A stretch of DNA of 64,000 nt. Source: Gammaproteobacteria bacterium (GTDB lineage Bacteria > Pseudomonadota > Gammaproteobacteria > Ga0077536). Below are positions 1-64,000 of the stretch, piece by piece; the stretch's first letter is position 1, and each line of letters opens with the position of its first letter. The translations under genes were made by a program, and so were the position numbers. Below the pieces are notes generated by a model. It saw nothing but the letters and a program-made list of their open reading frames with translations. It was not told the origin of the DNA and made no database searches. The stretch is taken from the NCBI GenBank assembly GCA_963662545.2, contig CAXXLL010000002.1, positions 192,001-256,000 of the forward strand, in the 5' to 3' direction.

Positions 1-68
1 ATCAACGCCGAATGCGACGCTGCGACGAAAACGGCGGATACCCACGACCACTGACGCGTTCGATCGCC

Positions 69-3000
69 ATGTTTGAACCCGCCGCGCGACCTAGCCCACT
101 CGACCCACCGCACCCGGGCGAACCCGGCGAGATCGGTCAATGGACGCGCCTCTTTGGCGCGGCGAAATCCGTTGTGATTGCCGCCGCCGCCGCCGCCGAT
201 CAAAACCGTCCGGTGGTCGTCATTGCGTCCGATACGGCAAGTGCGACCCGCTTCGAACGGGAGATCGCTTTTTTCGCCCCGGAATTACCGCGCTATGCAA
301 TTCCTGACTGGGAGACGCTCCCATACGATCGCTTCAGTCCGTACCAGGATATTATTAGCGAACGGATCGCGACCCTGATTCGGATGCCCTCGATCACCTA
401 CGGCGTGGTCATCATGGGGGTGCACACGGCGATGCACCGATTCGCGCCGCGCGAATGGATGGATGCTCGTGCATTCAGTCAGAATTCCGGTGATCAGCTG
501 GACCGCGTCGCTTTTCTCGCGAAGCTTGATGCGACCGGGTATCGCCGATGTGTGCAAGTGGCAGAGCACGGAGACTACGCGGTTCGCGGGTCCTTGATCG
601 ATGTTTTCCCGATGGGCGCGGATCAACCGTTTCGCATTGATCTCTTTGACGATGAAATCGAAACGCTGCGCTGCTTCGATGTCGAGACCCAACGCTCGAT
701 TTCCAACATCGATGCCATCGAACTAATGCCGGCGCGCGAGTTCCCGCTCGACGACAAAGCGATCAGAGAATTCCGCCGCGCCTGGCGCCTCGAATTCGAG
801 GGTCGCCCGCAAACCTGCTCCCTGTACGAAGACGTGTCGGCCGGTCTGGCGCCGGCCGGCATCGAATACTACCTGCCTTTGTTCTTCGATGAGCTTGCGC
901 TCGTCACGGATTACTTCCCGGGTAACGCGCTGGTAGTAATCGACGAAGGTGTAGAGACAGCGTCGGAACGTTTTCAGCACGCGATCCAGGAACGCTATGA
1001 AGCCCTGCGGCACGATAGCGAACGTCCGATCGTGGAACCATCGCGAATGTTTGTAGATTTCGACATCATCCTCGAAGCGCTGGCACCCTTTTCCTGCTTG
1101 ACAGTTAGCGGCATCGAACCGACGCGCGGCATGCACGATACGGAGTTCGCTGCGCACGCACCGGTGCAGGTTCCCGTCGACGCACGCGCCGCTGATCCTT
1201 TCGCTCTGTTGCGCGACTACACCGCGCGCGCGGACGGACGCATCTTGTTCCTGGTCGATTCGCCCGGCCGTCGTGAAACCCTGATGGAACTCTTTGCCGA
1301 GCAGCCGTTTCGGCCTCGTCCCTTCGAATCGTGGTCGGATTTTTTGCAGGCGGACGCGCCGGTCGGGATTACGGTGGCGCCCGTTGTTGAAAGCGCCGAA
1401 ATCGAAACGCCCCGGATCAGCTTACTGACCGAAGCGCAGTTGTTCGGCGAGCGTGCCGCACAAAGTAGACGCAAACGCCGCAGCGCTGCAGATAGCGAAG
1501 CAGTCATCAGAAATCTGACCGAGCTTCACGATGGTTCACCGGTCGTACACGAGCATCACGGGGTCGGTCGTTATCAAGGCCTCGAGGTATTGCACGTGGG
1601 CGGCATCACTAACGAGTTCATCAAGCTCGAATATGCCGACGGCGATATCCTCTACATACCTGTCAGTGGGCTCAACCTGATCAGCCGCTACTCGGGTGTC
1701 GACCCAGACCATGCGCCGCTGCACAAACTGGGTAGTGGGCAGTGGGACAAGGCACGCCGCAAGGCCGCCGAAAAAATTCGAGACGTGGCTGCAGAGCTGC
1801 TCGAGATCAATGCCAGGCGCGCAGCGCGCAAGGGTCATGCGTTCACGGTGGATCGAGGTGCCTACACCAGCTTTGAGCAGGCGTTTCCCTTCGAAGAAAC
1901 AGTCGATCAAATCAGTGCTGTCGAAGCCGTGTTCGATGATATGCAGAAGGAACAGCCCATGGACCGGTTGATCTGCGGCGACGTTGGGTTTGGTAAGACC
2001 GAAGTCGCAATGCGGGCTGCGTTCGTTGCGGTTAATGATGGCTTTCAGGTCGCCATCCTCGTGCCGACGACTTTGCTAGCGCGCCAGCATTACGAAACTT
2101 TCAAAGATCGCTTTGCAGACTGGCCGGTTCGCATCGAGCAGCTTTCGCGCTTTCAAGATTCCAAGACTGCGCGCGATGTACTCGCCGGCCTTGCTGACGG
2201 CAGGGTCGACGTCGTCGTCGGCACCCATAAATTGCTGGGAAAGGACGTCAGATTCAGGCGCATGGGCCTTTTGATAGTCGATGAAGAACATCGCTTCGGT
2301 GTGCGCCAGAAAGAGCAGATCAAGAAACTGCGTAGCGATGTCGATATTTTAACGCTCACCGCAACGCCGATCCCGCGGACCCTCAACCTGGCATTGGCGG
2401 GAACGCGCGAACTCTCGATTATTGCGACGGCACCGGCAAAACGTCTTGCCATCAAGACCTTTGTCAGAGAGTGGTCGGAACCGCTGGTGCGCGAAGCGAT
2501 TCTGCGCGAGATCGGACGCGGCGGGCAAGTGTACTTCGTGCACAACGAAGTCGAGAACATTGAGAAAATGGCGGATAAGCTACGCGAGATAGCGCCCGAA
2601 GCGCGCGTCGAGGTAGCCCACGGTCAAATGCGGGAGCGCGCGCTGGAGCAGGCCATGCTCGATTTCTATCACGGTCGGTGCAATGTGCTCTTATGTACGA
2701 CGATCATAGAATCCGGCATCGACGTGCCGAACGCGAACACCATGATCATCAATCGAGCGAACAAGTTCGGGCTCGCTCAACTCTACCAGCTTCGCGGTCG
2801 AGTCGGACGGTCGCATCACCGCGCATACGCTTACCTCGTGGTCCCGCATCGCAAGGAGATGACCGCCGACGCAGTCAAGCGACTGGAAGCCATTGAATCA
2901 CTAGAGGAACTCGGCGTCGGTTTTACCTTGGCCACGCATGACCTCGAGATTCGGGGCGCCGGAGAAATCCTCGGCGAGGACCAAAGCGGTCATATCCAGG

Positions 3001-3539
3001 AAATCGGGTTCGGACTGTACTCGGAGCTTTTAAGACGCACCGTTTTGGCGCTCAAATCGGGCCAGATCATTAATTTAGATGACGCGCTCGATGCACGCGT
3101 CGATATCGAATTGCATATTCCCGTGCTGCTGCCGGAGGACTATCTGCCGGACGTGCATGCGCGTTTGATTCTTTACAAGCGCATTGCGAGCGCGCGCGAC
3201 TCCGAAGAGCTTAACGATCTACGCGAAGAGATCATCGATCGGTTCGGCGTTTTCGGCAGCCCTGTCGACAACCTGTTTCGTGTAACATCGCTACGCCTTG
3301 ACGCTGAGCGTTTCGGAATTCGGAGAATCGATCTCGGCGGCAGGGGCGGCCGAATCGAGTTTCATTCAAATACCAGTATCGATCCGAGTAGCATCATCGA
3401 TCTCGTGCAGACCGACCCTGATTACCGCATGGATGGTGGCGAGAAATTACGGATCGTCAAAGAACTGCCCGATCGGGAGGCCAGGTTTGAAGAGCTGGCA
3501 TTTCTGTTTGAGCGATTTCGCCGTAGACATGCTGCTTAA
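69..3539 (+). CDS. mfd: Transcription-repair coupling factor Mfd
   Basis: PDWETLPYDRFSP N-terminal motif, CarD-like RID domain (VVHEHHGVGRY), SF2 motifs CGDVGFGKT, DEEHRFGV, TATPIPRT, QLRGRVGR and a TRCF C-terminus. ATG at 69 preferred over 12. Confidence 0.97.
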   Translation: MFEPAARPSPLDPPHPGEPGEIGQWTRLFGAAKSVVIAAAAAADQNRPVVVIASDTASATRFEREIAFFAPELPRYAIPDWETLPYDRFSPYQDIISERIATLIRMPSITYGVVIMGVHTAMHRFAPREWMDARAFSQNSGDQLDRVAFLAKLDATGYRRCVQVAEHGDYAVRGSLIDVFPMGADQPFRIDLFDDEIETLRCFDVETQRSISNIDAIELMPAREFPLDDKAIREFRRAWRLEFEGRPQTCSLYEDVSAGLAPAGIEYYLPLFFDELALVTDYFPGNALVVIDEGVETASERFQHAIQERYEALRHDSERPIVEPSRMFVDFDIILEALAPFSCLTVSGIEPTRGMHDTEFAAHAPVQVPVDARAADPFALLRDYTARADGRILFLVDSPGRRETLMELFAEQPFRPRPFESWSDFLQADAPVGITVAPVVESAEIETPRISLLTEAQLFGERAAQSRRKRRSAADSEAVIRNLTELHDGSPVVHEHHGVGRYQGLEVLHVGGITNEFIKLEYADGDILYIPVSGLNLISRYSGVDPDHAPLHKLGSGQWDKARRKAAEKIRDVAAELLEINARRAARKGHAFTVDRGAYTSFEQAFPFEETVDQISAVEAVFDDMQKEQPMDRLICGDVGFGKTEVAMRAAFVAVNDGFQVAILVPTTLLARQHYETFKDRFADWPVRIEQLSRFQDSKTARDVLAGLADGRVDVVVGTHKLLGKDVRFRRMGLLIVDEEHRFGVRQKEQIKKLRSDVDILTLTATPIPRTLNLALAGTRELSIIATAPAKRLAIKTFVREWSEPLVREAILREIGRGGQVYFVHNEVENIEKMADKLREIAPEARVEVAHGQMRERALEQAMLDFYHGRCNVLLCTTIIESGIDVPNANTMIINRANKFGLAQLYQLRGRVGRSHHRAYAYLVVPHRKEMTADAVKRLEAIESLEELGVGFTLATHDLEIRGAGEILGEDQSGHIQEIGFGLYSELLRRTVLALKSGQIINLDDALDARVDIELHIPVLLPEDYLPDVHARLILYKRIASARDSEELNDLREEIIDRFGVFGSPVDNLFRVTSLRLDAERFGIRRIDLGGRGGRIEFHSNTSIDPSSIIDLVQTDPDYRMDGGEKLRIVKELPDREARFEELAFLFERFRRRHAA

Positions 3540-4263
3540 GAAATACCTGTCCGTTGCGCTCGCCGCCGTGCTTCTGCTACCGGCTGCGGCGGCGGCACGG
3601 TGGTACCAGGTCGAGGTCGTCGTATTCCGACATCTCGAGGGGCTGAGCGCAGGCGGTGAAGCTTGGCCGGAACTTACAGATCTTCCCGAGTTCGGCCGCG
3701 CTATGGAATTGATCATCGATCTGCCCGAGATGTCCGACGAACCGCCGCCGCTGACAGAGGGTTTAGAAGCCGGACCGACTCCTATTGCATTCGAATTACT
3801 GAATAAAAAGGACCGCAAATTGAATGGCGTGGCGACTCGATTACGGAATAGTGGCGCGTATGAACCGCTGCTTTTCGCCGCCTGGCGTCAACCGAGTTTC
3901 GGCGTTGCGCGCGCCAAGCGGATTTATCTTTCTGACGTCTATCTCACGAGGCGCGGCCCGATCTTCACCGAATCAGATTCCGCGAACGGCGTTTCGGCCA
4001 TGGTGCCTCGTGCCGAGGGCGTGATCAGGGTCAAAGTCGGCCGTCTGCTCCATGTTGACGTGGACTTTCTTTATTACCATGAGGGTAGCCCGGTAAGACT
4101 GACCGAAACGCGCAAACTCAAACTACGGGAAATTCACTATTTCGATCACCCGCTGTTCGGCGTCATTCTTCAGGTATCCCCGTGGGTGCTGCCGCAGCTG
4201 GATCCGGAATCCGAGACCGATGGCCCTACAGAGGACCGGCTGTTAGACGAGGTCTCTTCGTAA
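3529..4263 (+). CDS. CsiV-family exported (peptidoglycan-binding-like) protein
   Basis: Signal peptide followed by WYQVEVVVF; C-terminal EIHYFDHPLFGVIL motif; overlaps the mfd stop, a common gammaproteobacterial arrangement. Confidence 0.75.
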   Translation: MLLKKYLSVALAAVLLLPAAAAARWYQVEVVVFRHLEGLSAGGEAWPELTDLPEFGRAMELIIDLPEMSDEPPPLTEGLEAGPTPIAFELLNKKDRKLNGVATRLRNSGAYEPLLFAAWRQPSFGVARAKRIYLSDVYLTRRGPIFTESDSANGVSAMVPRAEGVIRVKVGRLLHVDVDFLYYHEGSPVRLTETRKLKLREIHYFDHPLFGVILQVSPWVLPQLDPESETDGPTEDRLLDEVSS

Positions 4264-4270
4264 TCGGATC

Positions 4271-5011
4271 TCAGGCAAGCTTGCGGGTCAAAGCATCGAT
4301 TATTGAACGAAGCTTCACCATTCCTCGCGATAATTCACGCTCGATCGAAAGCATTGTGATCGGTTTAGAAGAACGGCCGGCGGCGGGATTGACGACGAGC
4401 GAGAGATTGGCGTAATCAATGCCGAGTTCGCGTGCGAGCGCGGCTTCCGGCATGCCCGTCATGCCGACGATGGTGCAGCCGTCTCGCTGCAGGCGATCGA
4501 TCTCCGCTGCGGTTTCGAGGCGCGGCCCCTGTGTCGTGCCGTATACCCCCGAGTCGAGCACCAGGACACCGGCCGATACTGCGGCCGCGACGAGTTTGGC
4601 ACGTAACGCGGAGGAATAGGGTTGAGCAAAGTCCACATGCTCCGGCCGCGGCTGGGAGCCATCGAAAAAAGTGTGTTCGCGATCACTGGTGTAATCGATC
4701 AACTGATCCGGGATGACCACGATCCCGGGTACGGCCTCGGTTGTGATACCGCCGACGGCCGCAGTGGCGACGATTGCTTCGGCGCCTAAATCGGCAAGCA
4801 CCCCGATATTTGCACGGTAATTAATTCGGTGAGGCGGTAGCTGATGCCCCGCGCCGTGCCGCGGCAGGAACAGCAATTCGACGCCGTTGAGCATGCTGGA
4901 CGTGACGGCGTCCGACGGCCTGCCCCAGGCGGTCATCATGCGGTGCGATTGGCCTGTTTCGAGCCCGGTAAATTCGTCGAGCCCACTACCGCCGATGACC
5001 GCGAGCTTCAT
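4271..5011 (-). CDS. mtnP: S-methyl-5'-thioinosine/thioadenosine phosphorylase
   Basis: IGGSG, LPRHG, PHRINYRANI, GPRLETAAE and VGMT motifs. The VVNPAAG motif suggests the inosine-specific type. Confidence 0.88.
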   Translation of the reverse strand: MKLAVIGGSGLDEFTGLETGQSHRMMTAWGRPSDAVTSSMLNGVELLFLPRHGAGHQLPPHRINYRANIGVLADLGAEAIVATAAVGGITTEAVPGIVVIPDQLIDYTSDREHTFFDGSQPRPEHVDFAQPYSSALRAKLVAAAVSAGVLVLDSGVYGTTQGPRLETAAEIDRLQRDGCTIVGMTGMPEAALARELGIDYANLSLVVNPAAGRSSKPITMLSIERELSRGMVKLRSIIDALTRKLA

Positions 5012-5571
5012 GCGGTCGTCTTGACGGCGAATATCCCGGCCGCATTGCGTAAATAAGTCTTGTAATCCATGCCGAATCCAAAAAGGTACTCGTCGGGCAG
5101 TGCCAGCCCGGAAAAATCCGTAGACTTAAGCCCCGCGCGGTTGCTGATATCTTTACTTACCAGTACGGCAGTCAACACTTTTTCGGCACCCAAACGCTCG
5201 CATTCGTCCACCACCGCCGCTAGCGTTATTCCGTGATCCAGCAGATCATCAATCACGAGTACGGTACGTCCTTTGACCGCCTCGGGCGGCTTCTTGATCC
5301 ACCGTAGGTCCCCGCCCGTCGTATCCATGCCATAGCGCGTCAGGTGCGTATAGTCGACTTGTAGCGGGAATTCGAGGCGCTGCAGAAGCATGGTCAGCGG
5401 CACGACGCCACCCGTCATTATGGCGAGCAGCAACGGATTGGCTTGGCTCAGATTTACGGTGATTTCGCGTGCCATGCGATCGACTGCGACGTTGATCTCC
5501 TCAGGAGCAGCCAGGCGGTGCGCGTTCGCACGCACCTCGCTTAGTTCCGGGGGAATACTCGGCTCATTCAT
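5008..5571 (-). CDS. hpt: Hypoxanthine-guanine phosphoribosyltransferase
   Basis: PRPP-binding VLVIDDLLDHGITL and YLFGFGMDY motifs; start inferred at MNEPS. Confidence 0.88.
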   Translation of the reverse strand: MNEPSIPPELSEVRANAHRLAAPEEINVAVDRMAREITVNLSQANPLLLAIMTGGVVPLTMLLQRLEFPLQVDYTHLTRYGMDTTGGDLRWIKKPPEAVKGRTVLVIDDLLDHGITLAAVVDECERLGAEKVLTAVLVSKDISNRAGLKSTDFSGLALPDEYLFGFGMDYKTYLRNAAGIFAVKTTA

Positions 5572-6439
5572 CGCATCGCCCCAGCGCCGTACGACCCGCC
5601 CAGTCACGGGCGAACTGATAAGCCGAGCGGCCGCTTCGAGATCCGTGAAGCAGCGCCCATTGCAGCGCAGCCTCGCGTACGGATTCAGATTCGAGTGAAT
5701 CGGCGCCAAGAACATTCAGCCAATGCATGGCGATGTCCAGGTATTTCTCCTGGTTTAGTGGATGAAAAGAAAGCCATATTCCGAATCGTTCAGACAGCGA
5801 GATCTTTTCTTCCACCGCTTCCGCTTGATGCAGTTCTCCGTCGACGATTCGAGCGCCCAGATTGTCGTTTTGATGTTCCGGCATGAGATGCCGGCGGTTG
5901 GAAGTCGCATAGATGACGATGTTTTCGGGGGTGTCCAATATCGATCCATCAAGCACCGATTTGAGCGCGCGGTAGGTCGCGTCGTTTTCGTCAAACGAAA
6001 GGTCGTCGCAATAGATCACGTAGCGTGATTCGGTGTCGTGAAGGCGGTCGACGATCTCGGGCAGATCGGTCAAATCCAGGCGATCGACTTCCACTAAATG
6101 GAGCCCCTCGGACGCGTAATCGTTTAACAGGGCTTTTACCAGCGATGACTTCCCCGTACCACGCGGGCCCCATAGAAGGGCGTTGTTAGCAGGCAGACCG
6201 GAGAGGAATTGTCGCGTATTGCGCACCAGGGCATCTTTCTGGCGGTCGATGTGCAGCAAGTCCGCGAGCGCGATGGGATTGAAACGCGTAATCGCCTGCA
6301 GCCGGCCACTGTGGCCGTTCGTCCTCCAGCGCCAGGCGATCGCATCTTCCAGTTCTTCGGCGCCAGATTGCGGTACTAATTGCTCGAGGCGATCGATGAG
6401 GTGTTCAGCCCGCTCGAAAAACTTGTCTGCCTTACTCAA
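5564..6439 (-). CDS. DUF815-family AAA+ ATPase
   Basis: NNALLWGPRGTGKSSLVKA, YCDDLSF, YATSNRRHLMPE and EEKISLSERFG motifs. TTG start inferred. Confidence 0.88.
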   Translation of the reverse strand: MSKADKFFERAEHLIDRLEQLVPQSGAEELEDAIAWRWRTNGHSGRLQAITRFNPIALADLLHIDRQKDALVRNTRQFLSGLPANNALLWGPRGTGKSSLVKALLNDYASEGLHLVEVDRLDLTDLPEIVDRLHDTESRYVIYCDDLSFDENDATYRALKSVLDGSILDTPENIVIYATSNRRHLMPEHQNDNLGARIVDGELHQAEAVEEKISLSERFGIWLSFHPLNQEKYLDIAMHWLNVLGADSLESESVREAALQWALLHGSRSGRSAYQFARDWAGRTALGRCDE

Positions 6440-6590
6440 TTCAACGATCCGGGGAATAAAAACGGGAGCTATTCTACTTGATTGACACAAGAGGCGAGTT
6501 CGAGGCGTGCTAATCTGAGACCATGGATTCGGCAAGAGGGCGGTGCGACGGCACCGGTCAGGCTGGCGTAAGCCCGGCGTCTAATAGAAG

Positions 6591-6621
6591 GTTGAAAAAC
6601 GGTTTCCCATCGTTTTTCAAC
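6591..6621. terminator. 11-bp stem hairpin downstream of cyaA (terminator-like or IS-end-like relic)
   Basis: GTTGAAAAACG-N9-CGTTTTTCAAC perfect inverted repeat, 11 nt after the cyaA stop. Confidence 0.5.
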
Positions 6622-6632
6622 AACCTGCTAAC

Positions 6633-9518
6633 TTATGAAGCCATTGCAACCCGGCCGTCGCTGGCGGCCTCGCGATTTAGGGCGCGGGTCAATTGGATTT
6701 CAAATCGCTTCTTGTAGTTCAACAGATCTAAGGGCCTCAGCGATTGGGCGCCAATTTGTTGTCTAAAGCGGGTCGAAAGGTCAAGGTCGGTGATGTAGAT
6801 AGGGTAACGTAACCCATTGCGGCGCCGCGCTTGAACGTACTCCGCGACCTCTATGAACAGCGAACCGCCATGCTCCCAGGTCGAAAATTCCCTGTTATTG
6901 CAATAAATAGTGAACTGCTGGTGACCATTAGAATCGGCGTCCGCAAGAACCTGCAAAGGTAGGTAGGCCGAAGTCGCGGCCAGATCGTCAAAGTAGGGTT
7001 TCAGTTGTACATCGCGATTATTGGGGACGATTTCTACCGTATCGATCGCTATCTCATCAATGGAATCCCCTTCTCCAGGCGACCCCGAGCAACGGGGTAG
7101 GGCTGATTCCAGAAACCGACGGTAGTGTTGTAAAAGTGCAGTAATCGAATAGCATTCCTGCACCTGCACCAGCAGGACGCCGCGTTCATCCAGCACGTAA
7201 ACATCGGCCCGCGCGCCGCGCCGCTGGGCGAAGATCTGTACCCGACCTTCGCGGTTATATGCGTAAATATCGGGCAATATACCGGCCATGCGGCAGCTGG
7301 AATCGAAGTGAAGCTTGTTGAAGCGATCGTCACACGGCTCTCCAAGCACACTGATGAGCGTCGCGTGGCCATGGTGAACATCGACCTTTGGTTTGCCGTT
7401 GGGAATGCTGATTCGGTGGAGTTGGTTTTCTATCTCAATGATGAAATGGGGTGTGCTTCGGTTCGAGTTGGTCGCCAGAAATCCAAGCGCGTCGTTGAAG
7501 GTGGTCGATACTCTTTCTTCGATCGCGGCGGCGTGATCCGATGTAAAACAACGCGCATCGATTCGGGGTGCGGTGAAAAGATCGCCGTGAGTCGGCAACC
7601 ATTGCAGACACTCGGCCAACGCTTCCAGCAACGCATTGGCACCTTCGTAGTGAAAGCAGAAGGTTTCCGACCAACTTGTGGTAAACACCAGGTCAATACT
7701 TCGAACGAGGTTGATCCGCCGGCCACCGAACTGAAACGCATCCGTACGATCGCTGGTCAGTACGCCGCCCGCAAACAGGGAACCGGAGAATGGATTGACG
7801 CCGATGTTTGCCAGGATTATCGCGTTCGTCAACCGCGGACGCGCGCTGAATTCGTGAGGCGCTGCATCGGTTTGGTGATTCGCGAAACTCGATTCGAGTG
7901 CGTCGATGATGCGTTTGATTTCGGGCGGGCTGAGTGCGCTTTCGTGGGTGAACAGATGCCAAAGCGTGTGCGGGCCGATCAATCGGTTCATGTGGCACCA
8001 CACTAGTATATCGGCGGCGGAACCGGTGCGTTTCATCGGCCGGTGTTGGTTGATGTCCTCTGGTTTGACCAGGCCCGTATAGAGCATCCAGGCTAGTTTT
8101 CCGTTGCCGAGCGAAACCTGGTGCAGGGACAGGCTGGGCTCCTGGGGATTGCTGCAGAACCCGCGGGTGAGCACTTCGATCTTAGCTGGCTTTTTCTCGA
8201 ACGCGGCATAGAGTTTACGCCCCAGTACGTGCAGATCGTGCTCTGTAATCTTGCGGTCGGTCGAATGATTACGCGCGAATTTCGATAGGGCTGCGTAGCT
8301 GTCCTTCAACGTATTGATAAGATCGCGCCGCTCCTCTATCGCCGCGTCGATGCGCCATCGATCGCTTTGATTAAGGCGTGCGATCTTGCTGGGCGGCCAA
8401 GCCCAGGCGTCTGTCATGGCCGTGAGGACTTCCAGGCGCCAATCGTCGGCGCCCGTAGTCGCCCGTTCGCCTATTTTAAGATTTGTCTTGAGATAGAAAC
8501 TCCGACGCAAGACGTCCAGGCGAACGGGATCGTTTTTTGCCAAGAGATAATCTTCAACCTTCTTGTACATCAATATGTAAGGGTCAACTGCATTGATGTC
8601 GACGTCGGTGGACTCGATGTTGTTTTTGTAATGATGGCTTAACAGTGTGATGTTCGGGTATTCAGCCGCATATGCCTCCATCAGTAAAAGCTTTAAAACC
8701 GATTTGTAGGGCGATTGAATGCTCTTGTACAAGTGCCATACGGCGGCGCCGAAAAACTCCTCCGCGGGAATACTGGAAAGGCCGCCGAAGTCGATGTAAT
8801 CGCGACTGTCGATGAGGCGTCTTTCGAACGCGTCCCGGACGAAATCGTCGTAGTCGGCGTCCCTGCTGGAAGGGACTCGCCACCACAGGGGTTTCAAACC
8901 GGCGACGAGAAGGCTCGAACGGTAGAATTCGTCCAACAGAAGATAATGCTGCGAACTCCCACTCGATTCGCTCGAAAGCGAAAGCGTTTCGCCGCGCCTG
9001 AGGCTTTCCGCATCAAACACGAAGAAATGCACTTCGAGGCCGATGTCTTCCGCGAACTCTTCGATCTTTAGTGACTTCTCTTTCAATTGTTCGGTCGCCT
9101 GCGGTTCGAGATCGGGGTCATGGCAAAGCCACATATCGAGATCACTCGCGCGCGAATAAGCTATCGTTCCCGGACTACCCATCATGTATACGCCGCGAAT
9201 CGGCAGCTTGGGCGCCGAGCGCCGATCGTATTCAAATGAGCGGCAGATACGTCTTGCAGTGCGAAGGGTCGATGACGACGGCATGTAATCGCATATCCCG
9301 AACGGTGTCGTCTTCGAAATGTAGCCAGGAAGCAGCGGGTGATTGATGTGAAATAGCACGGGCAGGATGTCGAGAAAATCCCTCTGCCTCGGCGTCAGGT
9401 TGATTTCGACCCGCCGCAGCCGGTCGCGGTTGATTGTCAGGAAGCGCTTTTCAGTGGTTTCGGCAGCTGCGGTTCGGGAATGTTTCGCATTCGTCCTCAT
9501 GCCGTCTAATAGCGGCAC
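6633..9518 (-). CDS. cyaA: Class I adenylate cyclase
   Basis: LPVLFHINHPLLPGY, GVYMMGSPGT, catalytic SDLDMW, LLLDEFYR and SPYKSVLKLLLMEAY motifs; YPIYITDLDLS C-terminus. Confidence 0.93.
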   Translation of the reverse strand: MPLLDGMRTNAKHSRTAAAETTEKRFLTINRDRLRRVEINLTPRQRDFLDILPVLFHINHPLLPGYISKTTPFGICDYMPSSSTLRTARRICRSFEYDRRSAPKLPIRGVYMMGSPGTIAYSRASDLDMWLCHDPDLEPQATEQLKEKSLKIEEFAEDIGLEVHFFVFDAESLRRGETLSLSSESSGSSQHYLLLDEFYRSSLLVAGLKPLWWRVPSSRDADYDDFVRDAFERRLIDSRDYIDFGGLSSIPAEEFFGAAVWHLYKSIQSPYKSVLKLLLMEAYAAEYPNITLLSHHYKNNIESTDVDINAVDPYILMYKKVEDYLLAKNDPVRLDVLRRSFYLKTNLKIGERATTGADDWRLEVLTAMTDAWAWPPSKIARLNQSDRWRIDAAIEERRDLINTLKDSYAALSKFARNHSTDRKITEHDLHVLGRKLYAAFEKKPAKIEVLTRGFCSNPQEPSLSLHQVSLGNGKLAWMLYTGLVKPEDINQHRPMKRTGSAADILVWCHMNRLIGPHTLWHLFTHESALSPPEIKRIIDALESSFANHQTDAAPHEFSARPRLTNAIILANIGVNPFSGSLFAGGVLTSDRTDAFQFGGRRINLVRSIDLVFTTSWSETFCFHYEGANALLEALAECLQWLPTHGDLFTAPRIDARCFTSDHAAAIEERVSTTFNDALGFLATNSNRSTPHFIIEIENQLHRISIPNGKPKVDVHHGHATLISVLGEPCDDRFNKLHFDSSCRMAGILPDIYAYNREGRVQIFAQRRGARADVYVLDERGVLLVQVQECYSITALLQHYRRFLESALPRCSGSPGEGDSIDEIAIDTVEIVPNNRDVQLKPYFDDLAATSAYLPLQVLADADSNGHQQFTIYCNNREFSTWEHGGSLFIEVAEYVQARRRNGLRYPIYITDLDLSTRFRQQIGAQSLRPLDLLNYKKRFEIQLTRALNREAASDGRVAMAS

Positions 9519-9650
9519 CGCAGGTGATTTCTCCAGTGGCGGAGGGCTTCGGCCACATCATTTCGGCGCCCGTGGGTCAGCCGGATAATCCCTGTAAATT
9601 CAACGTGTTTGGATTGTGTCCGGTGGCACGATCGTAGATAATTTCAAGCG

Positions 9651-10907
9651 ATGTTTTCCCGCACCGAGACGATTGCTGATTTCGACCCGGATCTTGCGCA
9701 CGCACTGAACGACGAACGAATGCGCCAGGAGACGCACATCGAACTCATTGCATCCGAAAATCACGCGAGCCCCCGGGTGCTCGAGGCGGCGGCGACGGTT
9801 TTGACTAACAAGTACGCGGAAGGTTATCCCCGCAAGCGTTATTACGGCGGCTGCGAACATGTCGACGTTGTGGAACAACTGGCGATCGACCGTGCCATGG
9901 AATTATTCGGCGCAGCCTACGCCAATGTGCAACCGCACTCCGGATCGCAGGCCAACGGTGCGGTTTATCTCGCCTTGCTTGAGCCCGGCGACACGGTACT
10001 CGGTATGAGCCTGGCCGACGGTGGTCACCTGACCCACGGCGCCGCCGTCAATTTTTCGGGCCGGATTTATCGCTCTGTACAATATGGCTTGAATGCCGAT
10101 ACCGGTGAAATTGATTACGACGAAGTAGTGAAACTCGCCCGCGAGCATAAACCCGGCATGATCATGACGGGCTTCTCGGCTTATTCCAGGGTCGTGGACT
10201 GGGCACGATTTCGTGAAATCGCCGATGAAGTCGGCGCTTATCTCGTTGCGGATATCGCGCATGTGGCGGGGCTGGTCGCCGTGGGTTTGTACCCTTCTCC
10301 GATCGACCTAGCCGACATCACGACCACGACGACGCATAAGACCCTGCGTGGCCCACGCGGCGGATTGATCCTCGGACGGTCGAACGAGGAATTGGAGAAG
10401 AAGGTTAATTCCGCAGTCTTTCCAGGCCTGCAGGGTGGGCCGTTGATGCACATCATCGCGGCGAAGGCCGTGGCTTTAAAGGAGGCGATGGAGCCCGGCT
10501 TTCTAGGCTATCAGGAACAGGTGATTACAAACGCACGCGCGATGGCGGGCACGTTCATGAGCCGTTCCTACGAGGTCGTCTCAGGGGGCACGGACAATCA
10601 TCTGTTTCTCGTCGATCTGGTGGCCAAGGATATGACCGGTAAGGCTGCTGACGCGGCCCTCGGCGCCGCGCATATCACAGTGAACAAAAATGTCGTGCCC
10701 AATGATCCGCAATCCCCGTTCGTCACGAGCGGCATACGAATCGGCACGCCGGCGATGACAACTAGAGGATTTAATGAAAGCGATGCGGCGGAGGTCGCGG
10801 GTTGGATGTGCGATGTACTAGATGCCATCGACGACGAAAACGTAATCAGAAGGGTGCGCGGCAAGGTGGAAGAAATCTGCGCGCAGCACCCAGTATACGG
10901 CGATTAA
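9651..10907 (+). CDS. glyA: Serine hydroxymethyltransferase
   Basis: [24 protein letters not shown]-lysine [14 protein letters not shown] and SGIRIGTPA motifs. Confidence 0.98.
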
Positions 10908-10961
10908 CTGTTGACCTATTTACTGGACACCTGCCCATTTAAGACGTTACGGATAACTTGA

Positions 10962-11480
10962 ATGCATTGCCCATTTTGTGAACATACCGATACTCGGGTA
11001 ATCGATTCCCGGCTTCTCGGTGACGGGGATCAAATTCGCCGGCGCCGCGAATGCCAGAGTTGTAAAGCACGATTTACAACCTACGAAACCGCTGAATTGA
11101 GCCTTCCTCGAATTGTTAAAAGCGATGGTCGCCGCGAGACTTTTAACGATGAAAAACTCCGCAGCGGAATTTTGAAGGCGCTCGAAAAACGACCGGTACC
11201 CATGGAGCGCGTCGAAGACGCGATCAATCAGGTTAAGCGCCGCATACGTGAAAGCGGTGAACGTGAAATCGATGCCGTTAAAATCGGTGAACTCGTCATG
11301 AATGCCCTGCGCGGCCTGGATCACGTTGCCTACGTGCGCTTCGCCTCCGTGTATCGGAGTTTCGAGGACGTACGCGCCTTTCTCGAAGAGATAGAGCAAC
11401 TCGAAAACGAACTGCCGCCCAATCTTCGCGATCAACAACTCGAATTGTTGAAAGCGGAAAAGCCGAAAAAACCCCGCTGA
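10962..11480 (+). CDS. nrdR: Transcriptional repressor NrdR
   Basis: MHCPFC...RRRRECxxC..RFTTYE zinc ribbon, ATP-cone and [10 protein letters not shown]. Confidence 0.97.
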
Positions 11481-11504
11481 AGCATTTCATCGGCGGAGCG
11501 CCGC

Positions 11505-12620
11505 ATGCGTGACAATCAGGACGAGCACTACATGGCGATCGCGCTCGAACTCGCGCGCGCCGGCCTCTATTCGGCTGCACCAAACCCGCGCGTGGGATGC
11601 GTGCTGGTCAACCACGGCGTCGAAATTGGCCGCGGTTACCATCGCCGAGCGGGTGCGCCACACGCGGAAGTCGAGGCGCTTACAAAGGCCGACGGCGATC
11701 CCCGCGGCGCGACCGCTTACGTGTCCCTGGAACCCTGCAACCATGCCGGACGCACCCCGCCCTGCACCGAAGCTCTGATCGATGCCGGCATTGCGCGCGT
11801 CGTCTACGCTGCAACCGATCCCAATCCCAGCGTGAACGGCCGCGGCGCCGAGCGTCTGCGAAATGCGGGCATCGAAGTGCTCGGCGGCATTCAAAGCAAC
11901 GAAGCGGCCGCGCTCAACCGCGGGTTTTTTTCGCGGATGCAAGATGGGCGTCCGTTTGTTCGTGTCAAAATCGCTATGAGCATGGATGCTTGCGTTGCTC
12001 TCGAGAACGGCGAGAGCCAGTGGATCACAGGCGAGCAGGCGCGCGCCGATGTACATCGTTTGCGAGCGGAGTCCTGTGCCATCGTGACGGGGATCGGCAC
12101 GGTACTGACCGACGATCCATCGCTGAATGTCCGCGACCATCGCTATGAATTACACGGCCGACATCCTCGACGCGTCGTTTTGGACGACCGGTTGCGTATG
12201 CCGGTGGACGCACGCATGTTATCGCTGGCCGGCGAGACCTGGATCTTTCACGGCGAAGGCGAAGCTGATAAAGCATCTAGCTTGTCGAATAAGGGTGCGC
12301 GCATCGAGGCCATTGCGTCCCACGGGGGACGCATTGATATCGAGACGCTGCTGGCGCGTCTGGGCGAACTCGAGATCAATGAACTCATGGTCGAAGCCGG
12401 ACCGACGCTGACCAGCGCTTTCATTACCGAAGGTCAATTCGATGAACTCGTTATTTACGTTGCGCCGAAGCTGCTCGGCAGATCGGGGCGCCGCGCGCTG
12501 GAAGTCGAATCCCCTGCCGATCTGGCACGGGCCAGGCAGTTTGACCTTGTGTCCTGCGAACCAATCGGCGATGACGTACGATGGATCCTGCGACCAAAGC
12601 CGGGCCGACAGCAAAGCTAA
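11505..12620 (+). CDS. ribD: Bifunctional riboflavin deaminase/reductase RibD
   Basis: PNPRVGC, HAE, LEPCNH..RTPPC, SQWITG and DDPSLNVR motifs. Confidence 0.96.
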   Translation: MRDNQDEHYMAIALELARAGLYSAAPNPRVGCVLVNHGVEIGRGYHRRAGAPHAEVEALTKADGDPRGATAYVSLEPCNHAGRTPPCTEALIDAGIARVVYAATDPNPSVNGRGAERLRNAGIEVLGGIQSNEAAALNRGFFSRMQDGRPFVRVKIAMSMDACVALENGESQWITGEQARADVHRLRAESCAIVTGIGTVLTDDPSLNVRDHRYELHGRHPRRVVLDDRLRMPVDARMLSLAGETWIFHGEGEADKASSLSNKGARIEAIASHGGRIDIETLLARLGELEINELMVEAGPTLTSAFITEGQFDELVIYVAPKLLGRSGRRALEVESPADLARARQFDLVSCEPIGDDVRWILRPKPGRQQS

Positions 12621-12640
12621 CAGCGATTGATTTAGCACAT

Positions 12641-13303
12641 ATGTTTACAGGAATTATCGAAGCGACAGGCACGGTTGCACGGATGCATGCAAGGGGCGAT
12701 GCCATGCGGCTGCGCATCGATGCGGGATCGTTCGACCTGGGCGACGTTGCACTCGGCGATTCGATCGCGGTTTCAGGACCCTGCCTGACAGTGGTCGAGG
12801 TCGCGGACCACACGTTCGAGGTGGATGTATCGCCAGAGACGCTAGCGCGCACGACTCTCGGTCAGAAACACCCCGGCGATGGCGTCAACCTGGAAAAAGC
12901 ACTGCGTATGAGCGATCGCCTCGGCGGCCACCTCGTGAGTGGGCACATCGACGGAATCGGCACCGTGACCCGCCGCGAGTCGCGTGACGACTACGTTCGA
13001 TTCGTGACGCAGGTGGCGCCCGAGTTCGCCCCCTATATCGCTTCCAAGGGCTCCATTAGCATGGATGGCGTGAGTCTCACCGTGAACGATGCCGGCGATG
13101 CCTGCTTCGAGGTGTTGATCATCCCGCACACACTCGAGCATACGACGCTGGGTTCCTTGGGTGAAAGCGATTCAGTCAATATCGAAGTTGATCTGATCGC
13201 GCGATATATCGAGCGCCTCGTCAGCACTTCTAAAATCGGGAATGCAGACAGGGGCGCAACGCTTGAGAGTGCCATCGAGCGCGGCGCCTCCAAGCGAAGC
13301 TAA
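12641..13303 (+). CDS. ribE: Riboflavin synthase (alpha chain)
   Basis: Starts MFTGIIE; GDSIAVSGPCLTV, RLGGHLVSGHIDG and KGSISMDGVSLTVN motifs. Confidence 0.96.
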   Translation: MFTGIIEATGTVARMHARGDAMRLRIDAGSFDLGDVALGDSIAVSGPCLTVVEVADHTFEVDVSPETLARTTLGQKHPGDGVNLEKALRMSDRLGGHLVSGHIDGIGTVTRRESRDDYVRFVTQVAPEFAPYIASKGSISMDGVSLTVNDAGDACFEVLIIPHTLEHTTLGSLGESDSVNIEVDLIARYIERLVSTSKIGNADRGATLESAIERGASKRS

Positions 13304-13406
13304 AAGGCCGACCGCCGCGGCGTAATCACACGTGAACAGCCGCGAGATGGCCCGATTCGCATTACGGACGATATAATCGCCGGACCACAAAGGCGTAATC
13401 CCTGCG

Positions 13407-14516
13407 ATGTCACTCAATACGACAAAGGAACTTATAGACGAGATTAGCGACGGCCGTATGGTGATCATCATGGACGATGAGGATCGCGAGAATGAAGGTG
13501 ATTTCGTCGTCGCCGCCGCGCACTGCACGGCCGAGCACATCAATTTCATGGCGCGGCACGGCCGCGGCCTGATCTGTATGACGCTGACGGAAGAACGCTG
13601 CCGGCGTCTCAACCTGCCGTTGATGGTGCAGGATACTTTCTATACTCATCGTACGAATTTCACCGTCTCGATCGAGGCCGCGCAAGGGGTTACGACGGGC
13701 ATCTCAGCGGGCGATCGGGCGCGCACGGTACAAGCAGCCGTTGCTCCTGATGCGGTCATTTCTGACCTGGTCCAACCCGGGCATATTTTTCCCCTGATGG
13801 CGCAGTCGGGCGGCGTGCTGACGCGTGCTGGGCATACCGAAGCAGGGTGCGACCTCGCCCGACTAGCAGGGCTCGAGCCGGCAGCCGTCATCGTCGAGAT
13901 TCTCAACGACGACGGTACGATGGCGCGGCGACCCGATCTCGAACGAATCGCGCAGGAGTTCGATCTCAAGATCGGAACGATCGCCGACTTGATACGATTT
14001 CGGATTGAAAATGAAAAAACGGTCACTCGCGTAGCAGACTCTGAGTTGCCGACGGAGTTCGGCGATTTTCATCTTTACGCCTATCAGGATGCCATTCGCG
14101 GTGATCTGCACATGGCCATGGTCAAGGGCGTCATCGATGCGGACAAACCAACTTTGGTGCGGGTGCACATTTATAATCCATTCGAGGATCTGACGGCGAG
14201 CGTCCGCCAGGACGCCGGCTGGCCGTTGCGGGATGCGCTACGTCGCGTGAATGACGCCGGCGAAGGCGTGATCGTCGTGCTCAGCAATCAGGTCACGAAC
14301 GAGGACCTGTTGCGACAGATCGAGCGGTTTCGGGAAGAAGACGCGCGCTCAGCCGACCGGTCGCGAGACAGCAACCCGATGGATTGGCGCCAATTCGGCC
14401 TCGGCGCGCAGATTTTGGTGGACCTGGGCGTACGCAAAATGCGGGTCATGAGTAATCCGCGCAAGTATCATGCGATCTCCGGCTTCGGCCTCGAAGTCGT
14501 CGAATATGTAACCTGA
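13407..14516 (+). CDS. ribB: 3,4-dihydroxy-2-butanone-4-phosphate synthase fused to a degenerate GTP cyclohydrolase II-like domain (RibBX type)
   Basis: [25 protein letters not shown] and RAGHTEA motifs. The C-terminal domain lacks the GCHII Zn-cysteines. Confidence 0.92.
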
Positions 14517-14529
14517 CAGGTACCGGGCG

Positions 14530-15003
14530 ATGCCAAATGCAACCATTATCGAAGGTCAACTCGTGCTCGAGGCCGAAGCGAATATTGCGATCATCTGCGC
14601 GCGTTTCAATAGTTTTATCGTTGAGCAGCTCCAATCCGGGTGTATCGAAGCGCTGCGTCGCCACGGTGTTTCCGAAGAACACCTTACCGTGGTGCGGACG
14701 CCTGGCGCTTTCGAAATACCATTGGTCGCGCAAAAGCTCGCTGGATCGGGCAAATATGACGCCGTGATTGCGCTCGGTTGCGTCATTCGCGGATCCACCG
14801 CTCATTTCGAACACATCTGCAGCGTCTGTTCACACGGACTCGCGGCAGCGGCCCGCGATACCGGCGTTCCGGTCGTATTCGGCGTTCTGACGACGAACAA
14901 CATTGAACAGGCAATAGAACGGGCAGGTACGAAAGCGGGGAACAAAGGCGCGGATGCGGCGGCGACGGCGATCGAAATGATTTCGTTGATGCGACAACTG
15001 TAA
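14530..15003 (+). CDS. ribH: 6,7-dimethyl-8-ribityllumazine synthase
   Basis: [25 protein letters not shown] and [13 protein letters not shown] motifs. Confidence 0.97.
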
Positions 15004-15005
15004 AA

Positions 15006-15449
15006 ATGGCCGCCCGGGGAGGACATCGCGCACGGATTCGCGCCCGCAGATGCGCCGTGCAGGCCCTGTATCAATGGCAGATCGCCGGGCACGAACCTTG
15101 CGATATCCTCACCGAGTTCGTGGCCGAGCGCGAACTCATCAGCGTGGACATGGATTATTTCGCAATACTCATATCGGAAATCCCCACTCAGTTCGATATC
15201 CTGCAGGCCGATCTTCAGTCCTGCCTGGATCGTGAATGGAAACAACTCGATCCCGTGGAACGTAGCGTTCTGCTGATCGGCGCCTACGAGATGCGAAACT
15301 GCCCCGAGGTTCCTTATCGCGTGGTCATCAACGAAGGCGTCGAGTTGTGTAAGATGTTCGGCACGGTTGAGGGACATCGATATGTCAACGGTGTACTCGA
15401 CAAGTTGGCGAAGGACCGACGAACACCGGAAATCGCCTCAACAGAATAA
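15006..15449 (+). CDS. nusB: Transcription antitermination factor NusB
   Basis: RARRCAVQALYQW, VPYRVVINE and YVNGVLDK motifs; follows ribH. Confidence 0.96.
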   Translation: MAARGGHRARIRARRCAVQALYQWQIAGHEPCDILTEFVAERELISVDMDYFAILISEIPTQFDILQADLQSCLDREWKQLDPVERSVLLIGAYEMRNCPEVPYRVVINEGVELCKMFGTVEGHRYVNGVLDKLAKDRRTPEIASTE

Positions 15450-15467
15450 ACCGAAACCCGTCGTTTT

Positions 15468-16433
15468 TTGCCCATGGATGAGTTCGACCTCATCAAACGA
15501 TATTTCCAAGCGCTGGAATCCGCGCGCGGCGATGTAAATATCGGAATCGGGGACGACGCCGCAATCGTCGCATGGGATTCAGCGGATGACATGGCTATCG
15601 CCGTCGATACCCTTGTCGAAGGCGTCCATTTTCCGGCCGGCATGCCGGCCGACGCGGTCGGCTACAAGGCCGTGGCCGTCAATCTCAGCGATTTCGCCGC
15701 GATGGGTGCAATGCCGCGCTATGCGACGCTCGCCCTGACTCTTCCGCGGGCGGACGCCGATTGGCTCGAGGCGTTCGCGAACGGCATGAATAAAGCCTTG
15801 GTGGACGCCGACACGGTACTTGTCGGCGGCGATACGACACGCGGCCCGTTGACGGTCACGGTACAACTCGTGGGTCCATGCGAGGGTGCGCCGATGACGC
15901 GTGCGGGAGCCGAGCCCGACGACGTGATCCTGGTATCAGGAAGTCTGGGTGATGCGTGTGCGGGGCTCGAACTGCTGCGTGGCAATATGCCCCCGTCAGG
16001 CGGCGACGAACGAGAACTGATTCGACGATTTCTGCGGCCCGAAGCCCGCCTCGAACTCGGCCGCGCCTGTCGGATACACGCGCATGCGGCCATCGATATT
16101 TCCGACGGATTGCTCGCCGACGTGGCTCACGTCATGACGGCCAGTGCTTGCCGCGCGGAACTTGAAATCGACGTGGTGCCGCTCTCCGCCGCCCTGACAT
16201 CTACTGTCGAACGTGGTCGTGCACTGCAATATGCAGTGGCGGGTGGTGACGATTATGAATTGGTCCTGTGTGTGCCGCCGGCCGCTCTCGACCGCGTCCT
16301 AGAGGAAGCAGATCGAATCGCCGTACCATTGACATCGATCGGGCGTGTGGTCGTGGGTGAGGGCGTTATCTGCCGCGATGCCGACGGCGCGGACGTAACG
16401 CCGCGCGAGAAGGGATACGTCCATTTCGACTGA
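15468..16433 (+). CDS. thiL: Thiamine-monophosphate kinase
   Basis: EFDLIKRYF, GIGDDAA, AVNLSDFAAMGA, GGDT, DISDGL and GGDDYEL motifs. Confidence 0.96.
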   Translation: MPMDEFDLIKRYFQALESARGDVNIGIGDDAAIVAWDSADDMAIAVDTLVEGVHFPAGMPADAVGYKAVAVNLSDFAAMGAMPRYATLALTLPRADADWLEAFANGMNKALVDADTVLVGGDTTRGPLTVTVQLVGPCEGAPMTRAGAEPDDVILVSGSLGDACAGLELLRGNMPPSGGDERELIRRFLRPEARLELGRACRIHAHAAIDISDGLLADVAHVMTASACRAELEIDVVPLSAALTSTVERGRALQYAVAGGDDYELVLCVPPAALDRVLEEADRIAVPLTSIGRVVVGEGVICRDADGADVTPREKGYVHFD

Positions 16434-16462
16434 CAGAAGCCGCCCTTCATGCAATAGGCGGT

Positions 16463-16984
16463 CTAGAGCTGAACGAAACCCGCGGATTTGAGTCGTTCGA
16501 TTTCGTCGGGCCCATAGGGCACGAACTCGACGAACGGAGGGACTTCCGATTCCTCGAGGCCAAAGCTCGCGGCGGAGGTGGCACACATCTTGAAATCAAA
16601 AACGTCGAAGGCGTCGAGTTTTACGGCGAGGTCGACAATGTTCTGATATTTCGAATAATTCCGGGACGAGAAAAAATCAATGTCAGGACCGTGGAGCACG
16701 AGCACGACTTTGAGGCTCGCGCGTTCGGCGGCGGGCGTGTCTTCGTAAATCATGTGGGCGCGATCGAGCAACGCGAAAAATTCTTCCGCGCTGTGTCCAA
16801 TGACGTCGAAATAGAACCCGGCTTCACCGGCCGGCGCGGGCACGTCATTCTGCGACGGCGCCTGCGGTAACCGGATCGCGGCGGTGTCGGGCGTCTCGTC
16901 CTCGGGTGCGGTAAGAAACAGCGCCATGAGAACGACGGCAGCGCATGCTCCTATCACTACGACTGTTTTCAAGACGGGATTCAT
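16463..16984 (-). CDS. Membrane-anchored DsrE-like protein
   Basis: N-terminal TM helix, VVLVLHGPD and FKMC (conserved Cys), C-terminal EIERLKSAGF as in DsrE/F-like proteins. Confidence 0.65.
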   Translation of the reverse strand: MNPVLKTVVVIGACAAVVLMALFLTAPEDETPDTAAIRLPQAPSQNDVPAPAGEAGFYFDVIGHSAEEFFALLDRAHMIYEDTPAAERASLKVVLVLHGPDIDFFSSRNYSKYQNIVDLAVKLDAFDVFDFKMCATSAASFGLEESEVPPFVEFVPYGPDEIERLKSAGFVQL

Positions 16985-17107
16985 GGCAATCGGCGAAACT
17001 ATCCTGGCGGGGCGCGATTGGGCGGCCCCGGGGCCTCCATTTTATGGCTAAAAGTTGCGGTTACGAATGGGTAGCCGGTCCAGCCGCCAGATCAATCTAT
17101 GTCCCCC

Positions 17108-17129
17108 TATCTACTGATAGGTATATACT
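17108..17129 (+). promoter_or_regulatory. Putative TetR operator palindrome abutting a -10 box
   Basis: TATCTA-CTGA-TAGGTA (1 mismatch) directly followed by TATACT, upstream of the TetR gene. Confidence 0.55.
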
Positions 17130-17160
17130 ACTGGCCGTTTCGAACGGTGGGTGTGTGGAC

Positions 17161-17820
17161 GTGGCGGCAACAACGGGCGGCATGGCGGACAGGATCCTGG
17201 CCACAGCGCAGCTGATGGTCCAGCAGCGGGGTTTTCACGCCTTTAGCTACCGCGACATCGCGGCCGAAATCGGTATTAAATCGGCCAGCATTCATTACCA
17301 TTTCCCGACCAAGCCGGATCTCGCCCGCGCGATTCTGGACCGCATCACCGTCGCCTTCGACGCACGCCTCAAAGAACTCGACCTATTGTCCGACCCGCGG
17401 GAGAAATTATGGCGGTTCTGTGCGATATTCCTCGATACCTTTCAGGGCGGCGATCGCCTGTGCGCTTTCTGTATGGTCGCGACCGCACAGGACGGCGTGC
17501 CCGCCACCGTGCGTGAACGTGTGACTGACTTTTGGGAAACCGGCGAGATCTGGCTGGAAGGCGTCCTCGAAGAAGGCCGCGCGGACGGCCGCCTTGCGTT
17601 CTCGGCGAGTTCGCAAGCGGTCGCGCGGCTTTTCATCGCTGGGCTCGAAGGCGGTATGGTTACGGCGCGGGCTTTTGAAGATCGAACGCGTTTCATTGCC
17701 ATTGCGGATCAACTCGTGGCATCCGTCATGCCGTCAGGGGTGAAACCTGAGTCGCTTGATAGGGTCCAACCGGATAGACGGGTTCGATCGAGCGGCGGCG
17801 ATCCTACGATCGTTCTGTGA
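17161..17820 (+). CDS. TetR/AcrR-family regulator (NemR/LmrA-like)
   Basis: HTH motif GFHAFSYRDIAAEIGIKSASIHYHFPTK. Start is GTG 17161 or ATG 17182. Confidence 0.9.
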   Translation: MAATTGGMADRILATAQLMVQQRGFHAFSYRDIAAEIGIKSASIHYHFPTKPDLARAILDRITVAFDARLKELDLLSDPREKLWRFCAIFLDTFQGGDRLCAFCMVATAQDGVPATVRERVTDFWETGEIWLEGVLEEGRADGRLAFSASSQAVARLFIAGLEGGMVTARAFEDRTRFIAIADQLVASVMPSGVKPESLDRVQPDRRVRSSGGDPTIVL

Positions 17821-17870
17821 TGAAGAGCATCCGCGAAGCCGGGTAAAGGTCGCGGTTGAAGGAGAAGGAA

Positions 17871-18680
17871 ATGAGACGCATGGTTGACCTGATCACGACA
17901 GCGTTGATGATCGGCGCGATTACCGCGGTGTTTCCGGCGGTCGCCGAGCAATCGGATGTGGACGTCTGGGCGACCCTGTTGAAACCCCATTACTTCGGTG
18001 ACGCCGAACTGGTGGAAGGAAATTCCGTCATCGAGATGAAAACGCCTTACCGCGCGGAGGATGCTGCGTTTACGCCGGTTTCCATCACGGCGAACATGCC
18101 GCAGACCGAAGAACGTTACATCGAGAAAATCTATCTGTTCGTCGAGAAGAATCCCCAGCCTTTGGCCGGTATTTTTCAATTGACCCCGGCGATGGGGCGT
18201 GCCGATCTCGCCATGCGCGTGCGCGTCGATATGTACACCAACGTCCGTGCGGTGGCGGTGCTGAACACCGGCGAACATCACATGGTAACGAATTTCGTCA
18301 AGGCTCAGGGCGGCTGCTCGGCGCCGCTGGCCTCGGATTTCGCAGCAGCGATGGAGAAAATCGGCTCGATGCGCTTTCGCACGATCGGCGAACGCACTAC
18401 CGAGGACCTCATCATCGGCCAGTTCATGCTAAGCCATCCGAATGTTACCGGCATGCAGGAAGACCAGAAAACCCACCTCTTTCGTCCCGCTCATTACGTG
18501 AAAACGATCAAACTCTATCAGGGCGACAAGCTCCTCATGACTGCTGAAACCGGTTTCTCCGTGAGTGAGGATCCCACGTTCCGTTTCTTCTTCCGTCCCG
18601 ATGGCTCTGCTGAACTGCGTGCGGAAGTAGAAGATTCCAAGGGCCTTTCCTGGGCAGAGAAATTCAAGATCAAAACTTGA
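17871..18680 (+). CDS. Fused SoxYZ-like carrier protein (quinoprotein dehydrogenase-associated type)
   Basis: Signal peptide, TPYRAEDAAFTP, EKNPQP, VKAQGGCSAP (SoxY GGC motif, internal), then SoxZ-like HPNVTGMQ and SEDPTFRF. Confidence 0.85.
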   Translation: MRRMVDLITTALMIGAITAVFPAVAEQSDVDVWATLLKPHYFGDAELVEGNSVIEMKTPYRAEDAAFTPVSITANMPQTEERYIEKIYLFVEKNPQPLAGIFQLTPAMGRADLAMRVRVDMYTNVRAVAVLNTGEHHMVTNFVKAQGGCSAPLASDFAAAMEKIGSMRFRTIGERTTEDLIIGQFMLSHPNVTGMQEDQKTHLFRPAHYVKTIKLYQGDKLLMTAETGFSVSEDPTFRFFFRPDGSAELRAEVEDSKGLSWAEKFKIKT

Positions 18681-18759
18681 GAAGATTTCGTAAGTTCTGA
18701 ATGTTGCCCGTCTGGATACGCTAGAATCCGGCGCAACATTCCACCAAGCGGCCTACCCT

Positions 18760-19512
18760 ATGACCGGTAATTTCCGCCAACGACTCATCGCCGGCGAAAC
18801 CCTGATCGGCACCATCGTCACGCTCGAATCCCCCGAGATCGTCGAAGCTCTGTGTCATATCGGGTTCGACTGGCTGTTCATTGAAACCGAGCACTCACCA
18901 CTGCTTCCGCACGCAGTGCAGCAGATCATCCAGACGGCGGGCGACACGCCGTGTGTCGTGCGCCTGTCACGCAGCGACGAAATCTCGATCAAGCGCGCGC
19001 TCGACGCCGGTGCAGCCGGCATCATCGTGCCGCAGGTCAATTCGGCAGCACATGCCAGGCTTGTTGTCAGCTACGCAAAGTACGCGCCGATGGGAACGCG
19101 CGGCATCGGTTTGAGCAGGGCCAGCAAGTACGGGCTTAACTTCGAAGACTATGTGGCGAACGCCAACGAGAACACCGCAGTCATCGTCCAGGCCGAACAT
19201 ATCGATGCGGTCGAAAACATCGACGAAATCTGTGAGGTGGAAGGCGTCGATGCCGTTTTCATTGGTCCCTACGATCTTTCCGCAAGCCTCAACAAGATCG
19301 GTCGCCTGCGCGACCGTGAGGTGCTGGATGCGATGAACCGCGTACGTGATGCCTGCCTTGAAAAGGGCGTAAAGCTCGGCGTCTACGGCCGTGGGCCCGA
19401 AGAAGTAGTGCCCTACGAGGCCGAGGGCTACAACCTGCTTTGCTGTGGCGCCGACATCGCGATTTATGCGGCCGGCGCGCAGCACTTGCTCGAAACCTTG
19501 CGCGACAAATAG
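18760..19512 (+). CDS. HpcH/HpaI-family class II aldolase
   Basis: GFDWLFIETEHS, ALDAGAAGIIVPQV, YAPMGTRG and FIGPYDLS motifs. Confidence 0.9.
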   Translation: MTGNFRQRLIAGETLIGTIVTLESPEIVEALCHIGFDWLFIETEHSPLLPHAVQQIIQTAGDTPCVVRLSRSDEISIKRALDAGAAGIIVPQVNSAAHARLVVSYAKYAPMGTRGIGLSRASKYGLNFEDYVANANENTAVIVQAEHIDAVENIDEICEVEGVDAVFIGPYDLSASLNKIGRLRDREVLDAMNRVRDACLEKGVKLGVYGRGPEEVVPYEAEGYNLLCCGADIAIYAAGAQHLLETLRDK

Positions 19513-19521
19513 GACCTCCGA

Positions 19522-20184
19522 ATGGATGCGGGCTTACGAAAGGCGTTGCTGGAACTGGATTGCGCATCGCTCGCAGACGCCGACAAGTCGCTCAGGGTCG
19601 TCGATGCGTCGATCCGTCCACTCAATCCGGGCCGAAAATTAGTCGGCGTCGCCCGCACCCTGCGCTGTCACGAGGATTTTCTGACGGTGATCAAGGCGCT
19701 GGACGAATCGCGTCCGGGCGAAATTCTGGTCATTGACACGCAGGGCGGCAGGCGAGCGGTGGTCGGCGAATTATTTTCGCTCGAAGCGGCGCGGCGCGGC
19801 TTGGCGGGGATCATCGTTGACGGTGCGGTGCGGGACACGCGTACCATTCGTACCCTCGACATCCCGGTATATGCCCGTGCGTTCTGCCCCTGCTCGGGCA
19901 CGACGCACAGCTTGATGGAGACGCAGTGCCGCATTGAATGCGGCGGCGTCCCGGTGGAACCCGGCGACATCGTCGTGGGCGACGAGGACGGCATCGTGAT
20001 CGCGACCGAAGAAGAGTTGCAAGCGCTGGTTCCGACCGCGATGGAGATCGAGCGCACCGAAGCGCAAGTTCGCGACCGTATGGCGGCTGGAACGGGACTC
20101 ATCGACATGCTCAACTATCATGAACACGCCGCGGCCGTGGCGCGCAGCGAAGACAGCAAGCTGCAGTTCAAGCTCAACGAATAG
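19522..20184 (+). CDS. RraA-family / HMG-CHA aldolase-like protein
   Basis: AVVGEL, GIIVDGAVRD and VEPGDIVVGDEDGIV motifs. Confidence 0.88.
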   Translation: MDAGLRKALLELDCASLADADKSLRVVDASIRPLNPGRKLVGVARTLRCHEDFLTVIKALDESRPGEILVIDTQGGRRAVVGELFSLEAARRGLAGIIVDGAVRDTRTIRTLDIPVYARAFCPCSGTTHSLMETQCRIECGGVPVEPGDIVVGDEDGIVIATEEELQALVPTAMEIERTEAQVRDRMAAGTGLIDMLNYHEHAAAVARSEDSKLQFKLNE

Positions 20185-20185
20185 G

Positions 20186-20560
20186 GTGGACCGCGATAGG
20201 GTATCTCGGTTTCGCGGGCCAGCCCTGGTTGGCCTCCTCACCGGATTTATCATCGATATCGCGCCCGGCATGGAACCCGACGGCGAGGCTCTGGCACGCG
20301 ATCTCGCACAGTGCGCGGCCTTTTTCTTCAATGCCACGAACGCTCGTCCCATGGAAGAATACGAGCGCCTCTATGGAGCGGGAGAACGAGCCGTCAATCG
20401 CGCAATGCAGATTCTCGGGCGCACCACGATCGACCGCCTGATCGGCGATGCGTCTGTGGAAATGACCGCGGACATGGGTCAGGATTGGAGAAATTTCGGC
20501 CGCATCGAGGCACGCTTAGGTGAGCAGTGCTGGGAGTTGGTCGGTATCGACCGTGAGTGA
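20186..20560 (+). CDS. Hypothetical protein, possibly exported
   Basis: ORF directly after the RraA-like gene with a hydrophobic N-region and two Cys. Start uncertain. Confidence 0.5.
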   Translation: MDRDRVSRFRGPALVGLLTGFIIDIAPGMEPDGEALARDLAQCAAFFFNATNARPMEEYERLYGAGERAVNRAMQILGRTTIDRLIGDASVEMTADMGQDWRNFGRIEARLGEQCWELVGIDRE

Positions 20561-20633
20561 GGTGAAGGCCGTATCGGTACCGCTGCCGAAATAGTGAACG
20601 CCTGCAGCGTAACCCGGTGATCGGATATGCAGC

Positions 20634-21131
20634 TTAGGCGTCGAGTCCGCGCAGGTACCAGATCAGGTCCATTTCCGGTACGTTGTGTCCGAATCCGGAT
20701 ATGGCTGAGGAGATCTGTCCGCGATGATGGGTCCCGTGATTGAATACGTGCAGTAATATTGAAGGCAGCGAGTCGCGAAAATCTGCACCCGACATGTTCT
20801 GGTAGACGAGATCGCGGGCAAGCGCACCCTCGTCCTGCCCTGCGATCCAGGTCTTCCATCGGGCGGATTGTGTATAAAGCCTGCGTTCCAGTTCGGCACG
20901 GTCGCCCTCGAGTTCCGCGTCCAGGCCGGGTACATCGAACGGCTCTTCAGCGCAGCGTCCATACCAGACATTGTCGCCGACGAGCAGGTGATTCAGCGTT
21001 CCGTGAATACTTCGAAAAAACAGTCCCGAATCAGCGAAATACTGATCGCCAGATACAGAGAGCAGGGCGCCGTAAAGCACTTCGAAGGCCCAGACGTGGT
21101 AGTCGGCCAGCATCAGTAAATGATTTTTCAC
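20634..21131 (-). CDS. DinB/YfiT-family protein
   Basis: SIHGTLNHLLVGD and HVFNHGTHHRGQ metal-binding motifs. Confidence 0.9.
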   Translation of the reverse strand: MKNHLLMLADYHVWAFEVLYGALLSVSGDQYFADSGLFFRSIHGTLNHLLVGDNVWYGRCAEEPFDVPGLDAELEGDRAELERRLYTQSARWKTWIAGQDEGALARDLVYQNMSGADFRDSLPSILLHVFNHGTHHRGQISSAISGFGHNVPEMDLIWYLRGLDA

Positions 21132-21220
21132 GGAGTTCTCTAAAATACCGATATGCGCGCAGTAGGTCATAGCCTACCGCATGATATTGATGAAAAATAA
21201 GCCTTAAAAAAGGATTGAAT

Positions 21221-22816
21221 ATGAATGGCGCTCACGCCTTGCTAGATGCGCTGGTCGACGCCGGCGTCAAAGTCTGTTTCGCCAACCCGGGCACCTCGGA
21301 GATGCACCTGGTTTCGGCCATCGGCAAAAGCGACGCCATGCGCCCGGTCCTGTGCCTGTTCGAAGGCGTCGTTTCAGGGGCGGCCGATGGCTATGCGCGC
21401 ATGAGCGGAAAACCTGCGATCACCTTGCTGCATCTCGGACCCGGATTCTCCAACAGCATGGCGAATCTGCATAACGCGCGCCGCGCGCATTCGCCGCTCG
21501 TCAACATCGTCGGCGATCACGCTACCTGGCATCACAAGTACGACGCGCCGTTGACATCCGACGTACCTGCGCATGCCCGCATCCATTCGCATTGGCTCAA
21601 GGTAACGGAGTCCGCCGACGACCTGGCCCTGGCCGGAGCCGAGGCGGTGCAGGCATCGATGGAAGGCGCGGGCAAGATCTCGACCCTCATCGTGCCGGCG
21701 AATCATGCCTGGGAGCCGGCGACGAAATCCTATGATCGCCTGCCGCGCCCGGAGTTGCCGGCCGTTATTGACGCGCACGTCGATGCAGCCGCGAAGGCTT
21801 TGAAGAATGGCAGGCGAACGGCGCTGCTACTCGGCGGCCACGCCCTGCGCGATCCGTCCCTAGCGTCCGTCGGACGGGTTGCGGCGGCCACCGGCGCGGC
21901 GCTGTTGTGCGAAACGTTTTCGGCCCGACTTGAGCGAGGCGCCGGGCGTGTTCCCTTGCAGCGCATTCCGTATTTTGCGGAACTGGCCAGCGAATATCTG
22001 AAGGAATTCGAGCAGATGATCCTGATTGGCGCACAAAGACCGGTCGCTTTTTTCGCGTATCCGGACGTCGCGAGCCTGCTCGTGACCGAAACCTGCGAAA
22101 TGATCGAACTGGCCGGTGTCGATGACGATATTTCCGCTACACTCGCCGCGCTTGCAGACGCACTCGATGCGCCGGCGAACGTCGCCGTGCAGCAACGCGT
22201 CGCATCTGTCGTGCCTGATGGCGAGCTGACTCCCGCCGCTGTCGGCGACGTCATCAGCGCGCTGCTGCCCGAGCAGACGATTCTGGTTGACGAAGGGATT
22301 ACCTGCGGTCTGGAACTCTTCACCCGCACCGTGGGCGCGGCGCCGCACGACTGGCTCTCGATAACAGGCGGGTCGATCGGCCACGGCCTGCCGGTCAGTT
22401 TGGGCGCGAGTATCGCCTGCCCGCAGCGCAAAGTCGTTGCGTTTCAGGCGGACGGCAGCGCTATGTATACGGTACAGACCCTGTGGAGCATGATGCGTGA
22501 AGAGACTGACGTTACGGTGGTGTTGATGAACAACGGCAGCTACGCCATTCTCAACATTGAGCTCACGCGGCTCAAGACGGGTGAGCCCACGCCAAAGACG
22601 CTGTCCATGCTCGACCTGTCAAACCCGGACATCGATTGGGTGAGCATCGCCCGGGGCATGCAGATGCCCGCGAACCGTGCGGCGACGGTCGCGGAATTTC
22701 ATCAACAGTTTGGAGAAGCCATGCAAACGCGCGGGCCGTGCCTGATCGAGGTGAAGCTTGCGCAGCGGCCGGGCGCAATTGCTTATTCAGAGGTTCCTCA
22801 GATTCCGGATTCCTGA
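21221..22816 (+). CDS. TPP-dependent enzyme, acetolactate synthase large-subunit-like
   Basis: CFANPGTSEMH, GAADGYARM and TPP motif ADGSAMYT...NNGSY. Confidence 0.88.
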   Translation: MNGAHALLDALVDAGVKVCFANPGTSEMHLVSAIGKSDAMRPVLCLFEGVVSGAADGYARMSGKPAITLLHLGPGFSNSMANLHNARRAHSPLVNIVGDHATWHHKYDAPLTSDVPAHARIHSHWLKVTESADDLALAGAEAVQASMEGAGKISTLIVPANHAWEPATKSYDRLPRPELPAVIDAHVDAAAKALKNGRRTALLLGGHALRDPSLASVGRVAAATGAALLCETFSARLERGAGRVPLQRIPYFAELASEYLKEFEQMILIGAQRPVAFFAYPDVASLLVTETCEMIELAGVDDDISATLAALADALDAPANVAVQQRVASVVPDGELTPAAVGDVISALLPEQTILVDEGITCGLELFTRTVGAAPHDWLSITGGSIGHGLPVSLGASIACPQRKVVAFQADGSAMYTVQTLWSMMREETDVTVVLMNNGSYAILNIELTRLKTGEPTPKTLSMLDLSNPDIDWVSIARGMQMPANRAATVAEFHQQFGEAMQTRGPCLIEVKLAQRPGAIAYSEVPQIPDS

Positions 22817-23517
22817 GCGGCGATCCCTATCGCGTTCGTCAACAAGACCAATAAGGAATCGAATAGCGTCGTGCGATGCGATTCTCTAATTGCCTGCACA
22901 CCAGAGCCGGTTTCGTAACTGGGCCGCCAAACGGACTCCGCCAGCGGGGCGACCTGCCGGCCGCTCGCTCTGCCGACAACGAATTTCCCTTTCACGTCAA
23001 TCGCTTCAATTGCGATAGCGGCGTAGGCGAATACGCCGGTATCGAAAGCCTTTTGAAAACCGTAACCGCGAATATTCTGGTTGGTCTGGGTAACGTAGTC
23101 ATCCGTGACGTTCGGATAGACCACCACCACCATGTCGAGGCCTTTTACCGCGCCTGCCTGGTAAATGCGTTCGTGAATTTCACCGGTATCGCGGTAACCC
23201 CATTTGGATTCGGCAATACCAAGGAAGCTGTCGTCCCGGCGGATCCGGGTCACCTCGTACCCTTTGCGCCGCAACCGGGCCCCGACTTTTTCGTAGACGA
23301 GGGCGTCAGCGTCCCAGCCTTCCAGCACGGTGCTGGAGAACTTGCTTTCCATGGCCGATGTCGACAGGTAACTGATGTAGGGTTGCGGGTTGACCAGCGA
23401 CAGCACGCCGACCTTGGTGATCCTCGCCGCATGATCCGCGGTCATGCGTGGTTGGCTGGTATTCAGCAGGCAGCCCGTCAGCGCGGCGCAGCACAGATAG
23501 ATCAAACTTCTGATCAC
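22798..23517 (-). CDS. Hypothetical lipoprotein
   Basis: A GTG start gives MIRSLIYLCCAALTGC (lipobox LTGC); follows the upstream minus-strand operon. Confidence 0.6.
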   Translation of the reverse strand: MIRSLIYLCCAALTGCLLNTSQPRMTADHAARITKVGVLSLVNPQPYISYLSTSAMESKFSSTVLEGWDADALVYEKVGARLRRKGYEVTRIRRDDSFLGIAESKWGYRDTGEIHERIYQAGAVKGLDMVVVVYPNVTDDYVTQTNQNIRGYGFQKAFDTGVFAYAAIAIEAIDVKGKFVVGRASGRQVAPLAESVWRPSYETGSGVQAIRESHRTTLFDSLLVLLTNAIGIAAQESGI

Positions 23518-23534
23518 ATTCGATGCCGGAATCG

Positions 23535-24029
23535 TCAAGCCTTGTCCGCGTCCCGCGTCCACCGAAAATCGCAGTGATCCGCGCCTTCCATCATTGTCTG
23601 CGTGCGTTCGAGTTTGAGATCGGGGTCTATGCCGGCAGTCATGGGCGGATCGATGCCGCAAACCATGAGCCGTCCGAACTCCCGATCACCCAGTTCGTCA
23701 AACAACTCCGCATACCGACAGCGCCGTACGTTAAACGCCATCACGGTATCGGACTGTTCCAAGGGTTCAATTTCTATGGCGTCGCGCGCGGTGAACATGG
23801 GAACGGCTTTACGCAATTTGTCGAGAGAATGCGCGCCCTCGATGCGCGCGATAGACCGTCCGAGTCCTGTTGCAAATTCGTCGACCGCTTCTTTAAGCAA
23901 TTCGCGCGCCCGGGATGGACCGATTTCGGTTTTAAGGCGCCGGTACAAGGGCATCAGAATTTCCGCCTGGATTTTGACGCGCTCGATATAAGGTAACGGA
24001 GGGGATGTTTCGTCTTGTTCCTCGCTCAT
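23535..24029 (-). CDS. L-2-amino-thiazoline-4-carboxylate hydrolase-family protein
   Basis: FNVRRCRYAE, LMVCGID and LERTQTMMEGADHCDFR pattern. Confidence 0.82.
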   Translation of the reverse strand: MSEEQDETSPPLPYIERVKIQAEILMPLYRRLKTEIGPSRARELLKEAVDEFATGLGRSIARIEGAHSLDKLRKAVPMFTARDAIEIEPLEQSDTVMAFNVRRCRYAELFDELGDREFGRLMVCGIDPPMTAGIDPDLKLERTQTMMEGADHCDFRWTRDADKA

Positions 24030-24033
24030 GGAA

Positions 24034-24505
24034 TCATCCTCGAATCCCGCGGGTATTGTCGCCCGCCGTCGACCCTGACTTTTGCTCCCAGCCGAACGCC
24101 AATGAACGCCAGAGGTCACGGTAATCGTAATCGGTGTCCAGCGCGAGGTTGAGGCGATTGTAGGCCGCAAAATCGCTGACCAGGTGCACGATCTGAACGA
24201 TACTCTTGTCGGTTAGACCAAGCTCACGCAATGCGTCGGTATCGGTGTCGGTCACGGACTTGGCATCGGCGTTGACCTTGAGCGCGAATTGGAGAATGAC
24301 CTTCAATCGCGGCTCGTCCACGCCGTCAATCCCGTCGCTTAGCACCCGCGCGACCGCTTCCTCGGCTGCGCCGAGACCGTAATTTAGAATCGTGGAAAAG
24401 GCCGCGGTACAGTACGGGCAGCCGTTCGCCTTGGATACGAGGATGCCGACGTGCTGGATCTCGGGCATCGACTCTTTCCGGCTTGATGATTGCGACTCTG
24501 GCCAT
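24034..24505 (-). pseudogene. AhpD/carboxymuconolactone decarboxylase-like peroxidase, apparently 5'-disrupted
   Basis: VSKANGCPYC (CxxC) and YNRLNLAL in ORF 24034-24468. A typical N-terminus MARVAIIKPE begins at 24505 in another frame. Confidence 0.6.
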
Positions 24506-24531
24506 GCTTAAGCTCTTGCGCCTGTAGTGAT

Positions 24532-26414
<1,883 letters not shown>

Positions 26415-26506
26415 TTCGGATTTCCTCCCTCGGGATTCTCTATTTTGAGGCAACCCTACTATATCCGAACAGATGACCGGCCGCATCGAACAGAGACGCG
26501 GAACCG

Positions 26507-27022
26507 TCAACCCGGTTGGTGTCGATCCATCCACCGTCGATCGGCGAGCACCACCGAGGTTTCGATCTGACGCTCGGGGATGTTCCAGTATTCACGGAGC
26601 AAGCGTTCCTTGTCTGCATAGGATACGGGTACGAAACCCTGACCTTCGTAGAAAGCGATGGCCCAGTTCGCGGCTGCCCAGGTCCCGACCAACAACGGCT
26701 TGCTGCAAGTCGACTGAACATGCGCTAGCAGCGCACGGCCGATGCCGGCGTGCTGCCGGCTCGGTGCGACGTAAGCGTGGCGAATCAGGGCGAGATCCCC
26801 GAGAACCTGAATGCCCATTACGCCCGCGATCGCGGTCTCGTCGCCGGCCAGCCAGAATTCGACCCGTTGGGTGATTTCCCTTTCGAGTTCCTGTCTCGGC
26901 ATATACGGTTCGTGCCATCGATCCGGCGGTATGACGCCCCTGTAGGCGACTGCGGCATCGTTGATGATCTTTAATACATCGTCAAAATCCGGTGGGCTAT
27001 AAGGCCTGATTAACATTTCCAA
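26507..27022 (-). CDS. GNAT-family N-acetyltransferase
   Basis: RHAYV..SRQHAGIG acetyl-CoA motif and AIAFYEGQGF. Confidence 0.88.
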   Translation of the reverse strand: MEMLIRPYSPPDFDDVLKIINDAAVAYRGVIPPDRWHEPYMPRQELEREITQRVEFWLAGDETAIAGVMGIQVLGDLALIRHAYVAPSRQHAGIGRALLAHVQSTCSKPLLVGTWAAANWAIAFYEGQGFVPVSYADKERLLREYWNIPERQIETSVVLADRRWMDRHQPG

Positions 27023-27039
27023 CCAGCAGTGTGTTACGC

Positions 27040-28245
27040 CTAGGGTGCGGGACCGAGCACGCCGGATTTTTCCAGCTCCGCGACCTCGTCTATCGTCATC
27101 CCCAGATGGTTGGCCAGCACCTCGTAATTGTGTTCGCCGATACGTGCAACCGCGGGACCGACGGCGGCATGGGTGTCGGAAAACAGAAACGGCGAGTTCG
27201 GCACTTTAAGCGGCCCGGCCGCGTCATTCACTTCGGTCAGCATGCCGCGATGAACCAATTGCGGATCGCCGTCCAGCTCGCCGATCTTGCGATAGGTTGC
27301 GCACGGAAGCCGGCGGGCCTCGAAGGCTTCCATCGCTTCAGCCGAGGTCTTCGTGCGCGTCCAGGGTTCGATTTCGTCCTGCAGGAAATCGTAGTTGTAT
27401 ATACGGGCAGTGGTCGTGGCGAAGCGCGGATCTCCGATTAGATCGGGGCGCCCTACACAATTCATGAGTTCGACGAAATGGTGCTGATTGAGCGGTATCA
27501 CCATCACGAAGCCGTCGCGGGTTTCGAGCGGGCCGTAATGCCGGTCGTTCATCTCCCCGTTGAAGGCGGTCTGAAAGTCCTTGTGCATCGTCGCCAGCAG
27601 GGTGTCCTGCATCGCGATGTCGATGTACTGCCCTATCCCTGAGTTTGCGCGGTAATACAGCGCCGCCGTGATGGCGCCGAAGGCCTGCAGCGAGGCACTC
27701 GTGTCACCCACCGGCAGGCCCATGTTCAACGGCCGCGAATGTCCGGGCTGGGCCCGCTGGGTGACTAAATCGTAACCGCTCGTCGCCTGCACGATCGGCG
27801 CGTAGGCAGGACGCGACGCTTCGGGTCCGGTCTGACCGTAACCCGATATAGAACACATGATGACTCTGGGATTGACCGATTTGAGGGTTTCGTAGTCGAG
27901 GCCCAGGCGGCGCATGACGCCCGGGCTGTAGTTTTCGACTACCACGTCGTGGGTTGCGAGCAGGCGCTTGCAAAGTTCTATCGCCTCGGACCGTTTGAGA
28001 TCCATAGACACGCAGAGCTTGCCACTGTTCACTGCACTGAAAAGGGCGCTGACATCGCCGCGCATAGGCCCCGCCGTGCGGAGGATCTCACCATCGGGTG
28101 CTTCGATTTTGACGATTTCAGCACCGAGGTCCGCCATCAGGCGCGTGCAGTAGGAGCCCGCGATCACGGCGGTGAAATCGAGCACGCGCACGCCGTCGAG
28201 TACGCGCGGTCCGTTCTCATTGCGATTGTTTTCCATGCCTATCAT
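27040..28245 (-). CDS. CaiB/BaiF family III CoA-transferase
   Basis: LDGVRVLDFT, ADLGAEIVKIE, VENYSPG and CSISGYGQTGP motifs. Confidence 0.92.
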   Translation of the reverse strand: MIGMENNRNENGPRVLDGVRVLDFTAVIAGSYCTRLMADLGAEIVKIEAPDGEILRTAGPMRGDVSALFSAVNSGKLCVSMDLKRSEAIELCKRLLATHDVVVENYSPGVMRRLGLDYETLKSVNPRVIMCSISGYGQTGPEASRPAYAPIVQATSGYDLVTQRAQPGHSRPLNMGLPVGDTSASLQAFGAITAALYYRANSGIGQYIDIAMQDTLLATMHKDFQTAFNGEMNDRHYGPLETRDGFVMVIPLNQHHFVELMNCVGRPDLIGDPRFATTTARIYNYDFLQDEIEPWTRTKTSAEAMEAFEARRLPCATYRKIGELDGDPQLVHRGMLTEVNDAAGPLKVPNSPFLFSDTHAAVGPAVARIGEHNYEVLANHLGMTIDEVAELEKSGVLGPAP

Positions 28246-28280
28246 TCGGGGTCTGCCGTCCGCTGGAGATTGTGACCTGC

Positions 28281-31127
28281 TCAGGTCGCGATCACTACCC
28301 GTATCGCGTCGAGTTTCAACTGGGCCGCACGCACATAGCGTTCGAGATTCTGCATGCTCGTCTCGAAATGCACGATTTCTTCCTCGCGTACGTTCGGATT
28401 CACCCTGGCCAGGCTCCGCAGGCGGTCAATTTCGGCCTGCACAAGCTCCGTCATCACCGTGCTTGCCTCCTCGACGATGGCCTCCTGCGCGACCTCTGCC
28501 AGGTGCGCAGCATGATCGAGAAGCCCACTGATCTGATCGCGCGTCTTCGCGATCACTTTCTGCGCCGTCGACGGCGGCACATCGCGCACGTGCTCGTTGA
28601 ACCAGGTTGCCGGGAATCGGTCGGTCGCGTCCTCACCCGCGGCATCGATCAACAGTCGCAGCGAAGATTGCGGCAAGAACTGTTCCACCTGTAGCCCGCG
28701 CGGGGCGGGACAAACGATCACGAACAGGGCTTCGACCAAAAGGGAACCGGGATTCAAGCCCGGTGCCTTGACCACACCAAAACCGGCATTGCCAAATTCG
28801 CTGTTCAATACCATGTCGATTGCACCGGTCACCATAGGGTGTTCCCAGGTGAGGAAATGCATGTCGTCTCGCGATTGGGCCTGGGCGCGATCGAAGGTGA
28901 CCGTCAGCCCTCCCTCGGGCAGCCCGGGAAATTCATGGCAGCTCATGTGATCGCCGGGATGGACGACGAGGCTGGTCTCATCATTTTCTTCGTGCTCGAC
29001 GCCGAACTCGCTGAATACGTCGTCGATCCAGGTGCGCAGTTCGTCGACGCGCTCAGCGGTGCCGATAGCGCTGAGGATTGCGTCGGCCCGACTTCGGTCG
29101 AAGGAATTGCGTTCGAGCAAGCGGTCGCGGCCACGCTTCAGTATTTCGGTCAATTCCAACGCCCGCGCCCGCGTGGCCTCGACGAGACGCGCCAATGCGG
29201 TTTCGTCTTCCGGACGTGCCATGCAATGTTCGAGCGGTGCCGAGAATTCAGCGATGAGAGCCGGACCTGCGGGACAGATGTGAACGAAGGCGTCCAGGCC
29301 CTCGTGCAGCCAGTGGAATAGCACCGCCTGCGCTGTGCCACGAAACCACGGTATGTGAATTTCGACCGTGTGGCTCTGGCCGATGCGGTCGAGGCGCCCG
29401 ATCCGTTGCTCGAGGAGATCCGGGTTAGGCGGTAGGTCGAACAGCACCAGATGCCGCGCGAACTGGAAATTACGACCTTCGCTACCGATTTCCGAGCAGA
29501 ACAGCGCCTGCGCGTCGTCTTCGGTGTCGGCGAAGTAGGCCGCGGCGCGATCGCGCGAGACCAGTTCCATCCCTTCGTGGAAGACCGCCGAACGCAGCCC
29601 TTTTCGCGAACGCAGGTGAGCCTCCAAGGTCTGCGCAGTATCGGCGTAAAGGCAGATCACCAGGACTTTCTCCGTGCGGTGAGACGCCAGCCATTGCGCC
29701 AACCATTCGACGCGCGGATCGAAGCTCAACCAATCGTCTCCAACCAAGGCCTCGGGCGTCAGCCGTGCCACCGCGGGCACGCTAGTGTCCGCTTCCAGGT
29801 ACTCCGCGGGCGGCTCGAGTTCGTGGGCATGGAGGCGCCGTTCCGGAAACCCGCTGATGCTGTCCCGGCAGTTGCGGAACAGGACGCGTCCGGTGCCGTG
29901 ATGTTCGAGTAATTCCCCGACGATGCGATCCATGAACTCGCGCGCCGGGCGTCCTGCGTACGCCGAGCGCAAAACGGCGATGCGATCGGCCCCGATGTAG
30001 CCGGCGGTGGCGGCCTCCAGATCGGCTTCGATCACGTCGCGCGAATCGGTAAGCCGTTCGACCAGGGCATTGACTTCCCCGTAGCGCCGTTCCTCTTCAA
30101 GAAACTTCGCCAAATCGTGATAGCGGTTAGGATCGAGCAGGCGCAGGCGCGCAAAATGACCCTCGACGCCGAGTTGTTCGGGCGTGGCCGTCAGCAGCAG
30201 CAGGCCTGGAACCGCAGAGGCAAGTCGCTCGATGCGATCGTAAGCCGGCGTGGTATGTTCCGGCGTCCATTGGAGATGGTGGGCTTCGTCGACGATCAGA
30301 AGGTCCCAATCAGCGGCGCAGGCTTGCTCGTGTCGGTCCGCATGGTCGACCAGAAAGGTAAGGCTGGTCAGAACGAGCTGTGCGGATTCAAACGGATTGG
30401 CCTCGCCCGAGGCTTCGAGTTCTTCGCAGATCTCCTCGTCGAGGATGGAAAACTTCAAGTTGAAGCGACGCAACATCTCGATCAGCCATTGATGGACCAG
30501 GTTCGTCGGCACCACGATGAGTGCCCGATTGACGCGGCCGTTCAACAAGTGCCGGTGCAGGATCAGGCCGGCCTCGATGGTTTTGCCGAGACCCACTTCA
30601 TCGGCCAGCAGAACGCGCGGCGCGTGACGGCGGGATACTTCGTCGGCGATGTAAAGCTGGTGCCCGAGCAGCTGGACGCGCGGCCCCACCAGGCCGAATA
30701 CGGGGGAAACCCGATGGCGGTGCTGATGACCGAGCGTTGCGCTGCGCAGGCGAAAGCGGCTCGCTTTGTCGATTTGCCCGGTAAACAGCCGGTCGAGCGG
30801 GCGGTTGAACTGCACGAAGCTGTCCAGATCGATCTCGTGCAGGCTGAGCGCCCGGCCGCGTGCGTCGATGCCCTGGTAGACGACGCAGCCTTCGATTTCC
30901 TCGACCGCCTCAACGATGATCTCCGCACCGTCCTCGCTGCGGATCCGGTCGGCCGCGCGGTACTGAACGCGCGTCAAGGGGGCATTGTCCAGGGCATAGG
31001 TCCGGCGTTCCTCGCTCGCCGGGAAATTCATGACGACGTGCCGGTTCTGCACCTCGAACACGATGCCGAGGCCGAGCTCGGGCTCGGTATTACTGATCCA
31101 GCGTTGTCCGGGATGGCATTCGGTCAT
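28281..31127 (-). CDS. rapA: RNA polymerase-associated SWI2/SNF2 ATPase RapA
   Basis: GQRWISNTEPELGLG start, LADEVGLGKTIEAG, DEAHH, CSEIGSEGRNFQF and LEQRIGRLDRIGQ motifs. Confidence 0.96.
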   Translation of the reverse strand: MTECHPGQRWISNTEPELGLGIVFEVQNRHVVMNFPASEERRTYALDNAPLTRVQYRAADRIRSEDGAEIIVEAVEEIEGCVVYQGIDARGRALSLHEIDLDSFVQFNRPLDRLFTGQIDKASRFRLRSATLGHQHRHRVSPVFGLVGPRVQLLGHQLYIADEVSRRHAPRVLLADEVGLGKTIEAGLILHRHLLNGRVNRALIVVPTNLVHQWLIEMLRRFNLKFSILDEEICEELEASGEANPFESAQLVLTSLTFLVDHADRHEQACAADWDLLIVDEAHHLQWTPEHTTPAYDRIERLASAVPGLLLLTATPEQLGVEGHFARLRLLDPNRYHDLAKFLEEERRYGEVNALVERLTDSRDVIEADLEAATAGYIGADRIAVLRSAYAGRPAREFMDRIVGELLEHHGTGRVLFRNCRDSISGFPERRLHAHELEPPAEYLEADTSVPAVARLTPEALVGDDWLSFDPRVEWLAQWLASHRTEKVLVICLYADTAQTLEAHLRSRKGLRSAVFHEGMELVSRDRAAAYFADTEDDAQALFCSEIGSEGRNFQFARHLVLFDLPPNPDLLEQRIGRLDRIGQSHTVEIHIPWFRGTAQAVLFHWLHEGLDAFVHICPAGPALIAEFSAPLEHCMARPEDETALARLVEATRARALELTEILKRGRDRLLERNSFDRSRADAILSAIGTAERVDELRTWIDDVFSEFGVEHEENDETSLVVHPGDHMSCHEFPGLPEGGLTVTFDRAQAQSRDDMHFLTWEHPMVTGAIDMVLNSEFGNAGFGVVKAPGLNPGSLLVEALFVIVCPAPRGLQVEQFLPQSSLRLLIDAAGEDATDRFPATWFNEHVRDVPPSTAQKVIAKTRDQISGLLDHAAHLAEVAQEAIVEEASTVMTELVQAEIDRLRSLARVNPNVREEEIVHFETSMQNLERYVRAAQLKLDAIRVVIAT

Positions 31128-31182
31128 GAACTTAAGCCGCGCACATTTTTATCGGGAACAGTGATCGAAGGATCGCACTGAT

Positions 31183-31815
31183 TCATTGATCACCAGCCGA
31201 TTGCGGTGGCTGATCATGCGGCACCTGCCGCGCCTTGAAATCCGCGGTCGTATTCGCATGTGGGAAGGGTTCGTCGGGCACGGGCAGGTCGAGCGCTGTG
31301 CAGATCGGTTCCCATCCCTGTTCCGGCCGCCAGGTGACCAGGTGCGAACCCGGCGCGGTCGCGCGCACCCTCACATTGCTCGCTTCGTAGGCGGCGATGC
31401 AGGCGTTCTTGTCCTCGATAGCGCTGATGAACCGGCTTTTGAACAGCGCGTCCATCATGCGCCGCCAGTCGTTGTGCGCTCTCAAGGTCGCGGGAATGAT
31501 GGTGTTCGACATGCTTCGCCACCAGGATTCAGAATCTCGCTCGGAGAGAACGATCTTGGCATCCGGAAACGCTGCATGAATTTCCGGCCAAAAGGACGAG
31601 GCCGGCCAGTCGACCGCGGCCGCGTAACCGTCGAACAGGGCATGCCAGTCGGGCATACGGCCCTCGGCCGCGGCGTGCCACAGCGGCACATCCTGCGGGC
31701 GCGATAAGACCTCGTGCATGTGATAGCACGGCGCGCCAAGCAGCTTCTCGAGCGCCACTTTGAGTGAGGTCGTGCCGGTACGGCCGATGCCGGCACCGAT
31801 GATACGCAGGGTCAT
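31183..31815 (-). CDS. Sulfotransferase-like P-loop protein
   Basis: IIGAGIGRTGTTSLK, CYHM, VDWP, GWEPIC and PFPHAN motifs; GGAGG RBS. Confidence 0.85.
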   Translation of the reverse strand: MTLRIIGAGIGRTGTTSLKVALEKLLGAPCYHMHEVLSRPQDVPLWHAAAEGRMPDWHALFDGYAAAVDWPASSFWPEIHAAFPDAKIVLSERDSESWWRSMSNTIIPATLRAHNDWRRMMDALFKSRFISAIEDKNACIAAYEASNVRVRATAPGSHLVTWRPEQGWEPICTALDLPVPDEPFPHANTTADFKARQVPHDQPPQSAGDQ

Positions 31816-31914
31816 GTGAGATTCCTCCGGCTTGTCTGCTTCAGTTTTTGAGATCGACGGATTCGAGCGGGCGTTACGGTAGCGCCACCGGCGCCGATTT
31901 GCGATAGTTTTATC

Positions 31915-33039
31915 GTGCCTAGTGACCAAACCCCGACTCCGGAACTCGAACAGACCGCACTTTTTGCGCTGCACGCCGAATTGGGCGCCAAGCTCGTTGA
32001 GTTCGCCGGCTATGCGATGCCTCTGCAATACGCCCCGGGCATCGTGCAGGAGCACATCCACACACGCGAACACGCGGGGCTTTTCGACGTTTCACACATG
32101 GGACAGATCGCAGTTCGCGGATCCCCATCAGCGCTCGAGAAGCTGGTACCTAGCGATATCACCGGCCTCGCTGAGTTCCAGCAACGCTATACGGTCTTGA
32201 CCAACGAAACCGGCGGCATCATCGACGACCTGATGGTGACGCGCGTGCCGGACGGCCTGTTCGTGGTCGTCAACGCCGCTTTCAAGGACCGAGTTTTCGC
32301 CCATCTCGAGGACGGACTCAAGGGCGAATGTGGCCTCGATCGCTATCCCGATCGTGCCCTGATCGCGTTGCAGGGACCGGCAGCGGCCGAGGTATTGGCG
32401 GCGCACAGTGGGCAAACACGGGCATTGAAATTTATGACGGCCGCCGAGTGCGACCTCGCCGGGATCGCCTGCCTGGTCAACCGCTCGGGTTACACCGGCG
32501 AGGACGGCTTCGAAATCTCGGTCGCGGCGGGTGATGCCGAGCGGCTCGCCCGCTTGTTGCTCGAACACCCGCGGGTTTTACCGGCCGGACTCGGCGCACG
32601 CGATTCGCTCAGGCTCGAAGCGGGATTGTGCCTTTCGGGAACCGACATCGATGCCAGCACCACGCCGATCGAAGCAGGCCTCGGCTGGATCATCGCGAGG
32701 AAACACCGCGAAGAAGCTGCGACCGCCGCCTTTCCAGGCGCCGAAATCATTCTACGGCAACTGGAGGCCGGCACTTCGCGCGTACGCGTCGGCCTTCGTC
32801 CTCAGGGCCGTATCCCTTTGCGCGGCGGCATGGTGTTGTTGAACGATGCCAACCACGAAGTGGGTAGAATAAGCTCCGGCAGCTTCGGGCCGACGGCGGG
32901 ACACCCGGTCGCCATGGGCTATGTCGACAGTGGGATCGCAAACGCGGATTCGCTGCTCAAAGTGTCGATCCGAGATCGGATCCATGGGGTCGAAGTCGCA
33001 AGCTTGCCGTTCGTCCCGCACCGCTATCACAGAGATTGA
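31915..33039 (+). CDS. gcvT: Glycine cleavage system aminomethyltransferase T
   Basis: GLFDVSHMG, GGIIDDL, RSGYTGEDGFE and GLGARDSLRLEAG motifs. Confidence 0.96.
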   Translation: MPSDQTPTPELEQTALFALHAELGAKLVEFAGYAMPLQYAPGIVQEHIHTREHAGLFDVSHMGQIAVRGSPSALEKLVPSDITGLAEFQQRYTVLTNETGGIIDDLMVTRVPDGLFVVVNAAFKDRVFAHLEDGLKGECGLDRYPDRALIALQGPAAAEVLAAHSGQTRALKFMTAAECDLAGIACLVNRSGYTGEDGFEISVAAGDAERLARLLLEHPRVLPAGLGARDSLRLEAGLCLSGTDIDASTTPIEAGLGWIIARKHREEAATAAFPGAEIILRQLEAGTSRVRVGLRPQGRIPLRGGMVLLNDANHEVGRISSGSFGPTAGHPVAMGYVDSGIANADSLLKVSIRDRIHGVEVASLPFVPHRYHRD

Positions 33040-33049
33040 AGAATTTCAC

Positions 33050-33427
33050 ATGAGCACACTCAAATTCACTACCGCGCATGAGTGGCTGCGTGCCGAGGAC
33101 GATGGCGTCGTCTGCCTAGGCATCAGCGATTACGCCCAGGAGCAACTGGGCGACATCGTCTATGTAGAATTGCCGGACGTTGATGCCCGCTTCGAGAGCG
33201 GTGCAAACCTGGCCGTGATCGAATCCGTCAAGGCCGTCGGCGAGATCAATATACCGTTCGCAGGCACGGTGCGATCGGTAAACGATCGCCTGACCGACGA
33301 ACCCGAAATCGTCAACGCCGACCCCATGGGTGACGGCTGGCTGCTGCGGATCACGGCCGATGATCCCGATGCACTTGATGACTTTATGGAAGAGGCCGCC
33401 TATCACACTTACCTCGAAGGACTTTGA
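33050..33427 (+). CDS. gcvH: Glycine cleavage system H protein
   Basis: [22 protein letters not shown] and lipoyl-lysine ESVKA motifs. Confidence 0.96.
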
Positions 33428-33464
33428 ACGATTTTCACCCACCTGCGAATCCGCCCGCCGACGG

Positions 33465-36362
33465 ATGACTGAACGATCGCGGCTTGCCGATCTCGAAATG
33501 CGCGGCGATTTCATTCGCCGGCACATCGGCCCGGATCGGGGTCAGATCGCGACGATGGTCGCGGCAGTGGGGCTGGATTCCCTGGAGCAGATCGTCGCGG
33601 CGGCGGTGCCCGACGACATCGTCTCGAACGAGCCGCTGGCGCTCACCGAAACCATTAGCGAGCGCGCGGTCATCACCTATTTGCGCAACATGCGGGCGCG
33701 CAACCGCGTCCTGATCTCCATGATCGGCATGGGTTACTACGGCACCATCATGCCTGCGGTCATCAAGCGCAACGTGCTGGAGAACCCCGGCTGGTATACC
33801 GCCTACACGCCTTACCAGGCCGAGATCAGTCAGGGCCGCCTCGAAGCCCTGTTGAATTACCAGCAGATGGTCATCGACCTGACCGGCATGGAGATAGCGA
33901 ACGCCTCGATGCTTGACGAAGCCACTGCGGCGGCCGAGGCGATGGCCATGGCCCGGCGAGTGTCGAAGACCGCATCGATGCGATTTCTGGTCGATCTGGA
34001 CTGCCATCCGCAGACGATCGCGGTGGTGAAAACGCGTGCACGGTATTTCGGTATCGAGATCGTGGTCGACGAAGCGGTGAGCGCCATCAATGAGGGCGAA
34101 TTTTTCGGTGTGCTCGTGCAGTACCCGGGATCGAGTGGCACTGTCAGCGACTACACCCGCCTCATCGAGACGGCGCACGCCGGCGGTGCGCTCGTCACCG
34201 TGGCTTCTGATCTGCTGGGCCTGGTCTTGCTGAGATCACCGGGCACGATGGGTGCCGACATCGTCGTCGGCAACGCGCAGCGCTTCGGTGTCCCCATGGG
34301 CTACGGCGGACCGCACGCGGCGTTTTACGCGACGCGTGAAAAATTCGTGCGCTCCATGCCGGGACGGGTGATCGGCGTCTCACTCGACAGCGAAGGGCGG
34401 CCGGCGCTGCGCATGGCCTTGCAGACTCGCGAGCAGCATATCCGCCGCGAGAAGGCGACCAGCAACATCTGTACCTCGCAGGTGCTGCTCGCCGTGATCG
34501 CGGGCTTCTACGCGATCTATCACGGACCGAAAGGCCTCGCGCTCATCGCCGGGCGGGTCCATCGCCTCATGCAGATCCTCCATGCGGGTCTCCGCAGACT
34601 CGGCTACGAAGTGCTGACCGAAGTCTATTTCGACACGATCACCGTGCGGGTTCCGCACCGCGCGCGCCATATCGCCGCGAAAGCGCGCGAGGCGGGTATC
34701 AACCTGCGTGTAGTCGACGCGGATCATATCGGTGTCGCGTTCGACGAGACCATCAACCGCGCGGCTCTGCGATCGCTCTGGCGGGTGTTTGCGCGCGAAG
34801 CGGATGACGCGCTCGACCTCATTGCCCTCGACGCCGGCATTGAAGAATGCCTTCCCGCGGCGCTGCGGCGCAGGGGCGAGATCCTGACCCATCCGGTGTT
34901 CGAGCGGTATCACTCGGAGACCGAGATGATGCGCTACATGCGCCGCCTGGCCCGGCGCGACATCGCGCTCGATCGCGCCATGATCCCGCTGGGTTCCTGC
35001 ACCATGAAACTGAACGCCGCGGTCGAAATGCAAGCCCTGTCCTATCGCGAATTCAACAGCCTGCACCCCTTTGCGCCGCTGGATCAGGCGCAGGGCTACC
35101 AGCAGATGTTCGATGAGCTCGAAGGCATGTTGTGTGATCTCACCGGTTTCACCGCCTTCTCGCTGCAGCCAAACGCGGGATCACAAGGGGAGTACACCGG
35201 GCTTCTGGTCGTGCGCAAGTACCACGAAGTCCGTGGCGAGCCGCAGCGCGACGTCTGCCTGATCCCCGCCTCGGCACACGGCACAAATCCCGCCAGCGCG
35301 GTGATGGCCGGGCTGCGCGTGGTGGTCGTTGCCTGCGATGACGAGGGCAACGTCGATGTCAAAGACCTCAAACGCAAGGCCGACGAGTACGCTGAGCGAC
35401 TCGCGGTTTTGATGATCACCTATCCGTCGACCCACGGTGTCTACGAAGCGTCGATCCAGGAAGTCTGCAACATCGTGCATGGGCGCGGGGGCCAGGTCTA
35501 CATGGACGGCGCCAATCTCAACGCATTGGTGGGCGTGTGCCGGCCCGCCGAAATCGGCGCCGACGTCATGCACGTCAACCTGCACAAGACCTTCGCCATT
35601 CCGCACGGCGGCGGCGGTCCCGGCATGGGACCGATCGGCGTGATGCCGCACTTGACGCCGTATCTGCCGGATCATCCGGTGGTCGGCGGGGTCAATCCGG
35701 CGGCGGGCAAGAACGGGACCGTAGGGACAGTGTCGGCCGCGCCCTGGGGCTCTGCCAGCGTCCTCACGATCTCGTGGGCTTACATCGCCATGATGGGGGC
35801 GCAGGGCCTGCGCCGCGCGACGATGGTCGCGATCCTCGCGGCGAATTACATCGCGCGCCGCCTGCAGCCGCATTACCCGGTGCTTTACACCGGCAAGAAC
35901 GGCATGGTCGCCCACGAATGCATCATCGACCTGCGTCCACTCAAGGCCGCCACGGGAGTAACAGTCGACGACATCGCCAAACGCCTCATCGACTACGGCT
36001 TTCACGCCCCGACCATGTCCTTCCCGGTCGCAGACACCCTGATGATCGAACCGACGGAAAGCGAGAACAAGCGCGAGATCGATCGCTTCTGCGACGCCAT
36101 GATCGCCATCCGCGCGGAAATCGAGGCCATAGAAAAAGGCATCGCGGATCGCGAGAACAATCTGCTCAAAAACGCCCCGCACACCCACCGCATGCTGATC
36201 GCGGACGACTGGGACAAGCCCTATACCAAGGCGCAGGCCTTCTTCCCGATGGAGGGCCAGCACGAGGACAAGTACTGGCCGCCAGTCGGGCGGATCGATA
36301 ATGCTTACGGGGATAAGAACCTGTTTTGTAGTTGTCCGCCGATGGAGGCGTTCGCCGATTGA
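33465..36362 (+). CDS. gcvP: Glycine dehydrogenase (decarboxylating), P protein
   Basis: [48 protein letters not shown] and EPTESE motifs. Confidence 0.97.
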
Positions 36363-36369
36363 CGAATCA

Positions 36370-36407
36370 TTGACATATTGATGCATCATTAATATGCTTT
36401 GATGCAT
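36370..36407 (+). promoter_or_regulatory. sigma70 promoter with TA operator palindromes; probably leaderless
   Basis: TTGACA(36370)-17 bp-TATGCT(36393). TGATGCATCA palindrome in the spacer and TGATGCAT over the start codon. ATG lies 7 nt after the -10 with no RBS. Confidence 0.8.
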
Positions 36408-36651
36408 GCGTACCACCATACGACTCGACGATGAACTCCTGAAGGCAGCTAAACGCCATGCGTCGGAATCCGGCAGCACGGTCACGGCGGTCATCGAGGA
36501 AGCACTACGTGAAAAGCTGTTGCGCAGCCGAAACCAGCCCCAGGCCGCCCGTAAAATTCGCTTGAAAATAACCGGGGAAGGCGGCGTACAACCGGGTGTC
36601 GATCTGGACGACAGCGCAGCGCTGCTGGATGCGATGGAGGGCCGTTATTGA
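36406..36651 (+). CDS. vapB: VapB-type RHH antitoxin
   Basis: MRTTIRLDDELL...VIEEALR ribbon-helix-helix; overlaps the PIN toxin gene. Confidence 0.88.
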   Translation: MRTTIRLDDELLKAAKRHASESGSTVTAVIEEALREKLLRSRNQPQAARKIRLKITGEGGVQPGVDLDDSAALLDAMEGRY

Positions 36652-37076
36652 TCCTGCCGGATGTCAACGTGCTGGTGTACGCGCACCGGCGGGACGCAGA
36701 GAATCATAAGCAATACCGAGCCTGGCTCGAAGAGTCGGTAAACGCCGAAGAATCGTTCGGTCTCGCCGATCTCGTCTTGAGTGGATTCGTGCGCGTCGTC
36801 ACCCACCCCCGCGTGTTCAAGGCGCCGAGCCGCCTCGCCGACGCTCTCGCATTTTGCGAACAATTACGCACGGCCGAGAACTGTGTGGCGGTCAATCCGG
36901 GGCCAAGACACTGGGAAATTTTCGGCCGACTGTGCCGGGCGGCGGATGCCCGCGGTAACCTCGTCCCCGACGCCTATCTCGCGGCGCTCGCGATCGAGGC
37001 CGGATGTGAATGGATCACGACCGACCGGGATTTCGGACGATTCCCGGGCCTACGGTGGCGGCATCCGCTGCGCTAA
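36648..37076 (+). CDS. vapC: VapC PIN-domain toxin
   Basis: PDVNVLVYA, GNLVPDAYLAALA and TTDRDF motifs. Confidence 0.92.
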   Translation: MILPDVNVLVYAHRRDAENHKQYRAWLEESVNAEESFGLADLVLSGFVRVVTHPRVFKAPSRLADALAFCEQLRTAENCVAVNPGPRHWEIFGRLCRAADARGNLVPDAYLAALAIEAGCEWITTDRDFGRFPGLRWRHPLR

Positions 37077-37084
37077 AAGTGGAG

Positions 37085-40000
37085 TCAATGGCGCTTCGTC
37101 AAACGCTCGACGTGACCTTGCGCACCCAGCTTCGAAAACGCGTCCTTCGCATGCTGAAGCTCCGAGGCGGCGTCCCAATCCGAGTCGAACGCCCGCGCGA
37201 ATTCGGCGCGGCGCTCGTGCAGGAACGGCTGAACGACGACCGCACCCGTTCGATCGATCAGTGAGTGCGTTTCCTCGAGGGCCGCGAGTGCGCCCTGCCG
37301 ATCACCCAAGCCTGTATGGGCCTGGGCCGAGGCCAGCCAGGGCGGAAGCTCCCAATACAGTTGATGTTCGTGGCAGAACCCGACGGCCTCCAGGGCTATC
37401 TCACGCGCACGTTCCAGATTGCCGAGCGCGACTTCCGCTTGGGCGAGGATCCCCATGGCACTTCCCAGGTGCGCCCGACCGATATTTTCACCCTCCATGA
37501 TTTCGATGGCTTTCTTCGACGCCGCGGCCGAACTTTCGAATTCACACTGATAAAGCAACGCGTTGCCCATCGCCCAATGCGCCATACCCCTCGCGTAACC
37601 CGTTCCCCCAAATTCGGCTTCGGACACAGCCGTATGTGCCAAACTCATCGCCCGCTCAAAATTCCCGTAATAAGCAGACACGATGCTCTCGAGGGATATG
37701 AGTGAACGAGACGAATTCGGGAATCTTGTTGGTCTGAGCATGCGCTTTTCGAATGAATTCGCGAGCGCGCGAGTAGTCTCCAAGGTAACAATTCGTCAAG
37801 CCGACGCCCATTAAAAGCGACCACCGGATACTAAATCCTGTATATCGTGCGCCCCAGTAGGCCTCATCGGGAATTTTCTCGAGTACCTTATTCGCGAGGT
37901 CGATAGCCTCTTGAAAACGGCCGGAAAAGATATAACCGAACACGACCCAGTTCCGCTCGCAGCATTGGAGTTCCTCGTCATTCGTGAGATCGGCCAGGCG
38001 CGCCGCTTCTTCCCCGTAGGTCGCATAATCGTTGGCATAACCCTGCGAGATGCCGCGTAATGCTGAATAAGAGCCGGTCAAAACGGCTTTCAGGGCCGTG
38101 TTTCCCGCACGTTCCGCGAGCGAGATGCCGTCTTCGAAATACGCGCGCGCCTGGTCTTCCGTCGCACCCAGTCGCCACCAGAGGTTACTGATCTGCCCGC
38201 AAGCCTCGGCCCCGATGGTGAAAATCTCCGTCGACGGTTCCAATTCGTCAACAAGTCCCCGGACTTTCTCCCAATGCTCCAATGCCGATGCGGGATCCTT
38301 GACGTTCGCGATTTCCGCGGCCTTCCGATGCCAATTAAGGGCCTGCTCCGGTATGCCCGCGCGTTCCCAGTGGTAGGCAAGCATCGAAGAAAATTCGTCG
38401 ATACGTTGTACTTCCAGTTCTTCTATGGCAGCGGCCACGGCTGCATGCCTGGCAGCGCGCTGCTCCCTCAATTGAGTCTCGTAGGCGACCTCGTGGACGA
38501 GCGGGTGCTTGAACGAATACTCGACGACGGGGTAGAGCGAGGTTTCGTAAACGAAATCCACCGCTTTAAGGCGTTCAAGCGCCGCAGCCAGGTCGGCCGC
38601 GGCGGTGTCGGTGATCTTCTCAATGAGCGGGCGTGAAAAAACTTTCCCGGCAACCGATGCCGCCTGGAGAACGTGCTTCGAGGTTTCATCGAGCCGGTCG
38701 ATGCGCGCGGCGATGATGGCCTGCACGTTTAACGGCACTTCGAGTAGATCGACGTCGCGGCTCAGGCGGTAGGCCCCACGCTTACCTTCGAGCTGCCCGG
38801 TTTCGATCAAGGTATTGATCACTTCCTCGGTATACAGAGGGTTGCCGCCGGTCCAGTGCATGATCTTTTCAGTCAATCGAGTGACGGAGGCATCGTCGCC
38901 CAGCAGGGTTTCTACCATTTCCTGCAGCGCCTCCGGCCCCAGCGGAATCAGCGGCAATTGCTGGTAATGGGCTCTTCCGTTCCAGGCTGCCTGGTATTCG
39001 GGCCTGAAGTTCACGAGGACGAGGGCATGGCTGTTCTCGGCGGCCTCGACCAGCTGTGCCACGAACGCGTCGCTCCAGCTGTCGACCCAGTGCAGATCGT
39101 CGATGAATGTAACGGAGGCCATGCCGCGCTCGCTTCGCGCACGCACGAGCTTGTGCAGCAGGTCGAACAACTGGCGCTGCCGGGCGTCGGCGTCGAGTTG
39201 CGGGGCGGGACGGTCGGGATCGTCGACGCCGAGGAAATCGAACAGCACCGGCATTCCCTCATGCAGAGTCGGGTCGAGCAGGACCAGTGCGCCGGCAATC
39301 TTCTGGCGTGCCTGCCCGGCGGAATCCTGCTCGGAGATATCGAAGTAATTGCGGAACAATTCGAGGATCGGAATGAACGGTATCGTCTTGCCGTGCGCTG
39401 GGCAGTGCGCCTCGTAGACCGGAACCCCCTGCACGCGGCAGCGTTCGGCGAACTCGAAACACAAGCGGCTCTTGCCGAGCCCCGGCTCGCCGACCACGCC
39501 GACTACCTGCCCGTGCCCGGCTTTCACCCGCTCGAGCGCCGTTTCCAGGATCCGCATTTCGTCCTCCCGGCCAACGAATTGTGTCAATCCCCGGGCGCGG
39601 GATATGTCCAGCCGAGAGCGTGCCGTCGTCGTCCCGTCGAGATCAAAGACCGCCAATGCTTCTTCAGCGTCGGATAAGTTCGACCTACCCAGATCCGACA
39701 GTCGAAAAAAACCCTCTACCAGGCGCGCCGTGTGTTCGCTGACGTACACGCGGCCGGATTCGGCGATCTGCTCCAGACGCTGGGCGACGCCCACCGTGTG
39801 TCCTTGTGCGGTATAGTCCATGCGCAGATCGTCGCCAATCTTGCCGACCACGACTTCGCCCGAGTTGATCCCGATTCGCACGCCGAAATCCAGCCCGCGC
39901 TCCAAGCGCAGTTCGATCGCGTAGCGCCGCAGATCTTCCCGCATCTGCAAGGCCGCATAACACGCCCGCTGCGCGTGGTCTTCGTGCGCGATCGGCGCGC

Positions 40001-40433
40001 CGAACAGCGCCATAGCGCCGTCACCGGTATATTGATTGACGGTGCCCTCGAAACGGTGCACACCTTCAGTCAAGATCGAAAAAAAGCGCTCCAGGATACG
40101 GTGCCAGTCTTCGGGGTCCAGGCGGGCGGCGAGATTCATTGAGCCCTTTACGTCGGCGAAGAGTACGGTTACCTGTTTGCGCTCGCCTTCGAGCGCCGAG
40201 CGGGAATTCAAGATCTTGTCGACGAGGTGCTTCGGCGTGTAATCGGCGATCGCCCGGGTCGGCAAGGGTTCAGTCTTCGACGCTGTAGTGGATGCCCCGC
40301 ACTTCGAGCAAAATTTCGCGCCGGGTTTGAGTTCGGCGCCGCAGCTTGCGCAGTTTGCCATCAGCGCGGCGCCGCACTCCGAACAGAAAACGTCGTCGGA
40401 TCCGTTTGCATGTTGGCAAGCGGGGCAGTTCAT
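37085..40433 (-). pseudogene. Zn-ribbon/class III cyclase/STAND ATPase/TPR-like protein, paralog 1 (frameshift near 37699)
   Basis: Four CxxC, FADVKGS..TGDG, GEPGLGKS, IDDLHW and GNP motifs. The C-terminal ~200 aa continue in ORF 37085-37783 and match the ends of the other paralogs. Confidence 0.88.
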
Positions 40434-40452
40434 TTTTGCATGCCTGCACCTA

Positions 40453-43400
40453 TCAACCGATCAGCCGGGCCATCCGCTCCGCGTTCCCGGGCGCGCCGAT
40501 CTCCAGAAACAAATCATGTGCTTTCTGCAACTCGACCTCCGGCGACCAGTCACACTTAAAGGCCTGTGCGAATTCCGCGCGGCATTCATGCAGGAAGGGT
40601 TCGAAAGTAGACGCGCCCGTCTCTCGCAGGATGCCCGTAACTTCGTCGATCAGTTCTCGCGCGGCGGCCTGGCCACCTGCCTGAATATGAACGCGTGCCA
40701 TGGCGATCCACGGCTGGAGGGACATTCTGAAATTGTGCTCGCGGCAGTGTGCCAGAATCTCTTCTCCCACGTCCCGCGCTTTATCGATGGCGCCGCTGTT
40801 CAGCAGTGCTTCAACCAGAAACGGATCAGCCGTGGCGCGAAGTAATCCGTATGCGCGGTTGTCCAGAGAAATCTTCCGCCCCCTCTCGAGGTATTCAATC
40901 GCCGCCTCGAAATCTCCATCGATAAACGCGGTGACCCCGGCGCCGAGATCCGCCGCGACCGGTATTACACCGGATGGCGATTTTTCGGCGGTCTCAAACA
41001 GCAAATGAACGAAACGGCGCGCGGTAGTCTGATCGCCGGCATAAGCTGCGTTCGTTAATTCCCAGTAATCGGCGTACACCTTGCCATCGGGAAAAAGGCT
41101 CTGCTGCATTTGCTCGCGCGCCTTTTCATATTGCGGCCCCGCTTCGGCCAGATGCCCGACGACGGACAGTCGCACGGCGTCGGCCAGTGCGATCAGCGCC
41201 GACGGACTGATCGCGGTTGCTGATGTGCCAAAGCGCGTATCATCAGGCAGTTTTTCACGGAGCGCCTGAATGACATCCGCGGCTTCGTGCAGGTTGCCGT
41301 TTGCGTTATGTGCCCAGGGCAGGTAACTCTCCATACTGCATTGCAACTCGAAATCGTCGAGTTCCTTCGCAATATTCGACGCTTCAGTCGTATAAGTCAG
41401 ATAATCGTCGGCATTGGCTAGCCCTACCCCCCGCACGACGCCGTAACCGAGGTAGAGTCCTGCCATAAGTGCCTTGTTCCCCGCGGCCTCGGCCAAGCGT
41501 TTACCGTCTTCGAATAGCTGTTGGGCTTCGGCATCGGTCGAACTCAAGCGCCAGCCGATCATCAGTATGCGCGAGCAGGCAACAGCCCCGGTCGACAGCG
41601 TTGCCGCGTCCGCTGGCAGCTCCTCCGCCAGTTCGCGCACGCGATGCCAATGACGCATCGATGCTGGTGCGTCATGCCCTTCCGTTATTGTGGCCGCGCG
41701 TTGATGCCATTCGAGCGCCTTCGCTAGATCACCGGCAGCGTCCCAGTGGTAAGCGAGCAGTGATGCCTGTTTATCGAGGGCGCTTTGTTCCCCGGCCTCT
41801 ATCGCTTGAGCAACCGCTGCGTGAACCTCCGCGCGGCGCGTCTCGAGTTGTCCGTCGTAGGCGACTTCTTGGGTCAACGGGTGTTTGAAGCCGTATTCGG
41901 CAATCGGATAGAGCGCGCGCTCGTGCACGAAATCACCGTTCTTGAGGCGGTTGATTGCCATTGATAGTTCGTCCGCACTCAATCCGGCAATAGCATTCAA
42001 TAGCGGCCCAGAAAACTCTTTGCCGATCACCGAAGCCGCCTGCAACACGCGCTTGGCGGTGTCCGGCAGCCGGTCGATACGTGCAGCCAGCACCGAGCGC
42101 ACGTTAACGGGTACCTGCAATTCGTCGACCGGCGTCACGCGGCGGTAGGCACCCGGCGCCCCTTCCAGATGCCCACTTTCCGCCAGCATCTGCACGACTT
42201 CTTCGGTAAAGAAAGGATTGCCGCTGGTCCATTGCATGATGCGATCGACGAGTTCCGAAGTTGACGGATCCGTGCCGAGCAGACTTTCGACGAGTTCGCG
42301 CAGATCGGCGGCTTCCAGCGGTACCAATGGGAGTTGCTGGTAATAGGTCTTATTGGTCCACTCGGCCTGGTATTCGGGCCGGAAATTCAACAGAAATAGA
42401 TTGCGGCTGGCCGCAGTGGCTTCCACGAATTGGGCCACGAAGGCGTCACTGCCCTGATCGATCCAGTGCAGATCGTCGATGAAGGCCACGGTCGAGATCC
42501 CCTGCTCGTTGTGCACGCGATAGAATCTATGCATGAGTTCGAAAAGCGCGTGTTGCCGCGCATCGGCATCGAGCTCGGGCGCCGGCCGATCCGGATCGCC
42601 CACCCCCATGAAATCGAACAGCACCGGCAAGCTGTCGATCAGGCTTTCGTCGAGCAGGAGCAGCGCGCCGGCGATCTTCTGCCGCGTCGCGGCCGCGCCA
42701 TCTTGCGACGTGACGCCGAAGTAGCTGCGGTACAGTTCGAGGATCGGGATGTAGGGAATGTTCTTGCCGTGCGCCGGGCAGTGGCCCTCGATCACTTCCA
42801 CGCCATCTGCGCGACACTGCTGGACGAATTCATAGCACAGCCGGCTCTTGCCGAGCCCCGGCTCCCCGACAACACCGACGACCTGTCCATGCCCGTTCCT
42901 GGCCCGCGCCAGCGCGGCGTTCAGAATGTTCATCTCATCGTTGCGGCCGACGAAACGGGTGAGACCGCGTGAGCGGGATACATCGAGACGCGTGCGCGAT
43001 GCCCCCACACCCTCCAGTTCGAATACCCCAACGGGTTCATTCGCGCCGCTCAGTTTCGACACGCCGAGGTCCCGCAGCTCGAAATAACCGTCGACGAGCC
43101 GTTGCGTATGCTCGCTCAGGTAAATTCGATCGGTCGCGGCAAGCTGTTCGATGCGCTGGGCGAGTCCTACGCTGTGTCCCTGGGCGGTGTAGTCCATCCT
43201 GAGGTCGTCACCGATCTTGCCGACGACCACGTCGCCGGAATTGAGTCCGAGCCGCACCCCGAAGTTGAGCCCGCGCTCGATGCGCAGTTGATCCGCGTAG
43301 GCCGTCAACTTCGCGCGCGCGTCGAGCGCCGCATAGCACGCGCGTTGCGCATGGTCTTCATGCGCGATGGGCGCACCGAACAGCGCCATGATCCCGTCGC

Positions 43401-43809
43401 CGGTGTATTGATTGACCGTGCCTTCGTAGCGGTGCACTGCATCGGTCAGAATCGTGAAGAAACGGTCGAGAATGTAGTGCCACGCCTCCGGATCGAGTTG
43501 CTCCGCCAACTCCATCGATCCCTTTACATCGGCGAACATGACCGTCACCTGCTTGCGCTCTCCTTCGAGCGCCGATCGCGTGGTCAGGATCTTTTCGGCA
43601 AGGTGTTTCGGCGTGTAGTCGCCGATGCGACGAGGCGGCGGCTTTACCGATTCACCATCAGCCGTCCCAGTGCCGCACTTCGGGCAAAATTTGGCAGTCG
43701 CTTTAAGTTCGGCGCCGCAATTCGCGCATGACACTGCGAGCTTCGCGCCACATTCTTCGCAGAAGAGAGCGTCTTGATCGTTTGCATGCTGGCAGGTAGG
43801 GCAGTTCAT
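40453..43809 (-). CDS. Zn-ribbon/class III cyclase/STAND ATPase/TPR-like protein, paralog 2
   Basis: 1118 aa, same domain order: Walker A GEPGLGKS, Walker B IDDLHW, WTSGNP, FKHPLTQEVAY and a helical-repeat C-terminus. Confidence 0.92.
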   Translation of the reverse strand: MNCPTCQHANDQDALFCEECGAKLAVSCANCGAELKATAKFCPKCGTGTADGESVKPPPRRIGDYTPKHLAEKILTTRSALEGERKQVTVMFADVKGSMELAEQLDPEAWHYILDRFFTILTDAVHRYEGTVNQYTGDGIMALFGAPIAHEDHAQRACYAALDARAKLTAYADQLRIERGLNFGVRLGLNSGDVVVGKIGDDLRMDYTAQGHSVGLAQRIEQLAATDRIYLSEHTQRLVDGYFELRDLGVSKLSGANEPVGVFELEGVGASRTRLDVSRSRGLTRFVGRNDEMNILNAALARARNGHGQVVGVVGEPGLGKSRLCYEFVQQCRADGVEVIEGHCPAHGKNIPYIPILELYRSYFGVTSQDGAAATRQKIAGALLLLDESLIDSLPVLFDFMGVGDPDRPAPELDADARQHALFELMHRFYRVHNEQGISTVAFIDDLHWIDQGSDAFVAQFVEATAASRNLFLLNFRPEYQAEWTNKTYYQQLPLVPLEAADLRELVESLLGTDPSTSELVDRIMQWTSGNPFFTEEVVQMLAESGHLEGAPGAYRRVTPVDELQVPVNVRSVLAARIDRLPDTAKRVLQAASVIGKEFSGPLLNAIAGLSADELSMAINRLKNGDFVHERALYPIAEYGFKHPLTQEVAYDGQLETRRAEVHAAVAQAIEAGEQSALDKQASLLAYHWDAAGDLAKALEWHQRAATITEGHDAPASMRHWHRVRELAEELPADAATLSTGAVACSRILMIGWRLSSTDAEAQQLFEDGKRLAEAAGNKALMAGLYLGYGVVRGVGLANADDYLTYTTEASNIAKELDDFELQCSMESYLPWAHNANGNLHEAADVIQALREKLPDDTRFGTSATAISPSALIALADAVRLSVVGHLAEAGPQYEKAREQMQQSLFPDGKVYADYWELTNAAYAGDQTTARRFVHLLFETAEKSPSGVIPVAADLGAGVTAFIDGDFEAAIEYLERGRKISLDNRAYGLLRATADPFLVEALLNSGAIDKARDVGEEILAHCREHNFRMSLQPWIAMARVHIQAGGQAAARELIDEVTGILRETGASTFEPFLHECRAEFAQAFKCDWSPEVELQKAHDLFLEIGAPGNAERMARLIG

Positions 43810-43887
43810 CGTTCGTCAGGTCCGCACAGAGATCCAGGGTGATTATCGATCAACCACCCCGCCAGCTACCGAGTGATTACGTCGCGC

Positions 43888-43943
43888 TTGCACAAGAGTA
43901 CCTCAACCATACATAATGTCGTTTGATGTCATTGACATTAAAC
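43888..43943 (+). promoter_or_regulatory. TA promoter and operator palindrome
   Basis: TTGCAC-18 bp-CATAAT followed by the inverted repeat GTTTGATGTCA-T-TGACATTAAAC (43921-43943). Confidence 0.65.
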
Positions 43944-43952
43944 GGGGTTATT

Positions 43953-44174
43953 ATGACTCAAATTACCGCGCGCCTGCCCGACGAACTTGTCCAGGCCTTG
44001 GATCAAACGGCGCGCAGCCTTAATCGCTCCCGGGCCGAAGTGATCCGGCAAGCCGTGGAACGTTACCTGGAAGATTTCGATGACCTGAGTGTCGCAATCG
44101 AGCGATTACAGGATCCTAATGATCCTGTTCTCGACTGGGATGAGGTCAAGCGTGATCTACTCGGTCAGAATTAA
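43953..44174 (+). CDS. RHH (CopG-like) antitoxin
   Basis: ITARLPDEL...RSRAEVIRQAVERYLED with an acidic tail; overlaps the toxin gene. Confidence 0.88.
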   Translation: MTQITARLPDELVQALDQTARSLNRSRAEVIRQAVERYLEDFDDLSVAIERLQDPNDPVLDWDEVKRDLLGQN

Positions 44175-44424
44175 GGGTAGTGCAGCGAAAGAGCTTGCCG
44201 GGATCGAAAAAGCACCTCGGGCGCAGATCATCGAATCGATCGATGCGCTGGCTGAGAATCCCCACAGGGGCAGTGCGCTGAAAGGTGACCTGAGCGGGCT
44301 GCGCCGAATACGCGTTGGTAACTATCGAGTGATCTACGAGATTATCAAGGTTGAAGTCCTTGTCCTCGTAGTCCAGGTGCGACACCGGCGAGATGTCTAT
44401 CGCAAGAGAGGCGCGACTCGCTGA
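44152..44424 (+). CDS. relE: RelE/ParE-family toxin
   Basis: LKGDLSGLRRIRVGNYRVIYEI...VRHRRDVY motif; GTG start at 44152. Confidence 0.9.
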   Translation: MIYSVRIKGSAAKELAGIEKAPRAQIIESIDALAENPHRGSALKGDLSGLRRIRVGNYRVIYEIIKVEVLVLVVQVRHRRDVYRKRGATR

Positions 44425-44433
44425 GATTGACCT

Positions 44434-44574
44434 TCAGCGCCGAGCTCGGTGTGCATCGCGCAGTTCGTCGTCCGCCGACCACTCGCATTTGAATGACCCG
44501 GCGAACGTTGGGCGGCATTCGTAGAGCAATAGTTGGTAGACGTTACTGCTATGCTGGCAGGCGGGGCAGTCCAT
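44434..44574 (-). pseudogene. Collapsed remnant of a fourth cyclase-STAND-TPR paralog
   Basis: Translates MDCPACQHSSNVYQLLLYECRPTFAGSFKCEWSADDELRDAHRARR, i.e. the paralog N-terminus joined to the paralog C-terminus. Confidence 0.82.
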
Positions 44575-44577
44575 TGG

Positions 44578-47500
44578 CTAATCGAGTGCCTTGGCGAGGC
44601 GTTCTACGTGCGTAGTAAGCCCCATCTCTGTGCACAGGCGATGTGCGGTACGCAACTCCTCCTCGGCCGACCACTTACCACCGAAAGCCTTTGCAAATGC
44701 GGCGCGTTGTTCATGGATAAACGGCTGAAAATAGCGACCCTTCGTTTGTGTGATCAGCGTTTGCAGTTCGTCGAGCGCCGCGAGTGCCCCGGATTCATCG
44801 CCCAGCACGATGCGGGCGCGCGCGAGCGAGACCCATGGTTGCATATCATGAATCGAGCGTTTCGACCGACAGAAATCCACGCCGTTTTCTGCCCATCGCA
44901 GGCCGTCTTCAATTTTTCCTTGTTCGATGCAGGCCTCACTTAACGCGCCAGTCGCGGCGCCGCGGTAGTAACGCATTTGCATTGCATCACCGATTTGCAC
45001 CGCGGTTTCGAGAAAATCGTGCGCTCTATCCGTCTCCCACATGTTTAGGCAGGTAATACCCATGCACAAATTCGCAAGCGTACCGGCAAACCCGGCTTCG
45101 CTGTGCCCGGCGTCCTCGTAAACTGAGCGTGCTCGGTCGAGCGCCGTATCCCGATTGCCATCGAGGATCGCGAAACGGCACGCATGATAGCGGCCCAGCC
45201 ACATCATCTCGGGAGACATCTCGGTCGTTGGAAATCGCTCGAACTCACTGAGCAAGCGCTTCGCTTCTTCAAATCGTCCGAGTGTCCAGAGACTACCGCA
45301 CGCCGCGACCGTTAGGCCCGCGCGTATGCTATTACCCATTATCCTTACGCCGAATTCGCCATCATCGGGGCTATTGGCGAGTGCGTATTCTTTGACATTT
45401 AGGGCATCCTCGAACCGGCCTGCCGCGAAGTAGGCCCAGATGAGATAAAAACGCATGCCGAGCCGCAGTTCGGTTTCACCGATCTGATCTGCGAGACGGA
45501 CGGCTTCCTCGGAGTGCTTAACGTACTTCTGCGAATCCCCGATCGTTACGCCTTGCGCCACCGAATATCCACCCTGCAGGTAGACAAGCGTGGTCAGGTC
45601 ACCAGAGCGCTCGGCGAAAGCCTTGCCGTCCTCAAAATTGCGTTCGATATCTTCTTCCTTCCCACCGAGGCGCCAACCCAAGGTTAGGATCTGTGAGCAT
45701 GCCTGAGCACCAAGCATGAGGTTCTCTTTCTCGGGCGGCAGTTCGTCGATGAACTCACGCACGCGACGCCAGTGGTGGATCGAACCGGTTGCATCTTTGC
45801 GATAGGACCAGACTGCTGCACGCCGGTGCCATTCAACGGCTTGTGCGTGATCGCCCGCGACCTCCCAGTGATAAGCGAGCAGCGGCGAGCGCTCATCGAG
45901 ATTGTCGGGCTCGAAGGCCTCGAACGCCTGCGCAACGGCCCCGTGGACCTGTGCACGATGGCTCTGAAGTTGCGAGTTGTACGCAACTTCCTGCGTCAGT
46001 GGGTGTTTAAAAGCGCACTCGACGATCGGGTATAGCGAGCGCTCATAGATAAAGTCGCCGTCCTTCAGAATCTCGAGGGCAATACCGAATTCACTGCTTG
46101 CCAGCTCCGATACGGTCTCGAGTAGCGGCAGGGGAAACTCCTTACCGATCACCGCTGCCGTTTGCAGCAGCTGCTTGCTCGGATCGGACAGGCGATCGAT
46201 GCGTGCAGCGAGTACGGCCCGCACGTTGACAGGCACGGCCAGTTCTCGAACGTCCATAACCAGATGATAGGCACCGGGACTACCCTCGAGCTGCCCGGTC
46301 TCGACCAGTTCCTGAATGACTTCTTCGGTGTAGAACGGATTGCCGGTCGTCCACTGTACGATGCGGTCCGACAACTTGTTCAGCGATGGATCGCCGCCGA
46401 GGATACTGCCGACCAGTTCCCTGATGACCTCGTTGCCCAGAGGCGCAAGCGGCAATTGATGATAATGGGCGCGTCGCATCCAGTCGGCCTGGTATTCGGG
46501 GCGGAAATTTAGCAGCAACAGATTTCGACTGTGCTCTATGGTGGACGCAATTATTTGCGTCAGAAATGCATCACTACCCGGGTCGATCCAGTGCAGGTCG
46601 TCGATAAAAAGAAGCATCGTGATGCCGCGCTCCGCCTGGGCACGGTAGAGCGTATGCAGCATGGAGACGAGCTGCCGTTGCCGGGCGTCGGCGTCGAGCT
46701 CAAGTGCCGGCATATCGGGATCGCCGACACCCATGAATTCGAACAGCACCGGCAGTCCATCGCGCAGACTCTCGTCAAGCAACAGCATCGCGCCGGCAAT
46801 TTTTCGCCTGGCTTCCGTTTCATCGTCCCGGGCCTTGATGCCGAAATAGCTTCGGTACAACGCGAGAATGGGAACGAAGGGAATGTTTTTACCGTGTGCC
46901 GGACAGTGCGCTTCAAGGATCATGAGACCATTTGCACGGCAGCGTTTTACAAATTCCAGGCACAGCCGGCTCTTGCCGAGCCCGGCCTCGCCTACGACCC
47001 CGACCACTTGGCCGTTGCCGGCGCTGGCCTGGGCCAGTGCCGCATCCAGTGTCTGCATTTCGTCATGGCGTCCGACGAAGCGGGTCAGGCCGCGCGATTG
47101 CGACACCTCGATGCGCGTTCTCGATGTCCCGACATCTTCGAGCTCGAAGATACCGGTCGCACTGCCGGTTTTGGATAAATTCGAGGCGCCCAGTGAACGC
47201 AGGCGGAAATAGCCTTCAACGAGGTGTTGTGTGCTTTCGCTTAGATAAACGCGTCCGGGTTCTGCGAGTTGTTCGATGCGTTGCGCAAGGCCGACGGTAT
47301 GCCCCTGGGCCGTGTAATCCATGCGCAGGTCGTCGCCGATCTTGCCTACCACGACCTCGCCGGAGTTGAGACCGATGCGGAGGGCAAAACTCACCCCTCG
47401 CTCGATGCGTAACTGGTCGGCGTAAACGCCGAGCTTCTGCCGGATGTCCAGGGCGGCGTAACAGGCCCGCTGGGCATGATCCTCGTGGGCGATCGGCGCG

Positions 47501-47937
47501 CCGAAGAGTGCCATGATGCCGTCGCCCGTATACTGGTTAACCGTCCCTTCAAATCGATGGACGCCTTCGGTGAGGATGGCGAAGAAGCGATCGAGGATCT
47601 CATGCCATTCTTCCGCGTCGAGCTGGCGCGCCAGTTCCATCGAACCCTTTACATCGGCGAACATAACGGTGAGGTCTTTGCGTTCGCCTTCGAGCGCGGC
47701 TCGAGAGGTCAGGATCTTGTCAGCGAGGTGTTTGGGTGTGTAGTCGGCGATCGATCGTGGTGCTGATATTTCATTTTTGGGGCCCGCTGAAACGTCAATC
47801 CCGCACCCGGGACAGAAACGCGCATTAGGTGACAGTGCTTCGCCACAACTCGCGCAGTTTCGCTCGAGCTTTGCTCCGCAGGATTCGCAGAACCGCGCGC
47901 TGTCGTTATTCGCGTGTTGGCAGGATGGGCAGTTCAT
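44578..47937 (-). CDS. Zn-ribbon/class III cyclase/STAND ATPase/TPR-like protein, paralog 3
   Basis: 1119 aa; GEAGLGKS, IDDLHW, WTTGNP and FKHPLTQEVAY motifs. Confidence 0.92.
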   Translation of the reverse strand: MNCPSCQHANNDSARFCESCGAKLERNCASCGEALSPNARFCPGCGIDVSAGPKNEISAPRSIADYTPKHLADKILTSRAALEGERKDLTVMFADVKGSMELARQLDAEEWHEILDRFFAILTEGVHRFEGTVNQYTGDGIMALFGAPIAHEDHAQRACYAALDIRQKLGVYADQLRIERGVSFALRIGLNSGEVVVGKIGDDLRMDYTAQGHTVGLAQRIEQLAEPGRVYLSESTQHLVEGYFRLRSLGASNLSKTGSATGIFELEDVGTSRTRIEVSQSRGLTRFVGRHDEMQTLDAALAQASAGNGQVVGVVGEAGLGKSRLCLEFVKRCRANGLMILEAHCPAHGKNIPFVPILALYRSYFGIKARDDETEARRKIAGAMLLLDESLRDGLPVLFEFMGVGDPDMPALELDADARQRQLVSMLHTLYRAQAERGITMLLFIDDLHWIDPGSDAFLTQIIASTIEHSRNLLLLNFRPEYQADWMRRAHYHQLPLAPLGNEVIRELVGSILGGDPSLNKLSDRIVQWTTGNPFYTEEVIQELVETGQLEGSPGAYHLVMDVRELAVPVNVRAVLAARIDRLSDPSKQLLQTAAVIGKEFPLPLLETVSELASSEFGIALEILKDGDFIYERSLYPIVECAFKHPLTQEVAYNSQLQSHRAQVHGAVAQAFEAFEPDNLDERSPLLAYHWEVAGDHAQAVEWHRRAAVWSYRKDATGSIHHWRRVREFIDELPPEKENLMLGAQACSQILTLGWRLGGKEEDIERNFEDGKAFAERSGDLTTLVYLQGGYSVAQGVTIGDSQKYVKHSEEAVRLADQIGETELRLGMRFYLIWAYFAAGRFEDALNVKEYALANSPDDGEFGVRIMGNSIRAGLTVAACGSLWTLGRFEEAKRLLSEFERFPTTEMSPEMMWLGRYHACRFAILDGNRDTALDRARSVYEDAGHSEAGFAGTLANLCMGITCLNMWETDRAHDFLETAVQIGDAMQMRYYRGAATGALSEACIEQGKIEDGLRWAENGVDFCRSKRSIHDMQPWVSLARARIVLGDESGALAALDELQTLITQTKGRYFQPFIHEQRAAFAKAFGGKWSAEEELRTAHRLCTEMGLTTHVERLAKALD

Positions 47938-48163
47938 GGTTCGTAAAGGTGATTCTTCCCCAAAACGTATGATCAGGCTGTGTACTCTACCTCCGCCTGA
48001 ATACGTTCTCCCATTTCTTTCTCGACAATCGTCAGGGCTCGGTGGTTCCTACGGCCTCCGGTGAGCTTGTGCAGGCCGATGCTCTTAAATGGTCTGCGGT
48101 CGTGCAGCGAAGTTGCGGCGTTCAAGGCGGCCTGAAGATCTTCGGCAGCTTCATAGAACGCGT

Positions 48164-49570
48164 TTACGGTGCGGCTCCCGACCCCATGCGCATATCCTTC
48201 ATCCGCCCGTCACTTTGCAACAAACCGAGTACCGCATGATCAAGATCCAATCGCTCGCCGCGCCAGTTCGCTACACACGTCTCCGCGGAAACGTGAATAC
48301 CTCTCGCCCGTACTAATTGGGCAAGGTCTTCGGTCGCGGGCGTCGGTGCGGGTACCTCTGGGAGCAGCATACCGTCGGGACGCAGGAATAATAGCTTGCC
48401 GTCGTCGCGCCGTTCGAGCGTAAAGCCGCCTTCGTGTATGAGTTGGTGATGATGCCGGCACAGCAGTACGAGGTTCTGCACACTGGTCTCGCCGCCGTCC
48501 GCCCAATGCCTTATATGGTGCGCATCGACGCTGCGGTGGCGGATACACCCCGGAAACCGGCAGCCGCGGTCGCGCGCTTCGAGCGCCCGGCGAATAGCGG
48601 ACGGTACGGCACGGGTCTTGCGGCCGATGGCGAGCGGTTCACCATCGGCGTCCTCTTCGATCTGGACGATCCCGGCGTCGCAGGCGAGCCGCCGGGCGGT
48701 CTCCGCGGCCAGGGCCGGGCCATGCTCGATTTCGCAGCGCGTCGTGCGGTCTTCTGCGCGTAAGGTGTCCCGATCGACGTATACGACGATTTGATGGCGG
48801 TCGGCTTGTTTGGATGTAAGCGCGCCATGCGCCAGGAACTGCTCGCCCAGGTGACTGAGCGCATCGGCACGGCGTGTGGCGGCCGGATGCGCTGCACCGG
48901 GTGACGTTCCCGCGGGAACGTCGGCGTCGACGAGCGGTTCTTTGATCTGCCCGGTGGGCACGCCGTCCGCCACGAGATCGTCCGCCGCCGCGGCGAGGGC
49001 CTTAAGCAGCATCGCGCCAGTTTCGGTCGGCAGGCGCGCCTGGATGACCAGCATGCCGTCGTCGTCGTAATACCAGTCCAGGTGGCGCGCTTGGTGTGCA
49101 CCGTTCGCCTTCTCGGTTTCTTCGATTCGCTGCACCTGCCGATAGGCGCGCACCGTCTGCTCGACATGCATCGCCGTGCCGTGGCGCGCGATCATCAATA
49201 AAGTGTCCTCGTTCTCGGGTGTCGCCACGCGGGTCATCGCCCGCACCTTGGAGTAGCTCACGACGCCTGACGCAAACGCCGCGCTGATCTGGGGTAACGA
49301 TTCCAGTGCCCGCGCGACGCGCACCTTTTCACGCGCCGCGCCGAGTGCGATCCCGCATTTCCAGTTGAGCCAGTGGGCGCAGGAGTGTAGGCCGTGCTTG
49401 CCCCAGACTTCGCGGCGGTCGAACTCCGCGATCAGCATGAGCAACTGCCAGGTGGCGGCGGCGATGTTGGCGGCGAGGGTGGTGATCGAGTCTTCCAGGG
49501 CGTCGTCGGGGGATCGCTCAGAATGGAACTCGGGAGGGGTATGGCAAGGCGTGATAGCGAGGTCTTCCAT
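48164..49570 (-). CDS. DUF222-domain HNH endonuclease (13E12/Rv1128c-like)
   Basis: SCAHWLNWKCG, SYSKVRAMTR, ARRLACDA and RDRGCRFPGC...DAHHIRHWADGGETSVQNLVLLCRHHH motifs; GGAG RBS before ATG 49570. Confidence 0.92.
   Translation of the reverse strand: MEDLAITPCHTPPEFHSERSPDDALEDSITTLAANIAAATWQLLMLIAEFDRREVWGKHGLHSCAHWLNWKCGIALGAAREKVRVARALESLPQISAAFASGVVSYSKVRAMTRVATPENEDTLLMIARHGTAMHVEQTVRAYRQVQRIEETEKANGAHQARHLDWYYDDDGMLVIQARLPTETGAMLLKALAAAADDLVADGVPTGQIKEPLVDADVPAGTSPGAAHPAATRRADALSHLGEQFLAHGALTSKQADRHQIVVYVDRDTLRAEDRTTRCEIEHGPALAAETARRLACDAGIVQIEEDADGEPLAIGRKTRAVPSAIRRALEARDRGCRFPGCIRHRSVDAHHIRHWADGGETSVQNLVLLCRHHHQLIHEGGFTLERRDDGKLLFLRPDGMLLPEVPAPTPATEDLAQLVRARGIHVSAETCVANWRGERLDLDHAVLGLLQSDGRMKDMRMGSGAAP
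48276..48922. repeat. Two related 20-bp palindromes inside the HNH gene
   Basis: GACGTTCCCGCGGGAACGTC (48903-48922, perfect) and CACGTCTCCGCGGAAACGTG (48276-48295, 1 mismatch). Confidence 0.8.
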
Positions 49571-49593
49571 GGCGTATTTCGCTCCAGCAAATA

Positions 49594-49613
49594 TACTGTA
49601 ATTATATCCAGTA
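49594..49613 (-). promoter_or_regulatory. LexA (SOS) box overlapping the -10 of the HNH gene
   Basis: Minus strand TACTGGATATAATTACAGTA = TACTG-N10-CAGTA, containing TATAAT, 23 nt upstream of the ATG. Confidence 0.85.
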
Positions 49614-49678
49614 TTTGCTCGCACAGCCAGCATTTTTTCCCTTCGCGTCGTGGAAATTTTTACGGCGACCGGAAGGGC

Positions 49679-50806
49679 TCAGCCAGTACTGACGGGCAGG
49701 CGCAGTCCTTTCCGTTCTAGCCGCGGCAGGACTTCGTCCACGAAGTAGGGGAGTTCGTCGGCGTAATTGACGAATGCCACCGTGGCGCCCGCGAAACTGG
49801 CACTCGCGATCCGTTCGAGCGCGTCGGCGACCGTATCCGGATCCCCTATCAGCGGAAACACGCCGTGGCCGCCGGCGAATTGCACGCGTAATGACTCGAT
49901 CATTTCTTTCGGGAAAGACTGCGCGTGCATGCCCTGTAAGGTCATCAGCCGCTCGACCGCTTCATGATCGGCGCACTCTACGGCGTAATGTTGGTGATAA
50001 TCCTCCGCCTCCGTCCGAGTCGGCCGGCATACCACATAAGTAGTCGTGAACACACCGAGTTCGCGCTGGTAGCGTGTTCGGGCGACCGCCTGCATTTGTT
50101 TGACGACCGCCGCGCCCGAGTCCGGATCGACCATTACCGTGAACAGGAAGTCGCAGTTCTTCGCCGCGAAATCGCAGCCTTCGTCCGAAGAGCCGGCGTT
50201 CATGATCGGCGGGAGCGTGCCGCCAGCCGGTTGCGGTGTACAGCGTCCGCGGCGAATGCTGAAAAATTCGCCATTCCAATCGAAATCACCGCCCTGCCAC
50301 GCTCTGCGGATCACGTCCCACCATTCCTGCCCATAGCGGTAGCGGACGTCGTGACCGGAGGGCAGCTCGAGGCCGAACATCTCGTACTCGGGCTGGTTCC
50401 AGCCGCACACGATGTTGAGGCCGAACCGCCCCGCCGCGATGTGATCGGCCGTTGCGAACTGCTTGGCCGCGACTAGCGGATGAAGAAACGCGGTGTGGGC
50501 AGTTGCGAATACCGTGATGCGCTTCGTTTGCGCGAGTAGGCCGGTAGCCCATGTGACGGTTTCGAGAGAGTCGCCCTGGAAATCGGTATCGCCGCCGTAA
50601 CCGGTCCAGCGCGCGATCGGCAATATAAACTCGATCCCCGCCGCGTCGGCCGTTTGCGCGAGCGCGAGATTATTTTCCCAGCTCGCGTCCCAGCGCTCGG
50701 GCACCGTGGTGACCGCCATGCCGCCCGAGCAGTTCGGGGAAAAGATCCCGAGCTTGAAAGCGTTGCGACTGAACATCGCATTGTGTGGCCGCCGCATAAT
50801 TTTCAA
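49679..50806 (-). CDS. LLM-class flavin-dependent monooxygenase (RutA/SsuD-like)
   Basis: FILPIARWTGYGG, GRFGLNIVCGWN and IMNAGSS motifs. Confidence 0.88.
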   Translation of the reverse strand: MKIMRRPHNAMFSRNAFKLGIFSPNCSGGMAVTTVPERWDASWENNLALAQTADAAGIEFILPIARWTGYGGDTDFQGDSLETVTWATGLLAQTKRITVFATAHTAFLHPLVAAKQFATADHIAAGRFGLNIVCGWNQPEYEMFGLELPSGHDVRYRYGQEWWDVIRRAWQGGDFDWNGEFFSIRRGRCTPQPAGGTLPPIMNAGSSDEGCDFAAKNCDFLFTVMVDPDSGAAVVKQMQAVARTRYQRELGVFTTTYVVCRPTRTEAEDYHQHYAVECADHEAVERLMTLQGMHAQSFPKEMIESLRVQFAGGHGVFPLIGDPDTVADALERIASASFAGATVAFVNYADELPYFVDEVLPRLERKGLRLPVSTG

Positions 50807-50872
50807 ACCCGATCGGTTCTGCTAAATAGTTGTACGAATGAAAGTGTTTGATGACATTTTAAGCTCGGGTAC

Positions 50873-51058
50873 TCACTGCAGTGTCGTCTTCGTTACACCG
50901 CAGCGCTCACACCGTTTGATCGTGACCAGCCGACCCTGCTTCACATCGAACTGCTTCTTTTGATCAATTTCCCATTTATGAAAACCGCTTTTACAGAGCG
51001 TCTTCCCCTTCGACTTCTTTTTTCGCCGTGCCTTCTTGATAGAGACGATTTCGCCCAT
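50873..51058 (-). CDS. Small basic Zn-finger-like hypothetical protein
   Basis: 61 aa, Lys-rich, CKSGFHKW...CERCG; lies 9 nt after the SDR stop. Confidence 0.7.
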   Translation of the reverse strand: MGEIVSIKKARRKKKSKGKTLCKSGFHKWEIDQKKQFDVKQGRLVTIKRCERCGVTKTTLQ

Positions 51059-51067
51059 AAGCTTCGC

Positions 51068-51835
51068 TTAACTGGCGGACATGCCACCGTCCACCGAAAA
51101 GGTCGTGCCGGAGCAGTAGCTGCTTTCGTCGCTCGCGAGAAAAAGCGCGAGCTTGGCGACTTCGTCGGCTTCACCGTAGCGTCGCATCGGCACCGAGCTT
51201 TGCATCTTTTGCTTGACGCTGTCGTGGGCGCCGGGGGCGTAACCTTCCTCGATGGAATCGATCATGCGGGTCTGGATCGGGCCCGGGTTGATCGTGTTGA
51301 CGCGGATCCCGCTCTTGGCGCATTCGAGTGCAGCCGAACGCATGATGCCGACCACCGCGTGCTTCGAGGCGATGTAGGGCGAGACGCGCGGCATGCCGCG
51401 GAGCCCGCCCATCGACGAAGTTATGATGATGCTGCCGCCGCCGCTTTTTGCCATCGCCGGAATGACGTACTTCAATCCGAGCCAGACGCCGCGGACGTTG
51501 ACCGCCATGACCCGATCGAACATGTCGATGGGATAATCGATGATCGTTGCGACGGCGCCTTCTATCCCCGCATTATTGAAAAAGACGTCGACTTGGCCGT
51601 GACGCTCGAGCGTGGCCTCGACATAGGATTCGACCTGCGCCGGGTCGCTGACATCAGCCGCGATGGCGCTCGCGTTTTCTTCGCCGATCTCGGCAACGGC
51701 GGCTTCGAGTGCTGCCTCGTCGAGGTCGACGAGCACGACTTTAGCGCCCTCTGCAGCGAAGAGCGCGGCGCTCGCGCGGCCGATCCCGCCGCTGCCGCCC
51801 GTGATGATCGCGACTTTGTCCTGCAGGCGCTGCAT
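51068..51835 (-). CDS. Short-chain dehydrogenase/reductase
   Basis: TGGSGGIG, NNAGI, YIASK and VDGG motifs. Confidence 0.94.
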   Translation of the reverse strand: MQRLQDKVAIITGGSGGIGRASAALFAAEGAKVVLVDLDEAALEAAVAEIGEENASAIAADVSDPAQVESYVEATLERHGQVDVFFNNAGIEGAVATIIDYPIDMFDRVMAVNVRGVWLGLKYVIPAMAKSGGGSIIITSSMGGLRGMPRVSPYIASKHAVVGIMRSAALECAKSGIRVNTINPGPIQTRMIDSIEEGYAPGAHDSVKQKMQSSVPMRRYGEADEVAKLALFLASDESSYCSGTTFSVDGGMSAS

Positions 51836-51981
51836 TCGATGACTCCTTGCTCTGTAGATTTCTCAAGCTCAATTAAAACACAGTCCCTTCCGGGCGAAAC
51901 GATTGCGCTACAATACTTGCCGAACCAATCGAAAAGGATGATTCGATGGCAGGCAGCAAGGATGCGTTCAGGTGCGACCCT

Positions 51982-53832
51982 TTGACCGATCCCGCCCACC
52001 AGGCGCTCAAAGAAGTTTTCGGCTACGACGCCTTTCGCGCGGGGCAACTCGATGCGATCGAAACCGTACTCGCAGGCCGCGACAGCGTCGTGCTCATGCC
52101 GACCGGCGGCGGCAAATCGATCTGTTATCAGATCCCGCCCCTGATCAACGGCGGCTGCACCGTTGTCGTCTCCCCGCTGATCGCGTTGATGCAGGATCAG
52201 GTCACGAGTCTGGACCAGCTAGGGCTCGCTGCCGCGAGTCTCAACTCCGCGATGAACGGTGCCGCGCAGCGCGACGCCATTGAGCGGCTACGAGCCGGTA
52301 CGCTCAAGCTGATTTACCTCGCGCCGGAACGCTTACTGCAACCAGACACGCTCGAAATGCTCAAGCAGTGTGCCGTCAGCTTGATCGCGATCGACGAGGC
52401 GCATTGCGTGTCGCAGTGGGGACATGATTTCCGTCACGACTATCTCGAACTGCACCAGCTGGGTGAGCATTTTCCCGGCGTGCCGCGCATGGCCCTGACC
52501 GCAACCGCCGACGAACGCACCCGCGCGGATATCGCCGAACGGCTCGCGTTACGGGATCCGCGCTGGTTCATCGGCGGATTCGACCGGCCGAACATCCGCT
52601 ACACGGTGCGTGCCCGCGGTAACGCGCGCCAGCAACTGGAAAAATTCCTGGCGACGCGGCGCGGGCAGGCGGGGATCATCTACTGCATGTCGCGGCGCAA
52701 GGTGGAGGAGACAGCCGTGTGGCTGGCCGGGCAGGGGCATCAGGCCCTGCCTTACCACGCGGGCCTCCCATCAGATGTGCGCAGCGACAATCAACATCGC
52801 TTTCTCAACGAAGACGGCGTGATCATGGTCGCGACGATCGCCTTCGGCATGGGCATCGACAAACCCGACGTTCGCTTCGTCGCCCATCTCGATCTGCCCA
52901 AGACCGTCGAGGCCTACTACCAGGAAACCGGAAGGGCGGGGCGCGACAACGAACCGGCCGACGCCTGGATGATCTACGGTTTGCAGGATGTCGTGCGTCT
53001 GCGCCAGATGCTCGACCAATCCGAGGCGGATGAGGATCACAAACGGATCGAACGTCACAAACTCGATGCCTTGCTCGGCTGGTGTGAAGCGACGGAGTGC
53101 CGGCGCCGCCCGCTCCTGGAATATTTTGGTGACGGGCTGACCGCGCCCTGCGGCAACTGTGACAACTGCCTGGAGCCGCCCGTCACCTGGGATGCGACCG
53201 AGGCGGCGCAGAAGCTCCTGTCGTGCATTTTTCGCACAGGGCAGCGCTTCGGCGCGGCGCATGTGATCGATGTGTTGCGCGGGGCCGATACGGATAAAGT
53301 GCACGCGCACGGCCATGCTTCCCTGAGCACCTACGGTATCGGCAGCGAACAGAGCGTCAATCATTGGCGCTCGGTGCTGCGCCAGCTGATGGTGCAGGGT
53401 GCGGTGTATGCGGATGTGGAGCGTTTCGGTGCGCTGAAACTCGGCGCGGACGCGCGGCCTATCCTGCGCGGCGAAGTCGATCTGCGTCTGCGCGAAGACC
53501 TTGCTGAATCACGCGCGCCGCGGCGAACCAAGTCGAAAGTCGACCTCAGCGACGTCGATCCCGAGCTCTGGGAGCGCTTGCGCGCGTGCCGCAAGCGCGT
53601 GGCGGACGAACAGGGCGTGCCGCCCTTCGTCATTTTCCACGACCGCACCTTGCGCGAATTGATCGTCGTGCGTCCCGCGACGCTCGAAGCGATGCTCGAC
53701 GTGAGCGGGATCGGTCAGGCGAAACTCGAACGCTATGGAAAAATATTTCTGGACGAATTGAACGCGGTGCCGGCAAACGCGCGAAGCGGAACCGATCGCG
53801 AAATTCGGAACGGCAATCCGGCCAAGCGATGA
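51982..53832 (+). CDS. recQ: ATP-dependent DNA helicase RecQ
   Basis: [22 protein letters not shown] and [11 protein letters not shown] motifs; Zn domain CRR..CGNCDNC, RQC and HRDC. Confidence 0.97.
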
Positions 53833-53845
53833 CGAAAGCCCTGTT

Positions 53846-54904
53846 GTGAAACTCGAAACACTTTTGCCTCTCGGCAAGCTCGATCCCGGGTTACGGGAGC
53901 CCGGGACGCCGTTCGATATTGCGCGCCTTGCCGAGGACGCGCGCCGGGTGGAAGCGCTCGGTTACGACGCCGTCATGTTCGAGGAAACCAAGCACGATCC
54001 CTATGTGCTCATGGCGTTGGCCGCCCAGGCGACGACTCGTCTCGGCATCGGTAGCGCAGTTGCAATCGCGTTTCCCCGCAGCCCCGCCGTCACCGCGATG
54101 AGCGCCTAGACGCTGCAGAAGCTTTCCCACGGTCGTTTCGTTCTAGGGCTTGGTACGCAAGTCAAGGCCCACATCGAACGCCGCTACGGGGTCAAATGGT
54201 CCGCCCCTGGACCCTGGATGCGGGAATACGTGCAGGCCGTGCACGCTATCTGGCACGCCTGGCAGAATGGTGAACAGCCCGCGTTTCACGGCGAGCATTA
54301 TGAAATCAGCCTGAACGTACCGCTGTTCGATCCGGGACCTATCGCGCACCCGAAGATCCCGGTCCACCTTGCGGCCGTCAACGCTTACATGTGTCGGGTT
54401 GCGGGTGAAATTGCCGATGGGCTGCGCCCGCATCCGGTGTGTACCGCGGATTACATTCGAGACGTGATGCTGCCGGCCGCGCGGACGGGAGCGGCGCGGG
54501 CGGGCCGTACGCTGGACGACTTCGCGATCAGCATCAAGCCCTTGATCGCGACTGCGCCCGACGAGGACTCGCTCGAGATCAGGATCCGCGACGTACGTGC
54601 GCGCATCGCGTTCTACGCCTCGACTCCGGCCTACCGCGCGGCGTTTGCGCTGCATGGTCTCGGCGAGCTTGCCGATGAACTCAAACATTTATCCCGCGCA
54701 CAGCGCTGGGAGGAGATGCCGCCCTTCATTTCCGACGAGGTATTACACCGGTACGCGTGTGTCGGCACCTACGATGCGATTGCCGGCAAGCTCGCGGACC
54801 GTTACGGGGGGCTGGCGACCAACGTCGAATTCAGTATTCCGGTCGCGACCGATGAAGATGAAGAAATACTCCGAGGGATCCTGAAGGACTTGAAACGGGT
54901 GTGA
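53846..54904 (+). pseudogene. Probable F420-dependent LLM oxidoreductase interrupted by an in-frame TAG (54107-54109)
   Basis: Frame reads AFPRSP..TAMSA*TLQKLSHGRFVLGLGTQVKAHIERRYG and continues in frame into ORF 54218-54904 (FYASTPAYR). Confidence 0.88.
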
Positions 54905-55077
54905 ACGGCTGATCTAACGTGTAAAAACTCAAACTCGATTTGACAGATTAAAAGCGGAGTTCAAACTTGCTCGGTCAGTTCCGACACGTGAATTGATGTC
55001 CGCTAATGAAGGCATTCCGGCCAAACTTCGAGGTGACGATTTCCGTCGCAACCGGCCAATAGCGGACAGGAGGGTGG

Positions 55078-55740
55078 CTAGTCGGCCGCGAAGCAATACA
55101 GGAAGCCTTCTCCGCCGGTGTTCACCAGGTTCTGCTGACTGCAGCCGCGCGATGGATGAGTGGAGTTCCACGAGGTGTTGCCGCCCCCGTGCCGATCGTG
55201 GTGGCCTACCTGCGCGCTACCTTTGCCGTCTTCCGAACTCGTCCAGTTACTGCAGGTATGGTCGCCTTTCTCCCACGGAAAGTAGGCCGTGCCGTCGTCC
55301 TTGGAACCTGTCAGGATGTCGTGTTTGTTTGGCTTGTCACCGCGCCCGTTGACCAAATTGCCGTTTTCATCCAGCGCTGTGCGTTTGACGATGTTGGGGC
55401 CCAGGTGCAGTTGGTCGAGGTCGCTGGCGATCAATTCGCCGCGCGCGTTATACCAGGGGCCTTTGCCGATCCGGTCGCGCGCGGATTTAGCGTATGCTTT
55501 GCCGTCGGGTGATTGTGTGCTCAGGTAGGCGCGCCACTCCCGTGCTTTGGAACCGGCGGCTTCGGCCAACTTGGCGCAGTGTGCATCGGCCCCTTTGAGC
55601 CCGCCGAGGTCAGCGCCTTTACCGATACTAACGCTGGTCACGAAAAAGCCCATCGAGTGATCGGCTGCGGTCGTAGTACCCGTCACCATCAGTAGTCCGG
55701 CGACAATCACTATTGTTGTGGCGGTTTCTGCGATTTTCAT
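55078..55740 (-). CDS. Secreted lectin-like (C-type lectin/endostatin-like fold) protein
   Basis: Signal peptide; FFVTS, GGLKGADAHC, WRAYLS, ARDRIGKGPW, CSNWTS and LYCFA motifs; strong GGAGG RBS. Confidence 0.75.
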   Translation of the reverse strand: MKIAETATTIVIVAGLLMVTGTTTAADHSMGFFVTSVSIGKGADLGGLKGADAHCAKLAEAAGSKAREWRAYLSTQSPDGKAYAKSARDRIGKGPWYNARGELIASDLDQLHLGPNIVKRTALDENGNLVNGRGDKPNKHDILTGSKDDGTAYFPWEKGDHTCSNWTSSEDGKGSAQVGHHDRHGGGNTSWNSTHPSRGCSQQNLVNTGGEGFLYCFAAD

Positions 55741-56023
55741 TTTGGTTTCCTCCTGAAATACGGCGCTTATTGGACACTGCAGTTTAGCGTCAACGGGGAC
55801 AGATTTGTTTGAGTGAACTACGTGACTAAACAATTCCGCCACCTTGAGCCCGAAACTTCCGCTTCGGGTCGTGAGCTGCCGGATCGCGGCAGTGCAGCAC
55901 GGCTCTAGATTGCGTCTGCATTGCGCTCAAGAGCGGTCGTCCAACAGCGTTCGGCAACGTGACCATAACGAGCGGCGGCTAGCGGCCAGGAGCAACGGTC
56001 GTCCGGCACATCGCAACATTGTC

Positions 56024-57317
56024 TTAATCCGGAATGATCGCCATCAAGTCGATCGCGACCTTACAATCCGGGACCAACATCGGTTTCGGCACGCGCACCG
56101 TCGTGCTCGCCGGTGGGTCGCTCGGGAATTCCTCGGCCCAGGTGACGAACGACGTGAAGAACTCCGTAAAATCGTTATACAGACCGCGCCGGCGCACCCC
56201 GTGTGGTGCCTGCAGCCTTGCAGATCGCATCGATGTTTTTCACGATATACAGCACCTGCTTCTCCGCCGCGGAGCTGAAGGAGGGAAAGTTCGGATCGAC
56301 GCGCGCCTCAGCTGGCAAGCCGGTTTTATAATCGGTCGCCATTTGCTGCGAGAAAAAGAGAAACGGGCCGGCTAGCACGGCCTGGGGCTCATGCACCGAC
56401 GGCGTCGGTGCTTTATCGGTGTGAATCGTTCGCTTGGCCGGACCGTCTTCTGGTACATAGGCGACCAGGTCGACGGCGATGTCGATCCCCGGGACGCCCA
56501 GGCTGTTCACCGGGATGGTGCATCGCGCGGGTGGATCAGTCGGGAAGTGCTTTTTCCACACCTGCTCGAAGCGGTAGAAATCATTCGGGTTGGTTAAATA
56601 CACGTTGGCCTTGACGACGTCCGCCATCGAGGCCCCGCCCTCTTCGAGAATGATCTTGAGCTTGTCGATGATGTACTCGGTCTGCAGCCGGGCACTCTCG
56701 CCGTAATAGATGAAATTCGGATCGAGCCAGGCTTCGGGGGCCACGCCCTGGTCGAAATCGGTCGCCGTTATGCCGGCGGTAAAAATATAGGGACCGGCCT
56801 TGGTCCCGTAGTTGAACAGGGGCCGGTCATCGAGCCCGGTGGGTACCGGACGCGGGAGTGACGACGGGTTGAGGACCTCGATCTTCTCCCCTTTTTCGGG
56901 CACGAACCCGATCGCGTCCACTTCGAGCGTGCAGCCGGGTACGGGCAACTCTTCGACACACACAGTTGTATGCGGCGCCACGCCCGCTTGACCGAATGCT
57001 TGCTGCATCACCTTCGACGCATCGTGCACCTCGCCGACATCCGTTTGATACAGGATCATTTGCAGGCAATTCTCCAGCGATGAGCCGCCCGCCTCCAAGG
57101 TGGTTTTCAGATTCTTTGCAATGAAGTCGGTTTGTCGTTCGATGTTCGATCCGTGATGCGGAAACCGGTCGTTAGTTTTTGCCGCGGGCGGAATACCTTT
57201 CTCGAAGTCGGAGGCGACCTGCCCGGAGATGAGAACCAGGGGACCGGCTTTGACTAAAGGTGAATATTGGACGCGCGGTCGTGGCAGAGTATCGGGGAAA
57301 ATTGCTTCTTTTTTCAT
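56024..57317 (-). pseudogene. Triple-domain RidA/YjgF-family protein, frameshifted near 56197
   Basis: Three repeats of (K/L)AGP.......A.D.. ending in ..(V/I)D....P. The third repeat is completed by ORF 56024-56230 in another frame. Confidence 0.8.
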
Positions 57318-57410
57318 GTGTTCTTACTCCCAAGGGCAGCCACATCGTTTGCGTTTTTACACTGGACAGTCAATAGGCCGATGAATGCGCGATCGCGATA
57401 CACGAAATTT

Positions 57411-58529
57411 TCACTTGGAAATCGCGGGTTCAGTCAGCGCCGCGTTCACCGCGGGCATGACCTCCGTCGCCATCAATTCCATCGAGCGCTGCGCCAGGTC
57501 GGGATCCATCCAGTCGTGCCCCGCATAGACCAGCGTGCCGAAATCGCCGACTGTTTCGCGAAAGGCCAGGAGCTGGTCGACGACGCTGCCGGCGGTACCG
57601 GCGATGACCAGCGAGTCCATCACGTATTCATGGGTGACCGCTTCGTCCGGCATGTCGGGATCCTTTTTAAAGAGCTCGGGCCGACCGTTGCCAATGAGTT
57701 TGCGCATGAGGTTTTTGTAATAAAACCCGTAGGGTCCGTCCGCGCTCTTGCCGTAAGCCCGGGCCGTTTTTTCGTCGTCCGCCACGAAGATGCTTTTCGC
57801 GACGCGCCAATTGCTCGCCCGTGGCCGACGACCGCCCAGCGCACAGCCTTCGACGTACTTCGGCCAATGCGTGGCGACCCATTGTGGCTGTAGAAAATTC
57901 GCGGAAATGATGCTCCAGCCGCGTTCGCCGGCCCGCGTTACGCTGCTGGAATAAGGTGACATCGAGGTCACGACAATAGGTGGGTGCGGCTTTTGATAGG
58001 GTTTGAGCATGATGCCCTGTCCGATCTCACGGTCGAGCGTGCGCGCGGTGGTGATCTCCCAAAACTGGCCCTTGATGTCGTAAGGTGCGTCACTGCGCCA
58101 GATCTCGAGAACCTGGTCGATGGCCTCGACGAACATCGCCGTTCGGTCGGCCTCGAGGTTCCCGAACACCTCGGCATCGGAGCGCAAACCGCCGGGGCTG
58201 ATGCCGAACAGGAAGCGGCCTTCCAACATCGTGTCGAGCATGGCGACCTGAGCCGCCACCTGTGCCGGGTGGTTGTTCGGCATGTTGACCGTGCCGCTGC
58301 CGAGTTTTATTTTTTTTGTCTCGTGCGCGAGACTGGCGCAGAACATCAATGACGACGTGACCGTTTCGGCAATGTCGGTGACGTGTTCACCGATAAAGGC
58401 CTCTGCATAACCCAAATCGTCGGCCAGCAGGATGGCTTCGCGATCTTCAGTGAGCGTTTCGACATAGTTCCGCCCGGGTGGATGAAGCGGCATCATGAAG
58501 ATACTGAGTTGGACGGCCGTCTTTGGCAT
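57411..58529 (-). CDS. LLM-class flavin-dependent oxidoreductase
   Basis: FMMPLHP, AFIGEH, IKLGSGTVN, GRFLFGISPG and PYQKPHPPI motifs. Confidence 0.9.
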   Translation of the reverse strand: MPKTAVQLSIFMMPLHPPGRNYVETLTEDREAILLADDLGYAEAFIGEHVTDIAETVTSSLMFCASLAHETKKIKLGSGTVNMPNNHPAQVAAQVAMLDTMLEGRFLFGISPGGLRSDAEVFGNLEADRTAMFVEAIDQVLEIWRSDAPYDIKGQFWEITTARTLDREIGQGIMLKPYQKPHPPIVVTSMSPYSSSVTRAGERGWSIISANFLQPQWVATHWPKYVEGCALGGRRPRASNWRVAKSIFVADDEKTARAYGKSADGPYGFYYKNLMRKLIGNGRPELFKKDPDMPDEAVTHEYVMDSLVIAGTAGSVVDQLLAFRETVGDFGTLVYAGHDWMDPDLAQRSMELMATEVMPAVNAALTEPAISK

Positions 58530-58587
58530 CGATAGCAGTTCCGTTAGCACGCAGCTGCGCCGGAGGCGAACGATTCTAGGGGAGGTC

Positions 58588-59331
58588 TTGATCCGCGACA
58601 AGCAATGGTGGCGCGTAGATAAACGCGCGTACGACGTCTTCGACAACCTGGGTCTTTCCGTGTTAGAGGGCGCGCCCGCGCTTGCGACCTGCCCGGACAA
58701 CGCGTGTTCCCTGTGGGGGGAGCACTATGTGAATCACTCCTCCTGGGGTGTGGCGTTTCACGATCGGTTTCTGAACGGCCCGGCGCTGCGCTCGAACCTG
58801 CTGTACACGCACCTCGTTTTTCATTCAATCGTCTTCGTGCTGCTGCATATACAGCTCATGCGGCCCGGTTCGGCGAACGACCGGGGCTGGCACAGCCTGC
58901 TCGGCCGTATCTCGTTCGTTTGTCTCACCATTGCGACTGCCTGCGCCGTGTGGTTGGCTTCCGAGCACGGGCCGGTCACTGCCTACGGCGGCGAATTGTC
59001 GAAATACGGGTTCTGGTTTATGTCGCTTTGCGTTTACTCGTGCGCCGTGATGGGCGTCGTGGCGATACGCAATGGCAATGCAGTTGTTCACCGCATCTGG
59101 ATGATTCGCTTCGCCGGATCGATGTGGGGCTCGTTTTGGATATTCCGATTTATGCTGTTGGTGACAGGTCCGCTGCTGCGCAATTGGGAGTCGGCTTCTT
59201 TGTTGATCAGCATCTGGTTCTCGGCGCCACTCGGTATTTTGATCGCTGAGGCATTACGCAAGAAGTGGGACCGGCGTGCTGATGGCGCCGAGGCGCCAGC
59301 TATGTCGAGCGCCGTTGGCCTGGAAGGCTGA
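58588..59331 (+). CDS. DUF2306-like multi-pass membrane protein, possibly N-truncated
   Basis: About 5 TM segments with conserved-looking His (THL, WHSLLGR, HRIWMIR). Start uncertain. Confidence 0.6.
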   Translation: MIRDKQWWRVDKRAYDVFDNLGLSVLEGAPALATCPDNACSLWGEHYVNHSSWGVAFHDRFLNGPALRSNLLYTHLVFHSIVFVLLHIQLMRPGSANDRGWHSLLGRISFVCLTIATACAVWLASEHGPVTAYGGELSKYGFWFMSLCVYSCAVMGVVAIRNGNAVVHRIWMIRFAGSMWGSFWIFRFMLLVTGPLLRNWESASLLISIWFSAPLGILIAEALRKKWDRRADGAEAPAMSSAVGLEG

Positions 59332-59634
59332 ATGAGGGGGCAAATATACGCGGAAGCAGCGCACTCCAGCCTCAAAGAATTCCTCCCGCTGAGCAGAGGG
59401 GAGTCGAGCTGCTGCCGATCGCCGCAACGGGTCGACTCCGGACTCCTGCAGTGCAGCATGGCGTGGCTGCTCACCGCGGTATAGCGGACCCTCATCTCGT
59501 AAAGCCTGATAGCACAGTGCTGTGTATATGCGACGGCACTCGCCAGGGCAGGTCGTATCCAGGATGCCAATCTGTAAGAACGAGTCCAGGTTTTTACATC
59601 TAACGTGGTTTTACCGCCGGCATCCGTCGCGGGC

Positions 59635-60099
59635 TCAGGACGGCTCCGTGTCGCGAATAACGGAGCCACCGACCCCGTAAGTGCGCCCACGAAAATGACA
59701 GACCGCCTCGCCTTCTCCGTTGACGATGCTGACGTTGTACATACCCATTCGTTTCGTGCGATTGCCCTCGATCGCCTCGGCGGTCAAGGTTTCGCCGACT
59801 TTTGCCGGACGTAAATAATCGATGTTCGCGTGCAATGCGAGGTGCTGTTGATTGTGTGAATTACTGGCGAAGGCCATCGCCGAATCGGCCAGGGAGAAGA
59901 GCAGCCCGCCGTGACACATGGTATGGCCCTGGATCATCCAGGCTTCGACCGTCATCGACATGCGCGCGTATCCCGGCCGGATTTCGTCGAGCGTGATCCC
60001 CAGTTCGCGCGACGCGCGGTCGCGTGCGTACATGGAATCGCCGGCGGCCTGCGCCAGTGCACCCGGGTCTAGATCGTCTGCATCGATTGATTCACTCAT
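59635..60099 (-). CDS. paaI: PaaI-family hot-dog acyl-CoA thioesterase
   Basis: DRASRELGI, CHGGLLFSLADSAMAFASNS and HFRGRTY motifs. Confidence 0.85.
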   Translation of the reverse strand: MSESIDADDLDPGALAQAAGDSMYARDRASRELGITLDEIRPGYARMSMTVEAWMIQGHTMCHGGLLFSLADSAMAFASNSHNQQHLALHANIDYLRPAKVGETLTAEAIEGNRTKRMGMYNVSIVNGEGEAVCHFRGRTYGVGGSVIRDTEPS

Positions 60100-60109
60100 C
60101 GAGTAAGGT

Positions 60110-60829
60110 TCAGTCCCGTCCGGCCTCCAGGATCTTGCGTGCCAGGAGCGCCGGATCGGTAAAGCACAGTTCGTGACTGCCGGGCGTCTGTACCAGCCGG
60201 AAGAGCCCGAGCTTTTGTGACAGCCGCGGATGCCAGGGCTCGTGATGCGGCAGCGCCGTATCCTCGGTGCAGTTAAGGTAGGATTTCGGGATCGTGAATT
60301 CCGATGGATTGCTGGACAGCTTGATCGGATCGGAAAACGTTTTGCGCGGGTGCGGGTTCAACTGGTCGTAGGCGCTCTGCGCGAGCTCGCAAGATGCATC
60401 GTTGATGAAGGCCTCCCGCCAGATGGGAAACGGCAGCGAGAATGAGCCGTCGTCCTGAACCAGTTCGTTGAAGAGGTCGATGTAAATGGGCGGGATCATG
60501 TCGTCCAGTGCTTCGCCGTCGTTGGGTACGAAAGCATTCCAGTAGACAAGGCGGCGGATCTTATCGGCGATGCGGTCGGCCGCGCCCGTGATGACCATGC
60601 CGCCGTAGCTGTGGCCGGCGAGGATGATGTCGTCCAGTTTGCGCTCCGCGATGAATGCGACCAGCGAATCGATCGCCTCGGCCAGGCCAACCTGCTTGGA
60701 ATCGCCCGGCCGGTTGCCGGCCAAGGTGGGCAGGTGCACCTCGTGACCGGCTTCGCGCATCGGCGCCGCGGTGGCTTCGAGCAATTCCCCGGTATGCCAG
60801 GCGCCGTGCACGAACACATAGCAACTCAT
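60110..60829 (-). CDS. Alpha/beta hydrolase (esterase)
   Basis: FVHGAWH, nucleophile GHSYGG and PGSHE motifs. Confidence 0.9.
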   Translation of the reverse strand: MSCYVFVHGAWHTGELLEATAAPMREAGHEVHLPTLAGNRPGDSKQVGLAEAIDSLVAFIAERKLDDIILAGHSYGGMVITGAADRIADKIRRLVYWNAFVPNDGEALDDMIPPIYIDLFNELVQDDGSFSLPFPIWREAFINDASCELAQSAYDQLNPHPRKTFSDPIKLSSNPSEFTIPKSYLNCTEDTALPHHEPWHPRLSQKLGLFRLVQTPGSHELCFTDPALLARKILEAGRD

Positions 60830-61155
60830 TTGGTTTCTATTAGAATCTCGCGGTAGCGCGTGGGTCCGGCGTTGCGCGCACTGTGGGTTGCTGGCACGCG
60901 GTGTCCCTTGTCATCCACCGATATCAACTCGTCACCGTCACACCGGAGCGCGAATACGGCGCCCGTCTGGGCATCGAACGGGCTGAGTGCCTGATCATCC
61001 GCGTCGAAGACCTCGAGCGGGGCACCGTCGAGCACGTAGAAGACATAGTCGTGTTTGTGGGTGTGAACCGGCGTCGTCTCGCCGGGTTCCAGCGTGAATT
61101 CCCAGACGATGATCTTGTCGTTTTCGAATACCTTGGTCGTGCCTACGTCGCTCAT
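60826..61155 (-). CDS. Cupin-domain protein
   Basis: FENDKIIVWEFTLEPGE..HTHKHDY...HSARN motifs. Confidence 0.85.
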   Translation of the reverse strand: MSDVGTTKVFENDKIIVWEFTLEPGETTPVHTHKHDYVFYVLDGAPLEVFDADDQALSPFDAQTGAVFALRCDGDELISVDDKGHRVPATHSARNAGPTRYREILIETK

Positions 61156-61261
61156 AGCTCTTCTCCTCGTCGTTGGTGATTGATAGTAGGTTTAAGAGTA
61201 ACCAAACTTGCCGGTACCCGCCATGAATGTTCCCAATGAACGGCGGTGTCGTATATCACTA

Positions 61262-62728
61262 TCAAGGCCCGCCGATGCACTCCTGACCTTGGCCCGAGTG
61301 CCGTTTCGAGATTTCTATCGGCGCCGCCATGATTGCCCGGCGAATGTCGGCGAGCTTTGCATCGTCTCGCATATGAATACGTCCGGAGTTCATACGTATA
61401 CCCAGGTCCTGCAAGCTTGCGGCATAGTCGGGAAACCGACGGCTCGTGCGGTGCCGGTCGTAGAGGCGTTCGAAAAGCGGGAACGGGCTCAGTTCGTCCA
61501 GTTTCCGAAAGAAAGTCCGGCCGTCCCAGCGGCGCTTTGACGGCAGGCAGCATGCCTGTAGACGATCGAGCACCGCATCGAGAGATTCTTCGTTGCCAGA
61601 TTTCGCGCGCAGTTCGACATCGGCGAGCAGGAACACGGCGGCACCGCCCCAGTAAGTCTTCATGATGCCGTCCCAACTGCCGACGGGCATGGCGTCCTCG
61701 AGGCTCAGATGCGGGACCGATTTTTCTCCGCGCTGAAATCCTTCGACGATCTTGCGCCAGGCTTTTTCTTGCGAGTAGGCGCCCGCGCGCGCCATGAGCA
61801 GGTTCTGGTAGTAACTCGCGAGTCCCTCGGAAATCCATTTCTCGTCGCTGGTAATGTAGGGGATCAGCAAATGGCTGAACTCGTGGGTCGCGGTCCAGTC
61901 GGCAATGAATTCGTCGTGTGGCCGCCGTTGATTGACGAAGAACTGCACGGCTTCGCCGCCATCGCGTATGACGTGTCCGAAAGGACAGGCTTCGCGCGCA
62001 TCGTCGCTGCTTTTCGCGACGGGAACGACGATGACCTGGGCGGTCGGATTCGGAAAACGTCCATAAGCCAGGGCTACGTTGCTCGCTGCCGACTGGATCC
62101 AGTTCATCAACTCGTCGGGCGCGCCGCCATAGCGACCGCGTAACACGGCCGTGCGCAGTCTCGCCCCCGGTACCTCTATGCCACAGTTATCGAAACGGCC
62201 AAAGACGGTCACTGCGTCGTCGCTTTGTGGAGACAAGGGGATCGAGTAGAGCGGACGTGCCGGATCACTGCCGTCGACCAAGGTCCAGGGCACGGATACT
62301 TTAAGGCCGCCGGCGAGTTCGAAACGCACTTCGGTTGCGAATCCGCCCTGACCGGCCGGACGCCACAACCACACTGCGGACGTGGTCGCGACATTGTTGT
62401 CGTCAAGTTGGGCATACCGCTCAATGAGCTGCGCGGCGGCGCGGAGGTCGACACGGTACTCGACGCATCCCTTCGCATCTGCAAGTGATAGCTGGCCACT
62501 CTCTAGCGGGATGCGGTGACCCGAGTCGATCGAATGCGCCTCGAGGAGGTAGCGTTCCGCGTCCGCGGAGCGCGCAGCGAGCGCGTGTGGGGAGCCGGCC
62601 GCGCAAACCTTTACCGTCAGGCCCTCGAGCGCGTCGTCGACTTTCACCGTATAGCGGTGTACCTCCGCCGCGGGGATTGCCGGCACGCCGATGACCGCCA
62701 GGACCAGCACTAAGAGTCGTGTCTTCAA
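61262..62728 (-). CDS. Exported M61/M1-like gluzincin metallopeptidase
   Basis: Signal peptide from TTG 62728; HEFSH plus WISEGLASYY and YWGGA motifs. Confidence 0.8.
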   Translation of the reverse strand: MKTRLLVLVLAVIGVPAIPAAEVHRYTVKVDDALEGLTVKVCAAGSPHALAARSADAERYLLEAHSIDSGHRIPLESGQLSLADAKGCVEYRVDLRAAAQLIERYAQLDDNNVATTSAVWLWRPAGQGGFATEVRFELAGGLKVSVPWTLVDGSDPARPLYSIPLSPQSDDAVTVFGRFDNCGIEVPGARLRTAVLRGRYGGAPDELMNWIQSAASNVALAYGRFPNPTAQVIVVPVAKSSDDAREACPFGHVIRDGGEAVQFFVNQRRPHDEFIADWTATHEFSHLLIPYITSDEKWISEGLASYYQNLLMARAGAYSQEKAWRKIVEGFQRGEKSVPHLSLEDAMPVGSWDGIMKTYWGGAAVFLLADVELRAKSGNEESLDAVLDRLQACCLPSKRRWDGRTFFRKLDELSPFPLFERLYDRHRTSRRFPDYAASLQDLGIRMNSGRIHMRDDAKLADIRRAIMAAPIEISKRHSGQGQECIGGP

Positions 62729-63087
62729 AGTTCGCCCTGCGGACGCCACGCGAGGTCCTGTCCGCGCTCGATGCCGCGATCCGCGACCGCGCCGGCGGCG
62801 AGCTCGAGCGTCATGGCGGCACCGAACGCCATCGAAAAGCGCCACGGCACGAGCTTGCTGACGACCTTGATCACCCGCAGTTCGCGGCTCAGATAGACCA
62901 GGTCGATGGGGTAGCGCATCATGAAGGTATGCACGCCACTACAGGGGTCCAGCAACAGGCCTTCACCCACGCCCAAGGGTGAGCGCCCGAGCAGACCGCG
63001 CAGCCGCTCCCACGGCGTGGTGGTGCGGTAGACGGTCGCCACCAAGGGTTCTGCCGTGTCGGCATGGACGAGGCTTCCTATGTCCAA
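62725..63087 (-). CDS. DUF192-family protein
   Basis: RLRGLLGR, GLLLDPCSGVHTFMMRYPIDLVYL and LELAAG motifs. Start uncertain (ORF extends to 63177). Confidence 0.85.
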   Translation of the reverse strand: MDIGSLVHADTAEPLVATVYRTTTPWERLRGLLGRSPLGVGEGLLLDPCSGVHTFMMRYPIDLVYLSRELRVIKVVSKLVPWRFSMAFGAAMTLELAAGAVADRGIERGQDLAWRPQGEL

Positions 63088-63322
63088 GCGGCGTCGTTCT
63101 CCGTCCCCGCGGGACTTTGGCCATGATCCCGCCATCGGTCCCCTGGGCGCCAAAAGCTCGAAATGGCGCACATCCATAATCGTAAGTTTTCGTTTCGCAT
63201 TGAATATTCGTGATAAATTACAAGATTCCCGATTGGCGTAAGGGTTCTCATCGTATATCTTTGTGGTTATCTAACAGAAGTTGTTTCCGGCGGATCAACC
63301 GTGGCGGGAGCAGAGGAGATCA

Positions 63323-63583
63323 ATGATGAAGCAGAAGATGAAACAACTCGGTCAGGGCATGACGGAGTACATCATAATTGTCGCGTTGATAGCGATCGCC
63401 GCGATCGCGATTTATGGCCTTTTCGGCGACACCATCCGCGGGCAAATGGGTATCATGACCGAGGAGCTGGCGGGTGGTGCCGGAGACCGTGGAGCCGTTG
63501 ACGACGCTGAGGGTGCCGTTTCGGACGCGGAAGGCGTGGGAACCCTCGGCAACTATGAGACTACCGGATCAGGGAGCAACTAA
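63323..63583 (+). CDS. flp: Flp-type (Tad) pilin
   Basis: Short leader, GQGMTEYIIIVALIAIAAI (prepilin G|xxxxEY motif), GAGGAG RBS. Confidence 0.85.
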   Translation: MMKQKMKQLGQGMTEYIIIVALIAIAAIAIYGLFGDTIRGQMGIMTEELAGGAGDRGAVDDAEGAVSDAEGVGTLGNYETTGSGSN

Positions 63584-63670
63584 GCGTAACGAAAGGTGCT
63601 GCGACAAGTGCAGCGCCATGAAAGTCCCACCTTGAACCGGTCCGGCGCCCTCAGGCGCCGCGCCAAACCT

Positions 63671-64000
63671 ATGACGCGTCAACGCGGCCTTCGCGGGCAG
63701 GCTGCGGTCATGACGATGATGTTCGGCGTCGTCCTCGTCCTCGTCGCCTTAACGCTCTTTCGCACCGGTCGCATCACCAGCGACAAGATGGAGATGCAGA
63801 ACGCGGCGGACGCCATCGCCTACAGCATGTCGACGATCGAAGCCCGCGACCTCAATTTCGCTGCTTATACCAACCGCGCCATCGTCGCCAACGAAGTCGC
63901 CATGGGCCAGGCGCTAGGTATGGCGTCCTGGGCCCATCACTGGGAATCGATCGGCGATTTCCTGCAGGAATACGACACTTACCTGGCCACACCCACGCTC
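63671..64000 (+). CDS. TadG-like Tad-domain pilus protein (partial, runs off the window)
   Basis: Manual translation MTRQRGLRGQAAV...MQNAADAIAYS..IEARDLNFAAYTNRAIVANEVAMGQ. Confidence 0.82.
   Translation, partial: MTRQRGLRGQAAVMTMMFGVVLVLVALTLFRTGRITSDKMEMQNAADAIAYSMSTIEARDLNFAAYTNRAIVANEVAMGQALGMASWAHHWESIGDFLQEYDTYLATPTL

Follow-up and report, generated by a model that had tools for sequence, protein, structure and literature searches.

A probable transposase-less mobile insertion cassette with a 7-bp target duplication in a gammaproteobacterial genome

Background

Mobile insertion cassettes (MICs) are composed of passenger genes located between IS-type repeats, lack a transposase and are presumed to be moved in trans by the cognate enzyme; examples are MIC231 from Bacillus cereus and, in Xanthomonas, the MICs derived from TnXax1 (PMC4337579, PMC3129680). 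Transposase-less cassettes of this type are seldom annotated, yet they shift metabolic genes between genomes. The 4,679-bp element investigated here (positions 54920-59598 of the window, i.e. the entire 64-kb stretch of DNA analysed) shares the traits given for MICs in these accounts, with passenger genes between TIRs, no internal transposase and a flanking target duplication (7/7) (PMC4337579, PMC3129680). It differs from MIC231 and the TnXax1 MICs, as far as described there, in its TGT/ACA tips and 7-bp duplication; their parents are known (IS231, or TnXax1 of the Tn3 family, which has GAGGG tips and duplicates 5 bp), whereas here no parent was found, the related ends at four loci adjoining no cognate transposase. 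According to the same literature, transporter IS likewise enclose several kb of unrelated genes between IS-type ends, an example being an IS1595-family element at one of the loci described below, but retain their own transposase, which the cassette is without (PMC3129680). The locus offers a clean case of such a cassette, with a perfect duplication, an empty site in relatives and a cargo far better conserved than core genes.

Results and discussion

Ends and target duplication

The left TIR, TGTAAAAACTCAAACTCGATTTGACAGATT with the tip TGT, occupies positions 54920..54949 on the forward strand, and the right TIR (tip ACA), the reverse complement of which reads TGTAAAAACCTGGACTCGTTCTTACAGATT, positions 59569..59598 on the reverse strand. 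Both agree at 23 of 30 positions, their outermost 9 nt (TGTAAAAAC) being perfectly conserved, and constitute the longest inverted pair within 53500-61000. Directly outside both TIRs, at 54913..54919 and 59599..59605, the heptamer TCTAACG is present in identical copies (7/7). The coordinates, sequences and 23/30 identity put forward in the initial annotation were all reproduced. Inverted repeats of ≥23/30 identity, at most 10 kb apart and immediately flanked by an exact direct repeat of 7 bp, were detected once in the window and in none of 60 second-order Markov shuffles; with the threshold lowered to 21/30, 0.08 such structures per shuffle were obtained. The motif TGTAAAAAC-N4-ACTCG, allowing up to 2 mismatches, yielded three matches in the window versus 0.18 expected.

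Since the element begins with T and the right-hand TCTAACG is likewise followed by T, the duplication may alternatively be read as 8 bp (TCTAACGT), whereby the left end would become GTAAAAAC and the ends asymmetric, unequal by one base. A 5-bp duplication is ruled out, as the five bases abutting the ends differ (TAACG vs TCTAA).

A conserved left-end module of 82 bp (54920..55001, forward strand), comprising the TIR and the adjoining 52 bp as far as an ATGTCC start, is defined by homology to a related end in another gammaproteobacterial genome (locus L009). Within this module, the inner TIR portion may be present a second time, the candidate copy being located in direct orientation at 54960..54980 (forward strand), 10 bp past the TIR, with 14 of 21 positions matching (shuffle p 0.004). 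The corresponding test gave 11/21 (p 0.39) for the right end, and no inner copy was significant at the other five ends (right end, L009, L004, L005 and L002).

Insertion site

The cassette is inserted between two convergent genes, in a spacer of 44 bp. To its left lies a gene for a TIGR03617-type luciferase-like (LLM) protein (53846..54904, forward strand), the stop codon of which is located 8 nt before the duplication; the gene is broken by an in-frame TAG at 54107-54109, where P0197 has W. To its right, a PaaI thioesterase is encoded (59635..60099, reverse strand) with its stop codon 29 nt after the duplication.

An empty site in relatives had been proposed as a check, and the flanking genes were found contiguous without the cassette in two related MAGs, a reading taken from accession order and contig sizes rather than from DNA, with bins that can mix strains. 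In the first MAG, the flanking LLM protein (MEE2984198.1) and PaaI (MEE2984199.1, its C-terminal 94 aa) carry consecutive accessions on a contig of 72,034 nt, and the triple RidA (MEE2982209.1, 98 % identical to intact P0126) is encoded on a separate contig of 13,726 nt; this MAG has no member in the cluster of the cargo LLM at ≥90 % identity (21 of 21 members examined). In the second MAG, LLM protein (MGE4615506.1) and hydrolase (MGE4615509.1) are encoded together on a 3,380-nt contig, which is shorter than the cassette and thus cannot accommodate it. Its cargo LLM and triple RidA (MGE4616757 and MGE4616758) reside on a contig of 3,151 nt; one accession between LLM and PaaI, MGE4615507, is unexplained.

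Cargo genes and their distribution

Four main genes are contained in the cassette. A secreted protein of 220 aa (55078..55740, reverse strand) is tentatively endostatin- or C-type-lectin-like, judged from a DUF1554 match of 22.3 bits (under the cut-off of 27.5), an endostatin match at E 0.038 and nearest atlas clusters auto-named endostatin family or putative lectin; its fold model, built from a 6-row alignment, had a pLDDT of 34 and was unusable. The triple-RidA gene (56024..57317, reverse strand) is frameshifted near 56198-56199, the open frame ending at 56175. Its intact relatives comprise 433 aa, and P0001, 97 % identical, contains three RidA stretches. It is followed by genes for an LLM flavin oxidoreductase (57411..58529, reverse strand), recognized by family match without named subfamily and with relatives annotated at 372 aa, and for a DUF2306 membrane protein (58588..59331, forward strand; start set as in related MAG annotations). 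The cargo originally proposed therefore holds for RidA, LLM and DUF2306 as described, except that the triple RidA is frameshifted in the window and that "lectin-like" rests on weak evidence.

Judged by protein identities, the cargo is far better conserved than core genes and discordant with RecQ, cargo and RecQ having been assigned to the same genome indirectly. On a 5,915,696-nt contig, RecQ is 76 % identical to that of the window, whereas one triple RidA is 92 % identical to P0126; a second triple RidA there shares 71 % identity with the window copy. On a 3,733,320-nt contig, RecQ reaches 65 % versus 90 % for the endostatin-like protein. Cargo genes at least 90 % identical, found where the LLM/PaaI site is empty or where RecQ is only 65–76 % identical, argue that the cargo, if not necessarily the repeats, travels.

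Related ends in other genomes

A single scan of a genome collection with the end pattern retrieved 11 loci (L001–L011), the source genome not being among them. Six of the matches lie within open frames of 364–1,201 codons and were hence taken as chance; the other five are not in long frames. Four of the 11 loci, representing three elements (L009, L003/L004 and L005), are clear relatives of the end. The L009 end (10027-9946) and the window share 84 % identity along 82 bp, starting exactly at the tip (position 54920 of the window), and these loci are homologous nowhere else. An identical end of 136 nt is common to L003 and L004, which occupy two contig termini in a single alphaproteobacterial MAG and differ in their flanks; the end is hence multicopy there. 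L005 agrees with L004 at 10 of the 12 positions left free by the pattern, and L002 with the left end of the window at 5 of 12, making L002 a doubtful family member. Counted over six ends (both window ends, L009, L004, L005 and L002), the free positions T22, T20 and A28 are occupied in 6/6, 5/6 and 5/6 cases, versus 1/6, 0/6 and 1/6 among the six coding matches. According to the record titles, the related ends originate from Gamma- and Alphaproteobacteria and Nitrospirae.

No partner end was detected within 10 kb of the L002, L005 and L009 ends, and neither an ungapped scan nor fuzzy patterns nor a six-end nhmmer profile yielded further end copies in the window or in L001–L011. These loci accordingly provide no second complete element, and the 7-bp duplication rests on a single copy. 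No full-length autonomous relative was retrieved by the collection scan. blastn of the whole cassette against a plasmid collection returned distant single-gene matches only (66–74 %). Literature searches produced no paper connecting TGTAAAAAC with inverted repeats and transposition, and none on direct repeats of 7 bp in an IS context; among the matches listed for TGTAAAAAC alone, all were unrelated.

Search for a transposase

The claim that the cassette carries no recombinase was borne out, since neither the four main ORFs (weak DUF1554, RidA, LLM and DUF2306) nor the 22 minor ORFs gave a transposase family; 21 of the latter matched no family at all and one produced a meaningless KAAG1 match (E 0.02). 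Likewise, no transposase was identified among 43 further ORFs scanned in the 64-kb window. Integrase, tRNA or att-like structures are absent from the cassette, tRNA genes from the entire window, and Rfam returned nothing for 53500-60500 at E up to 0.1. A promoter/terminator scan remained at background level.

Within 10 kb of the L002, L005 and L009 ends, no cognate transposase was encountered. Pfam analysis of 18 ORFs of L009 and 29 ORFs of L002, L005, L008 and L010 revealed a transposase of the IS1595 type (L009, 8238-9290) as the sole one. It is part of a different element, which has repeats of its own (4847-4874 and 9677-9704; GGGGATTATG...) without relation to the TGT ends and is inserted in the relative of the window element; the transposase was therefore rejected as the cognate enzyme, and the IS1595 family as parent. 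The initial annotation had suggested searching with the ends for the cognate enzyme: the same end does recur, once as a multicopy repeat, but a cognate transposase was not found. The end motif may serve to search for the remaining family and its enzyme.

Comparison with known transposon families

Tn7, Tn5053 and Mu generate target duplications of 5 bp, and IS66 ends begin with GTAA and are accompanied by duplications of 8 bp. The 7-bp duplication, with its five abutting bases differing, excludes Tn7, Tn5053 and Mu. For IS66, the 8-bp reading is possible, with ends unequal by one base.

Several features of the IS1202 family (ISAjo2/ISAba32 type) are encountered here. As described for this family and for Tn7-like ends, the tips are TGT/ACA and C is at position 9 (PMC10132070). 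The imperfect TIRs reported for IS1202 measure 24–26 bp, versus 30 bp with 23 identical here (PMC10132070), and an inner TIR copy is placed 7–10 bp inside each end, compared with the candidate 10 bp inside the left end of the cassette and no significant copy at its right end (PMC10132070, bioRxiv 10.1101/2022.12.17.520857). The duplications given for the IS1202 subgroups are 5–6, 16–17 or 27–28 bp long (bioRxiv 10.1101/2022.12.17.520857), with which 7 bp (or 8) does not fit, and no IS1202-type transposase was seen. ISAba32-type elements, as far as the accounts state, sit 5 bp from dif-like sites; none is near the insertion, the 5 matches to the XerD arm at 2 mismatches (4.3 expected) having their nearest representative at 50817.

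IS481 and IS3 are likewise described with TGT/ACA tips; duplications of IS481 range from 2 to 15 bp, mostly 6, and would allow 7 bp, whereas those of IS3 amount to 3–5 bp (PMC10045372). A transposase of IS481, IS21 (IstB) or IS3 was not detected in the window or beside the related ends and could be encoded elsewhere in the genome. Of the families named at the outset, Tn7 and Tn5053 thus fall away, and IS481, by tips and duplication range, and IS21 would be compatible as parents.

Origin of the cassette

The insertion derives from a real element family, as evidenced by the empty site, the recurring ends and the discordant cargo. A coincidence of inverted and direct repeats around four genes native to the locus is highly improbable: although the complete copies known number just one and LLM genes also abound in the neighbourhood, the structure is missing from all shuffles, the L009 homology starts exactly at the tip, another MAG has the end in more than one copy and relatives have the site empty. 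The absence of a transposase beside any related end would also agree with a non-DDE system, in which the module was swapped by homologous or site-specific recombination and the repeats have another role. This is improbable, given that neither integrase nor tRNA nor att-like structure is present and that TG/CA tips, TIRs and a short flanking duplication together are, in the descriptions available, the classical hallmarks of transposition by staggered cuts (PMC10132070, PMC10045372).

The locus might, further, be a dead relic of a larger autonomous transposon that inserted here and later lost its transposase through internal deletion or cargo replacement, the cassette never having moved as such. 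The lack of an autonomous relative in the scan leaves room for this scenario, as do the end of the L009 homology 82 bp inside the left end, just after the common ATGTCC start, which points to a replaced interior, the 7 of 30 differing TIR positions, the frameshifted triple RidA and the lack of partners within 10 kb of the L002, L005 and L009 ends, as for large elements or solo ends. We regard it as rather unlikely, because cargo genes ≥90 % identical, though not necessarily with the repeats, occur in MAGs with an empty LLM/PaaI site and also where RecQ is only 65–76 % identical, and the duplication is still perfect. As grounds for giving up the idea of a mobile cassette, the initial annotation had named a lack of other end copies combined with stable synteny of the internal genes with both flanks; instead, the ends recur and the flanks are contiguous without the cassette.

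Positions 54920-59598 thus probably represent a non-autonomous cargo transposon of the MIC kind, the enzyme being encoded elsewhere; as such it is real and an ordinary kind of hitch-hiking mobile cassette. A less likely extension is that the ends define a TGT/ACA family of cargo transposons, hitherto undescribed and spanning phyla, that would produce 7-bp duplications centred on a T-W-A core, with an uncatalogued or always-distant transposase, which would explain why three clear relatives and the window copy are without an adjacent one. Should the enzyme be new, it would stand for a further transposon family, the 7-bp stagger of which is unusual; should it be of the IS481 or IS1202 type, the cassette would simply extend the MIC catalogue in a routine way.

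For the probable cargo transposon, the following course of events is proposed. A transposase encoded elsewhere, presumably a DDE (RNase-H-fold) enzyme of the TG/CA-end group acting in trans, would recognize the ends TGTAAAAAC-N4-ACTCG-N5-ACAG and insert the cassette into the 44-bp spacer between the convergent LLM and PaaI genes by staggered cut-and-join, duplicating the 7 bp TCTAACG. The enzyme may prefer a T-W-A-S core in its target: bases -5 to -2 outside the tip conform to T-W-A-S at five of five sites (window, L009, L005, L003 and L004).

Terminal repeats and target site duplication

The cassette (4,679 bp, 54920–59598) is bounded by a left end at 54920–54949 on the plus strand (TGTAAAAACTCAAACTCGATTTGACAGATT) and a right end at 59569–59598 on the minus strand (reverse complement TGTAAAAACCTGGACTCGTTCTTACAGATT), which together form the longest inverted pair within window positions 53500–61000. 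The two ends agree at 23 of 30 positions and match perfectly at bases 1–9, ACTCG (positions 14–18) and ACAGATT (24–30). Copies of TCTAACG (54913–54919 and 59599–59605) abut the outer side of each end. The ends and the 7-bp duplication described in the initial annotation were thereby confirmed, including coordinates, sequences and the recounted identity. An 8-bp duplication (TCTAACGT) is also readable, since the next flanking base is T; it leaves the ends one base unequal, so that 7 bp is the simpler reading. A 5-bp duplication is ruled out, because the five bases touching either end differ. Tn7, Tn5053 and Mu generate 5-bp duplications, and the formerly drawn comparison with the Tn7/Tn5053 group was, therefore, discarded for this 7-bp case.

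Gene content of the cassette

Four genes constitute the cargo. The product of the first (55078–55740, minus strand) comprises 220 aa, begins with a sequence resembling a signal peptide and has weak matches only. The gene itself, previously noted as lectin-like, was verified, while its lectin identity is weak: DUF1554 scored 22.3 bits (below cut-off), a PDB sequence search yielded endostatin at E 0.038, the closest atlas clusters carry the automatic names endostatin family and putative lectin, and the fold model, built from six near-identical rows, was unusable at a pLDDT of 34. The second gene (56024–57317, minus strand) codes for a triple RidA (RidA3), intact relatives of which possess 433 aa with three RidA stretches. 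Here, the frame closes after 380 aa owing to a frameshift near 56198–56199, which fits a net loss of about 8 nt. The 380-aa form is present on one contig only and 433-aa forms in other assemblies with contigs of similar size; the frameshift may stem from faulty assembly or from a lesion specific to the strain. An LLM flavin oxidoreductase without subfamily above cut-off (57411–58529, minus strand) and a DUF2306 membrane protein (58588–59331, plus strand) complete the cargo. The GC content of the cassette (58.5 %) differs little from that of its flanks (60.8 and 60.7 %).

Insertion site and empty sites in relatives

The cassette is located between two convergent genes, i.e., a TIGR03617-type LLM gene on the left (53846–54904) and a PaaI thioesterase gene on the right (59635–60099, minus strand), the stop codons of which are separated by 44 bp after removal of the cassette and one repeat copy. 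The LLM gene harbours an in-frame TAG (54107–54109), where a 352-aa relative has W. The downstream 228-aa product is recorded on five contigs, and the break thus appears real rather than an assembly error.

Empty sites, proposed earlier as a check in relatives, were traced in two metagenome bins (not clones), where accession order and contig sizes from cluster look-ups indicate that the flank genes adjoin without the cassette. In the first, a 72,034-nt contig carries the LLM (MEE2984198.1) and, as the next accession, an incomplete PaaI (MEE2984199.1), of which the C-terminal 94 aa closest to the LLM are present; no gene separates the two. This bin contains a RidA3 (MEE2982209.1) on a separate 13,726-nt contig, 98 % identical to P0126, an intact 433-aa RidA3 on a 5,809,490-nt contig. 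No flank gene among the named members of four flank clusters falls into the accession range of MEE2982209.1, and none of the 21 cargo-LLM cluster members, all of which were checked, comes from this bin. In the second bin, LLM MGE4615506.1 and alpha/beta hydrolase MGE4615509.1 share one 3,380-nt contig, which therefore leaves no room for a 4.7-kb insert between the flank genes; accession MGE4615507, between LLM and PaaI, is unaccounted for. The cargo LLM (MGE4616757) and RidA3 (MGE4616758) of this second bin are both located on a 3,151-nt contig.

Cargo clusters (at least 90 % identity) include several large contigs that are missing among the flank-cluster members listed (RecQ, 13/13; other flank clusters, 15 of 17–21). 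Both this and the better conservation of cargo than of RecQ point to horizontal spread of the cargo. By indirect assignment, in which clusters were paired through the length of the longest contig, a 3,733,320-nt contig combines a RecQ of 65 % identity with an endostatin-like protein of 90 % identity, and a 5,915,696-nt contig carries a RecQ 76 % identical to that of the window, one RidA3 92 % identical to P0126 and a second 71 % identical to the window copy. On the same indirect basis, the latter and a 6,297,714-nt contig apparently possess two triple-RidA genes apiece, one ~92–94 % identical to P0126 and the other ~69–71 % identical to the window copy.

Related ends in other genomes

Scanning 185,579 species genomes with the pattern TGTAAAAAC-N4-ACTCG-N5-ACAG (18 fixed bases) retrieved 11 loci (L001–L011) versus ~17 chance matches expected under uniform composition; the source genome of the window was not among them. 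Six matches (L001, L006, L007, L008, L010, L011) reside inside open frames of 364–1,201 codons and were, therefore, taken as chance. The other five (L002, L003, L004, L005, L009) lie outside long open frames, and several of them (L009, L003/L004, L005) represent relatives of the ends in other genomes. L009, from a gammaproteobacterial bin, shares 84 % identity over 82 bp with window 54920–55001; the homology begins exactly at the tip and stops after a shared ATGTCC, with none further anywhere in the 20-kb locus. Two contigs from a single alphaproteobacterial bin, L003 and L004, share an identical element end and differ in their outside flanks; they stop 141 and 136 nt inside the end, as happens at a multicopy repeat in a k=141 assembly. 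L005 (Nitrospirae bin) matches L004 at 10 of 12 pattern-free positions. L002 matches the window left end at 5 of 12, and its membership is doubtful; just inside this end, a SulP/STAS sulfate-permease gene (L002 12647–14435) is split into two overlapping frames.

Counted independently of the pattern across six ends (both window ends, L009, L004, L005, L002), the free positions showed T22 in 6/6, T20 in 5/6 and A28 in 5/6, versus 1/6, 0/6 and 1/6 in the six coding matches. At the left end in the window, 21 nt from the inner part of the repeat recur as a second direct copy 10 bp inward (14/21 matches; p 0.004 against shuffles); none of the other five ends gave a significant result in this test. 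Outside the tip, positions −5 to −2 read T-W-A-S at all five sites (window TCTAACG, L009 TATTAGT, L005 TGTAAGC, L003 TATAAGT, L004 ATTAAGG), a pattern noticed post hoc, which the opposite strand of the window repeat likewise fits.

Search for a cognate transposase

In L009, the 82-bp module is followed by a methyltransferase-like fragment, which is cut by a separate IS1595-family element (4847–9704, 4.9 kb) with passenger ORFs and 28-nt repeats (4847–4874 and 9677–9704, 93 % complementary). Its transposase (8238–9290) was rejected as cognate enzyme, since it belongs to this separate element with its own repeats. The lack of a matching 8-bp duplication around the element suggests rearrangement. 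No transposase was detected in L002, L005, L008 and L010 (Pfam, 29 ORFs), nor a partner end within 10 kb in L002, L005 and L009, and searching a plasmid collection with ends and cargo returned nothing useful.

Nature of the cassette

The cassette is a real feature and fits the already known concept of mobile insertion cassettes (MICs), as outlined in PMC4337579 and PMC3129680. That the arrangement arose by chance is highly improbable: inverted ends no more than 10 kb apart that agree at 23/30 positions or better, with an exact 7-bp direct repeat abutting them, occurred once in the window and never in 60 second-order Markov shuffles (0.08 per shuffle at a 21/30 threshold). A non-transposase mechanism is likewise unlikely, if somewhat less so. 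The best-supported interpretation is that the cassette probably represents a MIC, brought in by staggered-cut transposition, for which the enzyme would be supplied from elsewhere. As previously claimed, no recombinase was evident inside: 22 further cassette ORFs (≥60 aa) contained no transposase family, and none was found in 43 ORFs scanned across the rest of the window. The main rival reading, under which the cassette is what remains of a formerly autonomous element, is less likely though serious.

The TGT/ACA tips also occur in the IS3, IS481 and IS1202 families and Tn7, according to bioRxiv 10.1101/2022.12.17.520857 and PMC10132070. The IS1202 subgroups described there differ from the cassette in producing duplications of 5–6, 16–17 or 27–28 bp rather than 7 bp, and some target dif-like sites; none was present near the insertion. 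The IS481 range of 2–15 bp, as stated in PMC10045372, covers 7 bp, although most members make 6 bp.

Other features of the window

Three tandem paralogues of about 925–1,119 aa occupy 37656–47937. In each, a double zinc ribbon accompanies an adenylate/guanylate cyclase domain and an AAA_16 (STAND-like) ATPase, and between paralogues two and three lies a gene for a ParE-type toxin (44089–44424). Adjoining an SfnG/RutA-like LLM gene, 48164–49633 encodes a 489-aa DUF222 + HNH endonuclease protein. This architecture is known from actinobacterial REP13E12-type elements; the context here looks gammaproteobacterial.
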